A stretch of DNA of 64,000 nt from an uncultured Pseudomonadota bacterium (GTDB taxonomy: Bacteria > Oederibacteriota > Muellerivitia > Muellerivitales > Muellerivitaceae), in assembly GCA_963836235.1 (NCBI GenBank), contig CAWIIP010000001.1, forward strand, positions 320,001-384,000. The letters are read 5' to 3'. Of this stretch, positions 1 through 64,000 are shown in pieces. The position numbers were made by a program, and so were the translations under genes. The notes below the pieces were generated by a model, which searched no databases, was not told the origin of the DNA, and saw nothing but the letters and a program-made list of their open reading frames with translations. Numbering within the stretch: position 1 is the first letter of the stretch; each line of letters starts with the position of its first letter.

Positions 1-72
1 CTGGGAAATAGATGTTTCTTGCCTTGGTTTTAAAGTAAAATCCCACTGAAACACAATCCGATCGGAGTTTTC

Positions 73-1491
73 ATGAAGTCCCAGTTGCCCGAAGTGCTTA
101 TTGTTGGCCGTCCTAATGTTGGAAAATCCACCCTTTTTAACCGTTTAGCGGGCAAATCCCTGGCCCTGGTCGACAATCAACCCGGTTCCACCCGGGATTT
201 GAAAAGTTTCGATATTGAATGGAACGGGGTTCACTTTATCGTTACCGATTCCGGGGGATGGGTTCCAGGTGAGAAGGAATCCATTGCCATGAAGGTCGGT
301 GCCATGCTGGAAGGCAAAATGAATGCCGTTTCGGCTTTGGTGCTGGTGGTGGATGGATTGGACGGCATTACTCCGGACGATATTGTTATCTCCCGAAATA
401 TTCGGAAATACGGGATTCCTACCTGGTTGGTGGTTAATAAGGCGGATCAGTATGAAAAACAGTCGGAAGCGGCGGCTGATTTCGTTAAGCTTGGTTTTGA
501 CCAATGTTTTCCGTTATCGGCAATGCATGGCATCGGATTGGACGACTTCCTGGATTCCTTGACGGCCGCCCTTGAAAAAATACCAGCCAAAAAAACCGGC
601 CCGGAAGCTGAAAAACCCCGGGCTCTTAGAATCGCTATTTTGGGTAAACCCAATGTGGGAAAGTCTTCTTTGGTGAATGCTATATCGGGTAAAAAGGGCC
701 TTTTGGTCGACGATTTGCCGGGAACCACCCACGATGCCATCCCGGTCATCATTGAAACCGAGGAAGAGCCCTTGGTGATGGTGGATACGGCAGGCATCCG
801 GCAACCCAAACAACAGGACAGCCGTATTGAACATCTCAGTGTTGAACAAGCCCTTTACGAGCTTCAAACCTGCCAAGTGGCCTTCATGCTCTTGGATGGA
901 GAAAAAGGCATCACCCACCAGGATGTGGCTATCAGCCGGATTATCGGCGAGGCTTTCAGGCCGGTGGTGATTCTTATCAACAAGTGGGATATCCATCCCC
1001 CGGCGGCCGAGCAAGCCCGGGCTGAGCGGATTACCAAGAGGGAACTACGACAGATTCAATTCGCTCCCGTCCTCTTTATTTCGGCCAAAACCGGCCAAAA
1101 CCTAGAGAAAGTCCTTTCGATGGCTTATTCGGTCTACGAGGAAAGTCTTAAAAAGATTCCGACGCGAAAGGTGAACCTGGCTCTTCAAGAAGCGATTTCA
1201 CGGCAAGCTCCTCCTTTTCGTAAGGGAAGCCAAATTAAAGTACTCTATGGTTACCAAAGAGTGGGTCACCCACCGGCTTTTGAGGTTATGGTCAACCAAG
1301 CGGCCAGCGCTTCGCCAGCCTATATGCGTTATCTGGAAGCGGAACTTCGCAAGGCATTCGAGATGGAGTCCACTCCGATGCAAGTTGTTCTAAAAGAAAA
1401 GGCTGATACACATGAGCATAAGAAGAAAACTTTTAAGCGAAACTTTAATCCGACCAAACATCGTTACAAAGCCCCCAGTAAAGACGCGTAA
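73..1491 (+). CDS. der: Ribosome biogenesis GTPase Der (EngA)
   Basis: Two tandem G domains (GRPNVGKS...DSGG...NKAD and GKPNVGKS...DTAG...NKWD) plus a C-terminal KH-like domain; der-plsY-gpsA synteny. Confidence 0.95.
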   Translation: MKSQLPEVLIVGRPNVGKSTLFNRLAGKSLALVDNQPGSTRDLKSFDIEWNGVHFIVTDSGGWVPGEKESIAMKVGAMLEGKMNAVSALVLVVDGLDGITPDDIVISRNIRKYGIPTWLVVNKADQYEKQSEAAADFVKLGFDQCFPLSAMHGIGLDDFLDSLTAALEKIPAKKTGPEAEKPRALRIAILGKPNVGKSSLVNAISGKKGLLVDDLPGTTHDAIPVIIETEEEPLVMVDTAGIRQPKQQDSRIEHLSVEQALYELQTCQVAFMLLDGEKGITHQDVAISRIIGEAFRPVVILINKWDIHPPAAEQARAERITKRELRQIQFAPVLFISAKTGQNLEKVLSMAYSVYEESLKKIPTRKVNLALQEAISRQAPPFRKGSQIKVLYGYQRVGHPPAFEVMVNQAASASPAYMRYLEAELRKAFEMESTPMQVVLKEKADTHEHKKKTFKRNFNPTKHRYKAPSKDA

Positions 1492-1502
1492 CCGGGAGAA
1501 AC

Positions 1503-2117
1503 ATGCTTAACCCGTTTATTTCGATTGCGATAGCTTATTTTTTGGGATCCATCCCTTTCGGGTTTTTACTGGTGAAATGGGTAAAGGGTGTCGATGTTCG
1601 TGCTCAAGGGAGCGGTAATATCGGCATGACCAACGTATGGCGGGTCGCCGGAGCCGGGTGGGGAATAGCCACTTTGGTCTTAGATATAGGAAAGGCCACT
1701 TTGGCTGTCTGGCTTTCTCGGGTGTTAAACCCCGGTAACGACCCGGTGGTAGTTTTAGGTGGTTTGGGAGTTCTCTTGGGCAATGTCTTTTCGATTTTCC
1801 TCAACTTCAAAGGGGGCAAAGGCATTGGAGTGAGTGTGGGGGTCTTTTTTAGCCTTTTACCTTTGGAAAGCGCGGTCGGAACTGGATTGTTTTTAATCGC
1901 GCTTCTTTTGACTCGGATGATTTCGGTTGGAAGTCTCTTGGGGGTTACGGTGATGGCGGCACTGAGCCTTTATCATGAAAAGGGGATCACTTGGTATTCG
2001 GGACTGGCCTTAGCCGCAACTGGGATGATCTGGTGGACGCACCGGGAAAACATCAAAAGAATCTTGAAGGGCACAGAACGTAAAATTGAAAAAAATAAAC
2101 CGGTGGAAAAAACATGA
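1503..2117 (+). CDS. plsY: Glycerol-3-phosphate acyltransferase PlsY
   Basis: YFLGSIPFG, GSGNIGMTNVWR, FKGGKG and HRENIKR motifs; hydrophobic. Confidence 0.95.
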   Translation: MLNPFISIAIAYFLGSIPFGFLLVKWVKGVDVRAQGSGNIGMTNVWRVAGAGWGIATLVLDIGKATLAVWLSRVLNPGNDPVVVLGGLGVLLGNVFSIFLNFKGGKGIGVSVGVFFSLLPLESAVGTGLFLIALLLTRMISVGSLLGVTVMAALSLYHEKGITWYSGLALAATGMIWWTHRENIKRILKGTERKIEKNKPVEKT

Positions 2118-3118
2118 AATTATGTGTTTTAGGGGCTGGAAGCTGGGGAATCGCTTTAAGCCTACATTTGAAACGTGCGGGCCATGAAGTGGTTCTGTGG
2201 GATCATGACTCGACTAAGGCTGAGCGATTGGCCCAGGAAAGAGAGAATAAAAAGCTCCTGCCGGGTGTTCTGCTTCCGCAGGAGGTTGTGATCACTGCTG
2301 TGATGGGTAAGGCCTTGGCTGGAAGGGAAGGGGTGGTTATCGCGGTTCCTTCCCATGCGGTCCGGGATGCGGCGGTTAAGGCATTGGAGTTTTGGCCGGT
2401 AGGCGCATGGGTGGTTTGTGCCAGCAAAGGGTTGGAGGAAGATTCACATTTACGTCTCAGCGAAGTATTGAAGCGAAACTTAAATAATGATGTGCCAATC
2501 GCTGTTTTATCAGGACCAAGTCACGCTGAAGAAGTCTCGCGTAAAATGCCGACAACTGTCGTTGCGGCCTCGGCGCATACCGACTTTTCGGAAAAAATTC
2601 AGGAGTGTTTTCATTCCGATTATTTTCGGGTTTATACTTCCAACGACGTGATCGGGGTGGAATTGGGTGGGGCGCTCAAAAATATCATCGCAATTGCCGC
2701 GGGCATTACGGACGGTTTGGGGCTGGGCGACAATTCCAAAGCGGCCATCATGACCCGCGGTCTTCATGAAATCACCCGCCTTGGTGTAGCTTTAGGGGCT
2801 CAGGCGCAAACTTTCGCCGGTTTAGCCGGAATGGGGGACTTGATCGTCACCTGTACTAGCCGCCATAGCCGCAACCGGCTCTTGGGCGAAAAAATGGGAA
2901 AGGGAGTCGCCTTGGACCAGGCCTTAAAAGAGATGGTCATGGTGGCCGAGGGGATGAAAACTTCCCACGCAGCCCTGGAATTGGCGCGTCAATTTAAAGT
3001 GGAAGTGCCCATTATCCAGGAAGTATACGAAGTTCTTTTTAAAGGGAAATCCGCGAAGGAAGCGGCCAAATCCCTCTTATCCCGTTCGGCTAAACCCGAG
3101 CAGGAATCATTAATTTGA
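2114..3118 (+). CDS. gpsA: NAD(P)H-dependent glycerol-3-phosphate dehydrogenase
   Basis: GAGSWG, SGPSHA, GGALKNIIAIAAG and GDLIVTCTSRHSRN motifs. Confidence 0.95.
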   Translation: MKLCVLGAGSWGIALSLHLKRAGHEVVLWDHDSTKAERLAQERENKKLLPGVLLPQEVVITAVMGKALAGREGVVIAVPSHAVRDAAVKALEFWPVGAWVVCASKGLEEDSHLRLSEVLKRNLNNDVPIAVLSGPSHAEEVSRKMPTTVVAASAHTDFSEKIQECFHSDYFRVYTSNDVIGVELGGALKNIIAIAAGITDGLGLGDNSKAAIMTRGLHEITRLGVALGAQAQTFAGLAGMGDLIVTCTSRHSRNRLLGEKMGKGVALDQALKEMVMVAEGMKTSHAALELARQFKVEVPIIQEVYEVLFKGKSAKEAAKSLLSRSAKPEQESLI

Positions 3119-3134
3119 CCTTTGGGGCTTATCT

Positions 3135-3407
3135 TTGACCCGTAAAGATTTAATAAAAAGTCTTACCCGCTTAGGACTCACGGAACGCCAATCTAACTTG
3201 GCGGTTGATAGTTTTTTTAACGCGATTGTGACCGCCTTGCTGGAGGAGAAAAAAGTTTCTATAGTAGGTTTGGGGACCTGGGAATGGAGACAAAGGCGGG
3301 CCCGATTAGCCCGTAATCCAAAAACGGGGAAAAGGGTCCCCTTGCCAGCACGAAAGGTGCTGTTTTTTAAGCCGGGGCCACTGTTTAAAAAAAGGTTGAA
3401 AGACTAA
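3135..3407 (+). CDS. HU/IHF family DNA-binding protein (probably IHF alpha)
   Basis: GLGTW...ARNPKTG...FKPG motif; followed by a MerR gene and tRNA-Pro, as in the usual ihfA locus. Confidence 0.85.
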   Translation: MTRKDLIKSLTRLGLTERQSNLAVDSFFNAIVTALLEEKKVSIVGLGTWEWRQRRARLARNPKTGKRVPLPARKVLFFKPGPLFKKRLKD

Positions 3408-3443
3408 TTGTCGTTAAATTCTTCGATTGTTTTGGGGGACTGG

Positions 3444-3914
3444 ATGACCGAGGAAGAAAAGTTATTTTACACGATTGGTGAAGTCGCTCAAATTGTTGAC
3501 GTAAAGCCTTATGTTTTAAGGTATTGGGAAACGGAGTTTCGGAAACTGAATCCTCAAAAATCCGTAACGGGCCAAAGAGCTTATCGTCAAAGGGACTTAC
3601 GGGTGGCCCTAACCATTAAGCGGCTCTTATATGAAGAACAATACACCATAGCCGGAGCCATTAAAAAGCTTGAGGAATTGGATGAAAAACAAGGTTTAGA
3701 CCCTTTGAAAAACTTAGGTACTTTCGACCCGATCCAACCCGAAACGGCGCACCCGCCTTTGGGGGAAGAACTTTTGCCCGAAGAAAACCCTGTGTCATCT
3801 CAGAAAATCGTATCGTCAATGGAGCCTTCTTCTCCTTCTCCAGAGAAAGTTTTGGAGCTGAAAAAGTTGATTTCCGCTACGAATGAAATTTTTAAAAGAC
3901 ATGATTTGGCCTAA
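3444..3914 (+). CDS. MerR family transcriptional regulator
   Basis: [27 protein letters not shown]; ATG at 3444 preferred over TTG at 3408. Confidence 0.85.
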
Positions 3915-4003
3915 AAAGCGCTGGTTTAAATCCCTTCTTTTCTTGAACAGGGCCTTCATTTAACTTATATTATCCATCCCTTTGGGGACTGTGGTTTTCT
4001 GGA

Positions 4004-4079
<76 letters not shown>

Positions 4080-4152
4080 GAAAACTATTCTGGCTTGGTC
4101 TTATGATCAACCCAGTTTTTCCCAGGGGAAAACTTTCAAATTGAACGGTCAT

Positions 4153-4229
4153 CGGGGCGTGGCGCAGCTCGGTAGCGCAGTTGCATGGGGTGCAAAAGGT
4201 CGCAGGTTCAAATCCTGCCGCCCCGACCA
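4153..4229 (+). tRNA. tRNA-Pro(GGG)
   Basis: Acceptor stem CGGGGCG/CGCCCCG, anticodon loop ATGGGGT, GGTTCAAATCC, encoded CCA. Confidence 0.93.
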
Positions 4230-4438
4230 TCTTTTTTGAAAGCGTAAACAGGTTCTTGGGATGTAAGTTTATTTGCGAAAGCCCATCTTTTTTCCACGCC
4301 ATTTTTCTTTCAATCATTTATAAAACTGCGGTTCTTATGTGTGCCCGTCTTTACCACAATTTTTCGAAAAGTCAAAAAAAAGCCCAAAATATTCAAAAAT
4401 CTGACAATTCTTCTTTGATTTTGAGGATTTGATGAAAC

Positions 4439-4714
4439 ATGTTTAACGCTTTTACTGGAACTATCAAAGGTCGCGTGCAGGGAGTGGGATTCCGCTATTT
4501 CGCTAAAAACGCAGCTGATGAGCTGGATTTAACAGGTTGGGTGCGTAATTTAGGTGACGGAAACGTTGAAATTCTTGCAAAAGGACCAATCCAAGTATTG
4601 GAACAGTTTATGCAGAAGTTAATGATAGGTCCGCTTGGTAGTCGAGTTGAAAGTACCCATTTCTACTGGCTTCAAGAACCTGAAGAATTCATGAGGTTTG
4701 AAATTCGAGGATAA
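4439..4714 (+). CDS. acyP: Acylphosphatase
   Basis: GRVQGVGFR and GWVRN motifs, 91 aa. Confidence 0.93.
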   Translation: MFNAFTGTIKGRVQGVGFRYFAKNAADELDLTGWVRNLGDGNVEILAKGPIQVLEQFMQKLMIGPLGSRVESTHFYWLQEPEEFMRFEIRG

Positions 4715-4723
4715 ACGGGTCCC

Positions 4724-5695
4724 TTGATGAAAACCAAAAATCGATTAAAACTTAAAACCAAATCCACCCGCCATATCATCGCGCCCTTAATCCCGATTGC
4801 CGAGAAAAAAAAGAAACTTTTTGTTAGTGAACTTCAACCCCACCAAAGAGTCACTACGGATAGCCTGAAGCTTTATTTTCGGGAAATCTCAAGAGTCAAA
4901 TTGTTAACGGGTCCTGAAGAAGTGGTCTTAGCTAAACGGATTGAAAAAGGGGATATGAAAGCCAAACAAATGCTGATTTCCGCTAATCTTCGCTTGGTCA
5001 TCCAAGTCGCGAAAAAATACATGAACCAAGGACTCGCTTTCCAAGACCTCATTGAAGAAGGGAATCTGGGGCTAATTAAAGCCAGCGAAAAATTTTCCTG
5101 GCGAAGGGGATTTAAGTTCAGCACTTACGCGACTTGGTGGATCCGCCAGTCGGTTACGAGGGCGCTATCCAACCAATCGAGGACTGTCCGGGTTCCAGTA
5201 CATGTTTCCGAAGACATCAATCGGGTTCAAAGGATTTCCCGGGATTTGACCCGCAAACTGGGCCGTGACCCTAATATGATGGAAATTTCGAAAGCCACCA
5301 AATTAAAATTCGATAAGATTCACAAACTTCAACGTTTGGCCCAACGTGACATCTCCCTTGAAGTGCCGGTCGGGGATGAATCCAATTCCAAGTCCATTGG
5401 GGACTTCATCGAAGACAAGTCTGTCGCTAGCCCGGCCCAAAATGTCTTCGACCAATTACGGACAGAGAAATTGAAACGCCTTATCTTCAACCTGAACGAC
5501 AAGGAACAAAAAGTCATTTTGATGCGCTTTGGATTTGACCAGGATCAGCCTAAAACCCTGGAACAGGCCGGTCATGTTTTGGGTGTAACCCGTGAAAGAA
5601 TCCGCCAAATTGAGGAAAAAGCCCTTCAAAAAATCAGATCCCTGATGAAATCCAACGGCACAGAATATCGTGAACTTTTAAACGAATTTGTGTAA
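4724..5695 (+). CDS. RNA polymerase sigma-70 family factor (RpoD/RpoS-like, no region 1.1)
   Basis: ANLRLVIQVAKKY, DLIEEGNLGL, FSTYATWWIRQ and TRERIRQIE motifs. Confidence 0.9.
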   Translation: MMKTKNRLKLKTKSTRHIIAPLIPIAEKKKKLFVSELQPHQRVTTDSLKLYFREISRVKLLTGPEEVVLAKRIEKGDMKAKQMLISANLRLVIQVAKKYMNQGLAFQDLIEEGNLGLIKASEKFSWRRGFKFSTYATWWIRQSVTRALSNQSRTVRVPVHVSEDINRVQRISRDLTRKLGRDPNMMEISKATKLKFDKIHKLQRLAQRDISLEVPVGDESNSKSIGDFIEDKSVASPAQNVFDQLRTEKLKRLIFNLNDKEQKVILMRFGFDQDQPKTLEQAGHVLGVTRERIRQIEEKALQKIRSLMKSNGTEYRELLNEFV

Positions 5696-5771
5696 ACTTC
5701 CTTTCGGCTTTCCCTTTTTCCTTAACTACAAGCATTTCGTATAAAATAAATTCCTTCTCAAAGGATTTCTT

Positions 5772-6284
5772 ATGGATTTTAAATCATTGATCCGTGATGT
5801 TCCGGATTTTCCAAAAAAAGGCATTACTTTCAAGGATATTACCCCCTTGCTGAAGCATCCAAAAGCCTTTCAAGAAGTGATTCAACAGTTGGCTTCCCGA
5901 TATCAAAATCAAAATATTAACGGAATCGTGGCGATGGAATCCCGTGGATTCATTCTGGGCGGGGCCTTAGCGACTCAGATGGGAGTCTCCTTTATCCCAG
6001 TGCGAAAGCCCGGGAAACTTCCTTGGAAGACCTTGCAGGAGACTTATGAACTGGAATATGGGAAGGATACCCTTGAAATTCACGAAGATTCCATTTCCAA
6101 GGGCGACAGAATTTTAATTTTAGACGATGTCTTGGCGACAGGAGGGACGGCCGCCGCGACAATCCGGCTTGTGGAGAGGGCGGGTGGACAGGTGATGGAA
6201 GCTTGTTTTCTTATCCATTTGTCCTTCTTGAACGGACATGAAAAATTGAAAAGCACCCCTATCTACTCTATAATCCACTACTGA
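5772..6284 (+). CDS. apt: Adenine phosphoribosyltransferase
   Basis: [31 protein letters not shown] and DDVLATGGT motifs. Confidence 0.95.
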
Positions 6285-6325
6285 TTTTGCCGGGTTTCCC
6301 GACCCTAGAGGGTTCAAAGGAACAG

Positions 6326-6402
6326 GCCCTCGTAGCTCAGTTGGATAGAGCGACTCTTTCCTAAAGAGTAGGTCACGCGTTCGATTCGCGTCGAGGGTAC
6401 CA
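6326..6402 (+). tRNA. tRNA-Arg(CCT)
   Basis: Acceptor GCCCTCG/CGAGGGT, anticodon arm ACTCT-TTCCTAA-AGAGT, GTTCGATTC, encoded CCA. Confidence 0.95.
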
Positions 6403-6410
6403 ACGATGGG

Positions 6411-6441
6411 GCCTTCCCGCGAGGGAAGGCTTCACTTTTTT
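6411..6441 (+). terminator. Intrinsic terminator after tRNA-Arg
   Basis: GCCTTCCC-GCGA-GGGAAGGC hairpin followed by a T-rich tract. Confidence 0.75.
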
Positions 6442-6452
6442 GGGAAAGATTA

Positions 6453-6494
6453 ATGGGAAAGACAGCACGAATCGGAATAAACGGGTTTAATTAA
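6453..6494 (+). pseudogene. Possible remnant of a GAPDH (gap) 5' end
   Basis: Mini-ORF MGKTARIGINGFN* resembles the GAPDH N-terminus (xIGINGFGRIG). Confidence 0.45.
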
Positions 6495-6513
6495 CCTTCA
6501 AAGGACGACATTT

Positions 6514-7212
6514 ATGGCGACTTTTTCAGGAAATTTTCATCCCCACGCGGGAGAAAAGTCGGTTGCTGAAAAGGGCTTGGCTTGGGCCAAAGCCCATCAA
6601 GAAATTGTCGCGGTTTCAGTAATTGTCCTTTTATTGTTGGGAATCGGGATTCCGTACTTCCTTCATAGCCAGGATCAAAACGAAAAAGATGCCCAGGGCG
6701 TTTTAAGTCTTGGACAATATTATCTTCATGCCCAAGTTGACCCCCAAAAAGGGCCTTTTAAAAGTGTTGTTGAAAGAAATCAAAACGCCCTACAAACTTT
6801 TCAAAGAATTTTAACCGATTATTCGGGGACAAAGACCACCAGAATAGCCCGCTATTATGTAGCGAAATGCCAATATGACTTGGGGCAACTTCAACAAGCT
6901 TACGGTAGTTTTGACGCCGCAAGCCAGCAGTTGAAGGACAACCCATTGGGGGATGAGGCTTATTTTGGAAAGATTCTTTGTTTGGAAGCGCAAAACCAAT
7001 TGCCCCAGGCGGCCATTCTGGCCGAGAGTTTTTTAAAAGACCATCCGGATAGTTTTATTGTGGCGCAGCTCAGGTTGAATCTTTCGGATATTTACCTCAA
7101 AAGCAACGACAAAAACAAAGCCCTGGATCAATTGAAACTGGTGTCGAAGGGATTTTCGGATTCTGATTGGGGTAAAGAAGCCGATCGACGACTGAAAGAT
7201 ATCCAGTCCTAA
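6514..7212 (+). CDS. Membrane-anchored TPR protein (YfgM/CpoB-like)
   Basis: N-terminal TM helix, then TPR-like helices (ARYYVAKCQYDLG, AYFGKILCLE, FLKDHPDS). Confidence 0.7.
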   Translation: MATFSGNFHPHAGEKSVAEKGLAWAKAHQEIVAVSVIVLLLLGIGIPYFLHSQDQNEKDAQGVLSLGQYYLHAQVDPQKGPFKSVVERNQNALQTFQRILTDYSGTKTTRIARYYVAKCQYDLGQLQQAYGSFDAASQQLKDNPLGDEAYFGKILCLEAQNQLPQAAILAESFLKDHPDSFIVAQLRLNLSDIYLKSNDKNKALDQLKLVSKGFSDSDWGKEADRRLKDIQS

Positions 7213-8375
7213 AAGCCCTTTTCAGCTAGAAAACGGGCCATGCGACGGGCTCCCTCATGGAAAATTTCTGGTTGGGGTAAAAGGCTGAGCACCAGAAAAC
7301 ATCCACACTCAAAATCATAAAAGCCTCCCGGTTGGATGAAAACCCGCTCTTTTTCCAGCAATGAAATCACCAGATCCGCGTCTTCCACTCCTCCTGTCAT
7401 CACTTCGAGCAAGGCGTACCAACCGCCTTGGGCGGGCCAAACCCTAATGGCCGGTAAATCCTGAAGCAATTGTTCGAGATGGGCCCGGTTGGAAAGGACA
7501 CGCTCGGTCAGTTGTTTTTGGAATTCCGGGGCGAATGCAAAGAGTTCCTGAAGGGCAAGCTGGACCGGTGTTCCGACAGAGAGGTAGGTATCGGCGATGA
7601 GTTCCAGGCGTTCCCGGCATTCCGCCAATCGATCCCCGGGGCCGTCCAGTACCATCCAGGACAACTTCAGCTGGGGCAGGCCCAGGCTCTTGGAAAGCCC
7701 CCCCAGCCGGAAAGAAAGCACTCCTGCCGGCATGCTTTGGGAAACCTGCCGCCCAGGGTAGGCGAATTCCGCGAAGACCTCATCCGAAATGTAAGCTAAT
7801 TCCCGCTTCCGGCAAAATTCGTCGACCATCGCCTGGTCGGTGACGCTTAAAAAACAGCCCGTGGGGTTATTCGGATTAACCACAACCAATCCTTTCACGC
7901 GGCTTTCGAAGGCCCCCTCGAGGCTTTCCAAATCCACTGGCCAAAAGGGAGTTTTTTTGAGGGAATAGGGAAGGGCCTTCACGCCTTCCAGTTGAACCAG
8001 GTGGTCCAGAAGGGGATAACCCGGAGCGGGAACTAGGAAGGAATCCGCAGGATCGGCTAGGAGTTTGAAAAGGTAGGAATAGGCTTCGCTTGTACTGGCA
8101 GTAAGGATGATGTTCTCTTCTCTTACCAGCTGTCCATGAGATTTTAAGTACTTCGCCACCGCCTTGCGGCCTTCCGGATGACCGAAGGGATGGGATTCAT
8201 ATCTCAGGGCCGATGAGGATGCGAGTCCTTTTAGCAGGTCGGGGGGATAGTCGAACCCGCATTGGGTTGGATTAGACTGGGTCAGGTCCAAAAGGGTGCC
8301 GACGGGAATAGTTTCGAGGGTCTTTGAGATAGAATTCGGAGATAAGTCCTGTGGTGTCCGTCGTGAAAATCGCAT
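7209..8375 (-). CDS. PLP-dependent aminotransferase class I/II
   Basis: NPNNPTG, SDEVF and GGLSKSLGLPQLKLSW motifs. Confidence 0.9.
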   Translation of the reverse strand: MRFSRRTPQDLSPNSISKTLETIPVGTLLDLTQSNPTQCGFDYPPDLLKGLASSSALRYESHPFGHPEGRKAVAKYLKSHGQLVREENIILTASTSEAYSYLFKLLADPADSFLVPAPGYPLLDHLVQLEGVKALPYSLKKTPFWPVDLESLEGAFESRVKGLVVVNPNNPTGCFLSVTDQAMVDEFCRKRELAYISDEVFAEFAYPGRQVSQSMPAGVLSFRLGGLSKSLGLPQLKLSWMVLDGPGDRLAECRERLELIADTYLSVGTPVQLALQELFAFAPEFQKQLTERVLSNRAHLEQLLQDLPAIRVWPAQGGWYALLEVMTGGVEDADLVISLLEKERVFIQPGGFYDFECGCFLVLSLLPQPEIFHEGARRMARFLAEKGF

Positions 8376-8833
8376 AAAACCACCCTAAAGTAAAACTTTA
8401 ACCCGTCGTTATTTTACTGATTCTAAAGCTAATTCAACCTTTTACGAGCTAAGGACTCCGGCCATTTTGGAATTTTGGAGGCTTTCCTAATTGGCATTAA
8501 ACCCAAAGGTGGGGTTTGCCAGTAAAAGGCCAGAAAAGATTCCCTTTTGCCCATTGCTGTCTTTGAAATCCCAAAATGTATCGGGTTGAAACATTTCGTT
8601 CCAATCCCATTTTGACCGATTTTGAGTCTCAAGGCAAAAGGTATGAAGATTGGTGACCATTCATAATCGTTCAAAAAAACACTGTTTAAATGTAAAATTG
8701 GCATGTTTTGGTCTCTGTCAAAACGAAAGTTTCGTTTTGGTTTTTTTGAGACCGCGGGAAGCTTCCAATTAAATTTGATAAATAAAGACTTAATCTGGAT
8801 ATTGACGGTTCTTTTTGGCTTTTTTTGGTCCTT

Positions 8834-9895
8834 TCAGTCCTTTTCAGATTTTCCAGGCAGGCCCCTTCGGCCCATGGCTCGGAAGCGCTTGAGGACTGAC
8901 TCAATTCCAAAGAAGCCCCCCAAGTTCAAGGCTTGGACCTTGTCGCCATCTTCGAAGGCCTTGCGGTGAGCCTGGCGGCCCTTGGTGGATGCCAGCTTCA
9001 CGTAATTTTCGCTCACCATGATGCTGGAATGGCCCATCAGATCGCGGATCTCGTAAACGCTAGCGCCTGATTCGGCCAATTGGGTGCCAAAGGAGTGGCG
9101 CAGGACGTGAACCGTTAATTCCTCTGGATGTTCCAGTTTGGCCCATTGGGCGGCTTTCTTGACCCAGGTCTCCAAATAATCAGGGTGAATGGGTTTTTGT
9201 TCGCTACTGGGGCTTGGAAACAGGTATGGGCCAATTTTTTCGGCTCCGTTCAGGTATAGCTTCAAGAGCTCCTTGAGGGCTTCAGTCATGGGGACAATAC
9301 GTTCCTTGTCGCCTTTGCCGATGACCGTGACGAGGCCTTGGGTTAAGTCCAAATCACGGAGCCTCAAATGAGCGATTTCCGAAACTCTCAGCCCGCAGTG
9401 GTAGCCCAGCAGAATCGTCAAACTTATTCTTTGGGACTCTAAATCGCCTGTTTGAAGGTTTTTGACCAAGGTGGCTCGATCCGAAGGGGCTAAAGGACGG
9501 GGATTTCGCTGGGGACTGCGGATGGTCAAGTTGTGGAAGACGGCCGTAGGGTCGTTGGTGATGTGCTGAATGGAGGCCAAGTAACGGTAGAAAGACCGCG
9601 TGGTAGAGAGAATACGCTTCATGGAACGCGTCGAATAGCCCGATCTGGCTTTACCGCTGGGGGTTAATCCGGCCTTGGCCAAGGAACCGGCGAAACGAAC
9701 CATATGCTCGGGTTGGGCGGCAGCCGGACTTGATAGGTTCAAGCTGTCCAAGAATTGCTTGAGAACCCGGAGATCCTGCTGGTAATTTTCTTTGGTGTGG
9801 GGAGATTTGCAAAACCCCAAAAAGCCGTCATAGGGCTTTATTTCAAGCAGATTGGGCAGGATTTGTTTTCGATTTGGTTCGGGTCGTGGGGTCAT
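8834..9895 (-). CDS. Tyrosine recombinase, XerC/XerD-like
   Basis: N-terminal SAM-like domain; catalytic R (GLRVSE), K (GKGDKER), HxxR (HVLRH), H (MGHSS) and Y (ENYV) all intact. Confidence 0.92.
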   Translation of the reverse strand: MTPRPEPNRKQILPNLLEIKPYDGFLGFCKSPHTKENYQQDLRVLKQFLDSLNLSSPAAAQPEHMVRFAGSLAKAGLTPSGKARSGYSTRSMKRILSTTRSFYRYLASIQHITNDPTAVFHNLTIRSPQRNPRPLAPSDRATLVKNLQTGDLESQRISLTILLGYHCGLRVSEIAHLRLRDLDLTQGLVTVIGKGDKERIVPMTEALKELLKLYLNGAEKIGPYLFPSPSSEQKPIHPDYLETWVKKAAQWAKLEHPEELTVHVLRHSFGTQLAESGASVYEIRDLMGHSSIMVSENYVKLASTKGRQAHRKAFEDGDKVQALNLGGFFGIESVLKRFRAMGRRGLPGKSEKD

Positions 9896-9897
9896 AA

Positions 9898-9925
9898 GTT
9901 CGGTATATCTGTAATTATACCGAAC
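9898..9925. other. loxP/dif-like recombination site candidate
   Basis: GTTCGGTATA-TCTGTAAT-TATACCGAAC: perfect 10-bp inverted arms around an 8-bp spacer, 2 bp from the recombinase start codon. Confidence 0.65.
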
Positions 9926-10033
9926 CGATAAATCGGTGGCAATTATTTTTTAGAGTTTAATTTCATCCAACTGGACTAGGTGCCGTTAACGTGGCGCTTC
10001 AACCGCTTGCCAACTTTTGTCCTGCCGCTCGGG

Positions 10034-10888
10034 TCAAAATGTCATTTGAAAAGACTCCCTGTGGTCCTGCGCCCATTCCCGGAACCTGTGCGGCGGTAAT
10101 CCGGTGACCTCCTCGACGGTGGGCGTGATCAGGACCGGCGTCCCAACCAAGGCGGGCCAAGCCGCCAAAAGCATGTCGACAACAGGGGCCGGCCACTTTT
10201 GGAACAATTCCACCCTGGCGACCGAGGGCGTCACCTCTTCAAAGCGCAAAGGGCGGCCGAGTACCTCTCCAATCACGCGGACTTGGTCCAGATGGCTCAG
10301 GGATTCAGGGCCCGTTAGGACATATTTGGCATGGTTGTGGCCCTCGTCCAGGAGCGCATGGACTGCCACGGCCGCGATATCCCTCTCGTGAATCGGCGCC
10401 GTCCGGGCGGCACCATAAGGCCAGCGCACAAGGTTCCCGGATCGGATCTGCGGCGCCCACCAAAGTCTGGCATTATTCATGAAGACGCCCGCCCGCAAGA
10501 AGGTCCAGCCGGATGGCCCCAAGGTGATCAGGCGTTCAATCTCAAAATGGATGGTCGACTCCCGATTGTTGTATACATCCACGCCGTCTCGGATGGTCAT
10601 ATTCGATAGAAATACGATTCTTTCAACCCGCCCGGCCAACTTTTCCAGGATCCGGGAAGCCGCGGTCAGCGGCGCGCACCAAATTAAAAAAACCGCGTCG
10701 ATCTCCCCCACGTCATCCAGACATTCCGGGTCCGTTAAATCCCCGTGCAAGAGTTCGACCTGCTTTGGAAGGCCAGGGGCTTCAGTTCTTCGCGTGAGAG
10801 CCTTCACGCGAACCCCCTTTTCCAACAGCTGGCGCACGACCTGGCCTTCGACATTACCCGTGGCTCCGATGACCAGAACAGGTTTCAC
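10034..10888 (-). CDS. NmrA-like/atypical SDR NAD(P)H-binding protein
   Basis: VIGATGNVEG, WTFLRAGVFMNN, IHERDIAAVA and LTGPESLS motifs. Confidence 0.85.
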   Translation of the reverse strand: MKPVLVIGATGNVEGQVVRQLLEKGVRVKALTRRTEAPGLPKQVELLHGDLTDPECLDDVGEIDAVFLIWCAPLTAASRILEKLAGRVERIVFLSNMTIRDGVDVYNNRESTIHFEIERLITLGPSGWTFLRAGVFMNNARLWWAPQIRSGNLVRWPYGAARTAPIHERDIAAVAVHALLDEGHNHAKYVLTGPESLSHLDQVRVIGEVLGRPLRFEEVTPSVARVELFQKWPAPVVDMLLAAWPALVGTPVLITPTVEEVTGLPPHRFREWAQDHRESFQMTF

Positions 10889-11027
10889 GATGATTCCTCC
10901 TAGGCTCTAAAAAGGCAAACGGGATGTAATTGAAACATCCTTTTGGCCGATTTTGAATTTAATGACGGTTTATTTTGACGATTGTCCGGTAGAAGGGCAG
11001 AGGGAGATACCCAACCGGTCCGTCTTT

Positions 11028-11810
11028 TTAGGCCGGCTCGGAGAGGAACCCATCTAGGATTTTCTGGAATCCGGCCGGGTCTTCCAACGGAACCAAGTGG
11101 CCAACGCCTTCCAGGAGCCGAAGGTTGCTTCCGGGTATGGTCTTGGCCATGGTTTCGGCTTCCGTTGAAGGGATCAAGGCGTCCTCAAGGCCGGCCACCA
11201 CCCAGGTTTTGACCTTTAAGCCCGCCATCAGCCCCGTTTGGTCCCGGCGGTCGGCCATGGTGCGCTGGGCCAAGGCCACGGCGGCCGGGTCGGTCTTTTG
11301 AATCCAGTCCGTCAACCGCTTCGCGGCCAGGGGTTTCTTGGTCAAAGTGGACTTGCCCAAGAGGCCAGGAATCATGGCCTCAGCGAGGAATCCAACACCT
11401 TCTTTTTCAACGCGGTCGGCCATTTTAAGGCGGTTCTGCCGGGCTTCCGGCTTGTCCAATCCGGGCCTGGTGGAAACGAATAACACCTTATCCACCTGAT
11501 GCGGAAATTGGCGGATGAATTCCATGGCCCAGTAACCGCCCATCGAGATGCCGCCGAGAATAACGGGTTCATGAATTCCCTTTTGAATTAAATGATTTTC
11601 GAGGCCCTGAGCGGCTTCGACCAGTGATAATCCTGCCGGTGCCAAAGGTGAATTACCAAAACCGGGGAAATCAGGCAGGATTAATTGAAATCCCGGCGGA
11701 GGCGTCAGATACATCCAAAGTTGGTTCGAAAGCGGAAAGGCGTGCAAAAGAACAACGGGTTTACCAAAGCCCAACTGATAAGACTCAAGTTGCGGGACGC
11801 TCATAAGCAC
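11028..11810 (-). CDS. Alpha/beta hydrolase
   Basis: LLHAFPL, DFPGFG, GISMGG nucleophile elbow, GHL catalytic His. Confidence 0.88.
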   Translation of the reverse strand: MLMSVPQLESYQLGFGKPVVLLHAFPLSNQLWMYLTPPPGFQLILPDFPGFGNSPLAPAGLSLVEAAQGLENHLIQKGIHEPVILGGISMGGYWAMEFIRQFPHQVDKVLFVSTRPGLDKPEARQNRLKMADRVEKEGVGFLAEAMIPGLLGKSTLTKKPLAAKRLTDWIQKTDPAAVALAQRTMADRRDQTGLMAGLKVKTWVVAGLEDALIPSTEAETMAKTIPGSNLRLLEGVGHLVPLEDPAGFQKILDGFLSEPA

Positions 11811-11857
11811 CTCGTTAAATTGAACTTAATGGGTAGATGCCAAAGCTTTGCTTTAGG

Positions 11858-12832
11858 TTACGGAGCTAATTCTTTTAAATGAAAAACGGGTGTTTTGGGC
11901 TTCCGTCCACTTAGCGCCAAATGAATGTTTTCTGCGGCCAAAAGGGCCATTTGATCCCGGGTTTCCGTCGTGCCGCTCCCCAAATGGGGCAGGAGGGTGC
12001 AGTTGACGAGGCCTAGGAGCGAAGGATCAATCTTGGGTTCGAATTCATAAACGTCCAAACCGGCGGAATGGATAGTTCCCTTTTCAAGGGCCTGAGCCAA
12101 GGCCTTTTCATCGTGAATGGGCCCCCGGGCCGTATTGATGAAGATAGCCGTTTTTTTCATTTTGCGAAATTCTTTTGAGGTGAAACGGTGGCGGGTCTTG
12201 GGCGTTAAGGGGGCATTGACACTCAAAAAATCAGAACACTCTAGAAGGATTTCGAAAGGCACATACTTGGCGTTCAACCGCCGTTCCAAAGACGCGGGAA
12301 CCCGGTGCCGTTGGTGGTAAAGGATTTTCATGTCCCATCCCCTTCCCCGGCGGGCGACGGCCTGGCCGATGCGCCCAAAGCCATAGAGGCCAAGCGTTTT
12401 GCCAGACAAATCCAGCCCCAACAGCATCAAGGAATGCCAACCCTTAAATTTTCTAGCCCGGACCAGCCTTTCGCCTTCGGGGATTCGTCTAGCGCAAGCC
12501 AAAAGAAGCGCCCACACGATGTCAGCAGTGGCTTCCGTCAGGACTTCTGGAGTGTTGGTGACCCAGATACCACGGTCCTTGGCGGTTTCAATATCAATGT
12601 TGTTATAACCAACGGCGTAATTGGCCACGCATTTCAATTGGGGGGCGCCTTGAAAAACCTTCCGAGAAATGGGGTCGGCTAGGGTGGTTAATAAGGCTTG
12701 GAAGGGTTTTACTTGGATGATCAGTTGAGATTCGGTCAGTTGTTTTCGATTCCAAGTGACTTGGTAATACCTAGACAGGTATTCAAAAGCCACCACTGGA
12801 ATTTGATTGGTAATCAGAACCCGTTTTTTCAA
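11858..12832 (-). CDS. D-2-hydroxyacid dehydrogenase (glyoxylate reductase/D-glycerate dehydrogenase)
   Basis: AVGYNNID, GFGRIG, INTARG, AGLDVYEFEP and PHLGS motifs. Confidence 0.9.
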   Translation of the reverse strand: MKKRVLITNQIPVVAFEYLSRYYQVTWNRKQLTESQLIIQVKPFQALLTTLADPISRKVFQGAPQLKCVANYAVGYNNIDIETAKDRGIWVTNTPEVLTEATADIVWALLLACARRIPEGERLVRARKFKGWHSLMLLGLDLSGKTLGLYGFGRIGQAVARRGRGWDMKILYHQRHRVPASLERRLNAKYVPFEILLECSDFLSVNAPLTPKTRHRFTSKEFRKMKKTAIFINTARGPIHDEKALAQALEKGTIHSAGLDVYEFEPKIDPSLLGLVNCTLLPHLGSGTTETRDQMALLAAENIHLALSGRKPKTPVFHLKELAP

Positions 12833-12856
12833 GGAAACCCCTGAATTTTGATGAAA

Positions 12857-13519
12857 TCAGGTTCCGGGAGTTACGGTTCCGGTTGGAGTGATTGTCTCTT
12901 TGGGATTCACTACGTTAGTGATTTTTTGCCATAAACTAGGTGGAGGCGTGGGCGTTACAGTGGGGGTGGTTGTTGCCGTAGGGGAAACCCTTGCATCCAG
13001 AAGGATTTGTCGGTCATGTCCCCCGTTCTCGAATGATGGGGTTCCCTGAATATTAACTCGATACATCACATTGACCATCTCAATCAGATCGGTTTCGATG
13101 GCGTATTCGGATTTTTTAAGGTTATAGAATTTGCCATATATTGTTATTTTTGTTCCTTTTTGCAATTGTTCCAGTTCGTGAAGATCTCCAACACTCGTGT
13201 GGATCAAAAGAATAGGGAATGAATAATGGAAATCATCCTTTTCTTCGATCGTAAACTGCAAAAGATTATAATCCGCGACATTGTCCCCGATAGCATTTAA
13301 GCGTTCCTTGTAAGTGTAAGGCGACAACCATTTATAAGATGAAAAATGGCCGGTGACTTGAATGAGCCTTCCATCGTTGATCTCTAAGTAATGGGACCGT
13401 AAAAAGTCCAAATTAATTGATTCATAATTTGAAATGTAATAATCGGGAGCGGGCTTAGCGATCATCGATCCGGTTAATAAAAGGATCAAAAAAAGTGACG
13501 AAAGAATAATTTTTTTCAA
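12857..13519 (-). CDS. Exported hypothetical protein with Pro/Thr-rich tail
   Basis: Signal peptide; C-terminal PTATTTPTVTPTPPP...TPTGTVTPGT. Confidence 0.65.
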   Translation of the reverse strand: MKKIILSSLFLILLLTGSMIAKPAPDYYISNYESINLDFLRSHYLEINDGRLIQVTGHFSSYKWLSPYTYKERLNAIGDNVADYNLLQFTIEEKDDFHYSFPILLIHTSVGDLHELEQLQKGTKITIYGKFYNLKKSEYAIETDLIEMVNVMYRVNIQGTPSFENGGHDRQILLDARVSPTATTTPTVTPTPPPSLWQKITNVVNPKETITPTGTVTPGT

Positions 13520-13644
13520 AAACCGACTCCTTGAAGGACTGGCATCGTTTTGAAGCGCCTTATTATAACGGCTCCCATGGGTGTCACCAACTGCTTTTTA
13601 CCGTCTTCGGCTAATGGGTGAAGTCAAAATACGATGATTTTAAC

Positions 13645-16600
13645 TTAAAACATTGGGGCTAGGTTGAAGTGAAAGGTTGGCGGAAGGGATTGGTCCAACC
13701 TCCAGGCAACATCAAATCGGAACATGACCAATGCTCTTTGGTAGAGAAAGGTGTAGAAACGAATTCCGGTTCCAACGCTGCTCAAAACCTGTGAATTCGA
13801 AAAATCTTGCAATTGATCGGACACGACGCCAGCATCCAGAAAAGCCGCCAACTCAATGTCTTTGATCAAGAATAAAGACAAAGGTTGCGGTATGAAATTC
13901 ATATTGGTCGCAATGGGATAGCGTAGTTCGGTGTTCAAGAGGCCCAAATTACTTCCAAAAAAAGTATCGCCGCCATAACCCCGAATAGTCGTGAAATAAG
14001 CTTGAAAGGGGGCGTCATCCCCAATGAAAAAAGTTTGGGGATTGGGTCCTTGGGATGTCATTGCGATGAAACGATTTGCCCAAACCAAATGGTTTAAAAA
14101 ACCGATATCGGCAAAAGCCTGTGTTTCAAATAGCAGATTGGCAAAGGAAATGTTGGAATCTAAAACCGGTAGCGCATGCAGGAGAGTGAAATTTAAGGCG
14201 TAGCCGCTGCTCGGCCAAAACTGTGTTCCCTTTCGCTTGTCTTGGATAAACGAAAGGCGATAGTAATTTGCCACGTTCCATTGATCCGTATTAAGGGAAT
14301 AATTAGAGATTCCTTCCGAGAATTGCAGGTAAATGGGACTGCCCAGAAAACGCTGGGTACCAACACCGTATTCAAAACGAGTAGTTGTATTAATGGGATA
14401 ACTAAAATTTAAGGAAAATCCATTTTCATTGTTTCTGTACTGATTAACGATGTCCCCAGTCTGGAGATCATAAATATTGAAGTAATTTTGATAATAGAAC
14501 AAATCCAGATCTATGGTCGTTCGCCATTGCGAAAACTCATAATTTGCCTCAACCCCTGTTCGAACTCCTGGAATGGTATCGCCGAGTATTCCCAAACGAT
14601 GGTCTCCTAAATTATCGCTTAATTGGGCTATTCCACCGCCCACGAACCCAAAAGAACTGTCGTAGCCCGCTAGGAAAAGAAGAATGTCGGGTGATAAGGT
14701 TAATTTGTAATCACTTGTGGTTGTTTTAAAGGAAGGATGAACTTCCGCAATGGGAGAAGGATCGCTTTCCCCCACGTTGTTCACCGCAGTGACGTAATAA
14801 AAATAAGTACCGTCGTTTTGAACGTCGTAATCGACATATCGGCCCTTTTTTGAATCAGTACTGGAGGTAGTGGCCAGGTATGCGAATCTAGCGCCGGCGG
14901 ATCTGGAACGATATATTTTGTAATTATCGACAGAATCAACAACGGCGTTTTCTGTGGGCCATTGAAGCTGGATAATGTTTGTCGCTTCTGATACTTCGAG
15001 GTGTGTAATCACGGACGGAGGCCTGCCGGACGACTTTTTTTCCAGAACCACCTCCGGCTCGTCACGATCATGGTCAATATTGACCGGTATTTCAAAATCT
15101 TTAACGGGCTCATTTGCGGCGATTGCAGGAATTATTTTCCCTGCATTCCCAAAAGAGTTGGCGATATATTTTAAATCATAAGGAGGGTTTTCTCCTTTTT
15201 CCAATTTCTCCGATGGGTAGGCATAGAGGCTCTCTTTGGTGTGCTGGTATAGTACGGGGTAAAGTACCGATTCGTCGGGGGAAAGGGAAAAATTCAAAAC
15301 ATCGGCGAATGTGCCGGTTAATTGAATTATAGAATCACCGGCAGGGCTCATTTTAAATAAATTAAAAATGCCTTTGTTCCGGTTTGAAGTGAAATAAATC
15401 GCAGTTTTGGTTAACTGAAAACTAGAAATGGTTCCAAGGTTTTTGCCGACAACCACTGGCTGGCCTTGGGGTAATCCATTCTCCCCTAGTGTTACCTTTT
15501 CAATTTGGGTGTTTCCGTCCTCTTCGGATAGATAATAAAGAAATTTTTGATCGGCGGAATAAGAAGCCCAGGATTCGCCTGCAAAATTATCCGTCAAACG
15601 ATCCACGTGCTTTGTGGCAATTTCATAACGGTATAAATCAACTGTTTTATAGTCAAACCCGGAAAAAACAATGTAGCGCTGATCGGGTGACCAGGCCGGA
15701 GAATAAACCGTTGGAAGACCATTTAAGGGACATTCTGAAAGTTTGAGGCTCTTCATTTCCAGCGTGTAGAGACCATATTCGCCTTCGCGACTGGCGGCAA
15801 AAGCCAGGAAATTTCCATCTGGGGACCAGGCCAGTCCGGATCCTTGAGGTTCGAAATGACGGTTCAAAATTTTTATTTTTTTCTTTGTAGCCGGGTCGTA
15901 GAGATCCAATTCCCCATTTTTGAGTAAGGCGATTTTCTTTCCATCGGGCGAGACAGCGCTTTTGGCCACGTCCTTTTCAATAGAGTCACCATAGCGTTCG
16001 GGCGAAGGCATTCCCTCGATTCTGGCCCACGTTTGAGATTTCATATAAAAATGCCAATTGTCGTAAAACTCATCGAGAGAAATCCCCAGAACATTTTTGA
16101 TGGCCGTATCAGGAGGTTGATTGGCCGCCATGCGCTTAAACAGTTGGACCACTTTTCCGTCGCCATAAACCTGGGTGACGTAGTCCAGTAGACTCTGGGA
16201 TTCCTTGTAGGCTACATAGACTTGTTCAAAATGATCGAACGATTCCATCAGGCTGAGTGGCATCACTTGGTCGTTTAATATTGCGTCCCTTAAAACCATC
16301 TCACCTTGAGCATCCAAATGTTGAGCGTTCCATTCCGCCATGCCTTCCATCATCCAATTTGGAACAAAAACAGCTTTGAACAAATTGACCGACCGCCACC
16401 CTTCCCCATAAATTAAATCGTATTGAAAAGCATGAGTCAACTCGTGGTGGATGACTTTCTCGAACTCGTGGTACGACCCATCCATGGGAACGGCGATTCG
16501 GTTTTTGAAAACTTCAGTAAAACCGCCCACGCCTTCCTGCAAAATTTCGGGGGTAATGTTGGTTTCCTCGAATTCCATCGGTGTGGCATAAATAAACAAT

Positions 16601-16875
16601 GGAATCTTGGTTCGAGGAACAAAATCAAAAGTCTCGCAGGTCTTTACAAAAGCTTTTTCCGCGTCATCCGCCGCAGTTTGGGCTAAAGTTTCGCATTTTT
16701 CGTAGAAATAAATTTGAAAGTGCTCGGTCTCCAGGATTTTCCAATGATGGTCGGTATGGTATCGAACCTTATTCGACCCAAATCCCAAATCTTGGGCCTG
16801 GGAAGAGGCGGCCATTAACGACAAAATAAAAAGTAGGAGTAACCGGGCAAGCTGGAATTGAAAAAAAAACTTCAT
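13645..16875 (-). CDS. Omp85/BamA-family barrel fused to a gluzincin-like metallopeptidase, TolB-like propeller and FN3 domain
   Basis: Signal peptide; HELTH...EGMAE; WSPDG repeats; FN3 (YKIYRS...YFYYVTAVN..GES); IRGY loop, ELRYP, VGTGIR and C-terminal Phe. Confidence 0.8.
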   Translation of the reverse strand: MKFFFQFQLARLLLLFILSLMAASSQAQDLGFGSNKVRYHTDHHWKILETEHFQIYFYEKCETLAQTAADDAEKAFVKTCETFDFVPRTKIPLFIYATPMEFEETNITPEILQEGVGGFTEVFKNRIAVPMDGSYHEFEKVIHHELTHAFQYDLIYGEGWRSVNLFKAVFVPNWMMEGMAEWNAQHLDAQGEMVLRDAILNDQVMPLSLMESFDHFEQVYVAYKESQSLLDYVTQVYGDGKVVQLFKRMAANQPPDTAIKNVLGISLDEFYDNWHFYMKSQTWARIEGMPSPERYGDSIEKDVAKSAVSPDGKKIALLKNGELDLYDPATKKKIKILNRHFEPQGSGLAWSPDGNFLAFAASREGEYGLYTLEMKSLKLSECPLNGLPTVYSPAWSPDQRYIVFSGFDYKTVDLYRYEIATKHVDRLTDNFAGESWASYSADQKFLYYLSEEDGNTQIEKVTLGENGLPQGQPVVVGKNLGTISSFQLTKTAIYFTSNRNKGIFNLFKMSPAGDSIIQLTGTFADVLNFSLSPDESVLYPVLYQHTKESLYAYPSEKLEKGENPPYDLKYIANSFGNAGKIIPAIAANEPVKDFEIPVNIDHDRDEPEVVLEKKSSGRPPSVITHLEVSEATNIIQLQWPTENAVVDSVDNYKIYRSRSAGARFAYLATTSSTDSKKGRYVDYDVQNDGTYFYYVTAVNNVGESDPSPIAEVHPSFKTTTSDYKLTLSPDILLFLAGYDSSFGFVGGGIAQLSDNLGDHRLGILGDTIPGVRTGVEANYEFSQWRTTIDLDLFYYQNYFNIYDLQTGDIVNQYRNNENGFSLNFSYPINTTTRFEYGVGTQRFLGSPIYLQFSEGISNYSLNTDQWNVANYYRLSFIQDKRKGTQFWPSSGYALNFTLLHALPVLDSNISFANLLFETQAFADIGFLNHLVWANRFIAMTSQGPNPQTFFIGDDAPFQAYFTTIRGYGGDTFFGSNLGLLNTELRYPIATNMNFIPQPLSLFLIKDIELAAFLDAGVVSDQLQDFSNSQVLSSVGTGIRFYTFLYQRALVMFRFDVAWRLDQSLPPTFHFNLAPMF

Positions 16876-16904
16876 TCAAAACCCTTCATAGGGTGAACAA
16901 TAGA

Positions 16905-18800
16905 TTACCGAAGAAGAGCCACCCAAAGGCTCTGACCAAGGGAGGGATACCATAATCCTTCGCTTGAGACAAAGGCCAGTTTGGCTCCATCGGGTGAGAT
17001 GGCGGGAGCATGATCAGATATTTGGGCCGGGATGAGATTTAAGACCGTTCCAAGGTTTGCGTCCAAAATTTTGATATTGATAAATGGCCCCCAAAACCCA
17101 AGGTCCATGCTTTGCCATAAACCTTCATGTTTTTCTTCGAAAATGATTTGTTGGGAATCCGGATTCCAAGCTAGGGTGCCTATCGATGCATTGGTCTCAT
17201 ATAGTTTATCTCGCTTCGTTCCATCGGTCCTCACGATATTGATTATGTTTTTATTCCCGTTTTTTGTTAAATAAAGATATCGAAAGCTATCCGGTGATGG
17301 AATGACCTTGAGTACAGTTCCTTCCGGTAAAAATTTTTCCCCCTGAACTTTTTCTAAATCCGATTTTAAGAGTTCTCTTTGATGAGTTTGCAAATTAAGA
17401 ACATAAAACAACCCATGGACACCATCGGCATAGGCAACTTCCTCATCGGTTTTGGACCAGGATGGGTTTTTTTTCGGGTTTTCAATGTTGACCCAAGAAG
17501 GCGTGTGGATGGGGTTTTCGGATGTTAAAAGAGTTTTAAATTTTCCGGTCGCAAGAGTCCAAACTTTTAACTGATACTTTCCGCCATTTTGTGTGACAAA
17601 GAGAAGTTGACCGTTTTTATCAGACCAAGGCAGACCATCTTCAAAAGGTTGCATACCTTGGATTTTCAACGGCGTGGAAGTTCCATCGGTGGCGTTCACT
17701 TTCCAAACTCCCCGCTGACTATTTTGGACTTTATCAATTAAAAGAAAATTGCCTTTCTGGACAAAAAGGGATCGAAAATCTTGTTCTCCGGCTGCAACCC
17801 TAAACGATGGAAGCGTTGGGATGTCAGGGTTCTGGTTTATGTCCTCGACTTGGAGTGTCCAGCCGACGGAATCTTTTTGTGTAAGAGCGATTTTAATATC
17901 ATCGGGTTTTGCTTTGTTCTGAAAATAATTCATAGAGGTAATACTGCCTTGAAGGCCTTTAGTAGTGGGGATCAACCCGACTAAGTTGGCTTGGGGATTA
18001 GAAAAGGGTAAAGCGTGCCAACCTACATGCCCCAATAGAAATATGGACACAACTAGGCAAGTGATTTTAGGCCACGCGCCCAGTTCCTCCACACCCTTAA
18101 TTTTTATAATCGCGCCAATTAAAACCGTGATCAGGGCAAGTAGTCCCACTAATAAACTTAGGAATACCATTTGGGCAAAAATCCAAAGGGAACAAGAAAT
18201 ACCAGCCAAAACAAGGGCCACTACAGCCATCCGAAGACCTGCAATGGATGGGAACCGGTTCATGGAATGGGATACTAAGTACCACAAAATATAAACAAAA
18301 AATAAAAAAACCAAAAATACAAGACCCATTGGGTTTGTAATCGGCTTTACCCATCCTAAACCGACTGGAAGAGCGTAAAAGAAACAACCAATTTGGAAGA
18401 AAAAAGCCTGGGCTGAAATTAGAGGGATTTTCCAGGCATGCGGGCTTTTCTTATTTTTCTTCTGGTCGGAGGTATATTCTGCTGCCGCCATGCTTCGAGC
18501 CAAACCTAAAAAAAAGAATCCGATTCCAATAATAAAATAGGGTAGATGTGGGAATAGTTGGTCCAAAATTGGTTTTAAAAATGAGGGAACCCAAGTGGAA
18601 TGGAGCTTGACCACAAGGCTTAAAATAACAAACCCCATGCCAAAAACGAGACAGGTTGTTGTGGTCATGAGTTGAACTGCTTTTTTAGACCATTCCGAAT
18701 TTTTTTTAGGTTTTGCGGGGGAAACGGATACCGTGGGAGCGGGTTCTGGAGTTGTTGGAACAGCCGGTGTATTGGTTGGCGGATTAATTGTTTCGGCCAC
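16905..18800 (-). CDS. Multi-TM membrane protein with C-terminal TolB-like beta-propeller
   Basis: Several TM segments in the N-terminal half; PSPDS, AWNPDS and PAISPDG PD40-like repeats. Confidence 0.65.
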   Translation of the reverse strand: MAETINPPTNTPAVPTTPEPAPTVSVSPAKPKKNSEWSKKAVQLMTTTTCLVFGMGFVILSLVVKLHSTWVPSFLKPILDQLFPHLPYFIIGIGFFFLGLARSMAAAEYTSDQKKNKKSPHAWKIPLISAQAFFFQIGCFFYALPVGLGWVKPITNPMGLVFLVFLFFVYILWYLVSHSMNRFPSIAGLRMAVVALVLAGISCSLWIFAQMVFLSLLVGLLALITVLIGAIIKIKGVEELGAWPKITCLVVSIFLLGHVGWHALPFSNPQANLVGLIPTTKGLQGSITSMNYFQNKAKPDDIKIALTQKDSVGWTLQVEDINQNPDIPTLPSFRVAAGEQDFRSLFVQKGNFLLIDKVQNSQRGVWKVNATDGTSTPLKIQGMQPFEDGLPWSDKNGQLLFVTQNGGKYQLKVWTLATGKFKTLLTSENPIHTPSWVNIENPKKNPSWSKTDEEVAYADGVHGLFYVLNLQTHQRELLKSDLEKVQGEKFLPEGTVLKVIPSPDSFRYLYLTKNGNKNIINIVRTDGTKRDKLYETNASIGTLAWNPDSQQIIFEEKHEGLWQSMDLGFWGPFINIKILDANLGTVLNLIPAQISDHAPAISPDGAKLAFVSSEGLWYPSLGQSLWVALLR

Positions 18801-18839
18801 AGAAGCCTCCGTTAGATGATTTGTCGACTAAAAACTATT

Positions 18840-19820
18840 TTAAAAAGCCCTGTATTCCAATAAATTTTCCCCTTCCCATTTTGAGAAAATAGAAAAGGGT
18901 AATAATCCCTTAAGATATTGCTCAAACCTGGCCGGGTGGTCGAAGCAAACTGTTGGTTCACCTTTCATTCCAGCCAAATCGGCGGTCAGTTGAACCGCAT
19001 CTTCGTAATTACCCAGCTGATCGACAAAACCTAACTGAAATGCTTTTTCACCGGTCAAAACCCGACCATCGGCGTAAGGAAGAATGTAATTTTTAATTTC
19101 CTGGTCAGTCACATCACTCGGTTTTTTACCCAATGACTTGGCCGCGTGATTTTGAAAAGCTTCACGACGGCCCTGGACAACGGCGTCTAAAAATTGGCCA
19201 AAAACATCATTAATCGTTTCTTGGACATATTCCCTTTCTTGGGGAGTCATGGGACGGTCCATTGATCCAGTGTCCTTAAATTTACCGCTTTTAATCGTCT
19301 GGTAGTTTAATCCAACTTTTTTGAATAAACCGGAGGCTTCCGGTACGTGCCAAATGACCCCAATTGACCCTGTTAATGTCCCTGGATTTGCCACGATTTT
19401 ATCGCAGGCGGAGGCAATGTAATAGGCACCCGAAGCGGCTAGACTCGCCATGCTGGCCACTACGATTTTTTTGTCTTGACGGGCGCTCAAAATTTCAGAA
19501 TAAATCTCCTGGGAGGGAGCCACTACCCCACCAGGGCTGTCCAGCCTTAAAATCAACGCTTTTTGAGAACTTTTTCGGAAATGTTTGATCAGCCGTACAA
19601 GGTCATCACTTTGATAAATAGGCCCTTCTATTTCGATAAGGGCGATCTCGTTGCTTGAGGAGAGCAATGATCCGCTTCCCGCTTTTCCAAATAAGTGCTG
19701 GATGGCGACGACTAAAAAAACAAAGCTTGTAACTACAAAAACACCAAAAATAAGAAGAACATAAAGAATAGTCTTATTTTTTTTGGGTGGTTCAGTTACG
19801 GGGCTTGGAGCAAGTTTCAT
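18840..19820 (-). CDS. sppA: Signal peptide peptidase SppA (36K type)
   Basis: LDSPGG, AASGAYYIA, TGSIGV, KSGKFKD and GFVDQLG motifs. Confidence 0.92.
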   Translation of the reverse strand: MKLAPSPVTEPPKKNKTILYVLLIFGVFVVTSFVFLVVAIQHLFGKAGSGSLLSSSNEIALIEIEGPIYQSDDLVRLIKHFRKSSQKALILRLDSPGGVVAPSQEIYSEILSARQDKKIVVASMASLAASGAYYIASACDKIVANPGTLTGSIGVIWHVPEASGLFKKVGLNYQTIKSGKFKDTGSMDRPMTPQEREYVQETINDVFGQFLDAVVQGRREAFQNHAAKSLGKKPSDVTDQEIKNYILPYADGRVLTGEKAFQLGFVDQLGNYEDAVQLTADLAGMKGEPTVCFDHPARFEQYLKGLLPFSIFSKWEGENLLEYRAF

Positions 19821-19877
19821 GGAAAAGCTATGGTAACAGACCGCTAAAACCGATGCAATATTAAGACGCCTAGGGTC

Positions 19878-21233
19878 TTAGCGATTAACCCAAGTTAAGA
19901 CAATTTTTCTCAATATCCGGCCATCTTTGGAAAGGACCGCATAATAAGTTCCAAAATCCATTGTTTTTCCTTCCTCATTAGTTCCGTCCCAAGTCGCCCA
20001 GTCGTCCTTTTGGGTCGAAATATTTTTTTGATAAATGGTTTTTAGGGGCCTATTTTGCTCCGACCAAATGTCTAATTGGTAAGTTCCAATACCATCCAAG
20101 AAAAGCATATAAATGTTAACCGGTATTGAATTAAACCGGATGGTGGAGGGTCCGTTGGGATTAGGCGGAACCGTGACCGAAGTCGTGCGGGTGTCGGCGG
20201 TTAACCGGCTTTGGGCTGGCGGAGTGGAACGGGATAACTGGAGCGAGGAGGTGGATTGGGTGGTTAAAACAGGGGGCCGGGTCCCTATTTCAGTACAAGG
20301 GCAATTCTCTCTGTCACCAAGCCAGGTGGCGATGGCGGGAAAAAACTTTCGAGTGACATTTTTGGCCTTCTCAAATTCACGAATATTCCCTTTGGCGGTT
20401 CCGTCAGCGGTATAGGAAAACCAACCCGACTCGTCCCAAATGGGTCCGTCTGGTTGATTTTGCTCCTCCATTCCCGGCTGCCAAAGGGTCCACATAGTGG
20501 CATCCCAAACCATGAACAACTTTTCTTCACCGCAGGAGGTCGGACGGATTTGTTCGCCCAACTGGGTCCCTTTCCATCCCGAAACGATAGACCGGTTAAC
20601 TTGTTCATCCCCTTCCCAATCCTTGCGGGTATCCACAAAGCTCTCGCCAGTCAATTGAGCCAGGGGGATTCCGCCTACAAAGGCCCCAAAAAAGGAGGTG
20701 GGACCTAGGCCCGGATGAACTGGGTAGAAGGCAGCTTCATTCGTAGTGCTATTGCCATCTCGGGAAGGTGGGCAAGTATCATAACTATTTTTGACGGCAC
20801 CGATTTCCTTCAAAAATCGATAGAGACCCTCATTCCGGTCCCCCAATTGATAATGCTCAGCAGCAATAAATAATTTGCCGCAGTGATTCAGGAAGAAAAT
20901 GGCTTTTTGGCGCCAGTGGTCATCAAAATAATCGGCGGAACTGGGTAAACCCTCTCCGCAATTTCGGGTATCGTGATCAACAAACCGCATATCCCAGACT
21001 TGATCGTAGGGGGCGCCCCAATTATCGCCGGTTGGGTCGCGGTTTTCGTTTTTGACGTCAATGGTGGTAACGCAATTGCCGACGATCCGAAGAATATTGA
21101 CGCATTCCAATAGGCCGCCATCGGTCCCATCGGAGCTATTGTAGTAAAAAAGTATTTGATAACCTTGGGAGAAGGTCGGGATCCAAAAGACACATGAAAG
21201 AAAAGCAAAAAGGAAACAGACTTTAAAAGTCAT
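19878..21233 (-). CDS. Secreted protein with Ser/Thr-rich linker and C-terminal FlgD-Ig-like domain
   Basis: Signal peptide from ATG 21233; C-terminal WDGTNEEGKTMDFGTYYAVL. Confidence 0.65.
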   Translation of the reverse strand: MTFKVCFLFAFLSCVFWIPTFSQGYQILFYYNSSDGTDGGLLECVNILRIVGNCVTTIDVKNENRDPTGDNWGAPYDQVWDMRFVDHDTRNCGEGLPSSADYFDDHWRQKAIFFLNHCGKLFIAAEHYQLGDRNEGLYRFLKEIGAVKNSYDTCPPSRDGNSTTNEAAFYPVHPGLGPTSFFGAFVGGIPLAQLTGESFVDTRKDWEGDEQVNRSIVSGWKGTQLGEQIRPTSCGEEKLFMVWDATMWTLWQPGMEEQNQPDGPIWDESGWFSYTADGTAKGNIREFEKAKNVTRKFFPAIATWLGDRENCPCTEIGTRPPVLTTQSTSSLQLSRSTPPAQSRLTADTRTTSVTVPPNPNGPSTIRFNSIPVNIYMLFLDGIGTYQLDIWSEQNRPLKTIYQKNISTQKDDWATWDGTNEEGKTMDFGTYYAVLSKDGRILRKIVLTWVNR

Positions 21234-21362
21234 TTCAAGACCTATTTCGTCACGGAGACACAAGGTGAAATTCGGATTTGCTTTAAGTTGGTAAAGTTTC
21301 TTTATGTCTCTTTTAGTCTGTTTACAAATTTTGATGGGTGATCAAAGAAAAAAATAATCCAC

Positions 21363-22286
21363 TCAATAATAGTAATCGCCCAAATCCTCAAATTTCGCTT
21401 TAGTATCGTTCCATTGGTAAATCGAAACAGTTTGGCGAAAGGCACCGTCAAAATCATTATCAACTAAATTGTATCGTTCCTTAATCCTGGTTTTTAAGTC
21501 CTCGGGATAAATGACATCAGTACTGCTGACAATTTCCAGGTTTCCGTCTTTGGCCAAATCTTTGTAGAGGGTATAGCCTTCCAACCACGTATTAAGTTTT
21601 AACTCCGCCTTAATGTATTTCTGGACATCAATAAGTTCGGGGTGGTCAAACAGCTGATCGTTTTTCCCTTTAAGGGCGTCCGTATCTAGGCGATAAAACG
21701 TCTTATCCACCCGGGTTCCGCCGCCAAAAATACCTATTTCAAAGAAATAGGGTGATGTTTTACCCAGCGTGATTAATCGGGCAGAACCTGGATAGCCTTC
21801 TCCATGCAAAAGATGTTTGTATTGAAGACCGACTTTAATGTAGATATCTGAGCTGGAATGGAGCTTATCCAACTCGTCCGCATAGTCTGCGGTTAAAAAC
21901 ATTTCAGGGCCAGCTTGGGAAAGGTAAAGGGCAACCAATGGAACTTTAGCGCCGTCTCTGCTTTGATTCTCGTGAGGAATCCCCCATTGGGAAGCCATAC
22001 TCAACTTCAGCCTTCTCAAGTGGACGGTGGGTTTATGCCAGGTTGACACGAAAAAATGATGTTTTTTCGCGCGGATTTGCTTGATGAAACTCTGAACATC
22101 CGTGGTAAGGCTAGCGTTGTGCCGGTCCACCCAAACTTGGGATATTTCTTTGCGATCTTGAATTTCACTGTTAGTTAGGGCTAGAGAAACACCCGGGAGT
22201 AACGACAACAGAATGGATAAAAGTAATAACGCACTTTTTTTCACAACTAGCCTCCCCATCCTGGAAAAAGTACCGGCGTACCCCAA
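21363..22286 (-). CDS. Exported hypothetical protein
   Basis: 307-aa ORF with a signal-peptide-like stretch; true start probably downstream. Confidence 0.6.
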   Translation of the reverse strand: MGYAGTFSRMGRLVVKKSALLLLSILLSLLPGVSLALTNSEIQDRKEISQVWVDRHNASLTTDVQSFIKQIRAKKHHFFVSTWHKPTVHLRRLKLSMASQWGIPHENQSRDGAKVPLVALYLSQAGPEMFLTADYADELDKLHSSSDIYIKVGLQYKHLLHGEGYPGSARLITLGKTSPYFFEIGIFGGGTRVDKTFYRLDTDALKGKNDQLFDHPELIDVQKYIKAELKLNTWLEGYTLYKDLAKDGNLEIVSSTDVIYPEDLKTRIKERYNLVDNDFDGAFRQTVSIYQWNDTKAKFEDLGDYYY

Positions 22287-22373
22287 TGAAGGGATCTCAT
22301 CCCGCCATGAGTTCGCCGGATAGTATATTAAAGAAACCGGGCAACACCCAAGAAAAGTCAGTTTTCTTTAGCA

Positions 22374-22817
22374 TTAATCCTTCCAGCAATTCCCTAAATA
22401 GCGAGAGCCGCCGGACCAACCGCTTTTTAAGCCATCCATGATTTCAAGTTTAACGTCTGGATTGACCTTCATTTTGGGAAATTCAGTAAGCGGATAAAAG
22501 GCGGCGTCCCTTAGGACGGCGTCAGGTGTCACGTGGATTTCAAATTGATCAGAAAAAACCACAAAATAAATATTCAAAACCTGCCGATGGTGGTCTGGTG
22601 GTATGGAATCGTGGACTAAAACCATCGGACCCACTTTAATGTTAAGCCCGACTTCTTCTTTGAATTCCCGAACAAGTGCTGTTTCAATCGTTTCGCCAAA
22701 TTCCACCCCCCCGCCGGGAAGCAACCAGTAACTTTTTTGATTTTTCTCGTGGCGTACAAGCAATATTTGGCCATCGTTGATCAAGATTCCCGCGGCGCGG
22801 ATTCGAATGTTTGGCAT
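22374..22817 (-). CDS. NUDIX hydrolase
   Basis: GGGVEFGETIETALVREFKEEVG Nudix box. Confidence 0.9.
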   Translation of the reverse strand: MPNIRIRAAGILINDGQILLVRHEKNQKSYWLLPGGGVEFGETIETALVREFKEEVGLNIKVGPMVLVHDSIPPDHHRQVLNIYFVVFSDQFEIHVTPDAVLRDAAFYPLTEFPKMKVNPDVKLEIMDGLKSGWSGGSRYLGNCWKD

Positions 22818-22828
22818 GGTTCCCTGTT

Positions 22829-23806
22829 TTATTCTGTCATTTGCGTTGCAAGCACTTCGACGACGCTTTCGTTCCTTGGAAAATCATCCAGGTTCAACCA
22901 ACGCACTTCGTGCTGGTGCTTGAACCAGGTCCACTGGCGTTTGGCATACTGGCGGGTCCGGCGGAAAATTTTTTCCAGAGAAATCGGTTCACTAAACTCG
23001 CCTTTTAAAAAAGCCCGTGCTTCCGCATAACCAATGGCGCCCCAGACGGGATGGTCTAAGGGCAATCCCACTTCCATAAGTTTTTTGGCTTCTTCTAATA
23101 ATCCCCCACGCCACATGGTTTCGGCCCGGGTTCTCAAAACCAAGTCCAGTTTATCCTTTGACCGCTCAAAACCCCAAAATAAAACTTTCTCGGAACCCAA
23201 AGGATCGTATTCCACATTTTCTTGGGCAGTTTCAAAAGTTTTTTCCAAAGCCCTACCTATTCTTTGAATATCGTTTGGATGCAGCTTTTCGCCCCGAGCA
23301 GGGTCTCTTTCCTTGAGCCAGTTCAGGGCCTTTTCGCTGCCTAATTCCCTTATTTTTTCCAGGACGAGTGCCCGAATTTCCGGTTTGGGAGCGGAACCTA
23401 AGGGAGGGCCATTGACCAAGGCTCGGATGTAAAAGCCCGCGCCGCCCACCAGAATTGCTTTTTTTTTCCTGGCATGAATGGTCTCGATCGTTTTTTTCGC
23501 TTCTCGCGCGAATACCACCGCGTTCCAATTTTCGCGAGGATCACGGACGCCAACCAGATGATGCGGAACTTCCTTTTGCCACTCTTTCGAAGGCTGGGCT
23601 GTTCCCACTTCAAGTCCCCGGTAAATCTGGAAGGCATCCGCGGAGATAATCTCGGCCTTCGTACGTTTCGCTAGGAGAAAGGCAATTTCGGATTTTCCGA
23701 CACCGGTAGGCCCAACAAGAATGGGAAGTTTTAAGTTTTGAGGTTTAAGTTTTGAGTTGTCGGACATAAAAGTTTTAGCCTTTAAACTCGGCTCAATGAC
23801 GGTCAA
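22829..23806 (-). CDS. miaA: tRNA dimethylallyltransferase
   Basis: GPTGVGKS, ISADAFQIY and TRQYAKRQWTWF motifs; downstream of mutL; start may be ATG 23767. Confidence 0.95.
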   Translation of the reverse strand: MTVIEPSLKAKTFMSDNSKLKPQNLKLPILVGPTGVGKSEIAFLLAKRTKAEIISADAFQIYRGLEVGTAQPSKEWQKEVPHHLVGVRDPRENWNAVVFAREAKKTIETIHARKKKAILVGGAGFYIRALVNGPPLGSAPKPEIRALVLEKIRELGSEKALNWLKERDPARGEKLHPNDIQRIGRALEKTFETAQENVEYDPLGSEKVLFWGFERSKDKLDLVLRTRAETMWRGGLLEEAKKLMEVGLPLDHPVWGAIGYAEARAFLKGEFSEPISLEKIFRRTRQYAKRQWTWFKHQHEVRWLNLDDFPRNESVVEVLATQMTE

Positions 23807-25646
23807 AGCGACGGTAAAGTTCGGATAAGGGAATTGAAAGAATAGTGGGTCTTCCGTGGGGACAGGTAAAAGGCAGGTTGGCTTCCCGCATTTGATCGAT
23901 CAGCCGTTTCATTTGGTCCTCATTTAAGCGGTCGCCCGCCATAACCGCGCTACGGCAGGACATGAAGGTGGCGGTCCTTTCCCTCGCTTGGTCCAGCCGG
24001 TTGGCGGATTTGATCCCGGATGTGTCCTGGGACGCCAAGTCATCAATCAAGTCCTTTACGATTGTCACCAGGTTTTTGCCCGCCAAGTCGGCGGGGACGC
24101 TGCGGACCAAAAAGGTGTTTCCGCCGAAAGGCGCCACTTCCATCCCTAATTCCATCAAGATTTCCTGGTTACTTTTGAGGACTTGGGCTTCTTTGGCGCT
24201 CAATTCCACCGTGATGGGCACCAAAAGTGGCTGGACTTCCAATTTTTTTTCCCAGACCGCCTTCATCAAACGTTCATAATTCAACCTTTCGTGTACGGTG
24301 TGTTGGTCGGCGATAAACATTTCCTGATCCGATTGGAAAACAATAAAGGTATTAAAAAGCTGGCTGAAGTTGTAAAGCGGGGTTTGGGGATCAATCCGGC
24401 GGGCTTGCAAGCCGGACTTTCCAAAGCCCATTGATTCAAAAGAGGTGTGGGAACCGGGAGATTCTACCGGCCTTTGGGGGAGTTTTTCGGCGATCCGGTT
24501 ATAAAGGACACTCGTCGGTGCCGGAGCCGACAAACCAGAAAAACCTTCGTTTAAAAAGCCGGGTTGGGATGGATCGCGGGAATAAACCGGATTGGTTGGG
24601 GTAAAAGAAGGCCCCGGTGACAAAGGTGAAGCGGGCGTTTGCAATGATCCCGGCGCCGAAAGCAAGGCGCTTCGAATGGAACGAACCACTGCCTCGTATA
24701 TTTCACGGTCTTTAGCGAATTTCACTTCTTTTTTAGTTGGGTGAACATTCACGTCCACCTGATCCTCTGCCACTTCCAAGAAAAGGACCGCAACCGGAAA
24801 CCGCCGGGTGGGCAGAAGGGTATGAAAGGCCGTCATAACCGCGTGGCCCAGCGAGATGTTGGAAATCCATCGGTGGTTGACAAAATAAAGCATATTTTCG
24901 CGGGTAGGTTTGGTGATAGTGGGCGCGCTGACCACACCATGGATTTTGAGCCCAGGTACCTGGAATTCCACCGACAGGAAGGAAGAGACCAATTCCCCGC
25001 CGAAAATCTTGGACAACCGGGCGGGAAAATCAGAGGGAGTAACTTGCAGGGACTCTTTGCCATCGATGGTTAATTTGAAGCCGACCTGGGGAAAAGCCAG
25101 GGCATAGGTCGTTAACACCATGTGAATGTGATTTTCCTCAGTGGTTCGTTTTTTCATGAACTTCAGGCGGGCAGGCGTATTGAAAAAAAGATTGGAAATG
25201 GTCAGGGTTGTTCCGACGGGGCGGCCTGTTTCGATGCTTTTAGGAGGCCCTCCTCCCTTAATTTTAACGGAGACGCCGGAAAGAGAGTCCGTAGTGCGGG
25301 TGGATAATTCAAAATGGGACACGGAGGCGATGCTGGCCAGGGCCTCGCCTCGGAAACCGAAAGTATGAAGATTTGAGAGATCTTCGACCGAAAAAATCTT
25401 ACTGGTGGCGTGTTTTTGGATCGCTAAAAGGGCATCTTCCGTTGCCATCCCTTCCCCATTGTCTGTCACCTTGATGAGCTTGAGGCCGCCTTCCTCGATT
25501 TCAACCTCCACCCAAGTCGCCTTGGCATCCAAGGCGTTTTCGACAAGTTCCTTGACTACGGAGGAAGGTCTTTCCACCACTTCGCCGGCGGCAATCTGGT
25601 TAATGACTTTTTCTGAAAGGGTTTTGATTTTGGACATGATTTCCAA
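23793..25646 (-). CDS. mutL: DNA mismatch repair endonuclease MutL
   Basis: NQIAAGEVVERP, GFRGEALAS, DVNVHPTK, DQHTVHER and CPHGRP motifs. Confidence 0.97.
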   Translation of the reverse strand: MEIMSKIKTLSEKVINQIAAGEVVERPSSVVKELVENALDAKATWVEVEIEEGGLKLIKVTDNGEGMATEDALLAIQKHATSKIFSVEDLSNLHTFGFRGEALASIASVSHFELSTRTTDSLSGVSVKIKGGGPPKSIETGRPVGTTLTISNLFFNTPARLKFMKKRTTEENHIHMVLTTYALAFPQVGFKLTIDGKESLQVTPSDFPARLSKIFGGELVSSFLSVEFQVPGLKIHGVVSAPTITKPTRENMLYFVNHRWISNISLGHAVMTAFHTLLPTRRFPVAVLFLEVAEDQVDVNVHPTKKEVKFAKDREIYEAVVRSIRSALLSAPGSLQTPASPLSPGPSFTPTNPVYSRDPSQPGFLNEGFSGLSAPAPTSVLYNRIAEKLPQRPVESPGSHTSFESMGFGKSGLQARRIDPQTPLYNFSQLFNTFIVFQSDQEMFIADQHTVHERLNYERLMKAVWEKKLEVQPLLVPITVELSAKEAQVLKSNQEILMELGMEVAPFGGNTFLVRSVPADLAGKNLVTIVKDLIDDLASQDTSGIKSANRLDQARERTATFMSCRSAVMAGDRLNEDQMKRLIDQMREANLPFTCPHGRPTILSIPLSELYRRFDRH

Positions 25647-25720
25647 TGGTTATGGTGTTAAGGCGAACACAATGTAGTCAAAAAAAATAAAGTTTTAAAG
25701 ACCTGGGAAAGAATGAAGAG

Positions 25721-27292
25721 TTAATGGGCTGGATTTAATGCCGTAACTTCGTAGATCTGGACCTTTGAGGTTTTTCCCTTGAGTTTCGCGGCAGCGAGTT
25801 TTTTAACCTGGACTCGGTTACCCAGTTCCTGGAAGGTTTCTTCAGTGACGAAGATCTGATTTCCCTCGGTTTCGCCTTCTACACGGGCCGCGACATTGAC
25901 CATGTCCCCGATGGCGGTATATTCCATTCGGCGTTCGCTTCCAATGTTCCCCACGATCGCTTCACCAGTGTTGATACCGTATCCCACGGAGATTTGCGGT
26001 TTCTTCTCGGCCTTCCATTTTTCGTTCAAAAGGGCCAGCTTGGCCCGCATCTCAATGGCCGTTTTCACGCATTGATAGGGGCCGTCGGCCAATTCCAGGG
26101 GCGCCCCGTAAATGGCCATGATGGCGTCGCCGATAAACTTATCCAGGGTACCGTGATTGGCAAAAATAACATCTGACATCGCGCTGAAATATTCGTTCAA
26201 GAGGCCGACAATCGTTTCCACTGGTTCCTTTTCAGTGAGAGTGGTGAAGCCCCGGATGTCGCAGAATAAGATGGAAACTTTCTTTTTCGCCCCACCCAGG
26301 GAACTGGCGATATCGTTATTTTGAACCATGTCATCCACGATATTGGGTGAAAGGTAACGCTGGAGCGATGTCCGAAGGCGTTCTTCCCTTCTCACGTCGT
26401 CGAAGAGCTTGGCGTTGGCGATAGCCACTGCCGCTTGGTTGGCGAAGGCCGAAAGGAAGTACATATCCTCCTCGTTGAAGGTGGAGGTTCCTTCCGCTTT
26501 GTCCACGTAAATGACTCCGACGATATTTTCCCTTTCCCAAATGGGCACGCAGATGACCGAGGAAAGCGGCAGGGCCTTGAGGCTGTCCCGATTGGCGAAA
26601 CGGACGTCATGTACGGCATCAAGAACCAAAACGGGAACCCTTTCCTTTAAAACTGTATCTACGATCGTTTGGCTGTAAGGCGCTTGGGCCTCGGCAGGAG
26701 TCAAAGCATGGGTGGCTACAGGTTTCAGTTCACCCGTTTTTTCCCTCAAGAGCAGAAAACCACGATTGGCTTGCATGACTTTGATGGCCATGGCCATAAT
26801 GATGTTTAAGAGTGTCTTCAGTTCCAGTACCGAATTAACGATATTCCCCACTTCATAGAGGGTTAAGAGTTTTTTATGGGCCAATTCGTCGATTTTGGGA
26901 GTTTTTGATTCCGTCTCGTCTTTAGTCACCTCAACCGCGAAACGTAACCTTGTTCCTCCGATGGAAATGACATCCTGGTTTCGTAAAGGACTATCGTTGA
27001 TTTTGACGCCGTTGAGGAAAGTGCCATTTGTACTGCCCAAATCTCGAAGGTTGATTCCCCCCATCCCCAGAAGGATTTGACAATGTTGCCGGGAGACCAA
27101 GGGATCGGTAATCATGACCTCGCAGGTATTGGAACGGCCCATTGTCGTGGTGGGACGGGCGATCTTAAAAACTTGGCCTTGTTCCGGTCCCGCCAGGACA
27201 GTGATGACAATTTGGGGTTTTCCCCCGCTTTTTGGCGGTGTCAGGATGATGCGGCCCGGCATAGCGGGTTCGGGAGTGGTGGATGGGGTCAT
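25721..27292 (-). CDS. FHA-GAF-class III adenylate/guanylate cyclase
   Basis: FHA (GR..SRQH..DLGSTNGT), GAF (VGVIYVD..FANQAAVAI), cyclase (CDIRGFT, DKFIGDA, YTAIGDMVNVAAR). Confidence 0.9.
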   Translation of the reverse strand: MTPSTTPEPAMPGRIILTPPKSGGKPQIVITVLAGPEQGQVFKIARPTTTMGRSNTCEVMITDPLVSRQHCQILLGMGGINLRDLGSTNGTFLNGVKINDSPLRNQDVISIGGTRLRFAVEVTKDETESKTPKIDELAHKKLLTLYEVGNIVNSVLELKTLLNIIMAMAIKVMQANRGFLLLREKTGELKPVATHALTPAEAQAPYSQTIVDTVLKERVPVLVLDAVHDVRFANRDSLKALPLSSVICVPIWERENIVGVIYVDKAEGTSTFNEEDMYFLSAFANQAAVAIANAKLFDDVRREERLRTSLQRYLSPNIVDDMVQNNDIASSLGGAKKKVSILFCDIRGFTTLTEKEPVETIVGLLNEYFSAMSDVIFANHGTLDKFIGDAIMAIYGAPLELADGPYQCVKTAIEMRAKLALLNEKWKAEKKPQISVGYGINTGEAIVGNIGSERRMEYTAIGDMVNVAARVEGETEGNQIFVTEETFQELGNRVQVKKLAAAKLKGKTSKVQIYEVTALNPAH

Positions 27293-27299
27293 CGGGCTC

Positions 27300-29108
27300 T
27301 CATTTCTTCAAAGCATAAACTAAAACGCAACAATTGGCGATATCGGTGACATAGAGATTGTTCTCGGCGTCCAAGGTAAGACCGTAATATTTGGGCGCTA
27401 TTTTATAATTTCCGGAGGGGGTGCCGAATTCAGTTAAATAATACCCTTCCGGATCAAAAACCTGAATTCGCATATCCCGGTCCGTGACGAAAATATTCCG
27501 TTTGGAATCGGTGGCCACACCCAAGGGAGCGGCGAATTCCCCGCGGCTCGAACCCCTTTTTCCGAATTTGTTTTTAAAAACACCTTTTGTCGAGAAAATT
27601 TGAACACGATAGTTTTTTTCATCCACCACCAGCAAGTTTTGAGCGTTGTCCAGCGTCAATCCGGCGGGACAATTGAATTCGCCCAAACGCGCCCCCTGTA
27701 TGCCGAATTTATTCAAAACTTTTCCAGCCGGATTAAAAACCCGGATGCGGTGATTTCCGGTGTCGGAAACATAAATATTATCCTTGTCATCTAAAGCCAG
27801 GGCTTGCGGGTGGAAAAAACCTCCGGCTCCTATTTCGATTTTTCCCGTGGTTGGAGAGGCAGGTTCTCCGAATTTCGCCAAGAGTTGCCCCATTTTCCCG
27901 ATGATTTGGACGTTGCAAGTCTTGGCATCCAAAGCGACCAGGTTTCCCCCCTGGTCCACCGCGATGGATACGGGCATCAGGAAGGAAACCTCTTTGGGGT
28001 CGCTCACTTCCTTTCCAAATTTCCCGACGGAATAAAGGATTTTTCCCTCGAAGTCAAAAACCTGGACGCAGCATTTCATGGAATCGCAAACATAGATCCT
28101 TTTTTGGGCATCAACGGCCACCGACACAGGGGAAATAAAATTCCCCTCTTCCTTACCCCTGGTTCCGATGCTACGAATTAATTTGTAGTGGTAGCCTTGA
28201 TACCGAAGAGTATTGATGTCCCCCACTTCCTTAATCGCTTGTTTTTTATCAGCTTCTTGAATAATGGTATGGGTGAGGACATCCTGGGTTTTGCTCCCGA
28301 TTCCGATCGGAACGGCGAGAACCTCAGGGGATAATTTTTCAAGGTCTTGTTTCATTTCTAAAGCGGATTGATAACGTTTCGAGACTTCCTTTTGCAGTGC
28401 CTTCATAATGACGGCTTCAAGCCCTTTGGGGACACCGGGATTAATTTTGTGGGGCTCTGGCACATCATCCTTTAAGATTTTGTTCAGGACCACCATCGGT
28501 ACTTCGTCATAAAAGGGAAGTTTTCCCGTCACCATCTCATAAAGAATGACTCCCACGGAATAGACATCCGAGGCTTTCGCCGGATGGCCCAGCACTTGCT
28601 CTTTGGCCATGTAATAAAGGGTTCCGCCGATTCCTGCGCCGGTTTTGCCCGCTTGAATAAAAGCGGTCCCGAAATCGGTGATCTTTGCCTTCCGGTCGGA
28701 AGTGAGAAGGATGTTGCCAGGCTTCAGGTCGCGGTGGATGATATTTTTCTCATGGGCATATTGGAGGGCTGTCAGGATTTGAAGGACGATATCGACCGTT
28801 TCTTTATAAGTCAGTGGTGTATCCTGGATCAATTGGGCCAGGTTTTTCCCGTCGACATACTCCATGACCATGAAAAATATGTTTTCGGCCTTATCCACGG
28901 TTAGGATTTGAACGATATTGGGGTGGTCCAGGGAAGCGAGAAGCTTGGGTTCGGCGATGAGGGTGGTGAATTCTTCTTTTTGATTATGGGGGATTTTAAT
29001 CGCTACTTTTTTCCCGATCCAAGTGTCCTCGGCCAGCCAAACGGTCCCAAATGTGCCGCTTCCCTTGATCTCGAGGAGCTTATATTTATCGATGTTCCCC
29101 TGAAGCAT
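27300..29108 (-). CDS. Hanks-type Ser/Thr kinase with C-terminal NHL repeats
   Basis: GSGTFG, VAIK, HRDLKPGN, DFG and DVYSVG; NHL repeats (F..P..L.LD...IYVSD..NHRI.VF). Confidence 0.9.
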   Translation of the reverse strand: MLQGNIDKYKLLEIKGSGTFGTVWLAEDTWIGKKVAIKIPHNQKEEFTTLIAEPKLLASLDHPNIVQILTVDKAENIFFMVMEYVDGKNLAQLIQDTPLTYKETVDIVLQILTALQYAHEKNIIHRDLKPGNILLTSDRKAKITDFGTAFIQAGKTGAGIGGTLYYMAKEQVLGHPAKASDVYSVGVILYEMVTGKLPFYDEVPMVVLNKILKDDVPEPHKINPGVPKGLEAVIMKALQKEVSKRYQSALEMKQDLEKLSPEVLAVPIGIGSKTQDVLTHTIIQEADKKQAIKEVGDINTLRYQGYHYKLIRSIGTRGKEEGNFISPVSVAVDAQKRIYVCDSMKCCVQVFDFEGKILYSVGKFGKEVSDPKEVSFLMPVSIAVDQGGNLVALDAKTCNVQIIGKMGQLLAKFGEPASPTTGKIEIGAGGFFHPQALALDDKDNIYVSDTGNHRIRVFNPAGKVLNKFGIQGARLGEFNCPAGLTLDNAQNLLVVDEKNYRVQIFSTKGVFKNKFGKRGSSRGEFAAPLGVATDSKRNIFVTDRDMRIQVFDPEGYYLTEFGTPSGNYKIAPKYYGLTLDAENNLYVTDIANCCVLVYALKK

Positions 29109-29166
29109 CCGGCCCCCTCAGAATTGGCGTAGGAAAGTATTTTATCAAAGCTTTTTGGGCCTGTAA

Positions 29167-29721
29167 CTAGCTTACAAGGCCTTCATTTACCCTTACTCCC
29201 TCATTTTTTAACAGTTTTATCTTCCATTCGAGGCCTCCCCCATAGCCGCCCAAGCGGTTTCCGTCCGCGATCACCCGGTGGCAAGGAATCAGGAGAGAAA
29301 CGGGATTGCGGTTAAGGGCTTGTCCGGCGGCCCGAAAGCCCCTCGGCGACCCGGCTTTTAGGGCAACCCAGCCATAGGTCCGAAATTGTCCGCGTGGAAT
29401 TTTGCAGGTCGCGGCTAGAACCCTTTGTTGAAAGGGTGTGAGAAAGGAAATGTCAAAATCCGTAAAAAGAAAGGGTTTGCCACTTAAGGCTTTCAGGGTT
29501 TGCCGTTGAATATTTTTAGGAACCATGGCGGGAGGCGCCTTCCAAATGCTTTCTGGAAGGGTAGGCAAATATTCATGCAGTCCCCGCAAAGCTTGAGCCT
29601 GGTTTTTTTGAGGCAAAACCAGGGCCGAGAGTCCTTTGCCCGTCCAAGCCGCCGCGCACCAGCCTCCAACCGTCCGAAAAACCCCCCAGTGGATTTTTAA
29701 AAGCCGGTCCGGGCTTTTCAA
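29167..29721 (-). CDS. ogt: Methylated-DNA-protein-cysteine methyltransferase
   Basis: IPCHRVI active site and RAAGQALNRNP; TTG start overlaps the murJ stop. Confidence 0.9.
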   Translation of the reverse strand: MKSPDRLLKIHWGVFRTVGGWCAAAWTGKGLSALVLPQKNQAQALRGLHEYLPTLPESIWKAPPAMVPKNIQRQTLKALSGKPFLFTDFDISFLTPFQQRVLAATCKIPRGQFRTYGWVALKAGSPRGFRAAGQALNRNPVSLLIPCHRVIADGNRLGGYGGGLEWKIKLLKNEGVRVNEGLVS

Positions 29722-31355
29722 TCTGCTTTGCCTTTGGCCCTGCCCCAAACCCAATCAAGCCCATGAAGGGCCATGGCTTTCGCCAGCCCCAGATAAACCA
29801 GCCCGCCCAGGATCACCGGAAGGATAAAATCTAAGAGTCTGCTGCCGGGTAAGTGAAGCCCCTGGATACCCCGTAGTGCCGCCCATGTGGCCAGTCCCAT
29901 CACTATGGAGGCCATGAGGACCTTCCCCGCTTCCATCCGTAAAAACTTCCAATCCAAGTGGATATCGATCTTTTCAATTCCAATTAAAAGCAGGGATAGG
30001 TTGATAAATGAACCGAGGACGGAACCCAGGACCAATCCCCAGAAGCGGATGCGGGAATCATCCACATATAAAAAAGCCAAAAGGTTTAATCCGACGTTGG
30101 CCGCTATGGCGGCCAAGGACGTCGCCAGGGGCTTACGGGCGTTTCGGCGGGCATAATAGGCGGGCAAGAGAATTTTGACGCCGGTATAGCCGACCAGCCC
30201 AAGCGCGTAGAGGGCGGTTGCCTCGGCGGCGGCCTGGGTTGCTTCCGGCGTGAACCGTCCATATTCAAAAGCCAGGTGGCAGGCCGGTTTGGCCACGATC
30301 CAAATCCCGACCGTGCAAGGGACCATCAGGAACAATCCGGCGGACAAGGCTTTGCCCAGGGTTTGGGAAAACTCTTCCATCTTTCCCGTGTTGGATTGGC
30401 GGGCCAAAAGAGGAAAGGTCACGGTGGCGATGGAAACCCCCAAAATCCCAAAGGGCAGCTGGAAAAGCCGGTTTCCGTAATAAAGATAACTCACATAGCC
30501 CGTGGCAAGAAACGAGGCGAAAAATTGGTTGACCAGCAGGTTGACTTGGACAACCGATGAGCTGACGACGGCGGGTCCCATGAGTTTCATCATTTCCATG
30601 ATGCCCGGGTGACGGGGCGGCCAGGACCAACCCACTTTGATCCCGGCCTTCCAGGCTTCGGGGAGCTGCGAAACCCACTGAAAAAGCATCCCCAAAGTCA
30701 TGGAACAGGCCCAAAGTTGGATATTGCGGATCTCTTCCTGGGGATTGCCGCTTTTCCAAAACTTCAAAAGAACCACTCCCATGGCGATCTGCGTTAAATT
30801 CATGAAGACGGGAGCAAAAGCCGGGGTCGTAAAGCGGTGCATGGAATTCAGCGCCCCCATCCAAAGGGCGGCGAAGGAAACAAACATTAAGACCGGAAAA
30901 AGAAAGCGGGTCAACCGGACGGTCAATTGGAACTTGTCGGCATCTTGCATAAAACCATGGGCGATGACGCCCACCACCTGGGGGGCAAAAAGGATTCCCA
31001 AGGCCGTCAAACCGCCCGTTATGAGTAGTAAAAGGGAAAAAACTTGTGACATAAGATTCCAGGCGTCCCGATGGTCTTCCTTTTCCAATCGTGCTGTCAA
31101 AGCCGGTACAAAGGCGTTTGAAAGGGCTCCCTCGGCGAATAAATCCCTCAGCAAGCTGGGTATCCGCACCGCCATAAAGTAGGCGTCGGAAACCATGCCT
31201 GCGCCAAAAAGATTAGCGTTCAAGGTGTCGCGTAGATATCCTGCGACACGGCTGACCGACGTGGCGGTGGTGACCAGCCGGAAATGCCCGCCCAAGCGGG
31301 TCTTGGCGTCCTTCTGACTAGGCTCAGATTCTGGTGATGGAACCTTTATTGACAC
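29718..31355 (-). CDS. murJ: Lipid II flippase MurJ (MviN)
   Basis: SRVAGYLRD, LRDLFAEGALSNAFVP and RLFQLPFG motifs. Confidence 0.95.
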   Translation of the reverse strand: MSIKVPSPESEPSQKDAKTRLGGHFRLVTTATSVSRVAGYLRDTLNANLFGAGMVSDAYFMAVRIPSLLRDLFAEGALSNAFVPALTARLEKEDHRDAWNLMSQVFSLLLLITGGLTALGILFAPQVVGVIAHGFMQDADKFQLTVRLTRFLFPVLMFVSFAALWMGALNSMHRFTTPAFAPVFMNLTQIAMGVVLLKFWKSGNPQEEIRNIQLWACSMTLGMLFQWVSQLPEAWKAGIKVGWSWPPRHPGIMEMMKLMGPAVVSSSVVQVNLLVNQFFASFLATGYVSYLYYGNRLFQLPFGILGVSIATVTFPLLARQSNTGKMEEFSQTLGKALSAGLFLMVPCTVGIWIVAKPACHLAFEYGRFTPEATQAAAEATALYALGLVGYTGVKILLPAYYARRNARKPLATSLAAIAANVGLNLLAFLYVDDSRIRFWGLVLGSVLGSFINLSLLLIGIEKIDIHLDWKFLRMEAGKVLMASIVMGLATWAALRGIQGLHLPGSRLLDFILPVILGGLVYLGLAKAMALHGLDWVWGRAKGKAD

Positions 31356-31422
31356 GATCTTCCCCTTCGTTTACGATATGCCTCCGTTTTAGGAAGCTGT
31401 TGATAAATTCTTTGGAGGTTCC

Positions 31423-31683
31423 ATGCCGATCATCAAGTCGTCGATCAAGGATGTCCGCCGCACCAAAACCCGCACGGCGCGTAATTCCGCTGAAAAAAAC
31501 AAAATCCGCACGGCCATGAAGGCCGTCCTCGCGGCTAAAACCGCGGAGGAAGCGGCCTTGAAACTGAAGGAAGTCATGCACGTTTTGGATAAGGGCCAGG
31601 CCCACGGGATACTTAAGAAGAACACTGCTTCCCGTCACATTTCCCGCCTCTCTAGTTACGTCCACAAAAAGTTCAAAAAGTAA
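31423..31683 (+). CDS. rpsT: 30S ribosomal protein S20
   Basis: MPIIKSSIK...RN...K.KIRTAMK...DK...GILKKNTASR..SRL; RBS GGAGG. Confidence 0.92.
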   Translation: MPIIKSSIKDVRRTKTRTARNSAEKNKIRTAMKAVLAAKTAEEAALKLKEVMHVLDKGQAHGILKKNTASRHISRLSSYVHKKFKK

Positions 31684-31685
31684 AA

Positions 31686-32780
31686 TCATCGGGTGGCCGG
31701 TTTCAAGGCCATCCGGTTTTTTCCCCATTTCAAAACCCACCATTCCAGGTAAATCGGCGGCACGGTTTTGCCCAAACGTCCCGTGACAACCCCGGATTGA
31801 AGGTGGATTAAATCAAGCAGTGCCCCTTTGAGGTCCTCCGTGGAAAATTGGGCGGCTTGATCCCAAAGGCTTTTCAGCCGAAAGGGATGCAAACCCAGGT
31901 TTTCGGCGGTTTTGGGTTGGTCCCATCCTTTTGAACGTCCCAGGGCGATTAAAAGCAGTTCCCGAACCCTTCCATAAAGCATCATCACGGTTCCCGCGTC
32001 TACGCCGTCTTCCAACTTATTCAACAATTGAATGGCCTTTTCCGTTTGGCGCAGGCCGACCGAGTCCAAAAATTGAAAAATACCGGATTCGATCCCCGGA
32101 ACCGGGAGTTCCCGCACCATGTCGACGGAAATAGATTTTTGCGGGTAAGCGTAAATCGAAAGCTGTTCCAGGGCGCTCTTGAGGTAGGCGATGTCCGACC
32201 CGACTTTCTGGATCAAAATCTGGGCGGCGTCCTCGGGAAGGGTGAGTCCGCCGGCTTGGGCCTGCTGCTTTAACCAGCCCGCCATTTTCCAATCCGGGAT
32301 ATCGGAGCATTGAACCGCCCAACCCATCCTTTCCACCGCCGCCACGGCTTTGGCGGTCTTCCTCATTCCCGGAGCCAGGAATACCAAAGTGGAAGAGGGA
32401 TTGGGATTGGAAAAGTAACTCTTAAGCCGCTCTAAGGCGGCTTCCGAATGGCCCCCCAGGACTTTTTCGCCATGTTGTAAAACAAGCAATTGGGAAGTGG
32501 CGAAGAGCGAGGAAGTTTGGGCCGCCATCAACATTTCCCCAAGATTGTTTTCATGGCCGTCAAAAACTTGAAGCGTTCCATCGGGGGCTGATTGACGAAA
32601 CTTTTCCCGGGTGTTTTGAAGGCCTTCGGACAGGACCCCGTCCGAATCGCCGAAAAACAAAAGAACCCTGGGTAAATCATTTTTTTTGAGGCGGGTCAAA
32701 AAATCATCGAAATACAAGGTTTCTCCCGTTTGACGAGCTATTGATTTTTTTGATTCTTTTCTATGCGTGCGATCGAACAA
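31686..32780 (-). CDS. holA: DNA polymerase III delta subunit
   Basis: leuS-lptE-holA-rpsT synteny; SLFATSQLLV and LEQLSIY motifs; start uncertain. Confidence 0.85.
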   Translation of the reverse strand: MFDRTHRKESKKSIARQTGETLYFDDFLTRLKKNDLPRVLLFFGDSDGVLSEGLQNTREKFRQSAPDGTLQVFDGHENNLGEMLMAAQTSSLFATSQLLVLQHGEKVLGGHSEAALERLKSYFSNPNPSSTLVFLAPGMRKTAKAVAAVERMGWAVQCSDIPDWKMAGWLKQQAQAGGLTLPEDAAQILIQKVGSDIAYLKSALEQLSIYAYPQKSISVDMVRELPVPGIESGIFQFLDSVGLRQTEKAIQLLNKLEDGVDAGTVMMLYGRVRELLLIALGRSKGWDQPKTAENLGLHPFRLKSLWDQAAQFSTEDLKGALLDLIHLQSGVVTGRLGKTVPPIYLEWWVLKWGKNRMALKPATR

Positions 32781-32830
32781 CGATTTTCGAGTTACTTCCG
32801 TCTTCCAGCCAGTCTAATCTTTACCGCGTC

Positions 32831-33577
32831 TTACTGAATTCCGGAAGGGATGTTCTTTGGTATGGGCGAAATGGGCGAATTGGAGAAAGGGGTGCTCATG
32901 GGCATGAGGTTTCCCTTGGGGGCCATTGGGATTTTAGCGACCGGGGTGGCGCTTTTGGTTTCCTCGGGTTTGACGTAGAAAAAGGTGATCCCCACCAATT
33001 GGCCGTCCACGCTTAAATGGATCGTGTAAAGCCCCACGTCGTGGGGCAAACCGGTCTGGCCATATTCCGAATTAAGGTGATCCAAGCCCAGAGTCATGTC
33101 CACCAGGAACCATTGGTAAGTTTCGTTTTGGATCGTCAAAAGCCGGTCGGTGAAACCCACCTGAAATTCCTGGTCGAATTTCGCGATCCGAAGATCCGTG
33201 GGAGAAAAGCATTCCACGGTCGCGGTATGGATCCGGCTGGAGGGTTTGATTAAAAAATAGGCGAAATAACAGACCTGGTCCTGTTTGTTCAAATAAAAGT
33301 AATTGACACTGTCGACCGGATATTGATTCACGATTTTGGTGCTGGTAATCATGTGGCTGACGATGATGTCCTGGTTGACCGTGGGGCTGCTGGGGGCGGA
33401 CTCGGGCGGGGCGTCTTTGACTATTGCGGGAGAGGACTTTTCCGGCGCGTTTTTAGGGACGCCCCCCGTGATCCACTCCAGGTCGGCATGGGCGGTTGCC
33501 CATAAAAAGAAGGCGGCAACCACTATTTTGGATTTTAAATTCTCAACTTTGAATTTTTGGGCCATTCGTCCCCTCAA
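32831..33577 (-). CDS. Exported hypothetical protein (Ig-like beta domain, Pro-rich tail)
   Basis: Signal peptide (ATAHA); GLYTIHLSVDG. Confidence 0.6.
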   Translation of the reverse strand: MRGRMAQKFKVENLKSKIVVAAFFLWATAHADLEWITGGVPKNAPEKSSPAIVKDAPPESAPSSPTVNQDIIVSHMITSTKIVNQYPVDSVNYFYLNKQDQVCYFAYFLIKPSSRIHTATVECFSPTDLRIAKFDQEFQVGFTDRLLTIQNETYQWFLVDMTLGLDHLNSEYGQTGLPHDVGLYTIHLSVDGQLVGITFFYVKPEETKSATPVAKIPMAPKGNLMPMSTPFSNSPISPIPKNIPSGIQ

Positions 33578-33631
33578 TCGATTAATGATTAAAGCCTACT
33601 TATCCACAACCGCCATTATGAAGCCGAAGAT

Positions 33632-34168
33632 TTAGTTCCCTTCGATAACGCGGCGGACGATCGTATAGGCCATGTCGCCGGCCAGTTGGGAAACCGCCTG
33701 ATCCTCGGTTTCAGTGATCGCTCCGGTATATTGGGGCGTGTAAAAATAAATACTGTGAATTTTTCCCGTGTCCTCCAGGAAAGTCTTCTTTTCCCTTTGG
33801 TCAATGGCCGCCAGGTCGTAGACAACGGACAAGCGGTATTCGAGGACGTAATTAGTGTTGGGGGCGTAAAGTTCCGGCTCCCGAATATATTGCTTAATGA
33901 CGACTTTCACCGCCAAGTCGGACTTGTCGGCGGTTTCGATCGGAAGCCGCCCGTCGACTTGAAATTGACGGATGGTGGCCTGGGTAAAAATGGTATCTAG
34001 CCCATAATAGCTGGTTTTGTTCTCGAAAAGTTCCACGCCCACGTTTTGAATGTAAGAAGGGATGACAATGGCCGCGGGATGGCATCCCACCATCCCCACG
34101 AATATAAGCGAATAGCAAGCCAAACGCCATTTTACAAGCGGCCCGTATTTCGGGAATATCCGGTTCAA
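33632..34168 (-). CDS. lptE: LptE-family lipoprotein
   Basis: Lipobox-like MVGC; FENKT...; immediately downstream of leuS. Confidence 0.75.
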
Positions 34169-36669
34169 TTTGACCTCACGATAAGATTGGCCAGCTTGTC
34201 CTTCACCCAAATCAGTTTTTTCACGGATTCGGGTTTCACGAATTTTTGGACCCTTTCATCCTTCAAAAGAAAATCCTTTACCGCCTCCTCCGCCAACCCC
34301 ACTGCGATAGTGACCCGGGTTTTGACTTTGCCGTTAATTTGAACGGGGATTTCCACCGTATCCGCTTTAATCAAGGCGGGGTCAAACTGGGGCCAGCCCG
34401 CGTTGAGGAGGTTTTCACCCTTTCCTAAAGAGCTCCACATTTCCTCTGCCACATGGGGGGTGAAAGGCCCCAAAAGCTTTACCAGTGCTTCCATCGCCTC
34501 TCGCAGAAGCGGGGTCTTGGCGCCCGGTTGTTCTTTGTAATCGTAAAGCAAATTGATCATTTCCATCATAGCGCTGATGGCGGTGTTGAATTTGAACCCT
34601 TCGGTCATATCCGAGGTGACTTTTTGAATAGTTTGATGGGTTTTGCGGCGGATTTCCTTATCCGCTTCCGACTCGGCTTTGGGTGCTTCCATCGTCGCGA
34701 AATCCGGCTTTGCCTGCAGTTCTTGGAAGAGCCTCCATATCCGGTTCAAGAAACGAAAGGGGCCTTCTACGGCCCGGTCGTCCCATTCCGCATCCCGCTC
34801 CGGCGGGCCAATGAAAAGGGTATAGAGACGGAAGGTATCCGAGCCATATTTTTTTATCAGTTCATCAGGTTGGACGGAGTTGCCCTTGCTCTTGGACATC
34901 TTGACCCCGCCTTTGGTAATCATTCCCTGGGTGAAAAGCCGCCTGAAGGGTTCGTCAAAATTGATGAAGCCCTGATCCTTTAAAACCTTCGTGATGAACC
35001 GTGAATAAAGCAGGTGGAGGATGGCGTGTTCGACCCCGCCGATATATTGATCCACGGGAAGCCATTGATTCGCCGTTTGGGTGCTGAAGGCTTCTTTGTC
35101 GTTTTTCGCCGAGACATAGCGAAGGAAATACCAGCTGGAATCCACGAAAGTATCCATCGTGTCCGTTTCCCGCCGGGCCTTCCCGCCGCATTTGGGGCAA
35201 GAGGTGTTCACGAAGGAAGGTATGGACTTTAACGGGGATTCGCCGGTGGGTTTAAATTCCACCGCGCGGGGCAATTGAACCGGCAGGTCTTTTTCCGGGA
35301 CCGGCGTCCAGCCGCAGGCGTCGCAATGGATCATGGGGATGGGCGCCCCCCAATAGCGCTGGCGGGAAATCAGCCAATCCCGCAGGCGGTAGGTAACCGT
35401 CCCCTTCCCTATCTTTTTTTCTTTCAGCCACTCGGTCATTTTTTTCTTGGCGGCTTCGACATTGAGGCCGTTCAGGAATTCCGAATTCACCAGATTGCCG
35501 TCATCCGTGTAGGCTTCGGCTTGGGGGTCATAGGTGTGGAGGGCGGTCTTCCAGGCGTGCTTCACTTCGTCCGACGGGTCGATGACCTGCACAATGTGGA
35601 TGCCGTATTTTTTGGCGAATTCAAAATCCCGCGTGTCGTGGGCCGGGACCGCCATGATGGCTCCCGTTCCATAATTGATGAGAACGTAATTAGCGATATA
35701 GACCGGAATCGACTTTCCATTGACGGGATTGATAGCGCGGATGCCCGTGTCCAATCCCAGTTTTTCAGCGCTTTCCCCGATGCGGTCCTGGGCGCTTTGT
35801 TTTTTGACCTTCTCGACAAAATCTTTCACTTCCGATTCTTTTTCCGTTCCCTTGACCAACGAAAGCACCAGGGGGTGTTCGGGGGCCAGCACCATGTAGG
35901 TCGCCCCAAAGAGGGTGTCGGGCCGGGTGGTGAAAACCGTAATGGCCTCGTTTTTTCCCTCGACTTGAAACTGCACTTCGGCCCCTTCGCTTCGCCCAAT
36001 CCAATTGCGCTGCATGGTCTTGACCCGCTCCGGCCACTGCTCCAGCCGGTCGATATCGTTTAAAAGCCGCTCGGCGTAGTCCGTAATTTTAAAAAACCAC
36101 TGTTCCAGGTCCTTTTGCTCGACGATGGAATCACAGCGCTCACATTGGCCGTCCACCACCTGCTCATTGGCCAAAACCGTCAGGCAGGAAGGGCACCAGT
36201 TGACATAGGCTTTTTTACGGTAGGCCAGGCCCTTTTCATACAGCTTCAGGAAGATCCATTGGGTCCAGCGGTAGTAATCGGGCAGGCAGGAAACCACTTC
36301 CTTGTCCCAGTCGTAGCCCATGCCCCAATCGTCAAACTGCCCCTTCATGCGCTCGATATTCTTGAGGGTCCAATCCTCGGGATGGATTCCCTTTTTAATG
36401 GCGGCATTTTCAGCGGGAAGGCCAAAAGCGTCGAAACCCATGGGATTCAGGACATTGAGGCCCTGCGCCTTAAAGTAGCGGTAGACCGCGTCGCCGATGA
36501 TGTAATTGCGCCCATGGCCGGCATGAAGAAAATCTCCGGAAGGATAAGGGAACATGACGAGGGTGTAATATTTTTGAGCGGTTTTGGAGAGATCGCAGGC
36601 AAAGACGCCCTTTTCCTTCCATTGCCTTTTCCAACGATGCTCGATTTCGGTGAAGTTATAGGCTTCCAT
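34165..36669 (-). CDS. leuS: Leucine-tRNA ligase
   Basis: [29 protein letters not shown] and KMSKSKGN motifs. Confidence 0.98.
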
Positions 36670-36752
36670 GACGGCCTTTCGAATGGGTTGCGAGGAAGAA
36701 GATTATAAGGGAAAAACCCGTTTTTTTAACAAAGTAGGGCCTTCTTCATCAA

Positions 36753-37475
36753 TCAATTCACCAAGTGTTTGCGGGAGAAAATCAGCGTCAAGAGAACAAA
36801 GAGGCTCCAGGCGATAAATAAATCCAATAACGGGAAAGGCTGGGCGTGGGTGGCGTGAACCAAGCTACTGGCGGCGCTGCTTCCGGATTGCAGGAGATTG
36901 TTCCAGAGGGGATGGCTCAAAAACAGATCCACCAGGAAAAAAATGTGGATAGCCGGAACCACCCCGAAGGACAGTTTTGAGCCGCTGAGAAGATAACCGC
37001 TGCAGATAAAAAAAGCGAACCCCGCGATGGCCCAGTAAATTAAGGAAAGGGGCGGGGCGATGTAAAACCCGAAGGCCGGGGCTTGGGAAAGAAATGTCCA
37101 TCCGGAGAAGAGAAAAATGGCGATCGTCAGTTCCATTACTCCCGCCGTCAGCAAGTAACCGTTGAGTTTTAACTTCGCTTGGATCACTTGGATATCCGCC
37201 ACCACTTGGCTGGAGGAGGAGGTGAGGTAACGGATCCCCAGGAAATATTCCCCGGCGGTGGGATTCAGGCGGTCCCGGCACCAAAACCACTCGCCAAAGA
37301 ATAAAAATAAAGTCAGGGAGGACCAATAGGAATGCCATCCAAAAGTAAAGCAGATCACCCAGGCGATAAATCCGCAGATCAAAACGTCCACGTACTTGCT
37401 GGCGAACTGCCGCCAGACGGTGGGCCGGGCCGATTTTTTACCGGGTTGGGGGTGGGTGGAAGTGGTGACGGTCAT
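36753..37475 (-). CDS. Membrane protein (RDD-like N-terminus)
   Basis: WRQFASKYVD...TAGEYFLGIR; multiple TM helices. Confidence 0.55.
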   Translation of the reverse strand: MTVTTSTHPQPGKKSARPTVWRQFASKYVDVLICGFIAWVICFTFGWHSYWSSLTLFLFFGEWFWCRDRLNPTAGEYFLGIRYLTSSSSQVVADIQVIQAKLKLNGYLLTAGVMELTIAIFLFSGWTFLSQAPAFGFYIAPPLSLIYWAIAGFAFFICSGYLLSGSKLSFGVVPAIHIFFLVDLFLSHPLWNNLLQSGSSAASSLVHATHAQPFPLLDLFIAWSLFVLLTLIFSRKHLVN

Positions 37476-37945
37476 GGTTCCGTTATGTTAAGCAACATGG
37501 CAATCTCATCGCAATCGGAAAACTTGGCGCAATGGACGCAATCCCCCCAAATTTTTTGGGGCAGGGTTAATTTTTCGACCTTGGTGAAACCTAGCTTCGT
37601 GAAAAATTCGGTTTGATAAGTGAGGGTAAATATCCTTTGAAGGTGCAGTTCCTTTGCGTCTTCCAGGCAATAGTGAAGCAATTTTTTGCCGATTCCCTGG
37701 CCTTGAAGCGATTCCTCGACCGCGAGAGACCGGACCTCGGCAAGGTCTTCCCCGACCACGTGAAGGGCGACGACCCCTTTGAGGGATTGGGTTTCCCCGA
37801 CCGCCACCGTGAAATCCCTTACCTTTTCAATCACCTGGGAAAAGGAGCGGGGCAACATCAGCCCCTTGGTGGAGTAATGGTTGATGAGATTGAGGATGGA
37901 TCGTACGTCGGAAGGCCTGGCCCTCCGGTAAGTTAATGGGTTCAT
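37472..37945 (-). CDS. GNAT N-acetyltransferase (short ArgA-like)
   Basis: GLMLPRS, LAEVRSLAV, QGQGIG and LPQKIWGDC..C.KF..CDE motifs. Confidence 0.85.
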   Translation of the reverse strand: MNPLTYRRARPSDVRSILNLINHYSTKGLMLPRSFSQVIEKVRDFTVAVGETQSLKGVVALHVVGEDLAEVRSLAVEESLQGQGIGKKLLHYCLEDAKELHLQRIFTLTYQTEFFTKLGFTKVEKLTLPQKIWGDCVHCAKFSDCDEIAMLLNITEP

Positions 37946-37991
37946 GTTGTCCTAACAGGGAATAAAAAAGCATTTTCACCCTGTCTATAAT

Positions 37992-38032
37992 AAAAAAGCT
38001 GGCCCCCCAAACCAAGGGGAACCAGCTTTTTT
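37992..38032. terminator. Bidirectional-type intrinsic terminator
   Basis: AAAAAAGCTGG...CCAGCTTTTTT inverted repeat just downstream of the stop at 38044. Confidence 0.65.
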
Positions 38033-38043
38033 GGTTGATTCTA

Positions 38044-38904
38044 TTATTTGGAAAAGAGCGCGACTCCGCCGCCGATCAAAACACCCACTTGTCCGGCCAA
38101 GTCCAAGCCGCCAAAGGCTTGAAGCTGAACATCATGCCCCGTTCGCAAGCCAACGATCAAAGGAGTAGCCCCGTCCCCTTGGCCGTTGACAGCTAATTCC
38201 GCGATGCCTGTCAATTCCGAATCAAAAGGATAGGCCGCGCCAGCGTTTAACAGAACGTAAGAACCGCCGCCGCCCGAATAGGTGACGCCATCGATAGTTA
38301 TACTACGTCCGCCCACCACCATAATTCCCAATTGTCCGTTTAACTGGAGACCATCCACAAAGGTGTAGGTTACCACGCCATAGGGGTCGAAATCCAAAGT
38401 GCTGATGTCGGGGGTAATATACAAAGGTCCGATGGAAAGGTCCAACCCGGCGGCGATATCCAGTCCCTTGGAAACATGTGGGAAACCGTATTTGGCGCCG
38501 AAAGTGATAAAGTTTAACCCGCTTACCCCGCCAGCGGCATAAAAGGAACTGCTGGCGTGCAATTGCAATTTATCCGTCGCTCCGAAAGCGGCTCCAAAGG
38601 GAATACTGACTCCGTTATAGGCCGAATCGAACCAGATGTGGGCGGCGCCCATGATTTCGCCTTGCTCCGGGGTATTTGCCGTATCACCGAAGAAATAACC
38701 GGGCCGACCAGCCAGATTGGCGCCGGAAATAGGATGGGGCCTTTCGGCCGCCATTTCGTGGCGCATTTCTCGCTTCATTTCTTTTTTTTCTTCCGCCTTT
38801 TTCTTTTTCTTCTTCGACGCCGCTTGGGCGGGGCTGACCGCCAAACTCAAGGCAAGCGCGAAAGCCAAACCGGCTACGACAAATCGGGTCCAAAACTTCA
38901 TCAT
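38044..38904 (-). CDS. Putative outer-membrane beta-barrel protein with Lys-rich N-terminus
   Basis: Signal peptide (AQA), KKKKKK tract, alternating amphipathic Gly/aromatic strands. Confidence 0.55.
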   Translation of the reverse strand: MMKFWTRFVVAGLAFALALSLAVSPAQAASKKKKKKAEEKKEMKREMRHEMAAERPHPISGANLAGRPGYFFGDTANTPEQGEIMGAAHIWFDSAYNGVSIPFGAAFGATDKLQLHASSSFYAAGGVSGLNFITFGAKYGFPHVSKGLDIAAGLDLSIGPLYITPDISTLDFDPYGVVTYTFVDGLQLNGQLGIMVVGGRSITIDGVTYSGGGGSYVLLNAGAAYPFDSELTGIAELAVNGQGDGATPLIVGLRTGHDVQLQAFGGLDLAGQVGVLIGGGVALFSK

Positions 38905-38974
38905 TTACTTCCTCCTGGTTTTATTAAACCGCTACCTTAAAAACAAACTTTATCGGCCAACCCCAAAAGTCGGC

Positions 38975-40690
38975 CTATTTGCCGCGCATTCTAGCATAGA
39001 GTTCTTTGGCGTGGGTACGGGAAGTTTCGGATATGGGTTCCCCGCCCAGCATTTTGGCCAATTCATCAATTCGGTCGGTTTCCGTTAAACGGTTGACGCC
39101 AACCGAGGTCTTCGCACCCAGGACTTTTTTGTGAACTTGGAAGTGGTTTTCGCCCAAACCGGCGATGGGAGCCAGGTGGGAGATGCATAAAACTTGTTTT
39201 GAATCGGATAAATGCTTCAACAACCCGGCCACGGCGGGGGCTGTCCTGGCCCCGACGCCCGTATCGATCTCATCAAAAATAAGTGTTGGGACTTCGTCAC
39301 TTTCCGCAAGGACGGTTTTTAGGGCCAGCATCACGCGGGAGGCTTCCCCACCGGAGGCGACTTTGGCCAGAGGACGAAGCGGTTCGCCTGGGTTGGCCGA
39401 GAAAAGAAATTCCACTTTGTCCCAGCCCGCAGGCGACAAGTGAAGCCGCTTTCCTTTTTCGATCACCGGGCTCTCGGATTCTTCCAGCGGGGTCAATTGG
39501 ACCCCCATTTGAGCGTGGGTCAAGCCCAATTCTTTGACGGTATTTTGCACCTGGTTCGCCAGATCGGCGCCGGCTTGGGATCTGTTCGCGCTCAATTGGC
39601 TCGAAGCCAAACGATATTGTTCGGAAGCTTTTTCAATTTCATTCCCCAGTGTTTTCAAGCGGCCTTCCCGACCTTCCAAGTTTTTTAACTCTTCCCGAAT
39701 TTGGCCCAGGTACTTCGCGATTTCGCCGACCGAATCGCCATATTTCTTTTTCAGGGAATTTAAACCGTCGATACGGTCGGACAATTCCTCGAATTCGGCT
39801 TCGCTGAAAGAATAGCTCTCCAGCTTTTGGGCGATATCGAAAGAAAGTTGGTTTAAGTTTTCTTGGGTGGTCTTGGCCGTCTCCACCATGACCTCCAAAT
39901 CGGGGTCCAGTTTGGCCGAATCCATCAGCCGCGAAACAACCGTGCCGAAAAGTCCGGTTGCTCCCCCATCTCCCTCCTCATCCAAGAGCCTTTGGGCCTC
40001 GGTCACATACTTGGTGATCTTTTCCGCGTTCTTCATCAACTGGTATTTTTTGAGGAGTTCTTCCTCGTTCAGGGATTCGAGACCCGAGGTCTCAATTTCT
40101 TGCACTTGAAATTGGAGAAGGTCGGTCCTGCGGGCTATTTCCCGGGAATCCCCGCCAAGGCGGGATTGTTCAATCAACAAACCTGATAGGGCTTCGTAAG
40201 CGTCGGCGGTTTTTTCGAGGAACTTTTCCAGATGGCCGAAGGAATCGATTAATTGCCGGTGGCGGCCCACGTTGAAGATGGCCTGGTGTTCATGCTGGCC
40301 ATGAATATCCACCAGCCAATCCCCTAGTTCGGAGATCATGGCGGCGGTGGCCATTTCCCCGTTCACGAAACTGCGGGTCTTGCCAGAGGATCGGTTGAAT
40401 TCCCTTTTGACCAACAATTCCCCATGGCTGGCATCAATGCCCCATTCGGAAAGCTTTTTGATGGCCGAGCTTTTCAAGGGCACTTGAAAGAGAGCCTCCA
40501 CCACCGCGCGGTCTTCCCCGGCCCGCAGCATATCGGCGGTGATCCGGTCTCCCAGGAGGAAATAAAGGGCGTCCACGATTAGGGATTTCCCGGCGCCCGT
40601 TTCCCCCGTGAGGACGTTGAAACCAGGACCGAATTCCATGGCAACGGATTCCACGATGGCAAAATTCTTAATGGAAAGTTGTCGAAGCAT
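38975..40690 (-). CDS. recN: DNA repair protein RecN
   Basis: LTGETGAGKS, IHGQHEHQ, ASGGEASR, IFDEIDTGV and CISHL motifs. Confidence 0.97.
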   Translation of the reverse strand: MLRQLSIKNFAIVESVAMEFGPGFNVLTGETGAGKSLIVDALYFLLGDRITADMLRAGEDRAVVEALFQVPLKSSAIKKLSEWGIDASHGELLVKREFNRSSGKTRSFVNGEMATAAMISELGDWLVDIHGQHEHQAIFNVGRHRQLIDSFGHLEKFLEKTADAYEALSGLLIEQSRLGGDSREIARRTDLLQFQVQEIETSGLESLNEEELLKKYQLMKNAEKITKYVTEAQRLLDEEGDGGATGLFGTVVSRLMDSAKLDPDLEVMVETAKTTQENLNQLSFDIAQKLESYSFSEAEFEELSDRIDGLNSLKKKYGDSVGEIAKYLGQIREELKNLEGREGRLKTLGNEIEKASEQYRLASSQLSANRSQAGADLANQVQNTVKELGLTHAQMGVQLTPLEESESPVIEKGKRLHLSPAGWDKVEFLFSANPGEPLRPLAKVASGGEASRVMLALKTVLAESDEVPTLIFDEIDTGVGARTAPAVAGLLKHLSDSKQVLCISHLAPIAGLGENHFQVHKKVLGAKTSVGVNRLTETDRIDELAKMLGGEPISETSRTHAKELYARMRGK

Positions 40691-40750
40691 GAACCCAATA
40701 TATTTTGCGGAAAATGAATTATCAATGAAAGGATTGGTTACAATGAAGCC

Positions 40751-41935
40751 ATGAAACGATCCTTCCTATTCACTTTGGGCCTTTTTCTGGGATTTCCGCT
40801 ATCCCAAGTAGGTTGCGGCCCCGCCACAGTCCCCGCAAGTCTTTCTTCCCAAAACGCATTGGCTCTCACGCCTCCTATGGGATGGAATTCCTGGAATAAA
40901 TTTCAGTGTTTGATCAGCGATAAGCTTATCCGTGAGGTCGCCGACGCCATGGTTACTAACGGCATGAAAGACGCGGGGTACCTCTACGTCAATATCGACG
41001 ATTGTTGGGCGCTTCCCAATCGGGAAAATGGCCATTTAAAGGCCAACCCTGACACCTTCCCGAATGGGATCAAGAGCCTGGCCGACTATATCCATTCTCA
41101 GGGACTCAAGCTGGGAATCTACTCGGACCGGGGCACGGATACTTGCCAGGGAAAAGCGGGGTCCCATGGTTATGAAGCCGTCGATGCCAAGGATTTCGCC
41201 GATTGGGGGGTGGATTACCTGAAATATGATAATTGCAATATCCCTTCCTTTTCGAATACGCAGAAGGACTTTCAAAAAATGCGGGATGCCCTGACGGCCT
41301 CGGGCCGCCCCATTGTGTTCAGCATTTGCACCTGGGGCTTTCTCCCTTGGATGCCCGAAGTCGGCAATTTATGGCGGACGGGCGGGGATATCCATGACGA
41401 CTGGGGTTCCATGATCGGCGCTATGGATAACAATGATTTAGAGGCTTCCTACGCCCATCCGGGAGCCTGGAACGATCCGGATATGCTGGAAATCGGAAAT
41501 GGGGCCATGACCGATACCGAATACCGCACCCATTTCAGCCTGTGGGCCATCATGGCAGCCCCCCTAATCGCCGGGAACGATGTTCGGACCATGTCCCCGG
41601 AAACCGCCGAAATTCTGCTGAACCAGGAAGCTATCGCGGTGGACCAAGACCCCTGGGGTTTGCAGGGTGTCCGGGTGGCGGATGACGGCCAGGGTTCCAA
41701 TGTCTATTCCAAGGTGCTCCAAGGCCCTAATAGCCGGGCCGTGGCCCTTCTCAACCGCTCAAACGGGCCTACTACGATCACCGTGAAATGGGCTGATTTG
41801 TCCATTCCTCCCGGCCCCGCTTTCGTCCGGGACCTTTGGGCCCACCAGGATCTGGGAGACTTTAGCGACAGCTATAGTGCATCGGTGCCATCCCATGGCA
41901 CCGTCCTGCTTAAAGTCGTCAACCAAACCCATTGA
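40751..41935 (+). CDS. GH27 alpha-galactosidase (secreted/lipoprotein)
   Basis: TPPMGWNSWN, NIDDCW, DYLKYDNC, WRT.GDI and WNDPDMLEIGN motifs. Confidence 0.93.
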   Translation: MKRSFLFTLGLFLGFPLSQVGCGPATVPASLSSQNALALTPPMGWNSWNKFQCLISDKLIREVADAMVTNGMKDAGYLYVNIDDCWALPNRENGHLKANPDTFPNGIKSLADYIHSQGLKLGIYSDRGTDTCQGKAGSHGYEAVDAKDFADWGVDYLKYDNCNIPSFSNTQKDFQKMRDALTASGRPIVFSICTWGFLPWMPEVGNLWRTGGDIHDDWGSMIGAMDNNDLEASYAHPGAWNDPDMLEIGNGAMTDTEYRTHFSLWAIMAAPLIAGNDVRTMSPETAEILLNQEAIAVDQDPWGLQGVRVADDGQGSNVYSKVLQGPNSRAVALLNRSNGPTTITVKWADLSIPPGPAFVRDLWAHQDLGDFSDSYSASVPSHGTVLLKVVNQTH

Positions 41936-42064
41936 TCTTTTATCCTTCAGTTTTTGAAATTTAAATATTTATTAACCCAAAACTTAGATTGGGAGACTTA
42001 AAGGAACCCTTTAAGTTTTTGAATTTTAAGGCCTGTACTTCCCAATGCCTGCTAAACTCCCGGC

Positions 42065-43252
42065 ATGAACCACTTCGACGTCATTATTCTGGGGGCTGGG
42101 GGAGCCGGCCTAATGTGCGCCATTGAAACGGGCAAAAGGGGCCGCCAAGTAGCCCTATTGGACCATTCTCCCAAGATAGGGGCCAAAATCCTTATTTCCG
42201 GGGGTGGGCGTTGTAATTTCACCAATATTACAGTTGGACCAGAAAACTACGTTTCCCAGAACCCCCATTTCTGTAAATCGGCCTTAACCCGCTATCCCCC
42301 CCAGGATTTCATTGAAATGGTCAAAGCCCATCAAATCCCCTATCACGAAAAGAAGCTGGGCCAGCTCTTTTGCGACCGTTCGGCCAAGGACATCGTGGGG
42401 ATGTTGGAGGAAGAATGCCGCAAAGCCGGGGTTCAGGTCCTATTAAACCAACAGGTCGCATCGGTCGCGAAAAACGAGAAGTTTGAGGTGAAAGCCAGCC
42501 AGGGAGAATACACCTGTGATTCCCTGGTCGTAGCCACCGGGGGCCTTTCCATCCCCAAGGTCGGGGCTACGGGCTTGGGGTATGATCTGGCCCGGCAGTT
42601 TGGGCTGAAAATCGTGCTTCCTTTTCCCGCCCTAGACGGGTTCCGTTTCAAGGCTACAGACTTGAAAAGATTCGGGGATTTGACCGGTGTTTCCACCGAA
42701 GCCATCATCACCTGCGCTAAGGCCTCCTTCCGCGAAAACATTCTTTTCACCCACAACGGTTTAAGCGGCCCCGCCGCCTTGCAGGCTTCCCTCTATTGGA
42801 ACAAGGACAACACCCTGCGAATCAACTTTGTCCCCAGCCAAACCTTGGAAAAACTTGTGAAGTGGTTTCTCCAGCATAAAAAGGGCGGCTCTAAAGTCGA
42901 AATTAAGACTCTCCTGAAAGACTGGCTTCCCAAGCGTTTGGCGGACCGCCTTTGCGAATTGGAACTTCCACCGGGAGCGGCTATTCACACCTTGACAGAT
43001 AAAAAGCTGGAGGACTTCTGCAAAAAAATCCAGGATTACACTTTTATTCCCGAAGCCACCATTGGTTATTCCAAAGCCGAAGTCACCCGGGGTGGCGTGG
43101 ACACGGATGAGCTTTCGTCCAAGACAATGGAATGCAAGAAAGTTCCGGGGCTTTATTTTATCGGCGAGGTAGTGGACGTCACTGGTTGGTTAGGAGGCTA
43201 CAACTTCCAATGGGCCTGGTCTTCGGGTTGGGCGGCAGGACAAGAGGTTTAG
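42065..43252 (+). CDS. HI0933/YhiN (BaiN-like) flavoprotein
   Basis: GAGGAG, SGGGRCNFTN, ATGGLSIP, LFTH.G.SGP and GGYNFQWAWSSG motifs. Confidence 0.92.
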   Translation: MNHFDVIILGAGGAGLMCAIETGKRGRQVALLDHSPKIGAKILISGGGRCNFTNITVGPENYVSQNPHFCKSALTRYPPQDFIEMVKAHQIPYHEKKLGQLFCDRSAKDIVGMLEEECRKAGVQVLLNQQVASVAKNEKFEVKASQGEYTCDSLVVATGGLSIPKVGATGLGYDLARQFGLKIVLPFPALDGFRFKATDLKRFGDLTGVSTEAIITCAKASFRENILFTHNGLSGPAALQASLYWNKDNTLRINFVPSQTLEKLVKWFLQHKKGGSKVEIKTLLKDWLPKRLADRLCELELPPGAAIHTLTDKKLEDFCKKIQDYTFIPEATIGYSKAEVTRGGVDTDELSSKTMECKKVPGLYFIGEVVDVTGWLGGYNFQWAWSSGWAAGQEV

Positions 43253-43333
43253 GGCGGCCTGCCCTGAGTAAATGAAATGCATCGAAGGGCTGGGCAAGAG
43301 GTTTAAAAAGACACGCAATTCCCCGCCGGAACA

Positions 43334-43786
43334 TCATTCCGGCGCGAAACTCCTCTTCTTGAGCCAAAACTCTTCGACATATTGCATCGCCGCGAAAAAC
43401 TCATCGACCCGAGTGGGTTTGACGATATAAAAATTGGCTTTGGCCTCATAGGCCCGTCGGATGTCCGCGTCCGACTTCAAAGAGGTTAGGATCAAAACAG
43501 GAATTTCTTTCAAATGAGGATCGCTTTTGATTTGCTCCAAAAGTTCTAAGTCTGTTTCGTGAGGTTTGTTCAAATCCAGGAGGATGAGGTCGGGCGAGGG
43601 GGCGCCGCGGTAAATCCCCTCTTTACGTAAGTATTGAAGGGCGTCTTCTTCATCCGTCACCCGTCTAAAATCAATTGAGATTTTGGATTCTTTAAAGGCT
43701 TTCGCGGTGAGGTTGGCCTCGCCCAAGTCGTCCTCGACAAGAAGAACCCTTACCGGCCTGGTGGATGGTGGAGCTTCGATAACCAT
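43334..43786 (-). CDS. Single-domain response regulator (Rcp-like receiver)
   Basis: LLVEDD, PDLILLDLN, IPVLILTS and ANFYIVKP motifs. Confidence 0.88.
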   Translation of the reverse strand: MVIEAPPSTRPVRVLLVEDDLGEANLTAKAFKESKISIDFRRVTDEEDALQYLRKEGIYRGAPSPDLILLDLNKPHETDLELLEQIKSDPHLKEIPVLILTSLKSDADIRRAYEAKANFYIVKPTRVDEFFAAMQYVEEFWLKKRSFAPE

Positions 43787-44153
43787 AATGCCTCCGATAG
43801 TCGCCTATTGACCAAACGGTTGTGCCGGGTTGGCTTCCTCCGGCGGGTTAACCAATAATGGGTTTACCACGCGAAACGTTTTTTCTGCAGGAATAGGATT
43901 ATGGGATTTTGACGAACATCCCGTGAGGTGAGTGTCGGGCAGAACGAATTAGCTAACTAAAAGCCATAACCGGATGGCTTTCGATTGAAATTTTATTTCT
44001 TTTCCTGTTTCTTGAAAGACAAGAAAAGGTAAAGTTTGGGGAAACCTTTTAACTCCTCGTTGGGTTATGCCCTCGAAAATTGCCCAACCTATCTAGCTTT
44101 TTTTCCTGCCGCGTGGCGTAATGGCGAAATCAAACAAGGTATTAGGAGGCCAC

Positions 44154-44717
44154 ATGAAGAAGCATTTCGGAATGATTCTGGGCGCGTTGCTCGTCTGCCT
44201 GCCGTTTTCGGCCCTTTTGGCGGACGAAATAAAGGCCGACACGGTTTACTTGTTCAAAGTAAAGGATATGGACGGCAACATGGTTCCCTTATCCAAGTAC
44301 AAGGGCAAGGTTTTGCTCATCGTAAATGTGGCCAGCAAATGCGGATTCACCCCGCAATACGCGGGCTTGGAGAAGCTTTATGAGAAATACAAGGACAAGG
44401 GCTTAGTGATCTTGGGCTTTCCCTGCAATCAATTCATGAGTCAGGAGCCCGGCACCGACGCGGAAATCAAGACCTTCTGCTCTACCAAATACAACGTGAC
44501 CTTCCCTCTTTTTGACAAGATCGAGGTCAATGGCGATAACACTATTCCCCTTTACCAGTTCCTGAAGAAGGCCGAGTTGGACAAGGGAAGGCCGGATATT
44601 GGCTGGAACTTCAACAAGTTCCTCATCGACCGTTCGGGCCACCCGGTGAAGCGGTATGTTTCAAAGCAAAAGCCCGAGGAGTTCGACTCCGAAATCCAAT
44701 CTGCCGTTTCAAAGTAA
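44154..44717 (+). CDS. Exported glutathione peroxidase family protein
   Basis: RBS AGGAGG, signal peptide, NVASKCGFTPQY, GFPCNQF and WNFNKFL motifs. Confidence 0.93.
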   Translation: MKKHFGMILGALLVCLPFSALLADEIKADTVYLFKVKDMDGNMVPLSKYKGKVLLIVNVASKCGFTPQYAGLEKLYEKYKDKGLVILGFPCNQFMSQEPGTDAEIKTFCSTKYNVTFPLFDKIEVNGDNTIPLYQFLKKAELDKGRPDIGWNFNKFLIDRSGHPVKRYVSKQKPEEFDSEIQSAVSK

Positions 44718-44733
44718 TTTAAAGTCCTTAAAC

Positions 44734-44769
44734 AAAAAAAGGCCGGGACCAAATGGTCCAGGCCTTTTT
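44734..44769. terminator. Bidirectional intrinsic terminator
   Basis: AAAAAAAGGCCGGGACC-AAAT-GGTCCAGGCCTTTTT between convergent genes. Confidence 0.7.
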
Positions 44770-44783
44770 CTTTATGAAACTTC

Positions 44784-45080
44784 TTAGACTTTCATGGCTT
44801 TTTCTAATCCCATCTTCACGTCCTGGGCATTCATCACGGGAGCGAAGGTTACTTCCGCGTCCAGTTCCATGAAAAGTGGTTCGGCAATCATCGGAATGTC
44901 GCTGACTTCCTTCAAGTCGAAGAAAATAAAACCAGTCCGCATTCCGTCCTCTGTCGCGAAATAGGCCGCTTCAGGCTTTACGGTCTCCATTAACTTCATC
45001 AAGACTTTGTCCATTTGGCCGCTCTTAATGACCTTGTTCGAAACTTCGGTATCCATCGCAAACTTGAGCATCATTCGCAT
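44784..45080 (-). CDS. Small conserved-type hypothetical protein (GYD/DUF3303-like)
   Basis: KPEAAYF..EDG.RTGFIFFD...IP.IAEPLF motif; RBS AGGAG. Confidence 0.7.
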   Translation of the reverse strand: MRMMLKFAMDTEVSNKVIKSGQMDKVLMKLMETVKPEAAYFATEDGMRTGFIFFDLKEVSDIPMIAEPLFMELDAEVTFAPVMNAQDVKMGLEKAMKV

Positions 45081-45230
45081 ATATGACTCCTTTCAAAATG
45101 TGAAACTGGTGGGAGTATATCCATCGCGCGGTTAGTAATAGCTAAAGACGTGTAAAATTTGGATTAATTTCAGTTTTCTATTGGGCGGGGTCTACTTTTT
45201 GGTAGCTACGAATAGTGCCGCGGTAATTTC

Positions 45231-45581
45231 TCAAACTTCCGGCACGGGTGGGCGTGAATGCTTGGGTTGGTAAACACCAATTTTGCCCCCGCCCGGCAGT
45301 GTAACCATCGTAATCGAACCCCATCTTTCCTCGTGGATAGGAGAACAGACGGTTCCTTTCGCTTCAACGGTTTTGATGAAGGCTTTCACGTCATCGCACA
45401 TCAGGTAGAACTCATGGACGTTGTTCTTACCCGGATGGAAAGCGGCTTCGGACGGCGGCAAACCGAAAATCAGCCATCCGCCACTGACGTCAACATGGGG
45501 AAAGTTCAGTACATCTTTGAAAAACTTGCGATCTTCCTCGGGTTTTTCCGAATAAACAATGACATGTGCCCCGTTGATCAT
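45231..45581 (-). CDS. VOC/glyoxalase family protein
   Basis: GAHVIVYS..PE.DR.FF.DVL...GWLIF.LPP...YLMCDD...WG motif. Confidence 0.85.
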   Translation of the reverse strand: MINGAHVIVYSEKPEEDRKFFKDVLNFPHVDVSGGWLIFGLPPSEAAFHPGKNNVHEFYLMCDDVKAFIKTVEAKGTVCSPIHEERWGSITMVTLPGGGKIGVYQPKHSRPPVPEV

Positions 45582-45604
45582 GGCTTCCCTCTTCTCGAAT
45601 AATC

Positions 45605-46246
45605 CTATTTTTTCAAGACAACATGCGTTGCCTGCTCGGCAGAAACGCGCTCAACGCACTTAAAACCCATGGCGTGCAAGTCGAGGCCGGAAAAAAGATT
45701 TTCGCCCTTACCCATAAGGACGGGCATCAAGGCCAGGTGCATTTCATCGATCAAGCCAGCCTGTAAATACTGCCGGAGAGTCGAAACTCCCCCGCCTATC
45801 CTGACATCCTTATTTCCCGCGGCTTCCTTAGCCTGCCGGAGGGCCGATTGAATGCCGTCCGTCACGAAGATAAATCGGGTCCCGCCTTCCATTTCAAGGG
45901 GTGGACGGACGTGGTGGGTCAATACGAATGTGGGAACATGATAGGGCGGATTGGTTCCCCACCATCCTTTCCAGGATTCGTCGGGCCAAGGACCGCGGAT
46001 GGGGCCAAACATGTTGCGGCCCATGATCCAAGCCCCTATATTCTGGAAAGATCTTTCGGCGAACTGGTTGTCCGCGCCGGTGGTACCGCCGCCCTCCCCG
46101 TGCATGTCGTTGAAGACCTTCGTGGGAAAAAACCAACTGAACAACTCCGGGCCCCGGACTCCCAAGGGGTTTTCCAGGCTTTGATCCGGGCCCGCGGCAA
46201 AACCGTCCACGGAAACACCAATCGCGGCAACCTTTACTTTACCCAT
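45605..46246 (-). CDS. Dihydrofolate reductase/RibD C-terminal family protein
   Basis: SVDGF, IMGRNMF, FVLTH, IGGG and GLIDEMHL..P.L.G.G motifs. Confidence 0.88.
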   Translation of the reverse strand: MGKVKVAAIGVSVDGFAAGPDQSLENPLGVRGPELFSWFFPTKVFNDMHGEGGGTTGADNQFAERSFQNIGAWIMGRNMFGPIRGPWPDESWKGWWGTNPPYHVPTFVLTHHVRPPLEMEGGTRFIFVTDGIQSALRQAKEAAGNKDVRIGGGVSTLRQYLQAGLIDEMHLALMPVLMGKGENLFSGLDLHAMGFKCVERVSAEQATHVVLKK

Positions 46247-46300
46247 TGAAGATTTCCCCCTTTCCTATCTCGCGGCTCCAGCCATCCTATTCAATCCGGG

Positions 46301-47182
46301 TTATTTTTTATGAGTCTCAAATATCTTCGAGGCTAATTTTCCGAATTGATGGCGCAGGTGATGATCTTCCCTCTCCTCAGCGATCTTTTGCAATATCTTC
46401 GAATAAAAGCCGATCATATGATCCGCAATCGCGTTCTTCCAACGCAAGAGGATGAAGCTTTTAATTTGAAGCCAGAATCTCAACCAAACCGCCGCGCTTC
46501 CGGGGATCAGCTCGAATTTATCGGTGATATAGCGCAAGTCGCCGATCTGGGCATATCCCCCGAACACGGAGGGTGGCGGCAGGGATGGAACGATGTCATC
46601 GGCATGGACCACCCGGTAAACGGGGATCTTGTAAAACTTAATAATGGTTTTTAGGTCGCAAATGCGAGGCGCGCCAAAGGTAAAGCAGGCCGCCACCCGG
46701 TCGGTTTCCGTCAGGTTCATGGCCGCAACAGTCGCCAGGGCGCCTCCAAGGCTATGGCCGGTGATGTAAATAGGCAGGCCCTTAACCGACCCCATGGCCC
46801 GGTTGATGGGTTTTTCCATATCCTTGAAGGCCTCATAGAACCCTTGGTGAAATACCCCGTTCTTGGTGTGGTAATACTTAAAATCCAAATCAACCTGAAC
46901 CGTCGGCCATTCGGAAGGCACTGTTCCCTTAAAAGCTAATACGGCCAGTTTGTGCTTAGTGGAAAGAGCTAAGTAGGCGTTCATGTGCTTGGGTTTGTAA
47001 ACGAAAGTCTTGAGGAGGGTGAAATCCCCCTCGGCCAAGTCCTTCCTCAACAAGACCGGGTCTTCCACATAGGCCAATTCGGAGCATTGGGACATGATCC
47101 AGGAAGTGCGGTCCGAATAGGCCGCCCGTTTGATGGGAGGATTTAGGAGTTGTTGGTTGGTGAAATAGCGAGTCACGGCCAA
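46301..47182 (-). CDS. Class 3 lipase
   Basis: LAFKGT, HQGF, ITGHSLGGALA, TFGAPR, DIVP and DH motifs. Confidence 0.88.
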   Translation of the reverse strand: MAVTRYFTNQQLLNPPIKRAAYSDRTSWIMSQCSELAYVEDPVLLRKDLAEGDFTLLKTFVYKPKHMNAYLALSTKHKLAVLAFKGTVPSEWPTVQVDLDFKYYHTKNGVFHQGFYEAFKDMEKPINRAMGSVKGLPIYITGHSLGGALATVAAMNLTETDRVAACFTFGAPRICDLKTIIKFYKIPVYRVVHADDIVPSLPPPSVFGGYAQIGDLRYITDKFELIPGSAAVWLRFWLQIKSFILLRWKNAIADHMIGFYSKILQKIAEEREDHHLRHQFGKLASKIFETHKK

Positions 47183-47314
47183 ATAATAGCCAATAATGAG
47201 AAAAATTCAAACCGTGGTTTAATTAACTTGAAAGGTGAATTCGGAGACTAATGCGTCTAAAGAATATGATCCAAAACTCAGGTAAAATGCCTCAAAAGAG
47301 AAAACGGGTTCGCC

Positions 47315-47974
47315 TTGAATAAAAAACAATCTCTCATCTTCTTATCCACATCGATATTATTTAGCGGGTTATTATTCTCTCTAATGCTGTTGATGCCAAA
47401 TCAAAAAAAAGAAAAGAAAACCTCGATTGAAGTTTTTATAGCTGCCAAAGACATTCCATCGGGGATTTTCATCAAACCTGAAATGATGATTAAAACCAGC
47501 CTACCGACTTCTCTAGCGACGCCGAATGACATAAAGGACTTTCAAGAAGTTGAGGATTTAACCACCATTGTTCCGATCCCGAAAGGAGCCCCGATTGTTT
47601 ATACCCAATTCGCTCCCACTGAGAAAGTCCAGTCCGCCAATTTGTGTCACAACCCGGGAAACTATACTCTGGCGGTGGATGAAGTAACCCAAACTGGCAA
47701 GCTTTATAAATCCGGAACTAAGTTTTATTTTCCAGGTAATGTTCGGGAGGATAAAGGCGAAATCCCTGACCTTGTTTTTCAAAACATGAAGTTGGTTTAT
47801 AAATCAGGACAAGCCTTAAAACCCATTAGCCACCCTGAAAACACAACCCGTATGTTTACGGTGACTCCTACCCAAGTAGAAACTTTAAGGGAGGCTTCAG
47901 GAAAGCCTTTGCAACTGGTTTTGAAAGGTGTAAACAGTGACGAAGTTTCGAGCATAACCTTTCAAAATAAATAA
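47315..47974 (+). CDS. SAF-domain protein (CpaB-like)
   Basis: N-terminal TM; VFIAAKDIPSG..I...M and IPKGAPI; T..VTPTQ...L. Confidence 0.7.
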   Translation: MNKKQSLIFLSTSILFSGLLFSLMLLMPNQKKEKKTSIEVFIAAKDIPSGIFIKPEMMIKTSLPTSLATPNDIKDFQEVEDLTTIVPIPKGAPIVYTQFAPTEKVQSANLCHNPGNYTLAVDEVTQTGKLYKSGTKFYFPGNVREDKGEIPDLVFQNMKLVYKSGQALKPISHPENTTRMFTVTPTQVETLREASGKPLQLVLKGVNSDEVSSITFQNK

Positions 47975-48001
47975 CGATCCCATTTAATCGCTTCAATTTC
48001 A

Positions 48002-48481
48002 TTAATTCAGTAGACTTTCCTTGCTGCTGAATCCCGCTCCCGGCCCCATTTCACCGAGGGCCGAGCGCACAAGCCCCTCCAGCGTTATTTTTTTGGAGAG
48101 GCCGGCGAAGTGACTCCCTGGGTTGGTCCAAACCGTATCCTCATCCGTAGAGGCAGGGTTTCCGTCAAAAAATATCTCAGTTTTGATTGTGGGATAAAGG
48201 CATTTCACCGCCAAATAAAGCGCCGTGCGAAACAGCAAATCAGCCTTACGTGAGTTGGTGCTTTTGTGAGCGTTGATTTCGTTTATGTCGATCTTAAAAT
48301 CCGGGGTCAGGTCGGCATAGACTTTATAAGCCGTCATTTTAATGGCGACCGTAGGGTCATCTGTTTCAAAACGGCGTTGGACTTCATCGATGTTATAAAT
48401 TTTGAAGCGTTCCAGCATCCGTTCCAGTTCTTCCCCCTCCAAGACCGTTTTAACTCCATGGTAGGTTTTTTCAACTCTCAT
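48002..48481 (-). CDS. Hypothetical protein
   Basis: ORF from ATG 48481 with a GGAG RBS; no recognised motif. Confidence 0.55.
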   Translation of the reverse strand: MRVEKTYHGVKTVLEGEELERMLERFKIYNIDEVQRRFETDDPTVAIKMTAYKVYADLTPDFKIDINEINAHKSTNSRKADLLFRTALYLAVKCLYPTIKTEIFFDGNPASTDEDTVWTNPGSHFAGLSKKITLEGLVRSALGEMGPGAGFSSKESLLN

Positions 48482-48730
48482 CGGTTTCGCTCCGTTCGAA
48501 TAAAATGACTGCCTGCCGCTATTTTCCACAATAGGCCACCAACTGGTCTATCCACAAAGCATATCTGGCTTCGCTTTCTGCTTCCCCCAAAAATATTTTC
48601 TCCCCATCGACCCAAAAACCCTTGTGGTTATTTGACTTTTAGACCGGTCAAAATTACTGCACTAGACAAAAAATATTTTAAGGGTTTAGCCTGTTTTCCG
48701 TTGGTTAAAACTTGCTCTGAGGAGGCTGTC

Positions 48731-50986
48731 ATGGATGGCGGACAAACGCCCACGCTGGAAACCCAAGTTGGAGCCCTCGATGACCTTTTAGCCGCCTTGC
48801 CGGAAATGTTCCCCGGCTTCCAGGAAATCCCCCTCCCCAATATCCGCCCCAACCCGGAGAACCCCGGGCCGCCGATTACGGAGCAACAGATAGAGGAACT
48901 GGCCGATAACCTGAAGGAAAGGGGCTTGGTGAACCCCATCCGGGTACAACCTGACCACCAGGCTCCCCTAGCCGGGGGTGCCCAGCCCCACCCGCAGAAC
49001 CCCCGCCTGAAGGCCGATGGCAAACCTTGGGATCTGGCGGATTTCAATTTCATCGTCCTTACCGGGGAAAACCGCTACCGGTCTGCCGGGCGGCTTCAAT
49101 GGCCGACCATCAAGGGCACTATCCTTAACCCGACGCCCTTGGAAGCTGTCGAAATCACCCATTTGGACAATGCCACGCGCAATAGGGGCTGGTGGGCGGA
49201 CTACCAAAGTATCGAGCGGGCCATCAAAGCCGCCCCATACCTGACCCAGAACCAGATTGCGACCCGGTTAAAGCTAAGGTTGGAATCGGTCAACTGGGCG
49301 TTAGGGCTTTTACCCCTCCTAAACGCCGAGGCGAGGGCGTTAATTATTCCGATTCGGAATAATTCAAATAAGGCAAATAAGGGTATTTCGGAGAGTGCGG
49401 CCTCCTGGCTGGCCGATCTAGGGCCGGGAACCGGTCTGAAGCGGGGTGTACGCAAGAAAGACCCTCTTGCCGGTTCCCCTTCGGAACCGGCACAAGCAAA
49501 TCAAGGGCCTCGGCTTGTGGCCTCGGCCCAGCTGGACGGCTCGAACACCCCGAAACTATGGCCCTACCCTCCCATCCCTCCGGAAACCCAGGACCTGGTT
49601 CGCCGGGCTCTGGTGGTGGCCATAGACCACCAAATGATAGAAGCCCAGGTGAAGAGGCTGGTGGAGGCGGTCAAGGGGGGTCAAAGGCCGGAGGATTACG
49701 ACCCGGCAAAGGCCAAGGAAGGGTTGAACCCTTCGACTGGCTCAGGGTGGGCCACTTCGACAAGCTCAAAGCGGCCTACTTCGCCTCAACCAAGCCCAAC
49801 GCCTGCCGGCGGAAACAACTCCCCAACCCACACTGGCTTTTGGAAGTTCCTTTTCGACTATGCCAAGCAATCCTTGGTGAAGAACCTGGACCATACCATC
49901 AAACACGCTTTCAAGCGGATCGTGGCGCAGGCGGTTGTTTCGGGGGTTCTCTTTTTAATCCTGGGGTTGGTGGTGTTCCTCTTCTTTCCTAGATCGCAGG
50001 GCCGGAGGATGGCTTGGCTACCGCAGATGGAGCCGGCACCCATTGGCCTTCAGCCAAGGGCAGTAAACACCACGAGGATACAAACGGCGGTTGAACCACC
50101 AAGGGCACCAAGTTCACCAAGTACGGCGCAAACCACTTCCGGGGTTGGAAACAACACCTTGAACCAAACGGCATCTCCAAATCCAACAACAGTTGTTGGA
50201 ACACTAAGTTCACCAAGTGTAGCGCAAACCAATTCGCCCACTTTGACAACGGCAAACGCGAATATGGTTTTATCGGGAACTGGGTCTGCCATAGGGCAAA
50301 CGCCGGAACCCGCCGCGGCGCAAACGGCGCCGACCCCCAAGCCCACGGCTTTGGAGAAGATGGCTTCCGCGCACCACCCTAAAAGCAAAAAATCAAAAAA
50401 GAAAATAAAGACCGCTTCAAACCAGTTGACCCGAATGGAAAAGAACGCCCGCAAGGCGCTGGAGTTCGCCCGGCACTATTACGGATACGACTACAAGAAC
50501 ATGGGCCCCTGGTTTGATTTTATGAAAAATTCAATAAAGGACGGTATGTACGACTATTTCATGAGCAAGCATTATCCCCCGGACCAGCTCAAACACATTA
50601 CGGAAAGGAAATTCCTCATGTCCTTCCAACCCACCCAGCCCGTCAAGTTTTTGGAGCCGGATAACGTCGCCGATTATTTTCTCGTGGAGGGCACCATGAC
50701 CAAGCGCACGGATATTCACAAACCGAACGAGTTAATCACCCAAAAACCCGTAGCGGTTGAAATCGGTTTTGTCCGTGAAACGGACGAAGAGGAAAAAGTT
50801 TTCTATTTGGAGGAATTGTCGCGGGACAAGGCCAAGAGGCTTTTGGCGGATTCGACGGGGCCTGCCCTGAGTTTATCGCAGGGCTCACCGCAGGCGGGTG
50901 CTTCGGCTTCGCCCCAAGAGGACAAAACGGCCAAAGCCGTCGGGGATGTCCTTGGCGAAGCGGCTAAAAAAACTTTGGGGTTTTAA
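48731..50986 (+). CDS. ParB/Srx N-terminal domain + HTH + TM + extracytoplasmic domain fusion
   Basis: RBS GAGGAGG; IRPNPENP..I.ELADNLKERGLVNPIRV...GENRYR ParB box; LTQNQIATRL HTH; one TM; Pro/Thr linker; C-terminal alpha/beta domain. Confidence 0.8.
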   Translation: MDGGQTPTLETQVGALDDLLAALPEMFPGFQEIPLPNIRPNPENPGPPITEQQIEELADNLKERGLVNPIRVQPDHQAPLAGGAQPHPQNPRLKADGKPWDLADFNFIVLTGENRYRSAGRLQWPTIKGTILNPTPLEAVEITHLDNATRNRGWWADYQSIERAIKAAPYLTQNQIATRLKLRLESVNWALGLLPLLNAEARALIIPIRNNSNKANKGISESAASWLADLGPGTGLKRGVRKKDPLAGSPSEPAQANQGPRLVASAQLDGSNTPKLWPYPPIPPETQDLVRRALVVAIDHQMIEAQVKRLVEAVKGGQRPEDYDPAKAKEGLNPSTGSGWATSTSSKRPTSPQPSPTPAGGNNSPTHTGFWKFLFDYAKQSLVKNLDHTIKHAFKRIVAQAVVSGVLFLILGLVVFLFFPRSQGRRMAWLPQMEPAPIGLQPRAVNTTRIQTAVEPPRAPSSPSTAQTTSGVGNNTLNQTASPNPTTVVGTLSSPSVAQTNSPTLTTANANMVLSGTGSAIGQTPEPAAAQTAPTPKPTALEKMASAHHPKSKKSKKKIKTASNQLTRMEKNARKALEFARHYYGYDYKNMGPWFDFMKNSIKDGMYDYFMSKHYPPDQLKHITERKFLMSFQPTQPVKFLEPDNVADYFLVEGTMTKRTDIHKPNELITQKPVAVEIGFVRETDEEEKVFYLEELSRDKAKRLLADSTGPALSLSQGSPQAGASASPQEDKTAKAVGDVLGEAAKKTLGF

Positions 50987-50992
50987 CTATTA

Positions 50993-51024
50993 GTTGTCCA
51001 CGACGGGTCCCCGCAAGGAACAAC
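50993..51024. repeat. 32-bp palindromic site, copy 1 (variant right arm)
   Basis: GTTGTCCACGAC-GGGTCCCC-GCAAGGAACAAC. Confidence 0.85.
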
Positions 51025-51198
51025 CCATAGGTGCTATTTTAGCAAAATGTCGAAAAATTATTGTCCCCTCGTAACAAAGAGTCTGGCTGGACTTCCTCCG
51101 AAAAAATAGGCATCTGAAAGGCGAGGCGAACCTAAAGTGTTGAATGTTGGCTCTTTGTTTCAGTACCTTCAAAGCTCGCTAGCCGCGTTGTGATCTTC

Positions 51199-52051
51199 TC
51201 ATTCCTTCACAGCATGAGTTTTTATTCCGCGTCCTAAAACACCTGCTAATTTCTTTTCATCATCGTTCAGCCGATGGAATAGATCGACCGCCCTTTTATC
51301 ATATCCCGCCCGAACATAGATCTTCCGAATTCCATTGATCGATATCTCTTTCAAACGATCATCCTCGCTGAATAAATTTTTTCGAAGAATATCAAAACAC
51401 CAGTCGAAAACCATGGCGTTATCAGAAATAATTGACATCGCCTTTTCCCGAACGGATTTTCTCGAATCTTTTAACGATCTTGTCACGATTTGTTTTTCCG
51501 AAGAATCTTTCAGATCACCTATTAAATTCATAATGCTCAAAACCGACTCCTGATCGTCGATTCGCGTGTCGAACGCCTTTAATAAAACATTACCTTTGTG
51601 ATCGATCTCCATGTTTTTGAGACACGTCAAATCGTCCTCAAAATCCTTAATCCCAACATAAGGTAAAAGGTATTTTCCCAATTCAACACTCTGACTTTCG
51701 CAAATTTGGTGCATGGCCTCTTTCTTAACCAAATTGACCTCTTTGGAATTTTCAGAACTCAACAAAATATTTTGAAGAGCTTGCATTCTAGGAACCGACT
51801 TACTATTTCGAAGTTCTACCAAAGCTTGCAAATTGTAGAATTTGATAGATGCCATCCATGACAACAATGCGTCCGATGTGCTGTCGTTGATAGATGCCAA
51901 ATATTTCGCAAGCTCATCCAAGTTCGTTTTAGGATCCGCTTTCGTCAAATAAGGAAGGACCCAATCCGTGCCGATCGTCGTTCCTAATTTCCGAACGATG
52001 TCAAAGACAGTCTTTTGGTTTTGTCTCTCAATAACGGCGTCAACTAACCAT
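51199..52051 (-). pseudogene. 3' part (HEAT-repeat-like) of the NHL/HEAT gene split by IS1380
   Basis: Joins in frame with 53761-55718 once the IS and one TSD are removed (..DEKSL|KWLVDAV..); LKDSRKSVREKAM HEAT-like repeats. Confidence 0.8.
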
Positions 52052-52056
52052 TTAAG

Positions 52057-53760
52057 CCCGGATTTCCCAGATGGAATTTCCTTTCGAGTATAATAAGACA
52101 ACGTTTGGCCATATAAACAAAGGTTTTTCTTCGTGTTGGGGAACATGAGAGGGGGAAATGCAATGGGTGAAGGCGGAAAAGACGCTCTTCGGGTGGTTTT
52201 TGACCCTGGCCTCAAGTTGGAGTTCCATGGTGCGAAGGTCACTTCCGATGGCGGGTTGATTCCCTATCGCGAACTCGACGAAGCTTTTGGTTTGACTGAC
52301 AGAACAGAAAACATCCTTTGGGATCGGCGGACCGGTAAGAATACGCAACACACGATTACGGCGCTTCTTCGCCAGTCGGTATTCAGCCGCTTGGCCGGTT
52401 ATGAGGATACCAACGACGCAGAACGCCTGAGTGTCGATCCTGCGATGCGGCATGTGATCGGAGGACGGGCCAGGGAAAAACAGGCCGCCTCCACCAGCCA
52501 GATGGGTCGTTTCGAGACGGAGGTCCTCACCCAGTCGAAGAATTTGACCGGCTTAATTGACTTATCGGGCCAATGGATCGATGGAGTCCATGAGAAAAAG
52601 CCCATACAACAGATCATCCTCGACATGGATAGCTCAGTGAGCGAGACCTACGGGGATCAGGAAGGTTCCTTGTACAACGGTTACTTTGGCTGTACCTGTT
52701 ACCATCCCCTGTTTTGCTTCAACCAGTTCGGCGATTTGGAACGGGCTATGTTGCGCAACGGCAATGTGGCCAGTGCCCACGAATGGCGTTCGGTTCTTGA
52801 ACCGGTAGTTGCCCGCTACCGGGGTCTTTCCATCAGCCGGTTTTTCCGGGGTGACGCGGCTTTCGCCCGTCAGGAACTATACGAATACCTAGAAGACGAA
52901 GGATATCTTTACGCGATCCGCCAACCTGCCAATGCCATACTCCAACGGGAAATCGAGCCATTTTTAACCCGTCCCGTGGGCCGCCCCTCCCACAAGCCGG
53001 TTGTCCGGTTTCACAGCTTCCAATACCAAGCCGTCAGCTGGGACAAACCCCGCCGCGTGGTGGCGAAGATCGAACATCACAACGGGGAATTGTTCCCAAA
53101 GGTGGGTTTCATCGTAACGAACATGCGACGACCGGCACCCCAGGTGGTGAAATTCTACAACGGAAGAGGCACGGCTGAGCAGTGGATCAAAGAGGGAAAG
53201 TATGCGATGAAGTGGACAAGACTAAGCTGCCACGACTTCGCGGACAACCAAGTGCGCTTACAACTATTCGCCCTGGCCTACAATCTGGGCAACTTCCTGC
53301 GCCGACTGGCACTGCCAGAACTGGTGAAACATTGGTCGCTAACGACCTTGAGGGAAAAACTCATCAAGATCGGGGCTAATGTCATCCGTCATTCGCGGTA
53401 CGTTATTTTCCAGATGGCGGAGGTGATGGTTTCCCGACGCCTGTTTGCTGAAATCCTCAATCGGATACGGCTACTGGCAATGGTAAGGCCGCGAGCGCCA
53501 GTACTGCGATAACCGCAGGAAGGCATCAAGGCTTCAACCCGAGCGACTACCGCAGGATAGGTGTGCGCTCACAACGAGAATTGGCTTTCCAGAAGGTCAA
53601 TTTCAGCTTTTTTGGGCACAGAAACCTTTTCCTGGGGCTTATTTCAGTGGCCCAGGACGGAAAATTCCGGATTCGGATGGAAGAAGCGGGGGGGGGGCGA
53701 TATAATGAGAAACAAATTACCCGGCAATGTTTTCAGAGAAGGTCATCTGGGAAATTCCGG
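52057..53760 (+). mobile_element. IS1380-family insertion sequence (1704 bp)
   Basis: Terminal IRs CCCGGATTTCCCAGATG / CATCTGGGAAATTCCGG (15/17); 5-bp TSD TTAAG at 52052-52056 and 53761-53765. Confidence 0.93.
52133..53512 (+). CDS. IS1380-family DDE transposase
   Basis: TSDGG, AGYED.ND, LDMDS, YHPL, RGDAAF and YNGRG.AEQWIKEGK motifs; start may be ATG 52163. Confidence 0.95.
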   Translation: MLGNMRGGNAMGEGGKDALRVVFDPGLKLEFHGAKVTSDGGLIPYRELDEAFGLTDRTENILWDRRTGKNTQHTITALLRQSVFSRLAGYEDTNDAERLSVDPAMRHVIGGRAREKQAASTSQMGRFETEVLTQSKNLTGLIDLSGQWIDGVHEKKPIQQIILDMDSSVSETYGDQEGSLYNGYFGCTCYHPLFCFNQFGDLERAMLRNGNVASAHEWRSVLEPVVARYRGLSISRFFRGDAAFARQELYEYLEDEGYLYAIRQPANAILQREIEPFLTRPVGRPSHKPVVRFHSFQYQAVSWDKPRRVVAKIEHHNGELFPKVGFIVTNMRRPAPQVVKFYNGRGTAEQWIKEGKYAMKWTRLSCHDFADNQVRLQLFALAYNLGNFLRRLALPELVKHWSLTTLREKLIKIGANVIRHSRYVIFQMAEVMVSRRLFAEILNRIRLLAMVRPRAPVLR

Positions 53761-55718
53761 TTAAGACTTTTTTCATCTCTTGGTAGTTCAGGTTCGATAT
53801 TAAAAACCGAAGATATCTTTATGACCGCATTCCAAATCGCAAGACGCATCCCTAAATTTTCATCCTCGACATACTGATTCAATTCGTTCAAAGAGTCTTT
53901 ATTACCTACATCCGACAACAGATTCGCGGCATTGATTCGGATTTCATCATCTTTGTTGTTCAAGGTTTTATAAAGAAGTTGCAAATAATTAGCATAGTTA
54001 GACCTCAAATTCATTGAGATCGGACCATAAAAAGAAGAGCCGCCATCTCCTTTAGTTTGGGTTTCGACTCCCGCGGCGATCAAATCGAACGCCTGTCCGA
54101 AGCCGAAAACATCAGGACGGAGCAACACATGAGCAAAGACGAACTTGCGAAAAGCCGACGATCGGTTCCAAAACGGTGTTAAACCATAATAACCGTCTAG
54201 GGCATCGTCTCGAACTCCGGATAAAAACAAATCTTGCAAGACTTGTTTTTTTTGTTTTTCATATTTTTTATCCGCGAACTTGTCCAAACCGGCAATGATC
54301 GTATTTCTTTGGCCGACCCCATCTTTATAGTTTTCGATGAACTTGACGTGGGCCTCGAACGATTTCTCGCCGCCCAAAGTGCTCAAAACGTTCCAGTATT
54401 GATAAGAAAAATGTGGTTCTCCGTTCAAGAAACGCTCGGCCAATTCATCCGCTATACGCGTATTTCCCTCCGTGATCAATATCTTTTCCGCGCTACTCAT
54501 CGAATCATTCGCGTCATTGGTCAAGATTTCCGAAACCGCGTTCTGAAGCGAGGCGTTTTCATTTTTTATTCCCGGCTCCAAAAACTTATCATGGACGACC
54601 ATATCCACTTCCCGAACACGAAAGTAGCCGTCATCGGCGATATATAAATTGCCCCAACGGTCCACGGTGATCCCCGCGGGGGGCCACATCGCGGCGGAGA
54701 TGGCGGGTACACCATCGTTCATATCGCCCTGCAATCCGTTTTTTCCTGCCACCACCGTGATAAGTCCATCAACGTCCACTTTTCGTACGTTGTATTTATA
54801 TTCATCTTGGATATAAAAATTACCGAACCGGTCCGTCGCCAAGTTGATGGGTGACATCGCCGCCATTGTCGCCAGGCCATCATCCCCCGAATATTCAGTA
54901 ACACCCGTACCCGCCACGGTCGTGATAGTTCCATCCTGATCGATTTTCCTGATGCGATGATTTTGGTAGTCAACGAACAAAAGATCCCCGGAAGAATCAA
55001 AAACCATTTTGGCTGGAAGGTTGACCTCCGCGTTGATTGCTGGTCCCCCGTCGCCGCTAAACCCTGCGGTTCCATCCCCGCAAACCGTCGTGATGATCCC
55101 ATTTTGTTCGATCTTGCGGATCCGATTGTTATAGGAGTCGGAAATATATATGTCACCGTTCTGATCCACGGCGATACCGCTCACCCAATTCACCTTTGAT
55201 TGTGTCGCGGGGCCTCCATCACCTGAATAACCTGACACGCCACAACCTGCCACGGTGGAGATTAGGTCATTGGTATCCACTTTTCTCACCAAATAATTTC
55301 TAGCGTCACTGAAATATAGATTATTTTGACCGTCGGTGGTCAATGCACAAGGATTGTTCAAAGGCACCCAGATCGCTGGATTCGTTTGACCAGGACCCGA
55401 AGCCCCACATTTTCCATTTCCCGCTATGGTTCTAATGATTCCATGAGCATCAATTTTTCGAATACGGCAATTATCAAAATCGGAAATATAGATGCTGCCT
55501 GAAGAATCAGAACAAATCCCGATGATTTGACCCAAACCGGCGTTTTTGGCCGGCCCTCCATCGCCCGAATAACCAAAACCCATACCTGCAATGGTTTTTA
55601 TAATCGGTATATGTTTCTTGGGATTGTCCGCCTTCAATTTAATTTCGTCAGCCGCACAAATACTGGCTGAAAATAAAAAACAGAAAATAAAAAAAATCAT
55701 ATAACCTTTCAATTTCAA
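53761..55718 (-). pseudogene. 5' part of a secreted NHL (teneurin-like) repeat + HEAT repeat protein, interrupted by IS1380
   Basis: Signal peptide; GYSGDGGPA..A.. / IYISD..NNRIRKI repeats; NKDDEIRINAANLL HEAT-like. Confidence 0.85.
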
Positions 55719-55739
55719 ATAAATCTCCCTTAAATATCA

Positions 55740-55771
55740 TCTATCCACTACGGATCCCCGTCGCGGACAAC
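55740..55771. repeat. 32-bp palindromic site, copy 2
   Basis: TCTATCCACTAC-GGATCCCC-GTCGCGGACAAC. Confidence 0.8.
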
Positions 55772-55816
55772 CTTTTCATCGGTTCACGTATTCTTTATTC
55801 TCTTCGTACCTTTTAA

Positions 55817-56269
55817 TTATTTTCCATCAAACTCTATTTGGGTTGATTTTAACTTTATCATTTTCAAGATTTCCCTGATGGTTTTCCTAGAAAATGGCTT
55901 GCCTATAAAAAGGGGCGCGTAGGGTTTCATTTCTTTGTAATAAATATCCACTCCACGAAGAATACCCTCATGAGGTGTAACCTTTGTAATGTCCGTCCAT
56001 TGAACCCGTCGAACAAATTTTTTGTAGCTAAAAAATGAATATTCGAGCGCCTCATCATCGATCTTAATCTGAGATGTCCAATAAATAAATCCATAGATTA
56101 CCCAGCCAAATCCCCCTAGCAAGAAAAACAAAATAATCAAAAGATAATTTTTTAAATATAACCCGATTACGAAGGGAAAAATAAAATTAGAAATCAATAA
56201 CGCTGAAGAGAAGCACAAAGAACCTATTGAGCTTCGATAAACGGTTAATAATCTTAAATTTTCATTCAT
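55817..56269 (-). CDS. Membrane protein with bacterial PH-like domain (cassette)
   Basis: Two TM helices then IKIDDEALEY...VQWTDITKV; ATG 56269; AT-rich. Confidence 0.65.
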   Translation of the reverse strand: MNENLRLLTVYRSSIGSLCFSSALLISNFIFPFVIGLYLKNYLLIILFFLLGGFGWVIYGFIYWTSQIKIDDEALEYSFFSYKKFVRRVQWTDITKVTPHEGILRGVDIYYKEMKPYAPLFIGKPFSRKTIREILKMIKLKSTQIEFDGK

Positions 56270-56283
56270 AAAGCCCTTTTCGA

Positions 56284-56315
56284 TTGGTCCACCCAATCTC
56301 CCCGTAAGGAACAAC
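56284..56315. repeat. 32-bp palindromic site, copy 3 (degenerate left arm, variant right arm)
   Basis: TTGGTCCACCCA-ATCTCCCC-GTAAGGAACAAC. Confidence 0.65.
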
Positions 56316-56351
56316 CTTTAGAAGCTATTTTAGCCAAATGTCGAAAAAAGT

Positions 56352-56383
56352 ATTGTTTACTCCGGGTCCCCGTCGTGGACAGC
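56352..56383. repeat. 32-bp palindromic site, copy 4
   Basis: ATTGTTTACTCC-GGGTCCCC-GTCGTGGACAGC. Confidence 0.8.
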
Positions 56384-56393
56384 AAATTCGTTA

Positions 56394-56993
56394 TTAAACA
56401 ACGGATGGCCGGTTTAAATTAAAAATATCAATCCGCTTTTCTTCAAAGAGGTTTTCCAATTTCTTCGCCCCCTCATTTTCCACCAACCTGTATTCCTTTT
56501 CGGATATCGGGACAACCAATAGCCAAGTTAATTTCATGGTTTCAAGTTGGATTGTCTTATTGAGTTTGGCTGACCCTTCCCATGAGGAAGGTGGAGCGAA
56601 GAACACATGCCGGAGAGTTTTGGAGGCTTTATACATCGATACAACATCAGGGAATACCGCGCCCGGACAACAAAACCATTTTGAATTAATGACCGAAAAC
56701 GCAGCCGTCGCCAATATGTTTTCGAAATCCTTAAAATTCGATCCACAAGCTCCTACCAATTCCACCCTTGTATCAAATTCTTTTCCATCTTTTATTAAAG
56801 GATAATCTGATAAGCCTAACGTCCCATAAGAAGTGACCCCCACCTGCGGCTTATCAATACTTTTAAAAATATTAACGAATGATTTTTCCTTCTCATCCCC
56901 ATGGAGTATCACCCGTGGATCACCACCAAAAGTTTCTACCAGCGTTTTATATATCTCTTTTTGATCTTTGGTCGGCTTATCATTACGTTTCAT
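56394..56993 (-). CDS. Suppressor-of-fused (SUFU) domain protein, putative immunity protein (cassette)
   Basis: SYGTLGLS, RVELV, PG.VF, WLLVVPISEKE...G...LE..F...DI.NLNRPSVV SUFU pattern. Confidence 0.88.
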   Translation of the reverse strand: MKRNDKPTKDQKEIYKTLVETFGGDPRVILHGDEKEKSFVNIFKSIDKPQVGVTSYGTLGLSDYPLIKDGKEFDTRVELVGACGSNFKDFENILATAAFSVINSKWFCCPGAVFPDVVSMYKASKTLRHVFFAPPSSWEGSAKLNKTIQLETMKLTWLLVVPISEKEYRLVENEGAKKLENLFEEKRIDIFNLNRPSVV

Positions 56994-57012
56994 CTAATAT
57001 TCCTTTTAATTC

Positions 57013-57044
57013 TTTGTCCACGATGGGTCCCCCTCGTGGACAGG
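57013..57044. repeat. 32-bp palindromic site, copy 5
   Basis: TTTGTCCACGAT-GGGTCCCC-CTCGTGGACAGG. Confidence 0.88.
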
Positions 57045-57061
57045 TCAAATTGGTGGGAATT

Positions 57062-58276
57062 GTTGTTCCTTTTGGTCCAATTGAAAACCATTTTCTCCAA
57101 CCGCCTCAAGTAGGATTCCGAAAACAACATTTTCAGTTCCTTCCGCAGAAAATCCTCCTTCTCTTGGGGAAGCCCCAATAGGAGAGCAGTCCCATAGATC
57201 ACCATTTCAGCCGAAAGACGGTGATAACTGGTGGAAGCCTCAAAGTTGCTTCCTTCCTCATGAAATTGGCTTTCAACCTCCTTTCGAAGCTCGGAAGCCG
57301 AGAACCGAAGCCAATGATCCGTGGTCTTGGATGTAGGCAGATAGGCGGAAGCGAAAAGCAGGCCTACGATATCAGCCAAATAATGATTTGAACGAAGGTC
57401 GGGGTCCCATTCCAGGTGATTATAAATATGGGAGGCGTGCGCGAAAACGCTCTTGGCAAAAGCTTTCTTAAAAGACTCATCCCAAACAACGCCAAAGACA
57501 ACGAATAGATCGTAAGCCAGAAGCCAATTAGCCACTCGAATGGCCACATCCATCGTGCAAGACCAATTCACTCCAAAACGGGGTGGATTGGTGGCTGTAA
57601 AATCCAGTATCTGATTACGAAATTCACTGCGCAAAACCTCTTTTTTCCCTTGGTCTTGGGACAGGCCGAAGGCCAAGGCCAATTGAGGCAGGTGCTGGGC
57701 CCGGGCCAGTTCCCAAGGCACCTTCACATCCACCCCCGGAAGACGGCCATAACGGACGTTCGGGCTCCAAGTTTTTTCATCCCATCGGAACCCCGATTTG
57801 AAATCCAATTGCCAGTCGATAGGACTATAATTTTGTTCGATCAGACCCCACAAACGCCGGGACGTTTCCATGTTTGCCGGATTTATCCTTCCTATTAGCC
57901 ATCGACCCTCCGAATCGGCCGTGACCGGAACCTCAGGAGGAAACCGGTGACCTTCGACTCCTTTGCAATCTAAGCCGTAGGCGACCCGGACCCATCCCGA
58001 ACCCAGCAAATTAAACTCGTGATGGATGAAATGCTCCGTGTGGTCCCGGATAAGTCCGACAGGAAATAGAGCAGGATCGGGAAAAAGGCCCTTTATGATG
58101 GAGACCAGAGGCCCTTCCGGAAAGCGGGTCCGAGGTTTAAAGGTTGAGCTTTGGGCATCCTCCCTCCGTCTCCAGGTTTCCCAATAACGGATTTTAACTT
58201 TCCGGATAGCCTTCCGCACAACTATATGTGGCGGCATGGAGACGGCTCGTTTTATATAATGGAAAAAATTTTTCAA
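57062..58276 (-). pseudogene. Heparinase II/III-like protein, C-terminally truncated
   Basis: IDWQLDFKSG, DVKVPWELAR, NPP..GVNW...MDVAIR, SNHYLAD and EASTSYHRL motifs; lacks the C-terminal domain and runs into a repeat site. Confidence 0.75.
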
Positions 58277-58288
58277 CCGCGTCTCTCT

Positions 58289-59578
58289 TCAAACTAAGTT
58301 TTTAGGCTGTTTTAACCATTGACTGCTGATCATTCGGTTCTGATGATTTCCCCCAGGTTGGTACCATCGCTCCAAGGCCCAACAGGCCATCCGAGCCGAA
58401 AAAATCCAACCCGTGACATACGTCCCAATCACGTAAAAATCCCACGGGGATACCACTATTCCGTTTGCAGCATAAAATCCAACGCAGACTAGGAAGGGAA
58501 GGATTTCCAAAATCGGAGGTTTGACCCAAAAAACCAGGACCAAACCGATAACCATACAACGAATGAGTTTAACCCGCATATAAAACAATTTAGCCAATGC
58601 CTGGTGAAGAACAAAACCGGGATGTTGGGCCACGATATCCAAAGTCAGCCTTCGCATGACTTCCTCGTATTTCTCCGAATACATGGGCACACTTGGATCA
58701 ATCTTTCGGATAGCCCGGTCACCTGCCCCATCCCCATAAATTGGCTGATAGGGATTGGGAAGATAACCCAGTGCCCCGTAAATGGGGTGCCAAAAGGGAT
58801 GCCGGATGGGCCGAAGGACAAATGAGGGGTTATGGATTCGCAAAAAGGCGTCCCGGTGGTTTGCAAGGATATTGAATTGGATTTGAGGTAAAAAGAACCC
58901 CGTTGCCAAAATGGCCGCCAGTCCCAAACGCCGGCTCCAGGGAATTCCCTCTAAAGACATGAACCAAAAAAAAACGAATAAAAGGACTCCCGTGGAGGAA
59001 TGGATTCTCATCAGTTCCGCGTAGCCCAGGATGATTCCCACGCAGAACAGAACCGCTTGGGCCGCCCACGAACTTTGAAAAGGCCGAACTTTTAAGGACA
59101 CCAGCAGGGGGAGAATGGCCAAGGCTGGGTATCCCTGAATACTAAAGGTGTCGCCTATCGGAACCAACTGACGGAGAGCTGAAAAAACCAACAGAAATGC
59201 CGCGACCCGGGCGGGCCAACTCGGAAAAGCCCTCCAAAAAGACCACAAGGCGATGGCCGTGCAAAAAAAAGGGATCAGGGAAAAAAATAACTTTAGGCTG
59301 AAACTTAAATTCAATCCAAAAATCCGTCCCAAAATCGGCACAAAATAAAATATTCCCGGGTCGTCCAAGGAAATACCGGGAATATAACCGGCGGGAACCC
59401 ATTGGGAATTCACCCAACTGACCAAATCCGGCGCTCCGAGAGAATGGGCGTCAAAACAGCCTTGCAAAAACTGGAGCCGGTTGGGATTGATGTCAAAGTT
59501 CATGGTGAAGAAACGCTGGAGATTGCCAGGAAAAAAAACTTCCAAAAGAGTGTTCATGGTCTCCCTCAATGTATTCAT
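58289..59578 (-). CDS. Polytopic membrane protein of a polysaccharide locus (GT-C-like)
   Basis: About 10 hydrophobic segments; ATG overlaps the GT stop (ATGA). Confidence 0.65.
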   Translation of the reverse strand: MNTLRETMNTLLEVFFPGNLQRFFTMNFDINPNRLQFLQGCFDAHSLGAPDLVSWVNSQWVPAGYIPGISLDDPGIFYFVPILGRIFGLNLSFSLKLFFSLIPFFCTAIALWSFWRAFPSWPARVAAFLLVFSALRQLVPIGDTFSIQGYPALAILPLLVSLKVRPFQSSWAAQAVLFCVGIILGYAELMRIHSSTGVLLFVFFWFMSLEGIPWSRRLGLAAILATGFFLPQIQFNILANHRDAFLRIHNPSFVLRPIRHPFWHPIYGALGYLPNPYQPIYGDGAGDRAIRKIDPSVPMYSEKYEEVMRRLTLDIVAQHPGFVLHQALAKLFYMRVKLIRCMVIGLVLVFWVKPPILEILPFLVCVGFYAANGIVVSPWDFYVIGTYVTGWIFSARMACWALERWYQPGGNHQNRMISSQWLKQPKNLV

Positions 59579-60526
59579 GATCTCTCCTTGAGCTTTTCGA
59601 TGATCTTCCGGGTGTGTTCTTTCCAGGTGTACTTGGCTACGCACTCTTCCTGGGCGGCGCGGCCCAGCCGTTCCCGCAGGGGCTGATCCCCGGCCAAAAC
59701 CTTCAGCCCCTCTTTTAAAGAATCCTTATCTCCCGGCTTGACCATCAAGGCCGTTTCATTGGGTTTTAATATTTCCCCGATCTGGTCCAGGTTGGAAGCC
59801 ACAATACCCTTACCCATGGCCATATACTCGAACAACTTGGTGGGTGATCCAAAAAAAGGCGTTCCATCCGGGTTCGGAATATGGGGCGCCACCAGAATAT
59901 CGCAAGCCGCCAGGTAAGCGGGGCCTTCTGCCTGGGGCATGGTACCAGTCAGAACGCAAAGGTCCTTAACATAATACTTCCCGATGATTTCCTTCACCAA
60001 AGGCATGGCGATCCCGTCACCAATCATCAAAAGCCGCGTCTCGTCTCGGAATTTCGTGTCCCCCCGGGCCAGTTCGGCGAAAGCCCGGGCCAGCACTTCC
60101 GCCCCATGCCATTTCCCGAAAGTGCCGATGAAACCCAAAACTTTTTTTCCCTCCAAGCCGTATCTTTTGCGGATGGGGGACCCATCCACTTGCGGCGAAT
60201 ATTTGTCCGTGTCCACCCCGTTGGGATTGACCAGGATTTTTTCCGGATCAATCCCGCGCGCGGTCAGTTCGTCCTTCAGGGGCCTGCTGACCACCACCAC
60301 CAAATCTGCGGCTTGCAGGTTCACCTTCTCGATTTTTTTCGAAAGAGCCTCATACTTTAGGGGTTTTCCCCAGTGGCGGCTCACCCATATTTCGGACCCG
60401 TTATATTCCAGAACGAAGGGAAGTTTCTTCTCGCGGGCCAGCCGGAGCCCCGAATAGTCGTTAAGGCTGTAACGCTGGTAAATGAAGGACAAGGTTTCCT
60501 CCCCGAGGGAGGCCAGGGCCAAAAGG
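59575..60526 (-). pseudogene. GT4 glycosyltransferase, N-terminally truncated
   Basis: NPNGVD, GFIGTF..WHG and SPTKLFEYMAMGK motifs; begins mid-domain with an in-frame stop at 60535-60537 upstream. Confidence 0.78.
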
Positions 60527-60895
60527 GTTGCACACTATCCTTTTTGCGACAGGCATGTGCAGGGTCTCACTATCGCGGACAAACAACCATTCAATTCCTT
60601 TAAACCCCATCGAAATGCCATGGGTCAGTTTTACAAACGCTAACCACACCATTAGATTAAGTAAAACTTCAACTGAAATTCCCAATGCCGGTACTTGATC
60701 CATCTTGAGGTGTAACGTCCATAGGAGCGACATACCTAGCAACTTACCAGGCATAAGCCCTAATGCACCAACTCCCCCAAACACGAGCCCGATAACCGAA
60801 TCGTATGGCAAATGAAACAAGTGACTTGGGCACCAACAAAAAAGTTCAGCGACCACCTGCCAAACAATAAATACAGTCCAAAACTTTCGGTTCAT
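60461..60895 (-). CDS. Small membrane protein (cassette); ORF reads through the degenerate site
   Basis: ATG 60895; about 3 hydrophobic segments; the C-terminal ~40 aa are probably read-through. Confidence 0.55.
   Translation of the reverse strand: MNRKFWTVFIVWQVVAELFCWCPSHLFHLPYDSVIGLVFGGVGALGLMPGKLLGMSLLWTLHLKMDQVPALGISVEVLLNLMVWLAFVKLTHGISMGFKGIEWLFVRDSETLHMPVAKRIVCNPFGPGLPRGGNLVLHLPALQP
60527..60583. repeat. Degenerate/split site, copy 6
   Basis: Left-arm-like GTTGCACACTAT (60527-60538); GGGTCTCACT plus right arm ATCGCGGACAAA (60572-60583). Confidence 0.5.
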
Positions 60896-60935
60896 ATAGT
60901 GCCTTTCAATAATTTGGCTCCCTACGGTAAGCAAC

Positions 60936-60967
60936 CTTGTCCACGAAGGGTCCCCGTCGTGGACAAC
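60936..60967. repeat. 32-bp palindromic site, copy 7
   Basis: CTTGTCCACGAA-GGGTCCCC-GTCGTGGACAAC. Confidence 0.9.
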
Positions 60968-60983
60968 AAAAGTTTTTTGATGT

Positions 60984-61364
60984 TTACAACTTGTGAAAAG
61001 CCTTCAACTCCCCGTAATAATCCACATAAGCCAGCACCGCCATCAACCCATAGTACCCAACGATCAGCCACCTAGTTTTTTTGAGGTTATTTTTTAACAG
61101 AAGTTCCCAGGTCATTGCAAAAATAAAAGTTTGAACGGGAAAAAAGAAAGGAATCCAATTTTGGGTAAATCCAAAGAACAGCATTGAAAATGGAAAATGC
61201 AAATAGAGGTTCAAGTAAAAGATCATATACCGGCCCCAAAAGGAAGTTCCCATATCAATCAACTTATTTTCCACAACGATAAAGGAAAGGGTTATGTATA
61301 AAAAATCCAACCCCACCCAAAAAATGATATTCTTCCAATTTATTTTTCGAAGTTTTTTAATCAC
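60984..61364 (-). CDS. Small multi-TM membrane protein (cassette)
   Basis: 126 aa, very hydrophobic, AT-rich; GTG start with a GGGGAG RBS. Confidence 0.65.
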   Translation of the reverse strand: MIKKLRKINWKNIIFWVGLDFLYITLSFIVVENKLIDMGTSFWGRYMIFYLNLYLHFPFSMLFFGFTQNWIPFFFPVQTFIFAMTWELLLKNNLKKTRWLIVGYYGLMAVLAYVDYYGELKAFHKL

Positions 61365-61391
61365 GAGAACCAGCTCCCCGTTGCGGACTAA
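61360..61391. repeat. Degenerate site, copy 8
   Basis: ...AGCTCCCC-GTTGCGGACTAA; left arm eroded and overlapping the start codon. Confidence 0.5.
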
Positions 61392-61450
61392 TTAATTAGC
61401 TTTTCATATACTCAAAAAATTGGTCTCAGGCCGACATTATCCATTTCGGG

Positions 61451-61482
61451 CTTGTCCACGATGGGTCCCCGTCGTGGACAAC
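61451..61482. repeat. 32-bp palindromic site, copy 9
   Basis: CTTGTCCACGAT-GGGTCCCC-GTCGTGGACAAC. Confidence 0.9.
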
Positions 61483-61490
61483 TTCAAACA

Positions 61491-62771
61491 TCACTTAACA
61501 ACATAAGAAAAACGGCGTTCCGTTTGGAAATGGAACACGACCTTTCCATCGAATTCATCCAAAAGCCGATCGGACTTCTGGCCGGTCGCCGGTTTCTCAA
61601 CCGTCTCCTGGAGTTCCCAAAGTTTCTCGCCTTTCAGGTTCAATAGGACAGCCGATCTCCCCGCGATCGTTTTTTCCTTGTTCGGCGATTTCAGGAAGCT
61701 GCCCAAAGCGATCATGTCGCCATCCTCATAAGCCCGCCCCTCAACGACCCAAAGGGGGTCCATATCTTTTGGAATAGGGACCTCCAAGATCGTCTTTCCA
61801 TCCTCCGCACGTAAATAAACCACCTTCCCTCGAGCCTTGTCGTAAAAAAGGAGGATGGAATCGTTCTTCACGGCACCTATGAAGAAGGGGTTTGTCCCAA
61901 CCCCGGTTGCTTGGCCGGGAGACCCTTCGATACTCAGCCAGCCTTGGTCCGGCACATTGGCGGCTTCATAGGTGAACAGGATCTTGCCTTCATTGCTGAT
62001 ACCCCACCATTGGTCATTTTTAAGCTTGTAATTACTGGAGCCTGTCAAAAGGCGCCTCCCATCCCCGCTGATCCAATCGAACTCCGCGGGCGCCGGGAAA
62101 GTCTTATGGTCCTTCGGATCATCGGTGGAAACCAGATGGATGGTCACGGGGCCGCGCCACTCGGTCATATAAGCCAGGTATTTCCCATTCTCGGAGAGCA
62201 TCTTGTTCATGACGCCGTCCGCCTCAAAATAGGTCTTTCCCGTGGCATCGCGAAGGGCGAGGCTTTGAAGGGTCCCGTTACGGCCGATGCAATAGGCGAT
62301 GGTGCCCGAGGGCTCGATCATTTTCAAAAAAATGATCGGGTCCGGCCCGCCCGATTCGCTCCAAACTTCCTTGTCACCGTCAAAAAAGGACACCGACGAA
62401 CTCCCCGAGGTGAGCCGACAATTGGTCGTGGACTCCATCCAAAAGGCGTAACGTCTGGGCCTTGAGAAATGGACATAGGCCGACTGGTAGCACCAATCGT
62501 TGTCCCCCTCCGGTTTCGGGTTTTCCACGTTTTTGACCAGACAGTCATCCTCAAGAAAGAACGGTTTCGACTGTCGAATAATGTAACTTTCCTTCCCCAC
62601 TCGCACCGTCACCTCCTTGGCATTCGGCAACACTTCGGTCACTTTCAGAGCCGGAATGTAATGGAAACTAAGTTTATCCAAGGTAGGATCAAGGGCCTGG
62701 GCAAAACTTAATGTCGTTAATAAATAGGTCCAACCAAAATAAAGAAATAGCAATCTCAAATGAAAAGTCAT
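61491..62771 (-). CDS. Exported beta-rich (propeller-like) hypothetical protein (cassette)
   Basis: ATG 62771 with a GAGGGGG RBS; signal peptide (SFA); LSENGKYLAY, ISGDGRRL and G..LW repeats. Confidence 0.65.
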   Translation of the reverse strand: MTFHLRLLFLYFGWTYLLTTLSFAQALDPTLDKLSFHYIPALKVTEVLPNAKEVTVRVGKESYIIRQSKPFFLEDDCLVKNVENPKPEGDNDWCYQSAYVHFSRPRRYAFWMESTTNCRLTSGSSSVSFFDGDKEVWSESGGPDPIIFLKMIEPSGTIAYCIGRNGTLQSLALRDATGKTYFEADGVMNKMLSENGKYLAYMTEWRGPVTIHLVSTDDPKDHKTFPAPAEFDWISGDGRRLLTGSSNYKLKNDQWWGISNEGKILFTYEAANVPDQGWLSIEGSPGQATGVGTNPFFIGAVKNDSILLFYDKARGKVVYLRAEDGKTILEVPIPKDMDPLWVVEGRAYEDGDMIALGSFLKSPNKEKTIAGRSAVLLNLKGEKLWELQETVEKPATGQKSDRLLDEFDGKVVFHFQTERRFSYVVK

Positions 62772-62829
62772 CAAAACACCCCCTCGTTCCGCCACGAAAA
62801 AAGATGCCAGACCACCCTGACCCTTTCGT

Positions 62830-62861
62830 CTTGTCTACTACGGGTCCCCAGTGTGGACAAC
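62830..62861. repeat. 32-bp palindromic site, copy 10
   Basis: CTTGTCTACTAC-GGGTCCCC-AGTGTGGACAAC. Confidence 0.85.
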
Positions 62862-62900
62862 TTCCTAAACTTGGCCGGTTATAAGTTTATTCGACAACCA

Positions 62901-63794
62901 TCATTTCCCCTTGCCGTTCAAGGCCTCGAATCCAGAGATGACGTCGAAAAGTTCCTCATCTATTCCGCTTTGGCGCAACCGATGGAAATTAACGTTGAGT
63001 TCCTCCAACAAATCGTCGATGTTTTTATCCGCGCGTTGCATCGCCGCCAGGCGGCTGGCGTTCTCGCTGGCTAGGGATTCGGCGCAGGCCCGAAAGAGGG
63101 AAACGAAAAGGTATCCGTTCAGGAACGCCCGTAAAGTCTCGGCGCCCACGCCCATGACCTCGGGCAGGAATCCCGTCGGCCAGGCGAGGCCGGCAAGCTT
63201 GCGTCTCCAGTTTTCGTCCAGTGGCAGAAGCCGCTGGGTCACGGGCGCGTAAACGGCCCCGGATGTCGGGCGATTGTAGAAAAGGTGGAGTTCGCTGATT
63301 TCACCCTTGTCCCGGCGCGCCTCGCTTTCCATGAGGATCTGCCCGACGAGCGGTGTTATGGCCTTGACGGAATTCGGCACGGTTAATACCCCCATCAACG
63401 GCAGGCCCGCTTCCGTAAGCCGCGCGTAAACACGTTCCCCGACAGCCCAGACCTCGGCTTTGGATGGAAATGCCGAAAGGGTTTTTACGGCGAAATCCGC
63501 AACCACTTCGTTAAATTGACCCACCAGGCCCTGGTCCGAGCCGAAAACGACCGCCCCAATGCCTCCCACTTTTTGTTTCCCGTTCCTTACCTCGACATCG
63601 GAAACCGGCCCGCTTGCCCTGAAGCAAACACCCAAACCCAGTTCAACGGCATGATAGTAGTCGGCCAGGGCTAGAACCGAATTCTCGTATTGCCCGATAC
63701 TGGACGCGGCCACGGCCTTCATTGTTCGGACGACGGATTGAAGATCCCCGGCACCGGCGATCTTTCGACGAAGGCTGGCGGTTGTGTTACTCAC
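62901..63794 (-). CDS. atpG: F0F1 ATP synthase gamma subunit, alternative/N-ATPase type
   Basis: LRRKI..A.DLQSVVRTMKA.AA, GSDQGLVGQFN, SLASENASRLAAMQRA.KNI and RQ..I.EEL.DV.SGFEA motifs. Confidence 0.93.
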   Translation of the reverse strand: MSNTTASLRRKIAGAGDLQSVVRTMKAVAASSIGQYENSVLALADYYHAVELGLGVCFRASGPVSDVEVRNGKQKVGGIGAVVFGSDQGLVGQFNEVVADFAVKTLSAFPSKAEVWAVGERVYARLTEAGLPLMGVLTVPNSVKAITPLVGQILMESEARRDKGEISELHLFYNRPTSGAVYAPVTQRLLPLDENWRRKLAGLAWPTGFLPEVMGVGAETLRAFLNGYLFVSLFRACAESLASENASRLAAMQRADKNIDDLLEELNVNFHRLRQSGIDEELFDVISGFEALNGKGK

Positions 63795-64000
63795 GATTTA
63801 ACCTCGGGTCCGGGCCTTCTTTTGCCTCCGTTTTGTTTTCCGGCTGGATCAAAGGTTCGGGTTTCGGCTTTATCTCCGTCTTGGCTTCCGGCTTGGACCC
63901 CGACCGGGGCTTGACTGGGGTTTCCGTATTGACTGCCGTCTTTGGCTCGGATTTGGCTTGGAAGGGGGCAAGCGAATCGCGGGCGGTTTGGATAATCATT
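63787..64000 (-). CDS. atpA: C-terminus of the probable N-ATPase alpha subunit (partial, Pro/Lys-rich tail)
   Basis: Overlaps the atpG start; IIQTARDSLAPFQ followed by a low-complexity tail; runs off the window. Confidence 0.6.
   Translation of the reverse strand, partial: MIIQTARDSLAPFQAKSEPKTAVNTETPVKPRSGSKPEAKTEIKPKPEPLIQPENKTEAKEGPDPRLNRE

Follow-up and report, generated by a model that had tools for sequence, protein, structure and literature searches.

What are the short palindromes that recur in one orientation between unrelated genes in the last part of this locus, and do they delimit mobile DNA? The window, that is, the whole stretch of 64,000 nucleotides that was analysed, belongs to a soil-dwelling member of an uncultured bacterial lineage, and its first-pass annotation had listed eight recognisable sites and two degenerate ones, inferring from them a platform for the capture or shuffling of gene cassettes. 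A repeat search of window positions 50000-64000 returned an eight-copy family of 32-nt repeats at exactly the positions claimed (50993, 55740, 56284, 56352, 57013, 60936, 61451 and 62830), all on the + strand, in register and 66-100% identical to the reference copy at 60936. The originally proposed 32-mer was matched twice with up to 3 mismatches (60936 and 61451) and not at all in 100 shuffles, and its core and right arm alone, 20 nt long and with up to 3 mismatches allowed, gave seven matches, all within 50993-62861, and none in shuffles. The further claim that the first 50 kb contain no site holds at the sensitivity of the whole-genome scan, since this was empty over positions 1-50992 at up to 7 mismatches.

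The consensus of 70 sites genome-wide, TTGTCCACGAC GGGTCCCC GTCGTGGACAA, matches the one first proposed and defines a site of 30 bp in which two 11-bp arms surround an asymmetric 8-bp core. Arms around an 8-bp spacer are nevertheless not the only parse, as had been assumed, because the same 30 bp read equally well as 14+2+14, with perfect 14-bp arms and a central asymmetric TC. Arm A and the core hardly vary among sites, and core variants with GGC, GCC or GGA in place of GGG are present together within single arrays. Left-arm variants are almost never compensated (0 of 16 at pair 8, 1 of 21 at pair 9, 0 of 19 at pair 10 and 1 of 26 at pair 11), so that the absence of hairpin covariation is shown; it follows that the site is very probably recognised by protein as double-stranded DNA and is not a hairpin. 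On the sense strand the sequence that follows the site is rich in A, and on the other strand the sequence preceding it is rich in T.

In the direction of transcription the window array begins behind atpG (62901-63794, - strand; ATP synthase gamma subunit, PF00231, 7.9e-56), a conserved gene of an accessory ATPase operon, for which 7 of the 31 family genomes carry a close homologue. The first site, Site 8 (62830-62861, +), has its right arm and core within the conserved atpG flank, and is followed by Unit 6 (61491-62795, -; a 434-aa ORF without Pfam match), Site 7 (61451-61482, +; found by 32-mer match and repeat search), Unit 5 (60984-61364, -; a 126-aa ORF, again without Pfam match) and the reference copy, Site 6 (60936-60967, +). 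Unit 4 (57045-60935, -) is multi-gene and comprises, all on the - strand, a 157-aa ORF (60461-60934), a GT1 glycosyltransferase (59575-60522), a 451-aa ORF (58289-59644) and a heparinase II/III-N-like protein whose longest ORF (56990-58276) is overlapped in its final codons by Site 5 (57013-57044, +); homologues of this unit (69-75%) occur in a region of the same-genus genome G001 where the scan detected no site. Next come Unit 3 (56394-56993, -), a 199-aa SUFU-family protein (PF05076, 2.2e-23), Site 4 (56352-56383, +; repeat search and genome scan), a 36-bp interval without a gene, and Site 3 (56284-56315, +), a degenerate copy of variant arm class GTAAGGAACAAC with 66% identity to the reference and part of the repeat D2. 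Beyond Unit 2 (55817-56314, -; a 165-aa ORF without Pfam match) and Site 2 (55740-55771, +; 5 mismatches to the 30-mer) lies Unit 1 (51025-55739, -), a single NHL/HEAT-repeat gene (53733-55718, with the remainder in 51199-52242; Pfam TEN_NHL, NHL and HEAT_2) interrupted by an IS at 52045-53762 (transposase 52133-53512, +; DDE_Tnp_1_4, 2.8e-132), the borders of which were set by other genomic copies, four of them 99.5-99.8% identical and a fifth 87.9%. Site 1 (50993-51024, +), at the array end distal to atpG, combines a perfect left arm and core with a right arm of variant class GCAAGGAACAAC, and this arm plus a 33-nt extension has a second copy at 56299-56348 (D2, 88%).

The degenerate sites of the first-pass annotation are real but of two different kinds: the one placed at about 61360-61391 is a half-site with core and right arm and without left arm (61372-61391), and that at about 60527-60583 consists of a degenerate right arm abutted by a 35-nt repeat of another, unrelated family (60529-60563, in Unit 4). 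The statements that sites hug gene ends (9, 11 and 17 nt from stop to site in Units 6, 3 and 5), that the enclosed genes are mutually unrelated (Pfam) and that the sites are neither attC nor CRISPR all held, as did that of a uniform minus strand, except for the IS transposase gene.

Genome-wide, 63-70 sites were found (63 at up to 6 mismatches). Of the 63, 58 lie no more than 5 kb from another site, whereas 1000 random placements gave 8.8 such sites on average and never more than 22. They form 11 arrays, each with ordinary genes upstream, in which all adjacent pairs are co-oriented (47/47), and the sign of GC skew predicts site polarity on every contig with at most two exceptions; scatter through the genome in random orientation, which had been named as a refutation, is thus not observed. 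On the upstream side, 56 of the 63 sites have the end of an ORF at no more than 100 nt (median about 15 nt), and on the downstream side 47 have an ORF start at no more than 80 nt (median 43 nt). Genes between sites are mutually unrelated and include toxin-antitoxin pairs; across 107 site-bearing loci with 813 ORFs, no cluster exceeds 19 members. Both the site family and its organisation in arrays are shown by these data. No dif-like singleton with the same arms was found at a skew switch, which counts against the cassette model given below. It was also observed that the housekeeping gene hflX lies between sites in the source genome (G000) and in G045, and that group II introns invade sites, with IS110-family genes nearby.

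Comparison with relatives shows breakpoints inside the site. The source genome and G001 are 99.9% identical over 1160 bp up to window position 62841, at the border of core and arm, and beyond the site at 62830 the G001 sequence is unrelated, so that gene order is not identical in relatives, the second outcome that would have spoken against the proposal; homology to G045 at the atpG flank (90%) likewise stops within Site 8, at 62845. In a copy of a BrnT/antitoxin cassette (C5) homology begins at the core and the left arm is replaced by non-site DNA, a reciprocal hybrid in G045 (L147) has left arm and core followed by non-site DNA, and these hybrid half-sites retain the 8-bp core. Other sites with core and right arm only are present at C4:146641 and C2:164697 and twice in G007.

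Cassette-wise sharing between arrays and genera is also shown: single between-site units recur, bounded by sites, in other arrays and genera with 75-100% identity and in different neighbourhoods. For example, C2:1195350-1196625 equals C4:57528-58803 (100% over 1276 bp) with ends at the outer site edges, and C4:140629-143486 is identical to G018:C32 over 2858 bp between two sites, the adjoining 173 bp matching a different G018 contig. Unit 6 (window 61469-62831) has a 97% match in G045:C4, in another genus and not on the atpG contig, with intron-like sequence rather than clean sites at both ends of the 434-aa unit. A toxin-antitoxin cassette is found at 82-84% in G001, G045, G005 and G021; in G001 it adjoins a cassette that the source genome has in another array, and in G021 the pair is without flanking sites. 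At least 10 more HSPs have ends at sites. Most shared-cassette alignments cannot place the crossover, because arm A and core are nearly invariant, and its placement depends on a handful of hybrid sites. The relatives are metagenome bins, and 100% identity between genera could partly reflect binning error.

Taken together, the 30-bp palindromes are likely to be recombination sites that delimit mobile gene cassettes, in an integron-like manner. The mechanism, conservative site-specific recombination with a circular intermediate and read-through expression, is inferred and considered likely; a tyrosine recombinase as the enzyme is an inference not shown directly, based on site anatomy and on the retention of the 8-bp core in hybrid sites. 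Each site would bind protein on its two arms; a cassette would run, along transcription, from arm B through a leader of about 40 nt, the gene or genes and about 15 nt to arm A and core, and closure of the circle would regenerate one full site. Strand exchange within the core or at its edges would be the work of a recombinase whose gene lies elsewhere in the genome, leading to cassette insertion, excision and reshuffling, and arrays would extend from the 3' side of ordinary chromosomal genes with constant polarity relative to transcription and replication. Against this model, GGG-core variants within one array are awkward if partners need strict core identity, and no recombination product was seen in reads: the only publicly available reads were four soil runs, and their contigs contain neither an excision product nor a joint at a site, but merely further site copies in other contexts. 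The proposed capture or shuffling platform is supported, its recombinase part not shown.

A search for linked recombinase genes turned up none with a conserved place beside an array. An integron integrase is absent as well (best TIGR02249 match 40.9 bits against a cut-off of 265). The best candidate, possibly acting in trans, unproven and proposed with low confidence, is a Xer-like tyrosine recombinase (8834-9895, -; 353 aa), the only one of the lineage, 41 kb from the array. It scores 168.9 bits for XerC and 154.6 bits for XerD, both under the equivalog cut-offs, and aligns to XerD and a XerC-like protein through box I, box II and the C-terminal Tyr, GLRVSE and HVLRHS being what we take to be boxes I and II. 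All but one of 24 family genomes (23/24) and the single f2 genome carry a single-copy orthologue (56-77% identity), and the family and f2 are the only groups with sites; from other families, 15 genomes are without sites (0/15) and show only matches of 27-35% identity, two in 6 genomes and none in 4. The gene is also present in family genomes with few or no sites detected (G007, G017 and G019), and the co-distribution therefore holds at lineage level only and is confounded by phylogeny.

It is possible that the cassette model is correct and the enzyme another one, namely one of six paralogous tyrosine recombinases (367-386 aa, each with an 85-aa partner gene), a 278-aa serine recombinase or an unrecognised protein. 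Of the 31 family genomes, 26 carry the paralogue family, few or no sites being found in 4 of the 5 that lack it, and one member lies 5.4 kb from the largest array; however, the paralogues sit in conserved multi-gene modules of their own, resembling integrases of integrative elements, G001 has the recombinase at the syntenic locus without the array, and no paralogue turned up in G044 (84% completeness) despite at least 12 sites there. The serine recombinase is encoded close to a site, its gene ending at a distance of 34 nt in G000 and 38 nt in G045, and would fit the perfect 14+2+14 repeat with crossover at the central TC, but intact orthologues exist in only 5 of 31 genomes (G018 has a 141-aa fragment only), searches of the site-rich G005, G021, G023 and G010 yielded none, and retention of the whole 8-bp core in hybrids suits a tyrosine-type overlap better than a 2-bp crossover. 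An alternative without a dedicated site-specific recombinase, which appears unlikely, is that the site is an operator or nucleoid-protein signal, units being swapped by homologous recombination after DNA uptake with the 30-bp sites as portable homology. The site is indeed conserved in sequence, double-stranded and two-fold symmetric like operators, no linked recombinase was found, and near-identical arms and core everywhere would produce the same pattern of shared units. Yet two full sites cannot yield a half-site and core joined to non-site DNA, seen in both reciprocal forms, site-adjoining genes have no common function or regulon logic, and an operator has no need for the fixed polarity of a near-symmetric site. 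As background, 30 bp lies at the lower limit for RecA-dependent exchange, which also counts against this reading.

Also unlikely is a selfish or domesticated REP/RAYT or MITE repeat that spreads itself behind stop codons, the genes being immobile and the arrays merely marking places that tolerate insertion. In its favour, the copies are lineage-specific, intergenic, palindromic and shortly 3' of stop codons, the genome has three Y1_Tnp genes (RAYT-like, about 317 aa), and hflX lies between sites. However, compensatory arm changes are lacking, copies are clustered rather than dispersed, and the Y1 genes are flanked by a motif of their own (AAAGGGGTCAG...) and not by the site, none lying within 10 kb of one; a REP identity was rejected on these grounds. 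Y1_Tnp was moreover not found in G018 (99% complete), the genome richest in site matches (124, both strands), and a self-inserting repeat predicts neither a synteny break inside the site nor homology confined to single units with identities of up to 100% between genera. An intercistronic RNA hairpin serving termination, stabilisation or processing, with a polarity that just follows the genes, is all but ruled out: perfect copies permit a 13-14-bp stem and sites lie between co-directional genes just after stops, but arm variants disrupt pairing, the covariation test went against a hairpin, Rfam returned no match, and breakpoints and unit-wise sharing would be left unexplained. As none of the 8 window sites is terminator-like, a terminator identity was rejected.

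The cassette model invites comparison with known systems. Integrons combine an IntI integrase, an attI site and arrays of attC-bounded cassettes. As in integrons, especially the sedentary chromosomal ones, mostly single, unrelated, co-oriented genes stand in rows, a recombination site directly follows each stop codon, toxin-antitoxin cassettes are carried, one cassette recurs across arrays and hosts, group II introns invade the sites with IS110-family genes nearby, and polarity is fixed relative to replication, as it generally is in integrons; group IIC-attC introns and IS1111-attC elements are the integron parallels. Unlike integrons, no integrase or attI heads any array and a single genome has 11 arrays, each of them following ordinary genes. 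An attC identity was rejected, the 30-bp site being conserved in sequence and not in structure, the reverse of attC, with the opposite GTT...AAC order. The dif modules (pdif/Xer) of Acinetobacter plasmids and other elements exploiting Xer share short core-type sites with 11-bp arms and discrete gene modules, including toxin-antitoxin pairs, in many contexts, and they depend on a trans-acting recombinase encoded at a housekeeping locus (PMC6449649, PMC13141974, PMC12907356), which parallels the candidate here, whose action is not shown. Also shared are an unequal conservation of the two arms and the targeting of sites by IS elements (PMC10132070). In contrast, our sites are chromosomal and in direct repeat, whereas pdif sites generally alternate in orientation, the spacer is 8 bp instead of 6, there is one Xer-like protein instead of XerC plus XerD, and the site has no sequence likeness to dif. 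As for rAID-1 (recombinase-associated acquired interbacterial defence) of Bacteroidales, a point of likeness is that the window has a SUFU-family gene, a family known as immunity-like, but each rAID-1 cluster has a XerD-like recombinase gene at its 5' end and none is adjacent here, the content is not chiefly immunity genes, the phylum is different and the repeat appears to be so too. REP/BIME elements with RAYT are likewise lineage-specific intergenic palindromes after stop codons in tens of copies; they differ from our sites, which are under no pairing constraint and not dispersed, with RAYT-like genes neither site-flanked nor found in the most site-rich relative.

In conclusion, the site is restricted to one family of candidate division FCPU426 and one neighbouring genome, and no published description of it was found in the literature searched. 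Although the enzyme is not identified, this lineage is likely to possess a real and new site-specific cassette platform, with a site unlike that of the integron and no adjoining integrase, and since its arrays stand in fixed polarity behind ordinary genes, the cassette genes would be readable from upstream promoters.

A repeat search of window positions 50000-64000 recovered a family of eight 32-nt copies, at 50993, 55740, 56284, 56352, 57013, 60936, 61451 and 62830, all on one strand and in register, which confirms the eight sites claimed by the first-pass annotation in both position and orientation. With up to 3 mismatches allowed, the 32-mer proposed there has two matches, and seven were obtained for its core plus right arm; all of these matches are confined to 50993-62861 and shuffles gave none. 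The claim that the first 50 kb hold no site was also upheld at up to 7 mismatches, the level at which a whole-genome scan found none in 1-50992. Two degenerate sites had been put forward as well, one of which (61360-61391) holds as a half-site, 61372-61391 being core plus right arm without a left arm, and the other (60527-60583) only in part, being a copy of a different 35-nt repeat that adjoins a degenerate right arm. The site is a 30-bp palindrome whose parse is ambiguous: it can be taken as 11+8+11, or as perfect 14-bp inverted arms that enclose an asymmetric TC. Conservation peaks in TGTCCA/TGGACA and in the core, is lower at the four inner arm positions and lower in the left half than in the right, and only the site set of the studied genome (G000) is unbiased, because many loci of relatives were retrieved via the right half. 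The arms are too conserved to reveal whether arm variants move together with their cassettes, i.e. the DNA units between two sites. Two sites (51008-51057 and 56299-56348) have a common variant right arm, GYAAGGAACAAC, also given as AAGGAACAA, with a 33-nt conserved extension (88% identity). The AAGGAACA arm class also follows arm plus core in at least six loci of relatives, a recurrence suggesting that a second arm type may exist.

In the genome under study (3.97 Mb, 5 contigs), of which the window occupies C1:320001-384000, 70 sites were detected at up to 7 mismatches to TTGTCCACGACGGGTCCCCGTCGTGGACAA and 63 at up to 6. The latter fall into 11 clusters of 3-14 sites and 5 singletons, with a neighbor at most 5 kb away for 58 of them (1000 random placements gave a mean of 8.8 and a maximum of 22), and all 47 adjacent pairs, on contigs of 0.3-2 Mb, are direct repeats in the same orientation. 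Genome-wide scatter in random orientation, named beforehand as an outcome that would refute a cassette array, is not borne out by this clustering and co-orientation. Site polarity tracks the sign of the GC skew (replichore) with at most two weak exceptions, '+' sites lying in negative skew (C5, C2 up to ~1.2 Mb and C1:360-440 kb) and '-' sites in positive skew (C4 and C2 beyond 1.47 Mb); array genes run opposite to this '+' notation. According to crude longest-ORF calling, on which these distances rest, an ORF of at least 50 codons ends within 100 nt upstream of 56 of the 63 sites in the sense of transcription (median ~15 nt), and an ORF starts within 80 nt downstream of 47 (median 43 nt). The largest array (C2:1192092-1205569) comprises 14 sites with nearly strictly one gene per interval, and all arrays together occupy 61.6 kb, or 1.55% of the genome, at a G+C content of 48.0% vs 50.6% for the genome. 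The window array begins behind atpG. The atpG gene is part of an accessory ATP synthase operon that continues past the window end (window 62901-64000; C1:382901-387781 in all). Just 7 of 31 family genomes encode a close homologue of this gamma subunit, at 62-100% identity, and C5 carries another gamma gene that is only distantly related.

The evidence for cassette mobility is comparative. The ATP synthase gamma protein (62901-63794) is 100% identical in a same-genus relative (G001) and 95% identical in another relative (G045). DNA identity with the former is 99.9% from window 64000 down to 62841, ending inside site 62830, and homology with the latter at this flank ends at 62845. Read in gene sense, the breakpoint is TTGTCCACACT GGGGACCC GTAGTAGACAA in the studied genome and TTGTCCACACT GGGGACCC GCATTGGAAAG in G001, beyond which the sequence is unrelated; the upstream arm and core are part of the conserved atpG flank, and the downstream arm is part of what comes next. 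An identical gene order across relatives, the second outcome that had been named as refuting, is contradicted by this divergence within site 62830.

Whole units recur elsewhere, both within and between genomes. A stretch consisting of site, NHL gene and site is 100% identical over 1276 bp at C2:1195350-1196625 and C4:57528-58803, and the flanks of the two copies are unrelated past the outer site edges. A BrnT/antitoxin cassette (TA unit) at C2:1196607-1197285 recurs at C5:251281-251958 with 91% identity, the homology of the C5 copy beginning at the core, with non-site DNA instead of the left arm. The same unit is found at 82-84% in G001, G045 and two further relatives (G005 and G021), with site-to-site alignment in the first three, and in G001 it adjoins a unit which in the studied genome belongs to a different array. 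The pair forms a site-bounded unit in four genomes, and a counter-example is provided by the TA pair of G021 (L144, G021:C9:27191-27788), which is without any flanking site. The window unit bearing a 434-aa ORF (61469-62831) has a 97% identical counterpart at G045:C4:776035-777394, on a contig other than that of atpG, both ends of which adjoin intron-like sequence and not clean sites. Four genes between two sites (C4:140629-143486) are 100% identical over 2858 bp to contig C32 of the relative G018, where the neighbors differ, and the next 173 bp, from the site on, match another G018 contig. An OMP unit is also 97% identical in G018, and HAD, LOG, PIN and BrnA-like units are shared at 80-88% with various genomes, the alignments ending at or inside sites. 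Orthologous flanking genes are only 75-80% identical between the same genera, and units at 97-100% therefore indicate recent transfer, or a binning error in the relatives, which cannot be excluded.

Hybrid sites, in which non-site DNA is followed by core plus right arm, were found at C5:251270, C4:146641 and C2:164697 and twice in the relative G007, and the reciprocal form, left arm plus core followed by non-site DNA, was found in G045 (locus L147); both forms retain the 8-bp core. Exchange between two full sites cannot yield such hybrids, which match the trace expected of a one-site circle inserted at a secondary target with only the crossover region in common, although such an event is inferred. 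At eight places in relatives (L023, L029 twice, L031, L046, L062, L089 and L096) the upstream arm and core are directly followed by C(G)TTCGA...CTCAGGGCAAATTATA, the second arm being absent, which possibly reflects a further element whose insertion point is the border of core and arm. Contigs of four public soil runs (shares of 0.06-0.13 of the stretch) showed, across window 50000-64000, neither a joint at a site nor a circular form, and are uninformative on excision; their loose ends, at 60935-60970 and 60526-60563 only, correspond to other copies of the palindrome and of the 35-nt repeat in different contexts. One contig from soil run X2 begins at 61453, and in it the 434-aa unit is present as a 97% variant.

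The content of the units is mixed, including SUFU, a heparinase-like protein, a glycosyltransferase, an OMP barrel, two HAD hydrolases, LOG, AraC, hemerythrin, peroxiredoxin, PIN and BrnT/BrnA, and many unit ORFs are without a Pfam match. Among 813 ORFs from 107 site-bearing loci of relatives the largest cluster has 19 members, the top clusters being NHL-repeat proteins (19), an unknown 134-aa protein (10), group II intron reverse transcriptases (10), Sel1/RDD (9) and PIN (8), and no tyrosine or serine recombinase occurs among the ten annotated clusters. Short DNA repeats at window 50026-50235, inside a 784-aa ParB_N-containing ORF (48632-50986), have numerous matches of 30-60 nt in relatives, at 88-100% identity, and are likely to represent a repeated coding motif.

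Other repeats and mobile elements were noticed as well. The 35-nt repeat, TGCACACTATCCTTTTTGCGACAGGCATGTGCAGG, has ten copies in the studied genome, nine identical and one with 2 mismatches, at window 60529-60563, C1:405294, C1:431428, C2:189971, C2:917799/917904/919268 and C4:58813/59821/60778; some are co-oriented at ~1-kb spacing and extend a palindrome array (C4:58813-60812). A 65-kb island upstream of hflX in G045 interleaves palindromic sites with this repeat, all in one orientation, and the studied genome has just two sites at the corresponding place. The island holds 12 identical copies of the repeat with IS200-type TnpA genes (~144-175 aa) between them, from which it is possible that the repeat is the end of an IS200/IS605-like element. 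A group II intron with copies 99.8% identical outside the window (C1:223030-224988 and C2:1476543-1478501) is inserted inside a site, one base past the core, in both cases; in another genome (L056, two places) the core of a site is followed by the 5' end of this intron, and a different intron, starting with GTGCG, splits a site in G045 (L127, ~9394). Reverse transcriptase ORFs near sites number 10 in 8 of the 107 loci, placing them among the largest clusters. An IS with a DDE_Tnp_1_4 transposase (459 aa, window 52045-53762) interrupts the NHL/HEAT gene of the first unit and has four further copies in the genome at 99.5-99.8% and one at 88%; an IS66-family element likewise lies within a C2 array.

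That the palindromes are intrinsic terminators, which are G+C-rich hairpins with a T-run after them, was rejected, none of the eight window sites being among 17 terminator-like predictions, a number not in excess of shuffles (21.3 +/- 5.4); the site flank is weakly T-rich before and not after the site, and Rfam returned no match at E up to 0.1. A hairpin element was likewise rejected, its arms not being kept complementary: in 70 sites, left-arm variants at pairs 8-23, 9-22, 10-21 and 11-20 number 16, 21, 19 and 26, of which 0, 1, 0 and 1 are compensated, the outer pairs and the GGG/CCC pairs show no compensation either, and the same trend is seen in 323 sites of relatives for the first eight pairs only. 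Uncompensated arm variants imply that sequence and not pairing is under selection, which is indicative of a site recognized as double-stranded DNA by a protein dimer. A CRISPR array, with its regularly spaced repeats and short spacers, was dismissed, since the starts of successive sites lie 68 to 4747 bp apart and genes stand in between, and the earlier statement that the sites are neither attC nor CRISPR held on both counts, given an uncompensated 30-bp site and irregular spacing. In REP/RAYT systems the repeats form hairpins and flank a cognate Y1 transposase gene; the palindromes do not fit this, as there is no pairing constraint and the RAYT-like Y1 genes have an end motif of their own. 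G018, which has more site matches than any other genome, yielded no Y1_Tnp.

Among cassette systems, integrons are alike in that unrelated cassettes, mostly with one gene each, are lined up in one orientation into arrays that vary from strain to strain, and the functions are alike, but IntI, attI, attC structure and linkage of integrase and array are lacking. Integron attC sites are imperfect hairpins of 55-141 bp, conserved in structure rather than in sequence; the present site, at 30 bp, highly conserved in sequence and uncompensated in its arm variants, is the reverse. The Xer/dif site measures 28 bp, with two 11-bp arms and a 6-bp centre. The arms agree in length, whereas the centre is 8 bp here, and the criterion of dif-likeness is not met. 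The dif modules of Acinetobacter are nearest in site type and in action in trans, the latter being inferred here for Xer. In dif modules neighboring sites alternate in orientation and are carried on plasmids; the present system differs by direct orientation, chromosomal arrays and a single Xer-like gene. The rAID-1 system of Bacteroidales resembles it in having arrays with repeats, and its enzyme is of the XerD family, but it is defined by clusters that each carry a gene for a XerD-like recombinase at their 5' end (10.1101/471110), and no recombinase gene is found at the 5' end of the arrays here.

The site is restricted to a narrow group. A 22-base pattern at up to 2 mismatches detected it in 21 of the family's 24 other genomes and in the sole genome of the second family of the order, and in none of 15 genomes of eight other phylum families, copy number ranging from none found in G017 (97% complete) to ~60 in G018. 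An exact 19-mer occurs in at least 107 stretches of 185,579 species genomes, against ~4 matches expected by chance according to our own arithmetic; at least 52 of these stretches are labelled candidate division FCPU426, at least 23 bear uninformative labels and at least 5 bear the names of other taxa, with single matches. No exact match was found in viral contigs.

A search for a recombinase linked to the arrays, as had been recommended, found none heading any array. No IntI-type integrase, a tyrosine recombinase distinguished by an integron-specific insertion, was identified in the studied genome (TIGR02249, 10 matches, best 40.9 bits vs a cut-off of 265), and in this test a 353-aa Xer-like protein (window 8834-9895) scores 77.9 bits; no integrase gene or attI lies at an array head, the nearest tyrosine recombinase being 5.4 kb from one array and the others at least 19 kb away. 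The genome encodes eight tyrosine recombinases, namely six paralogues, a 425-aa protein and the Xer-like protein. The paralogues (C2:508543, C2:1185612, C2:1373842, C4:195984, C4:244739 and C5:272301; 57-70% mutual identity) have a small gene (84-91 aa) directly upstream in at least five of six cases and sit in conserved multi-gene modules, often with 303-aa and 598-aa genes, like integrases of integrative elements, the family having 0-10 copies per genome across the bacterial family. The paralogue at C2:1185612, 5.4 kb from the largest array, was rejected, its syntenic G001 orthologue having yet no sites there, and in the relative G044 (84% complete) at least 12 sites and no paralogue were found. 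IS110 was discarded as the enzyme, having no match in the studied genome, though IS110 genes lie near sites in other genomes. A 278-aa serine recombinase with Resolvase and Recombinase domains (C2:163827-164663; G045:C17:12093-12881) ends 34 nt from a site in the studied genome and 38 nt in G045; its full-length relatives measure 512-570 aa, and just 5 of 31 genomes carry an intact orthologue.

Among the candidates, only the Xer-like protein has the right phyletic range. Its single-copy orthologues (56-77% identity) are present in 23 of 24 family genomes and in the second family, the 15 genomes of other phylum families giving matches of just 27-35%, with two such in 6 and none in 4. It aligns with XerD and a XerC-like protein through box I, box II and the C-terminal Tyr region. 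XerA, XerH and XerS are homodimeric systems with a single Xer, and by analogy such an enzyme would suit a site with two like arms. Since the gene also occurs in genomes that yielded few sites or none, its co-distribution with the site is a coincidence at the level of the lineage. A scan for the same arms at spacers of 4-10 bp detected no convincing dif-like singleton: it added just four arm pairs, of which three have a spacer of 7 bp and the fourth one of 8 bp, and no skew switch coincides with any of them. That the Xer-like protein is the enzyme remains possible at low confidence, its action on the site being inferred.

In the mechanism proposed, a cassette would consist of arm B, leader, gene(s), arm A and core, and would be inserted and excised by conservative site-specific recombination, either within the 8-bp core or at its edges, mediated in trans by what is most likely a tyrosine recombinase. 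Arrays would be seeded at secondary sites behind chromosomal genes and then grow by insertion at existing sites, and fixed polarity would let upstream transcription read cassette genes and hold them on the leading strand. The site family, array layout, mobility evidence and distribution are established by the data, and the chemistry, circle and expression are inferred. The cassette capture or shuffling platform envisaged by the first-pass annotation is supported by independent comparative evidence as a new form of site-specific cassette platform in an uncultured lineage, with the enzyme unidentified and no recombination product observed; the literature searched, mainly abstracts and without supplements, contained no description of the site or of FCPU426 cassette arrays. 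A bolder reading, which is no more than possible, is that a whole family has turned a dif-like site and a single housekeeping Xer-type recombinase into a genome-wide gene-capture device, with many ordinary operons followed at their 3' ends by integron-like arrays, without dedicated integrase, attI or folded single-stranded site, trading cassettes between genera.

Integrons are the textbook bacterial device for stockpiling and reshuffling single genes, with few looser parallels such as plasmid dif modules and rAID-1. Here the same outcome is attained through a different and much simpler 30-bp double-stranded core site, with no recombinase at the array and many arrays per chromosome, in a lineage of soil and peat for which metagenomes are the only source. 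Should the mechanism prove true, cassette platforms would have arisen more than once, and a compact new recombinase/site pair would become usable as a tool. It would also provide a second model for the capture of promoterless genes behind host operons and a handle on gene flow in FCPU426, in which the site could serve to fish cassettes from metagenomes, as attC does for integrons.
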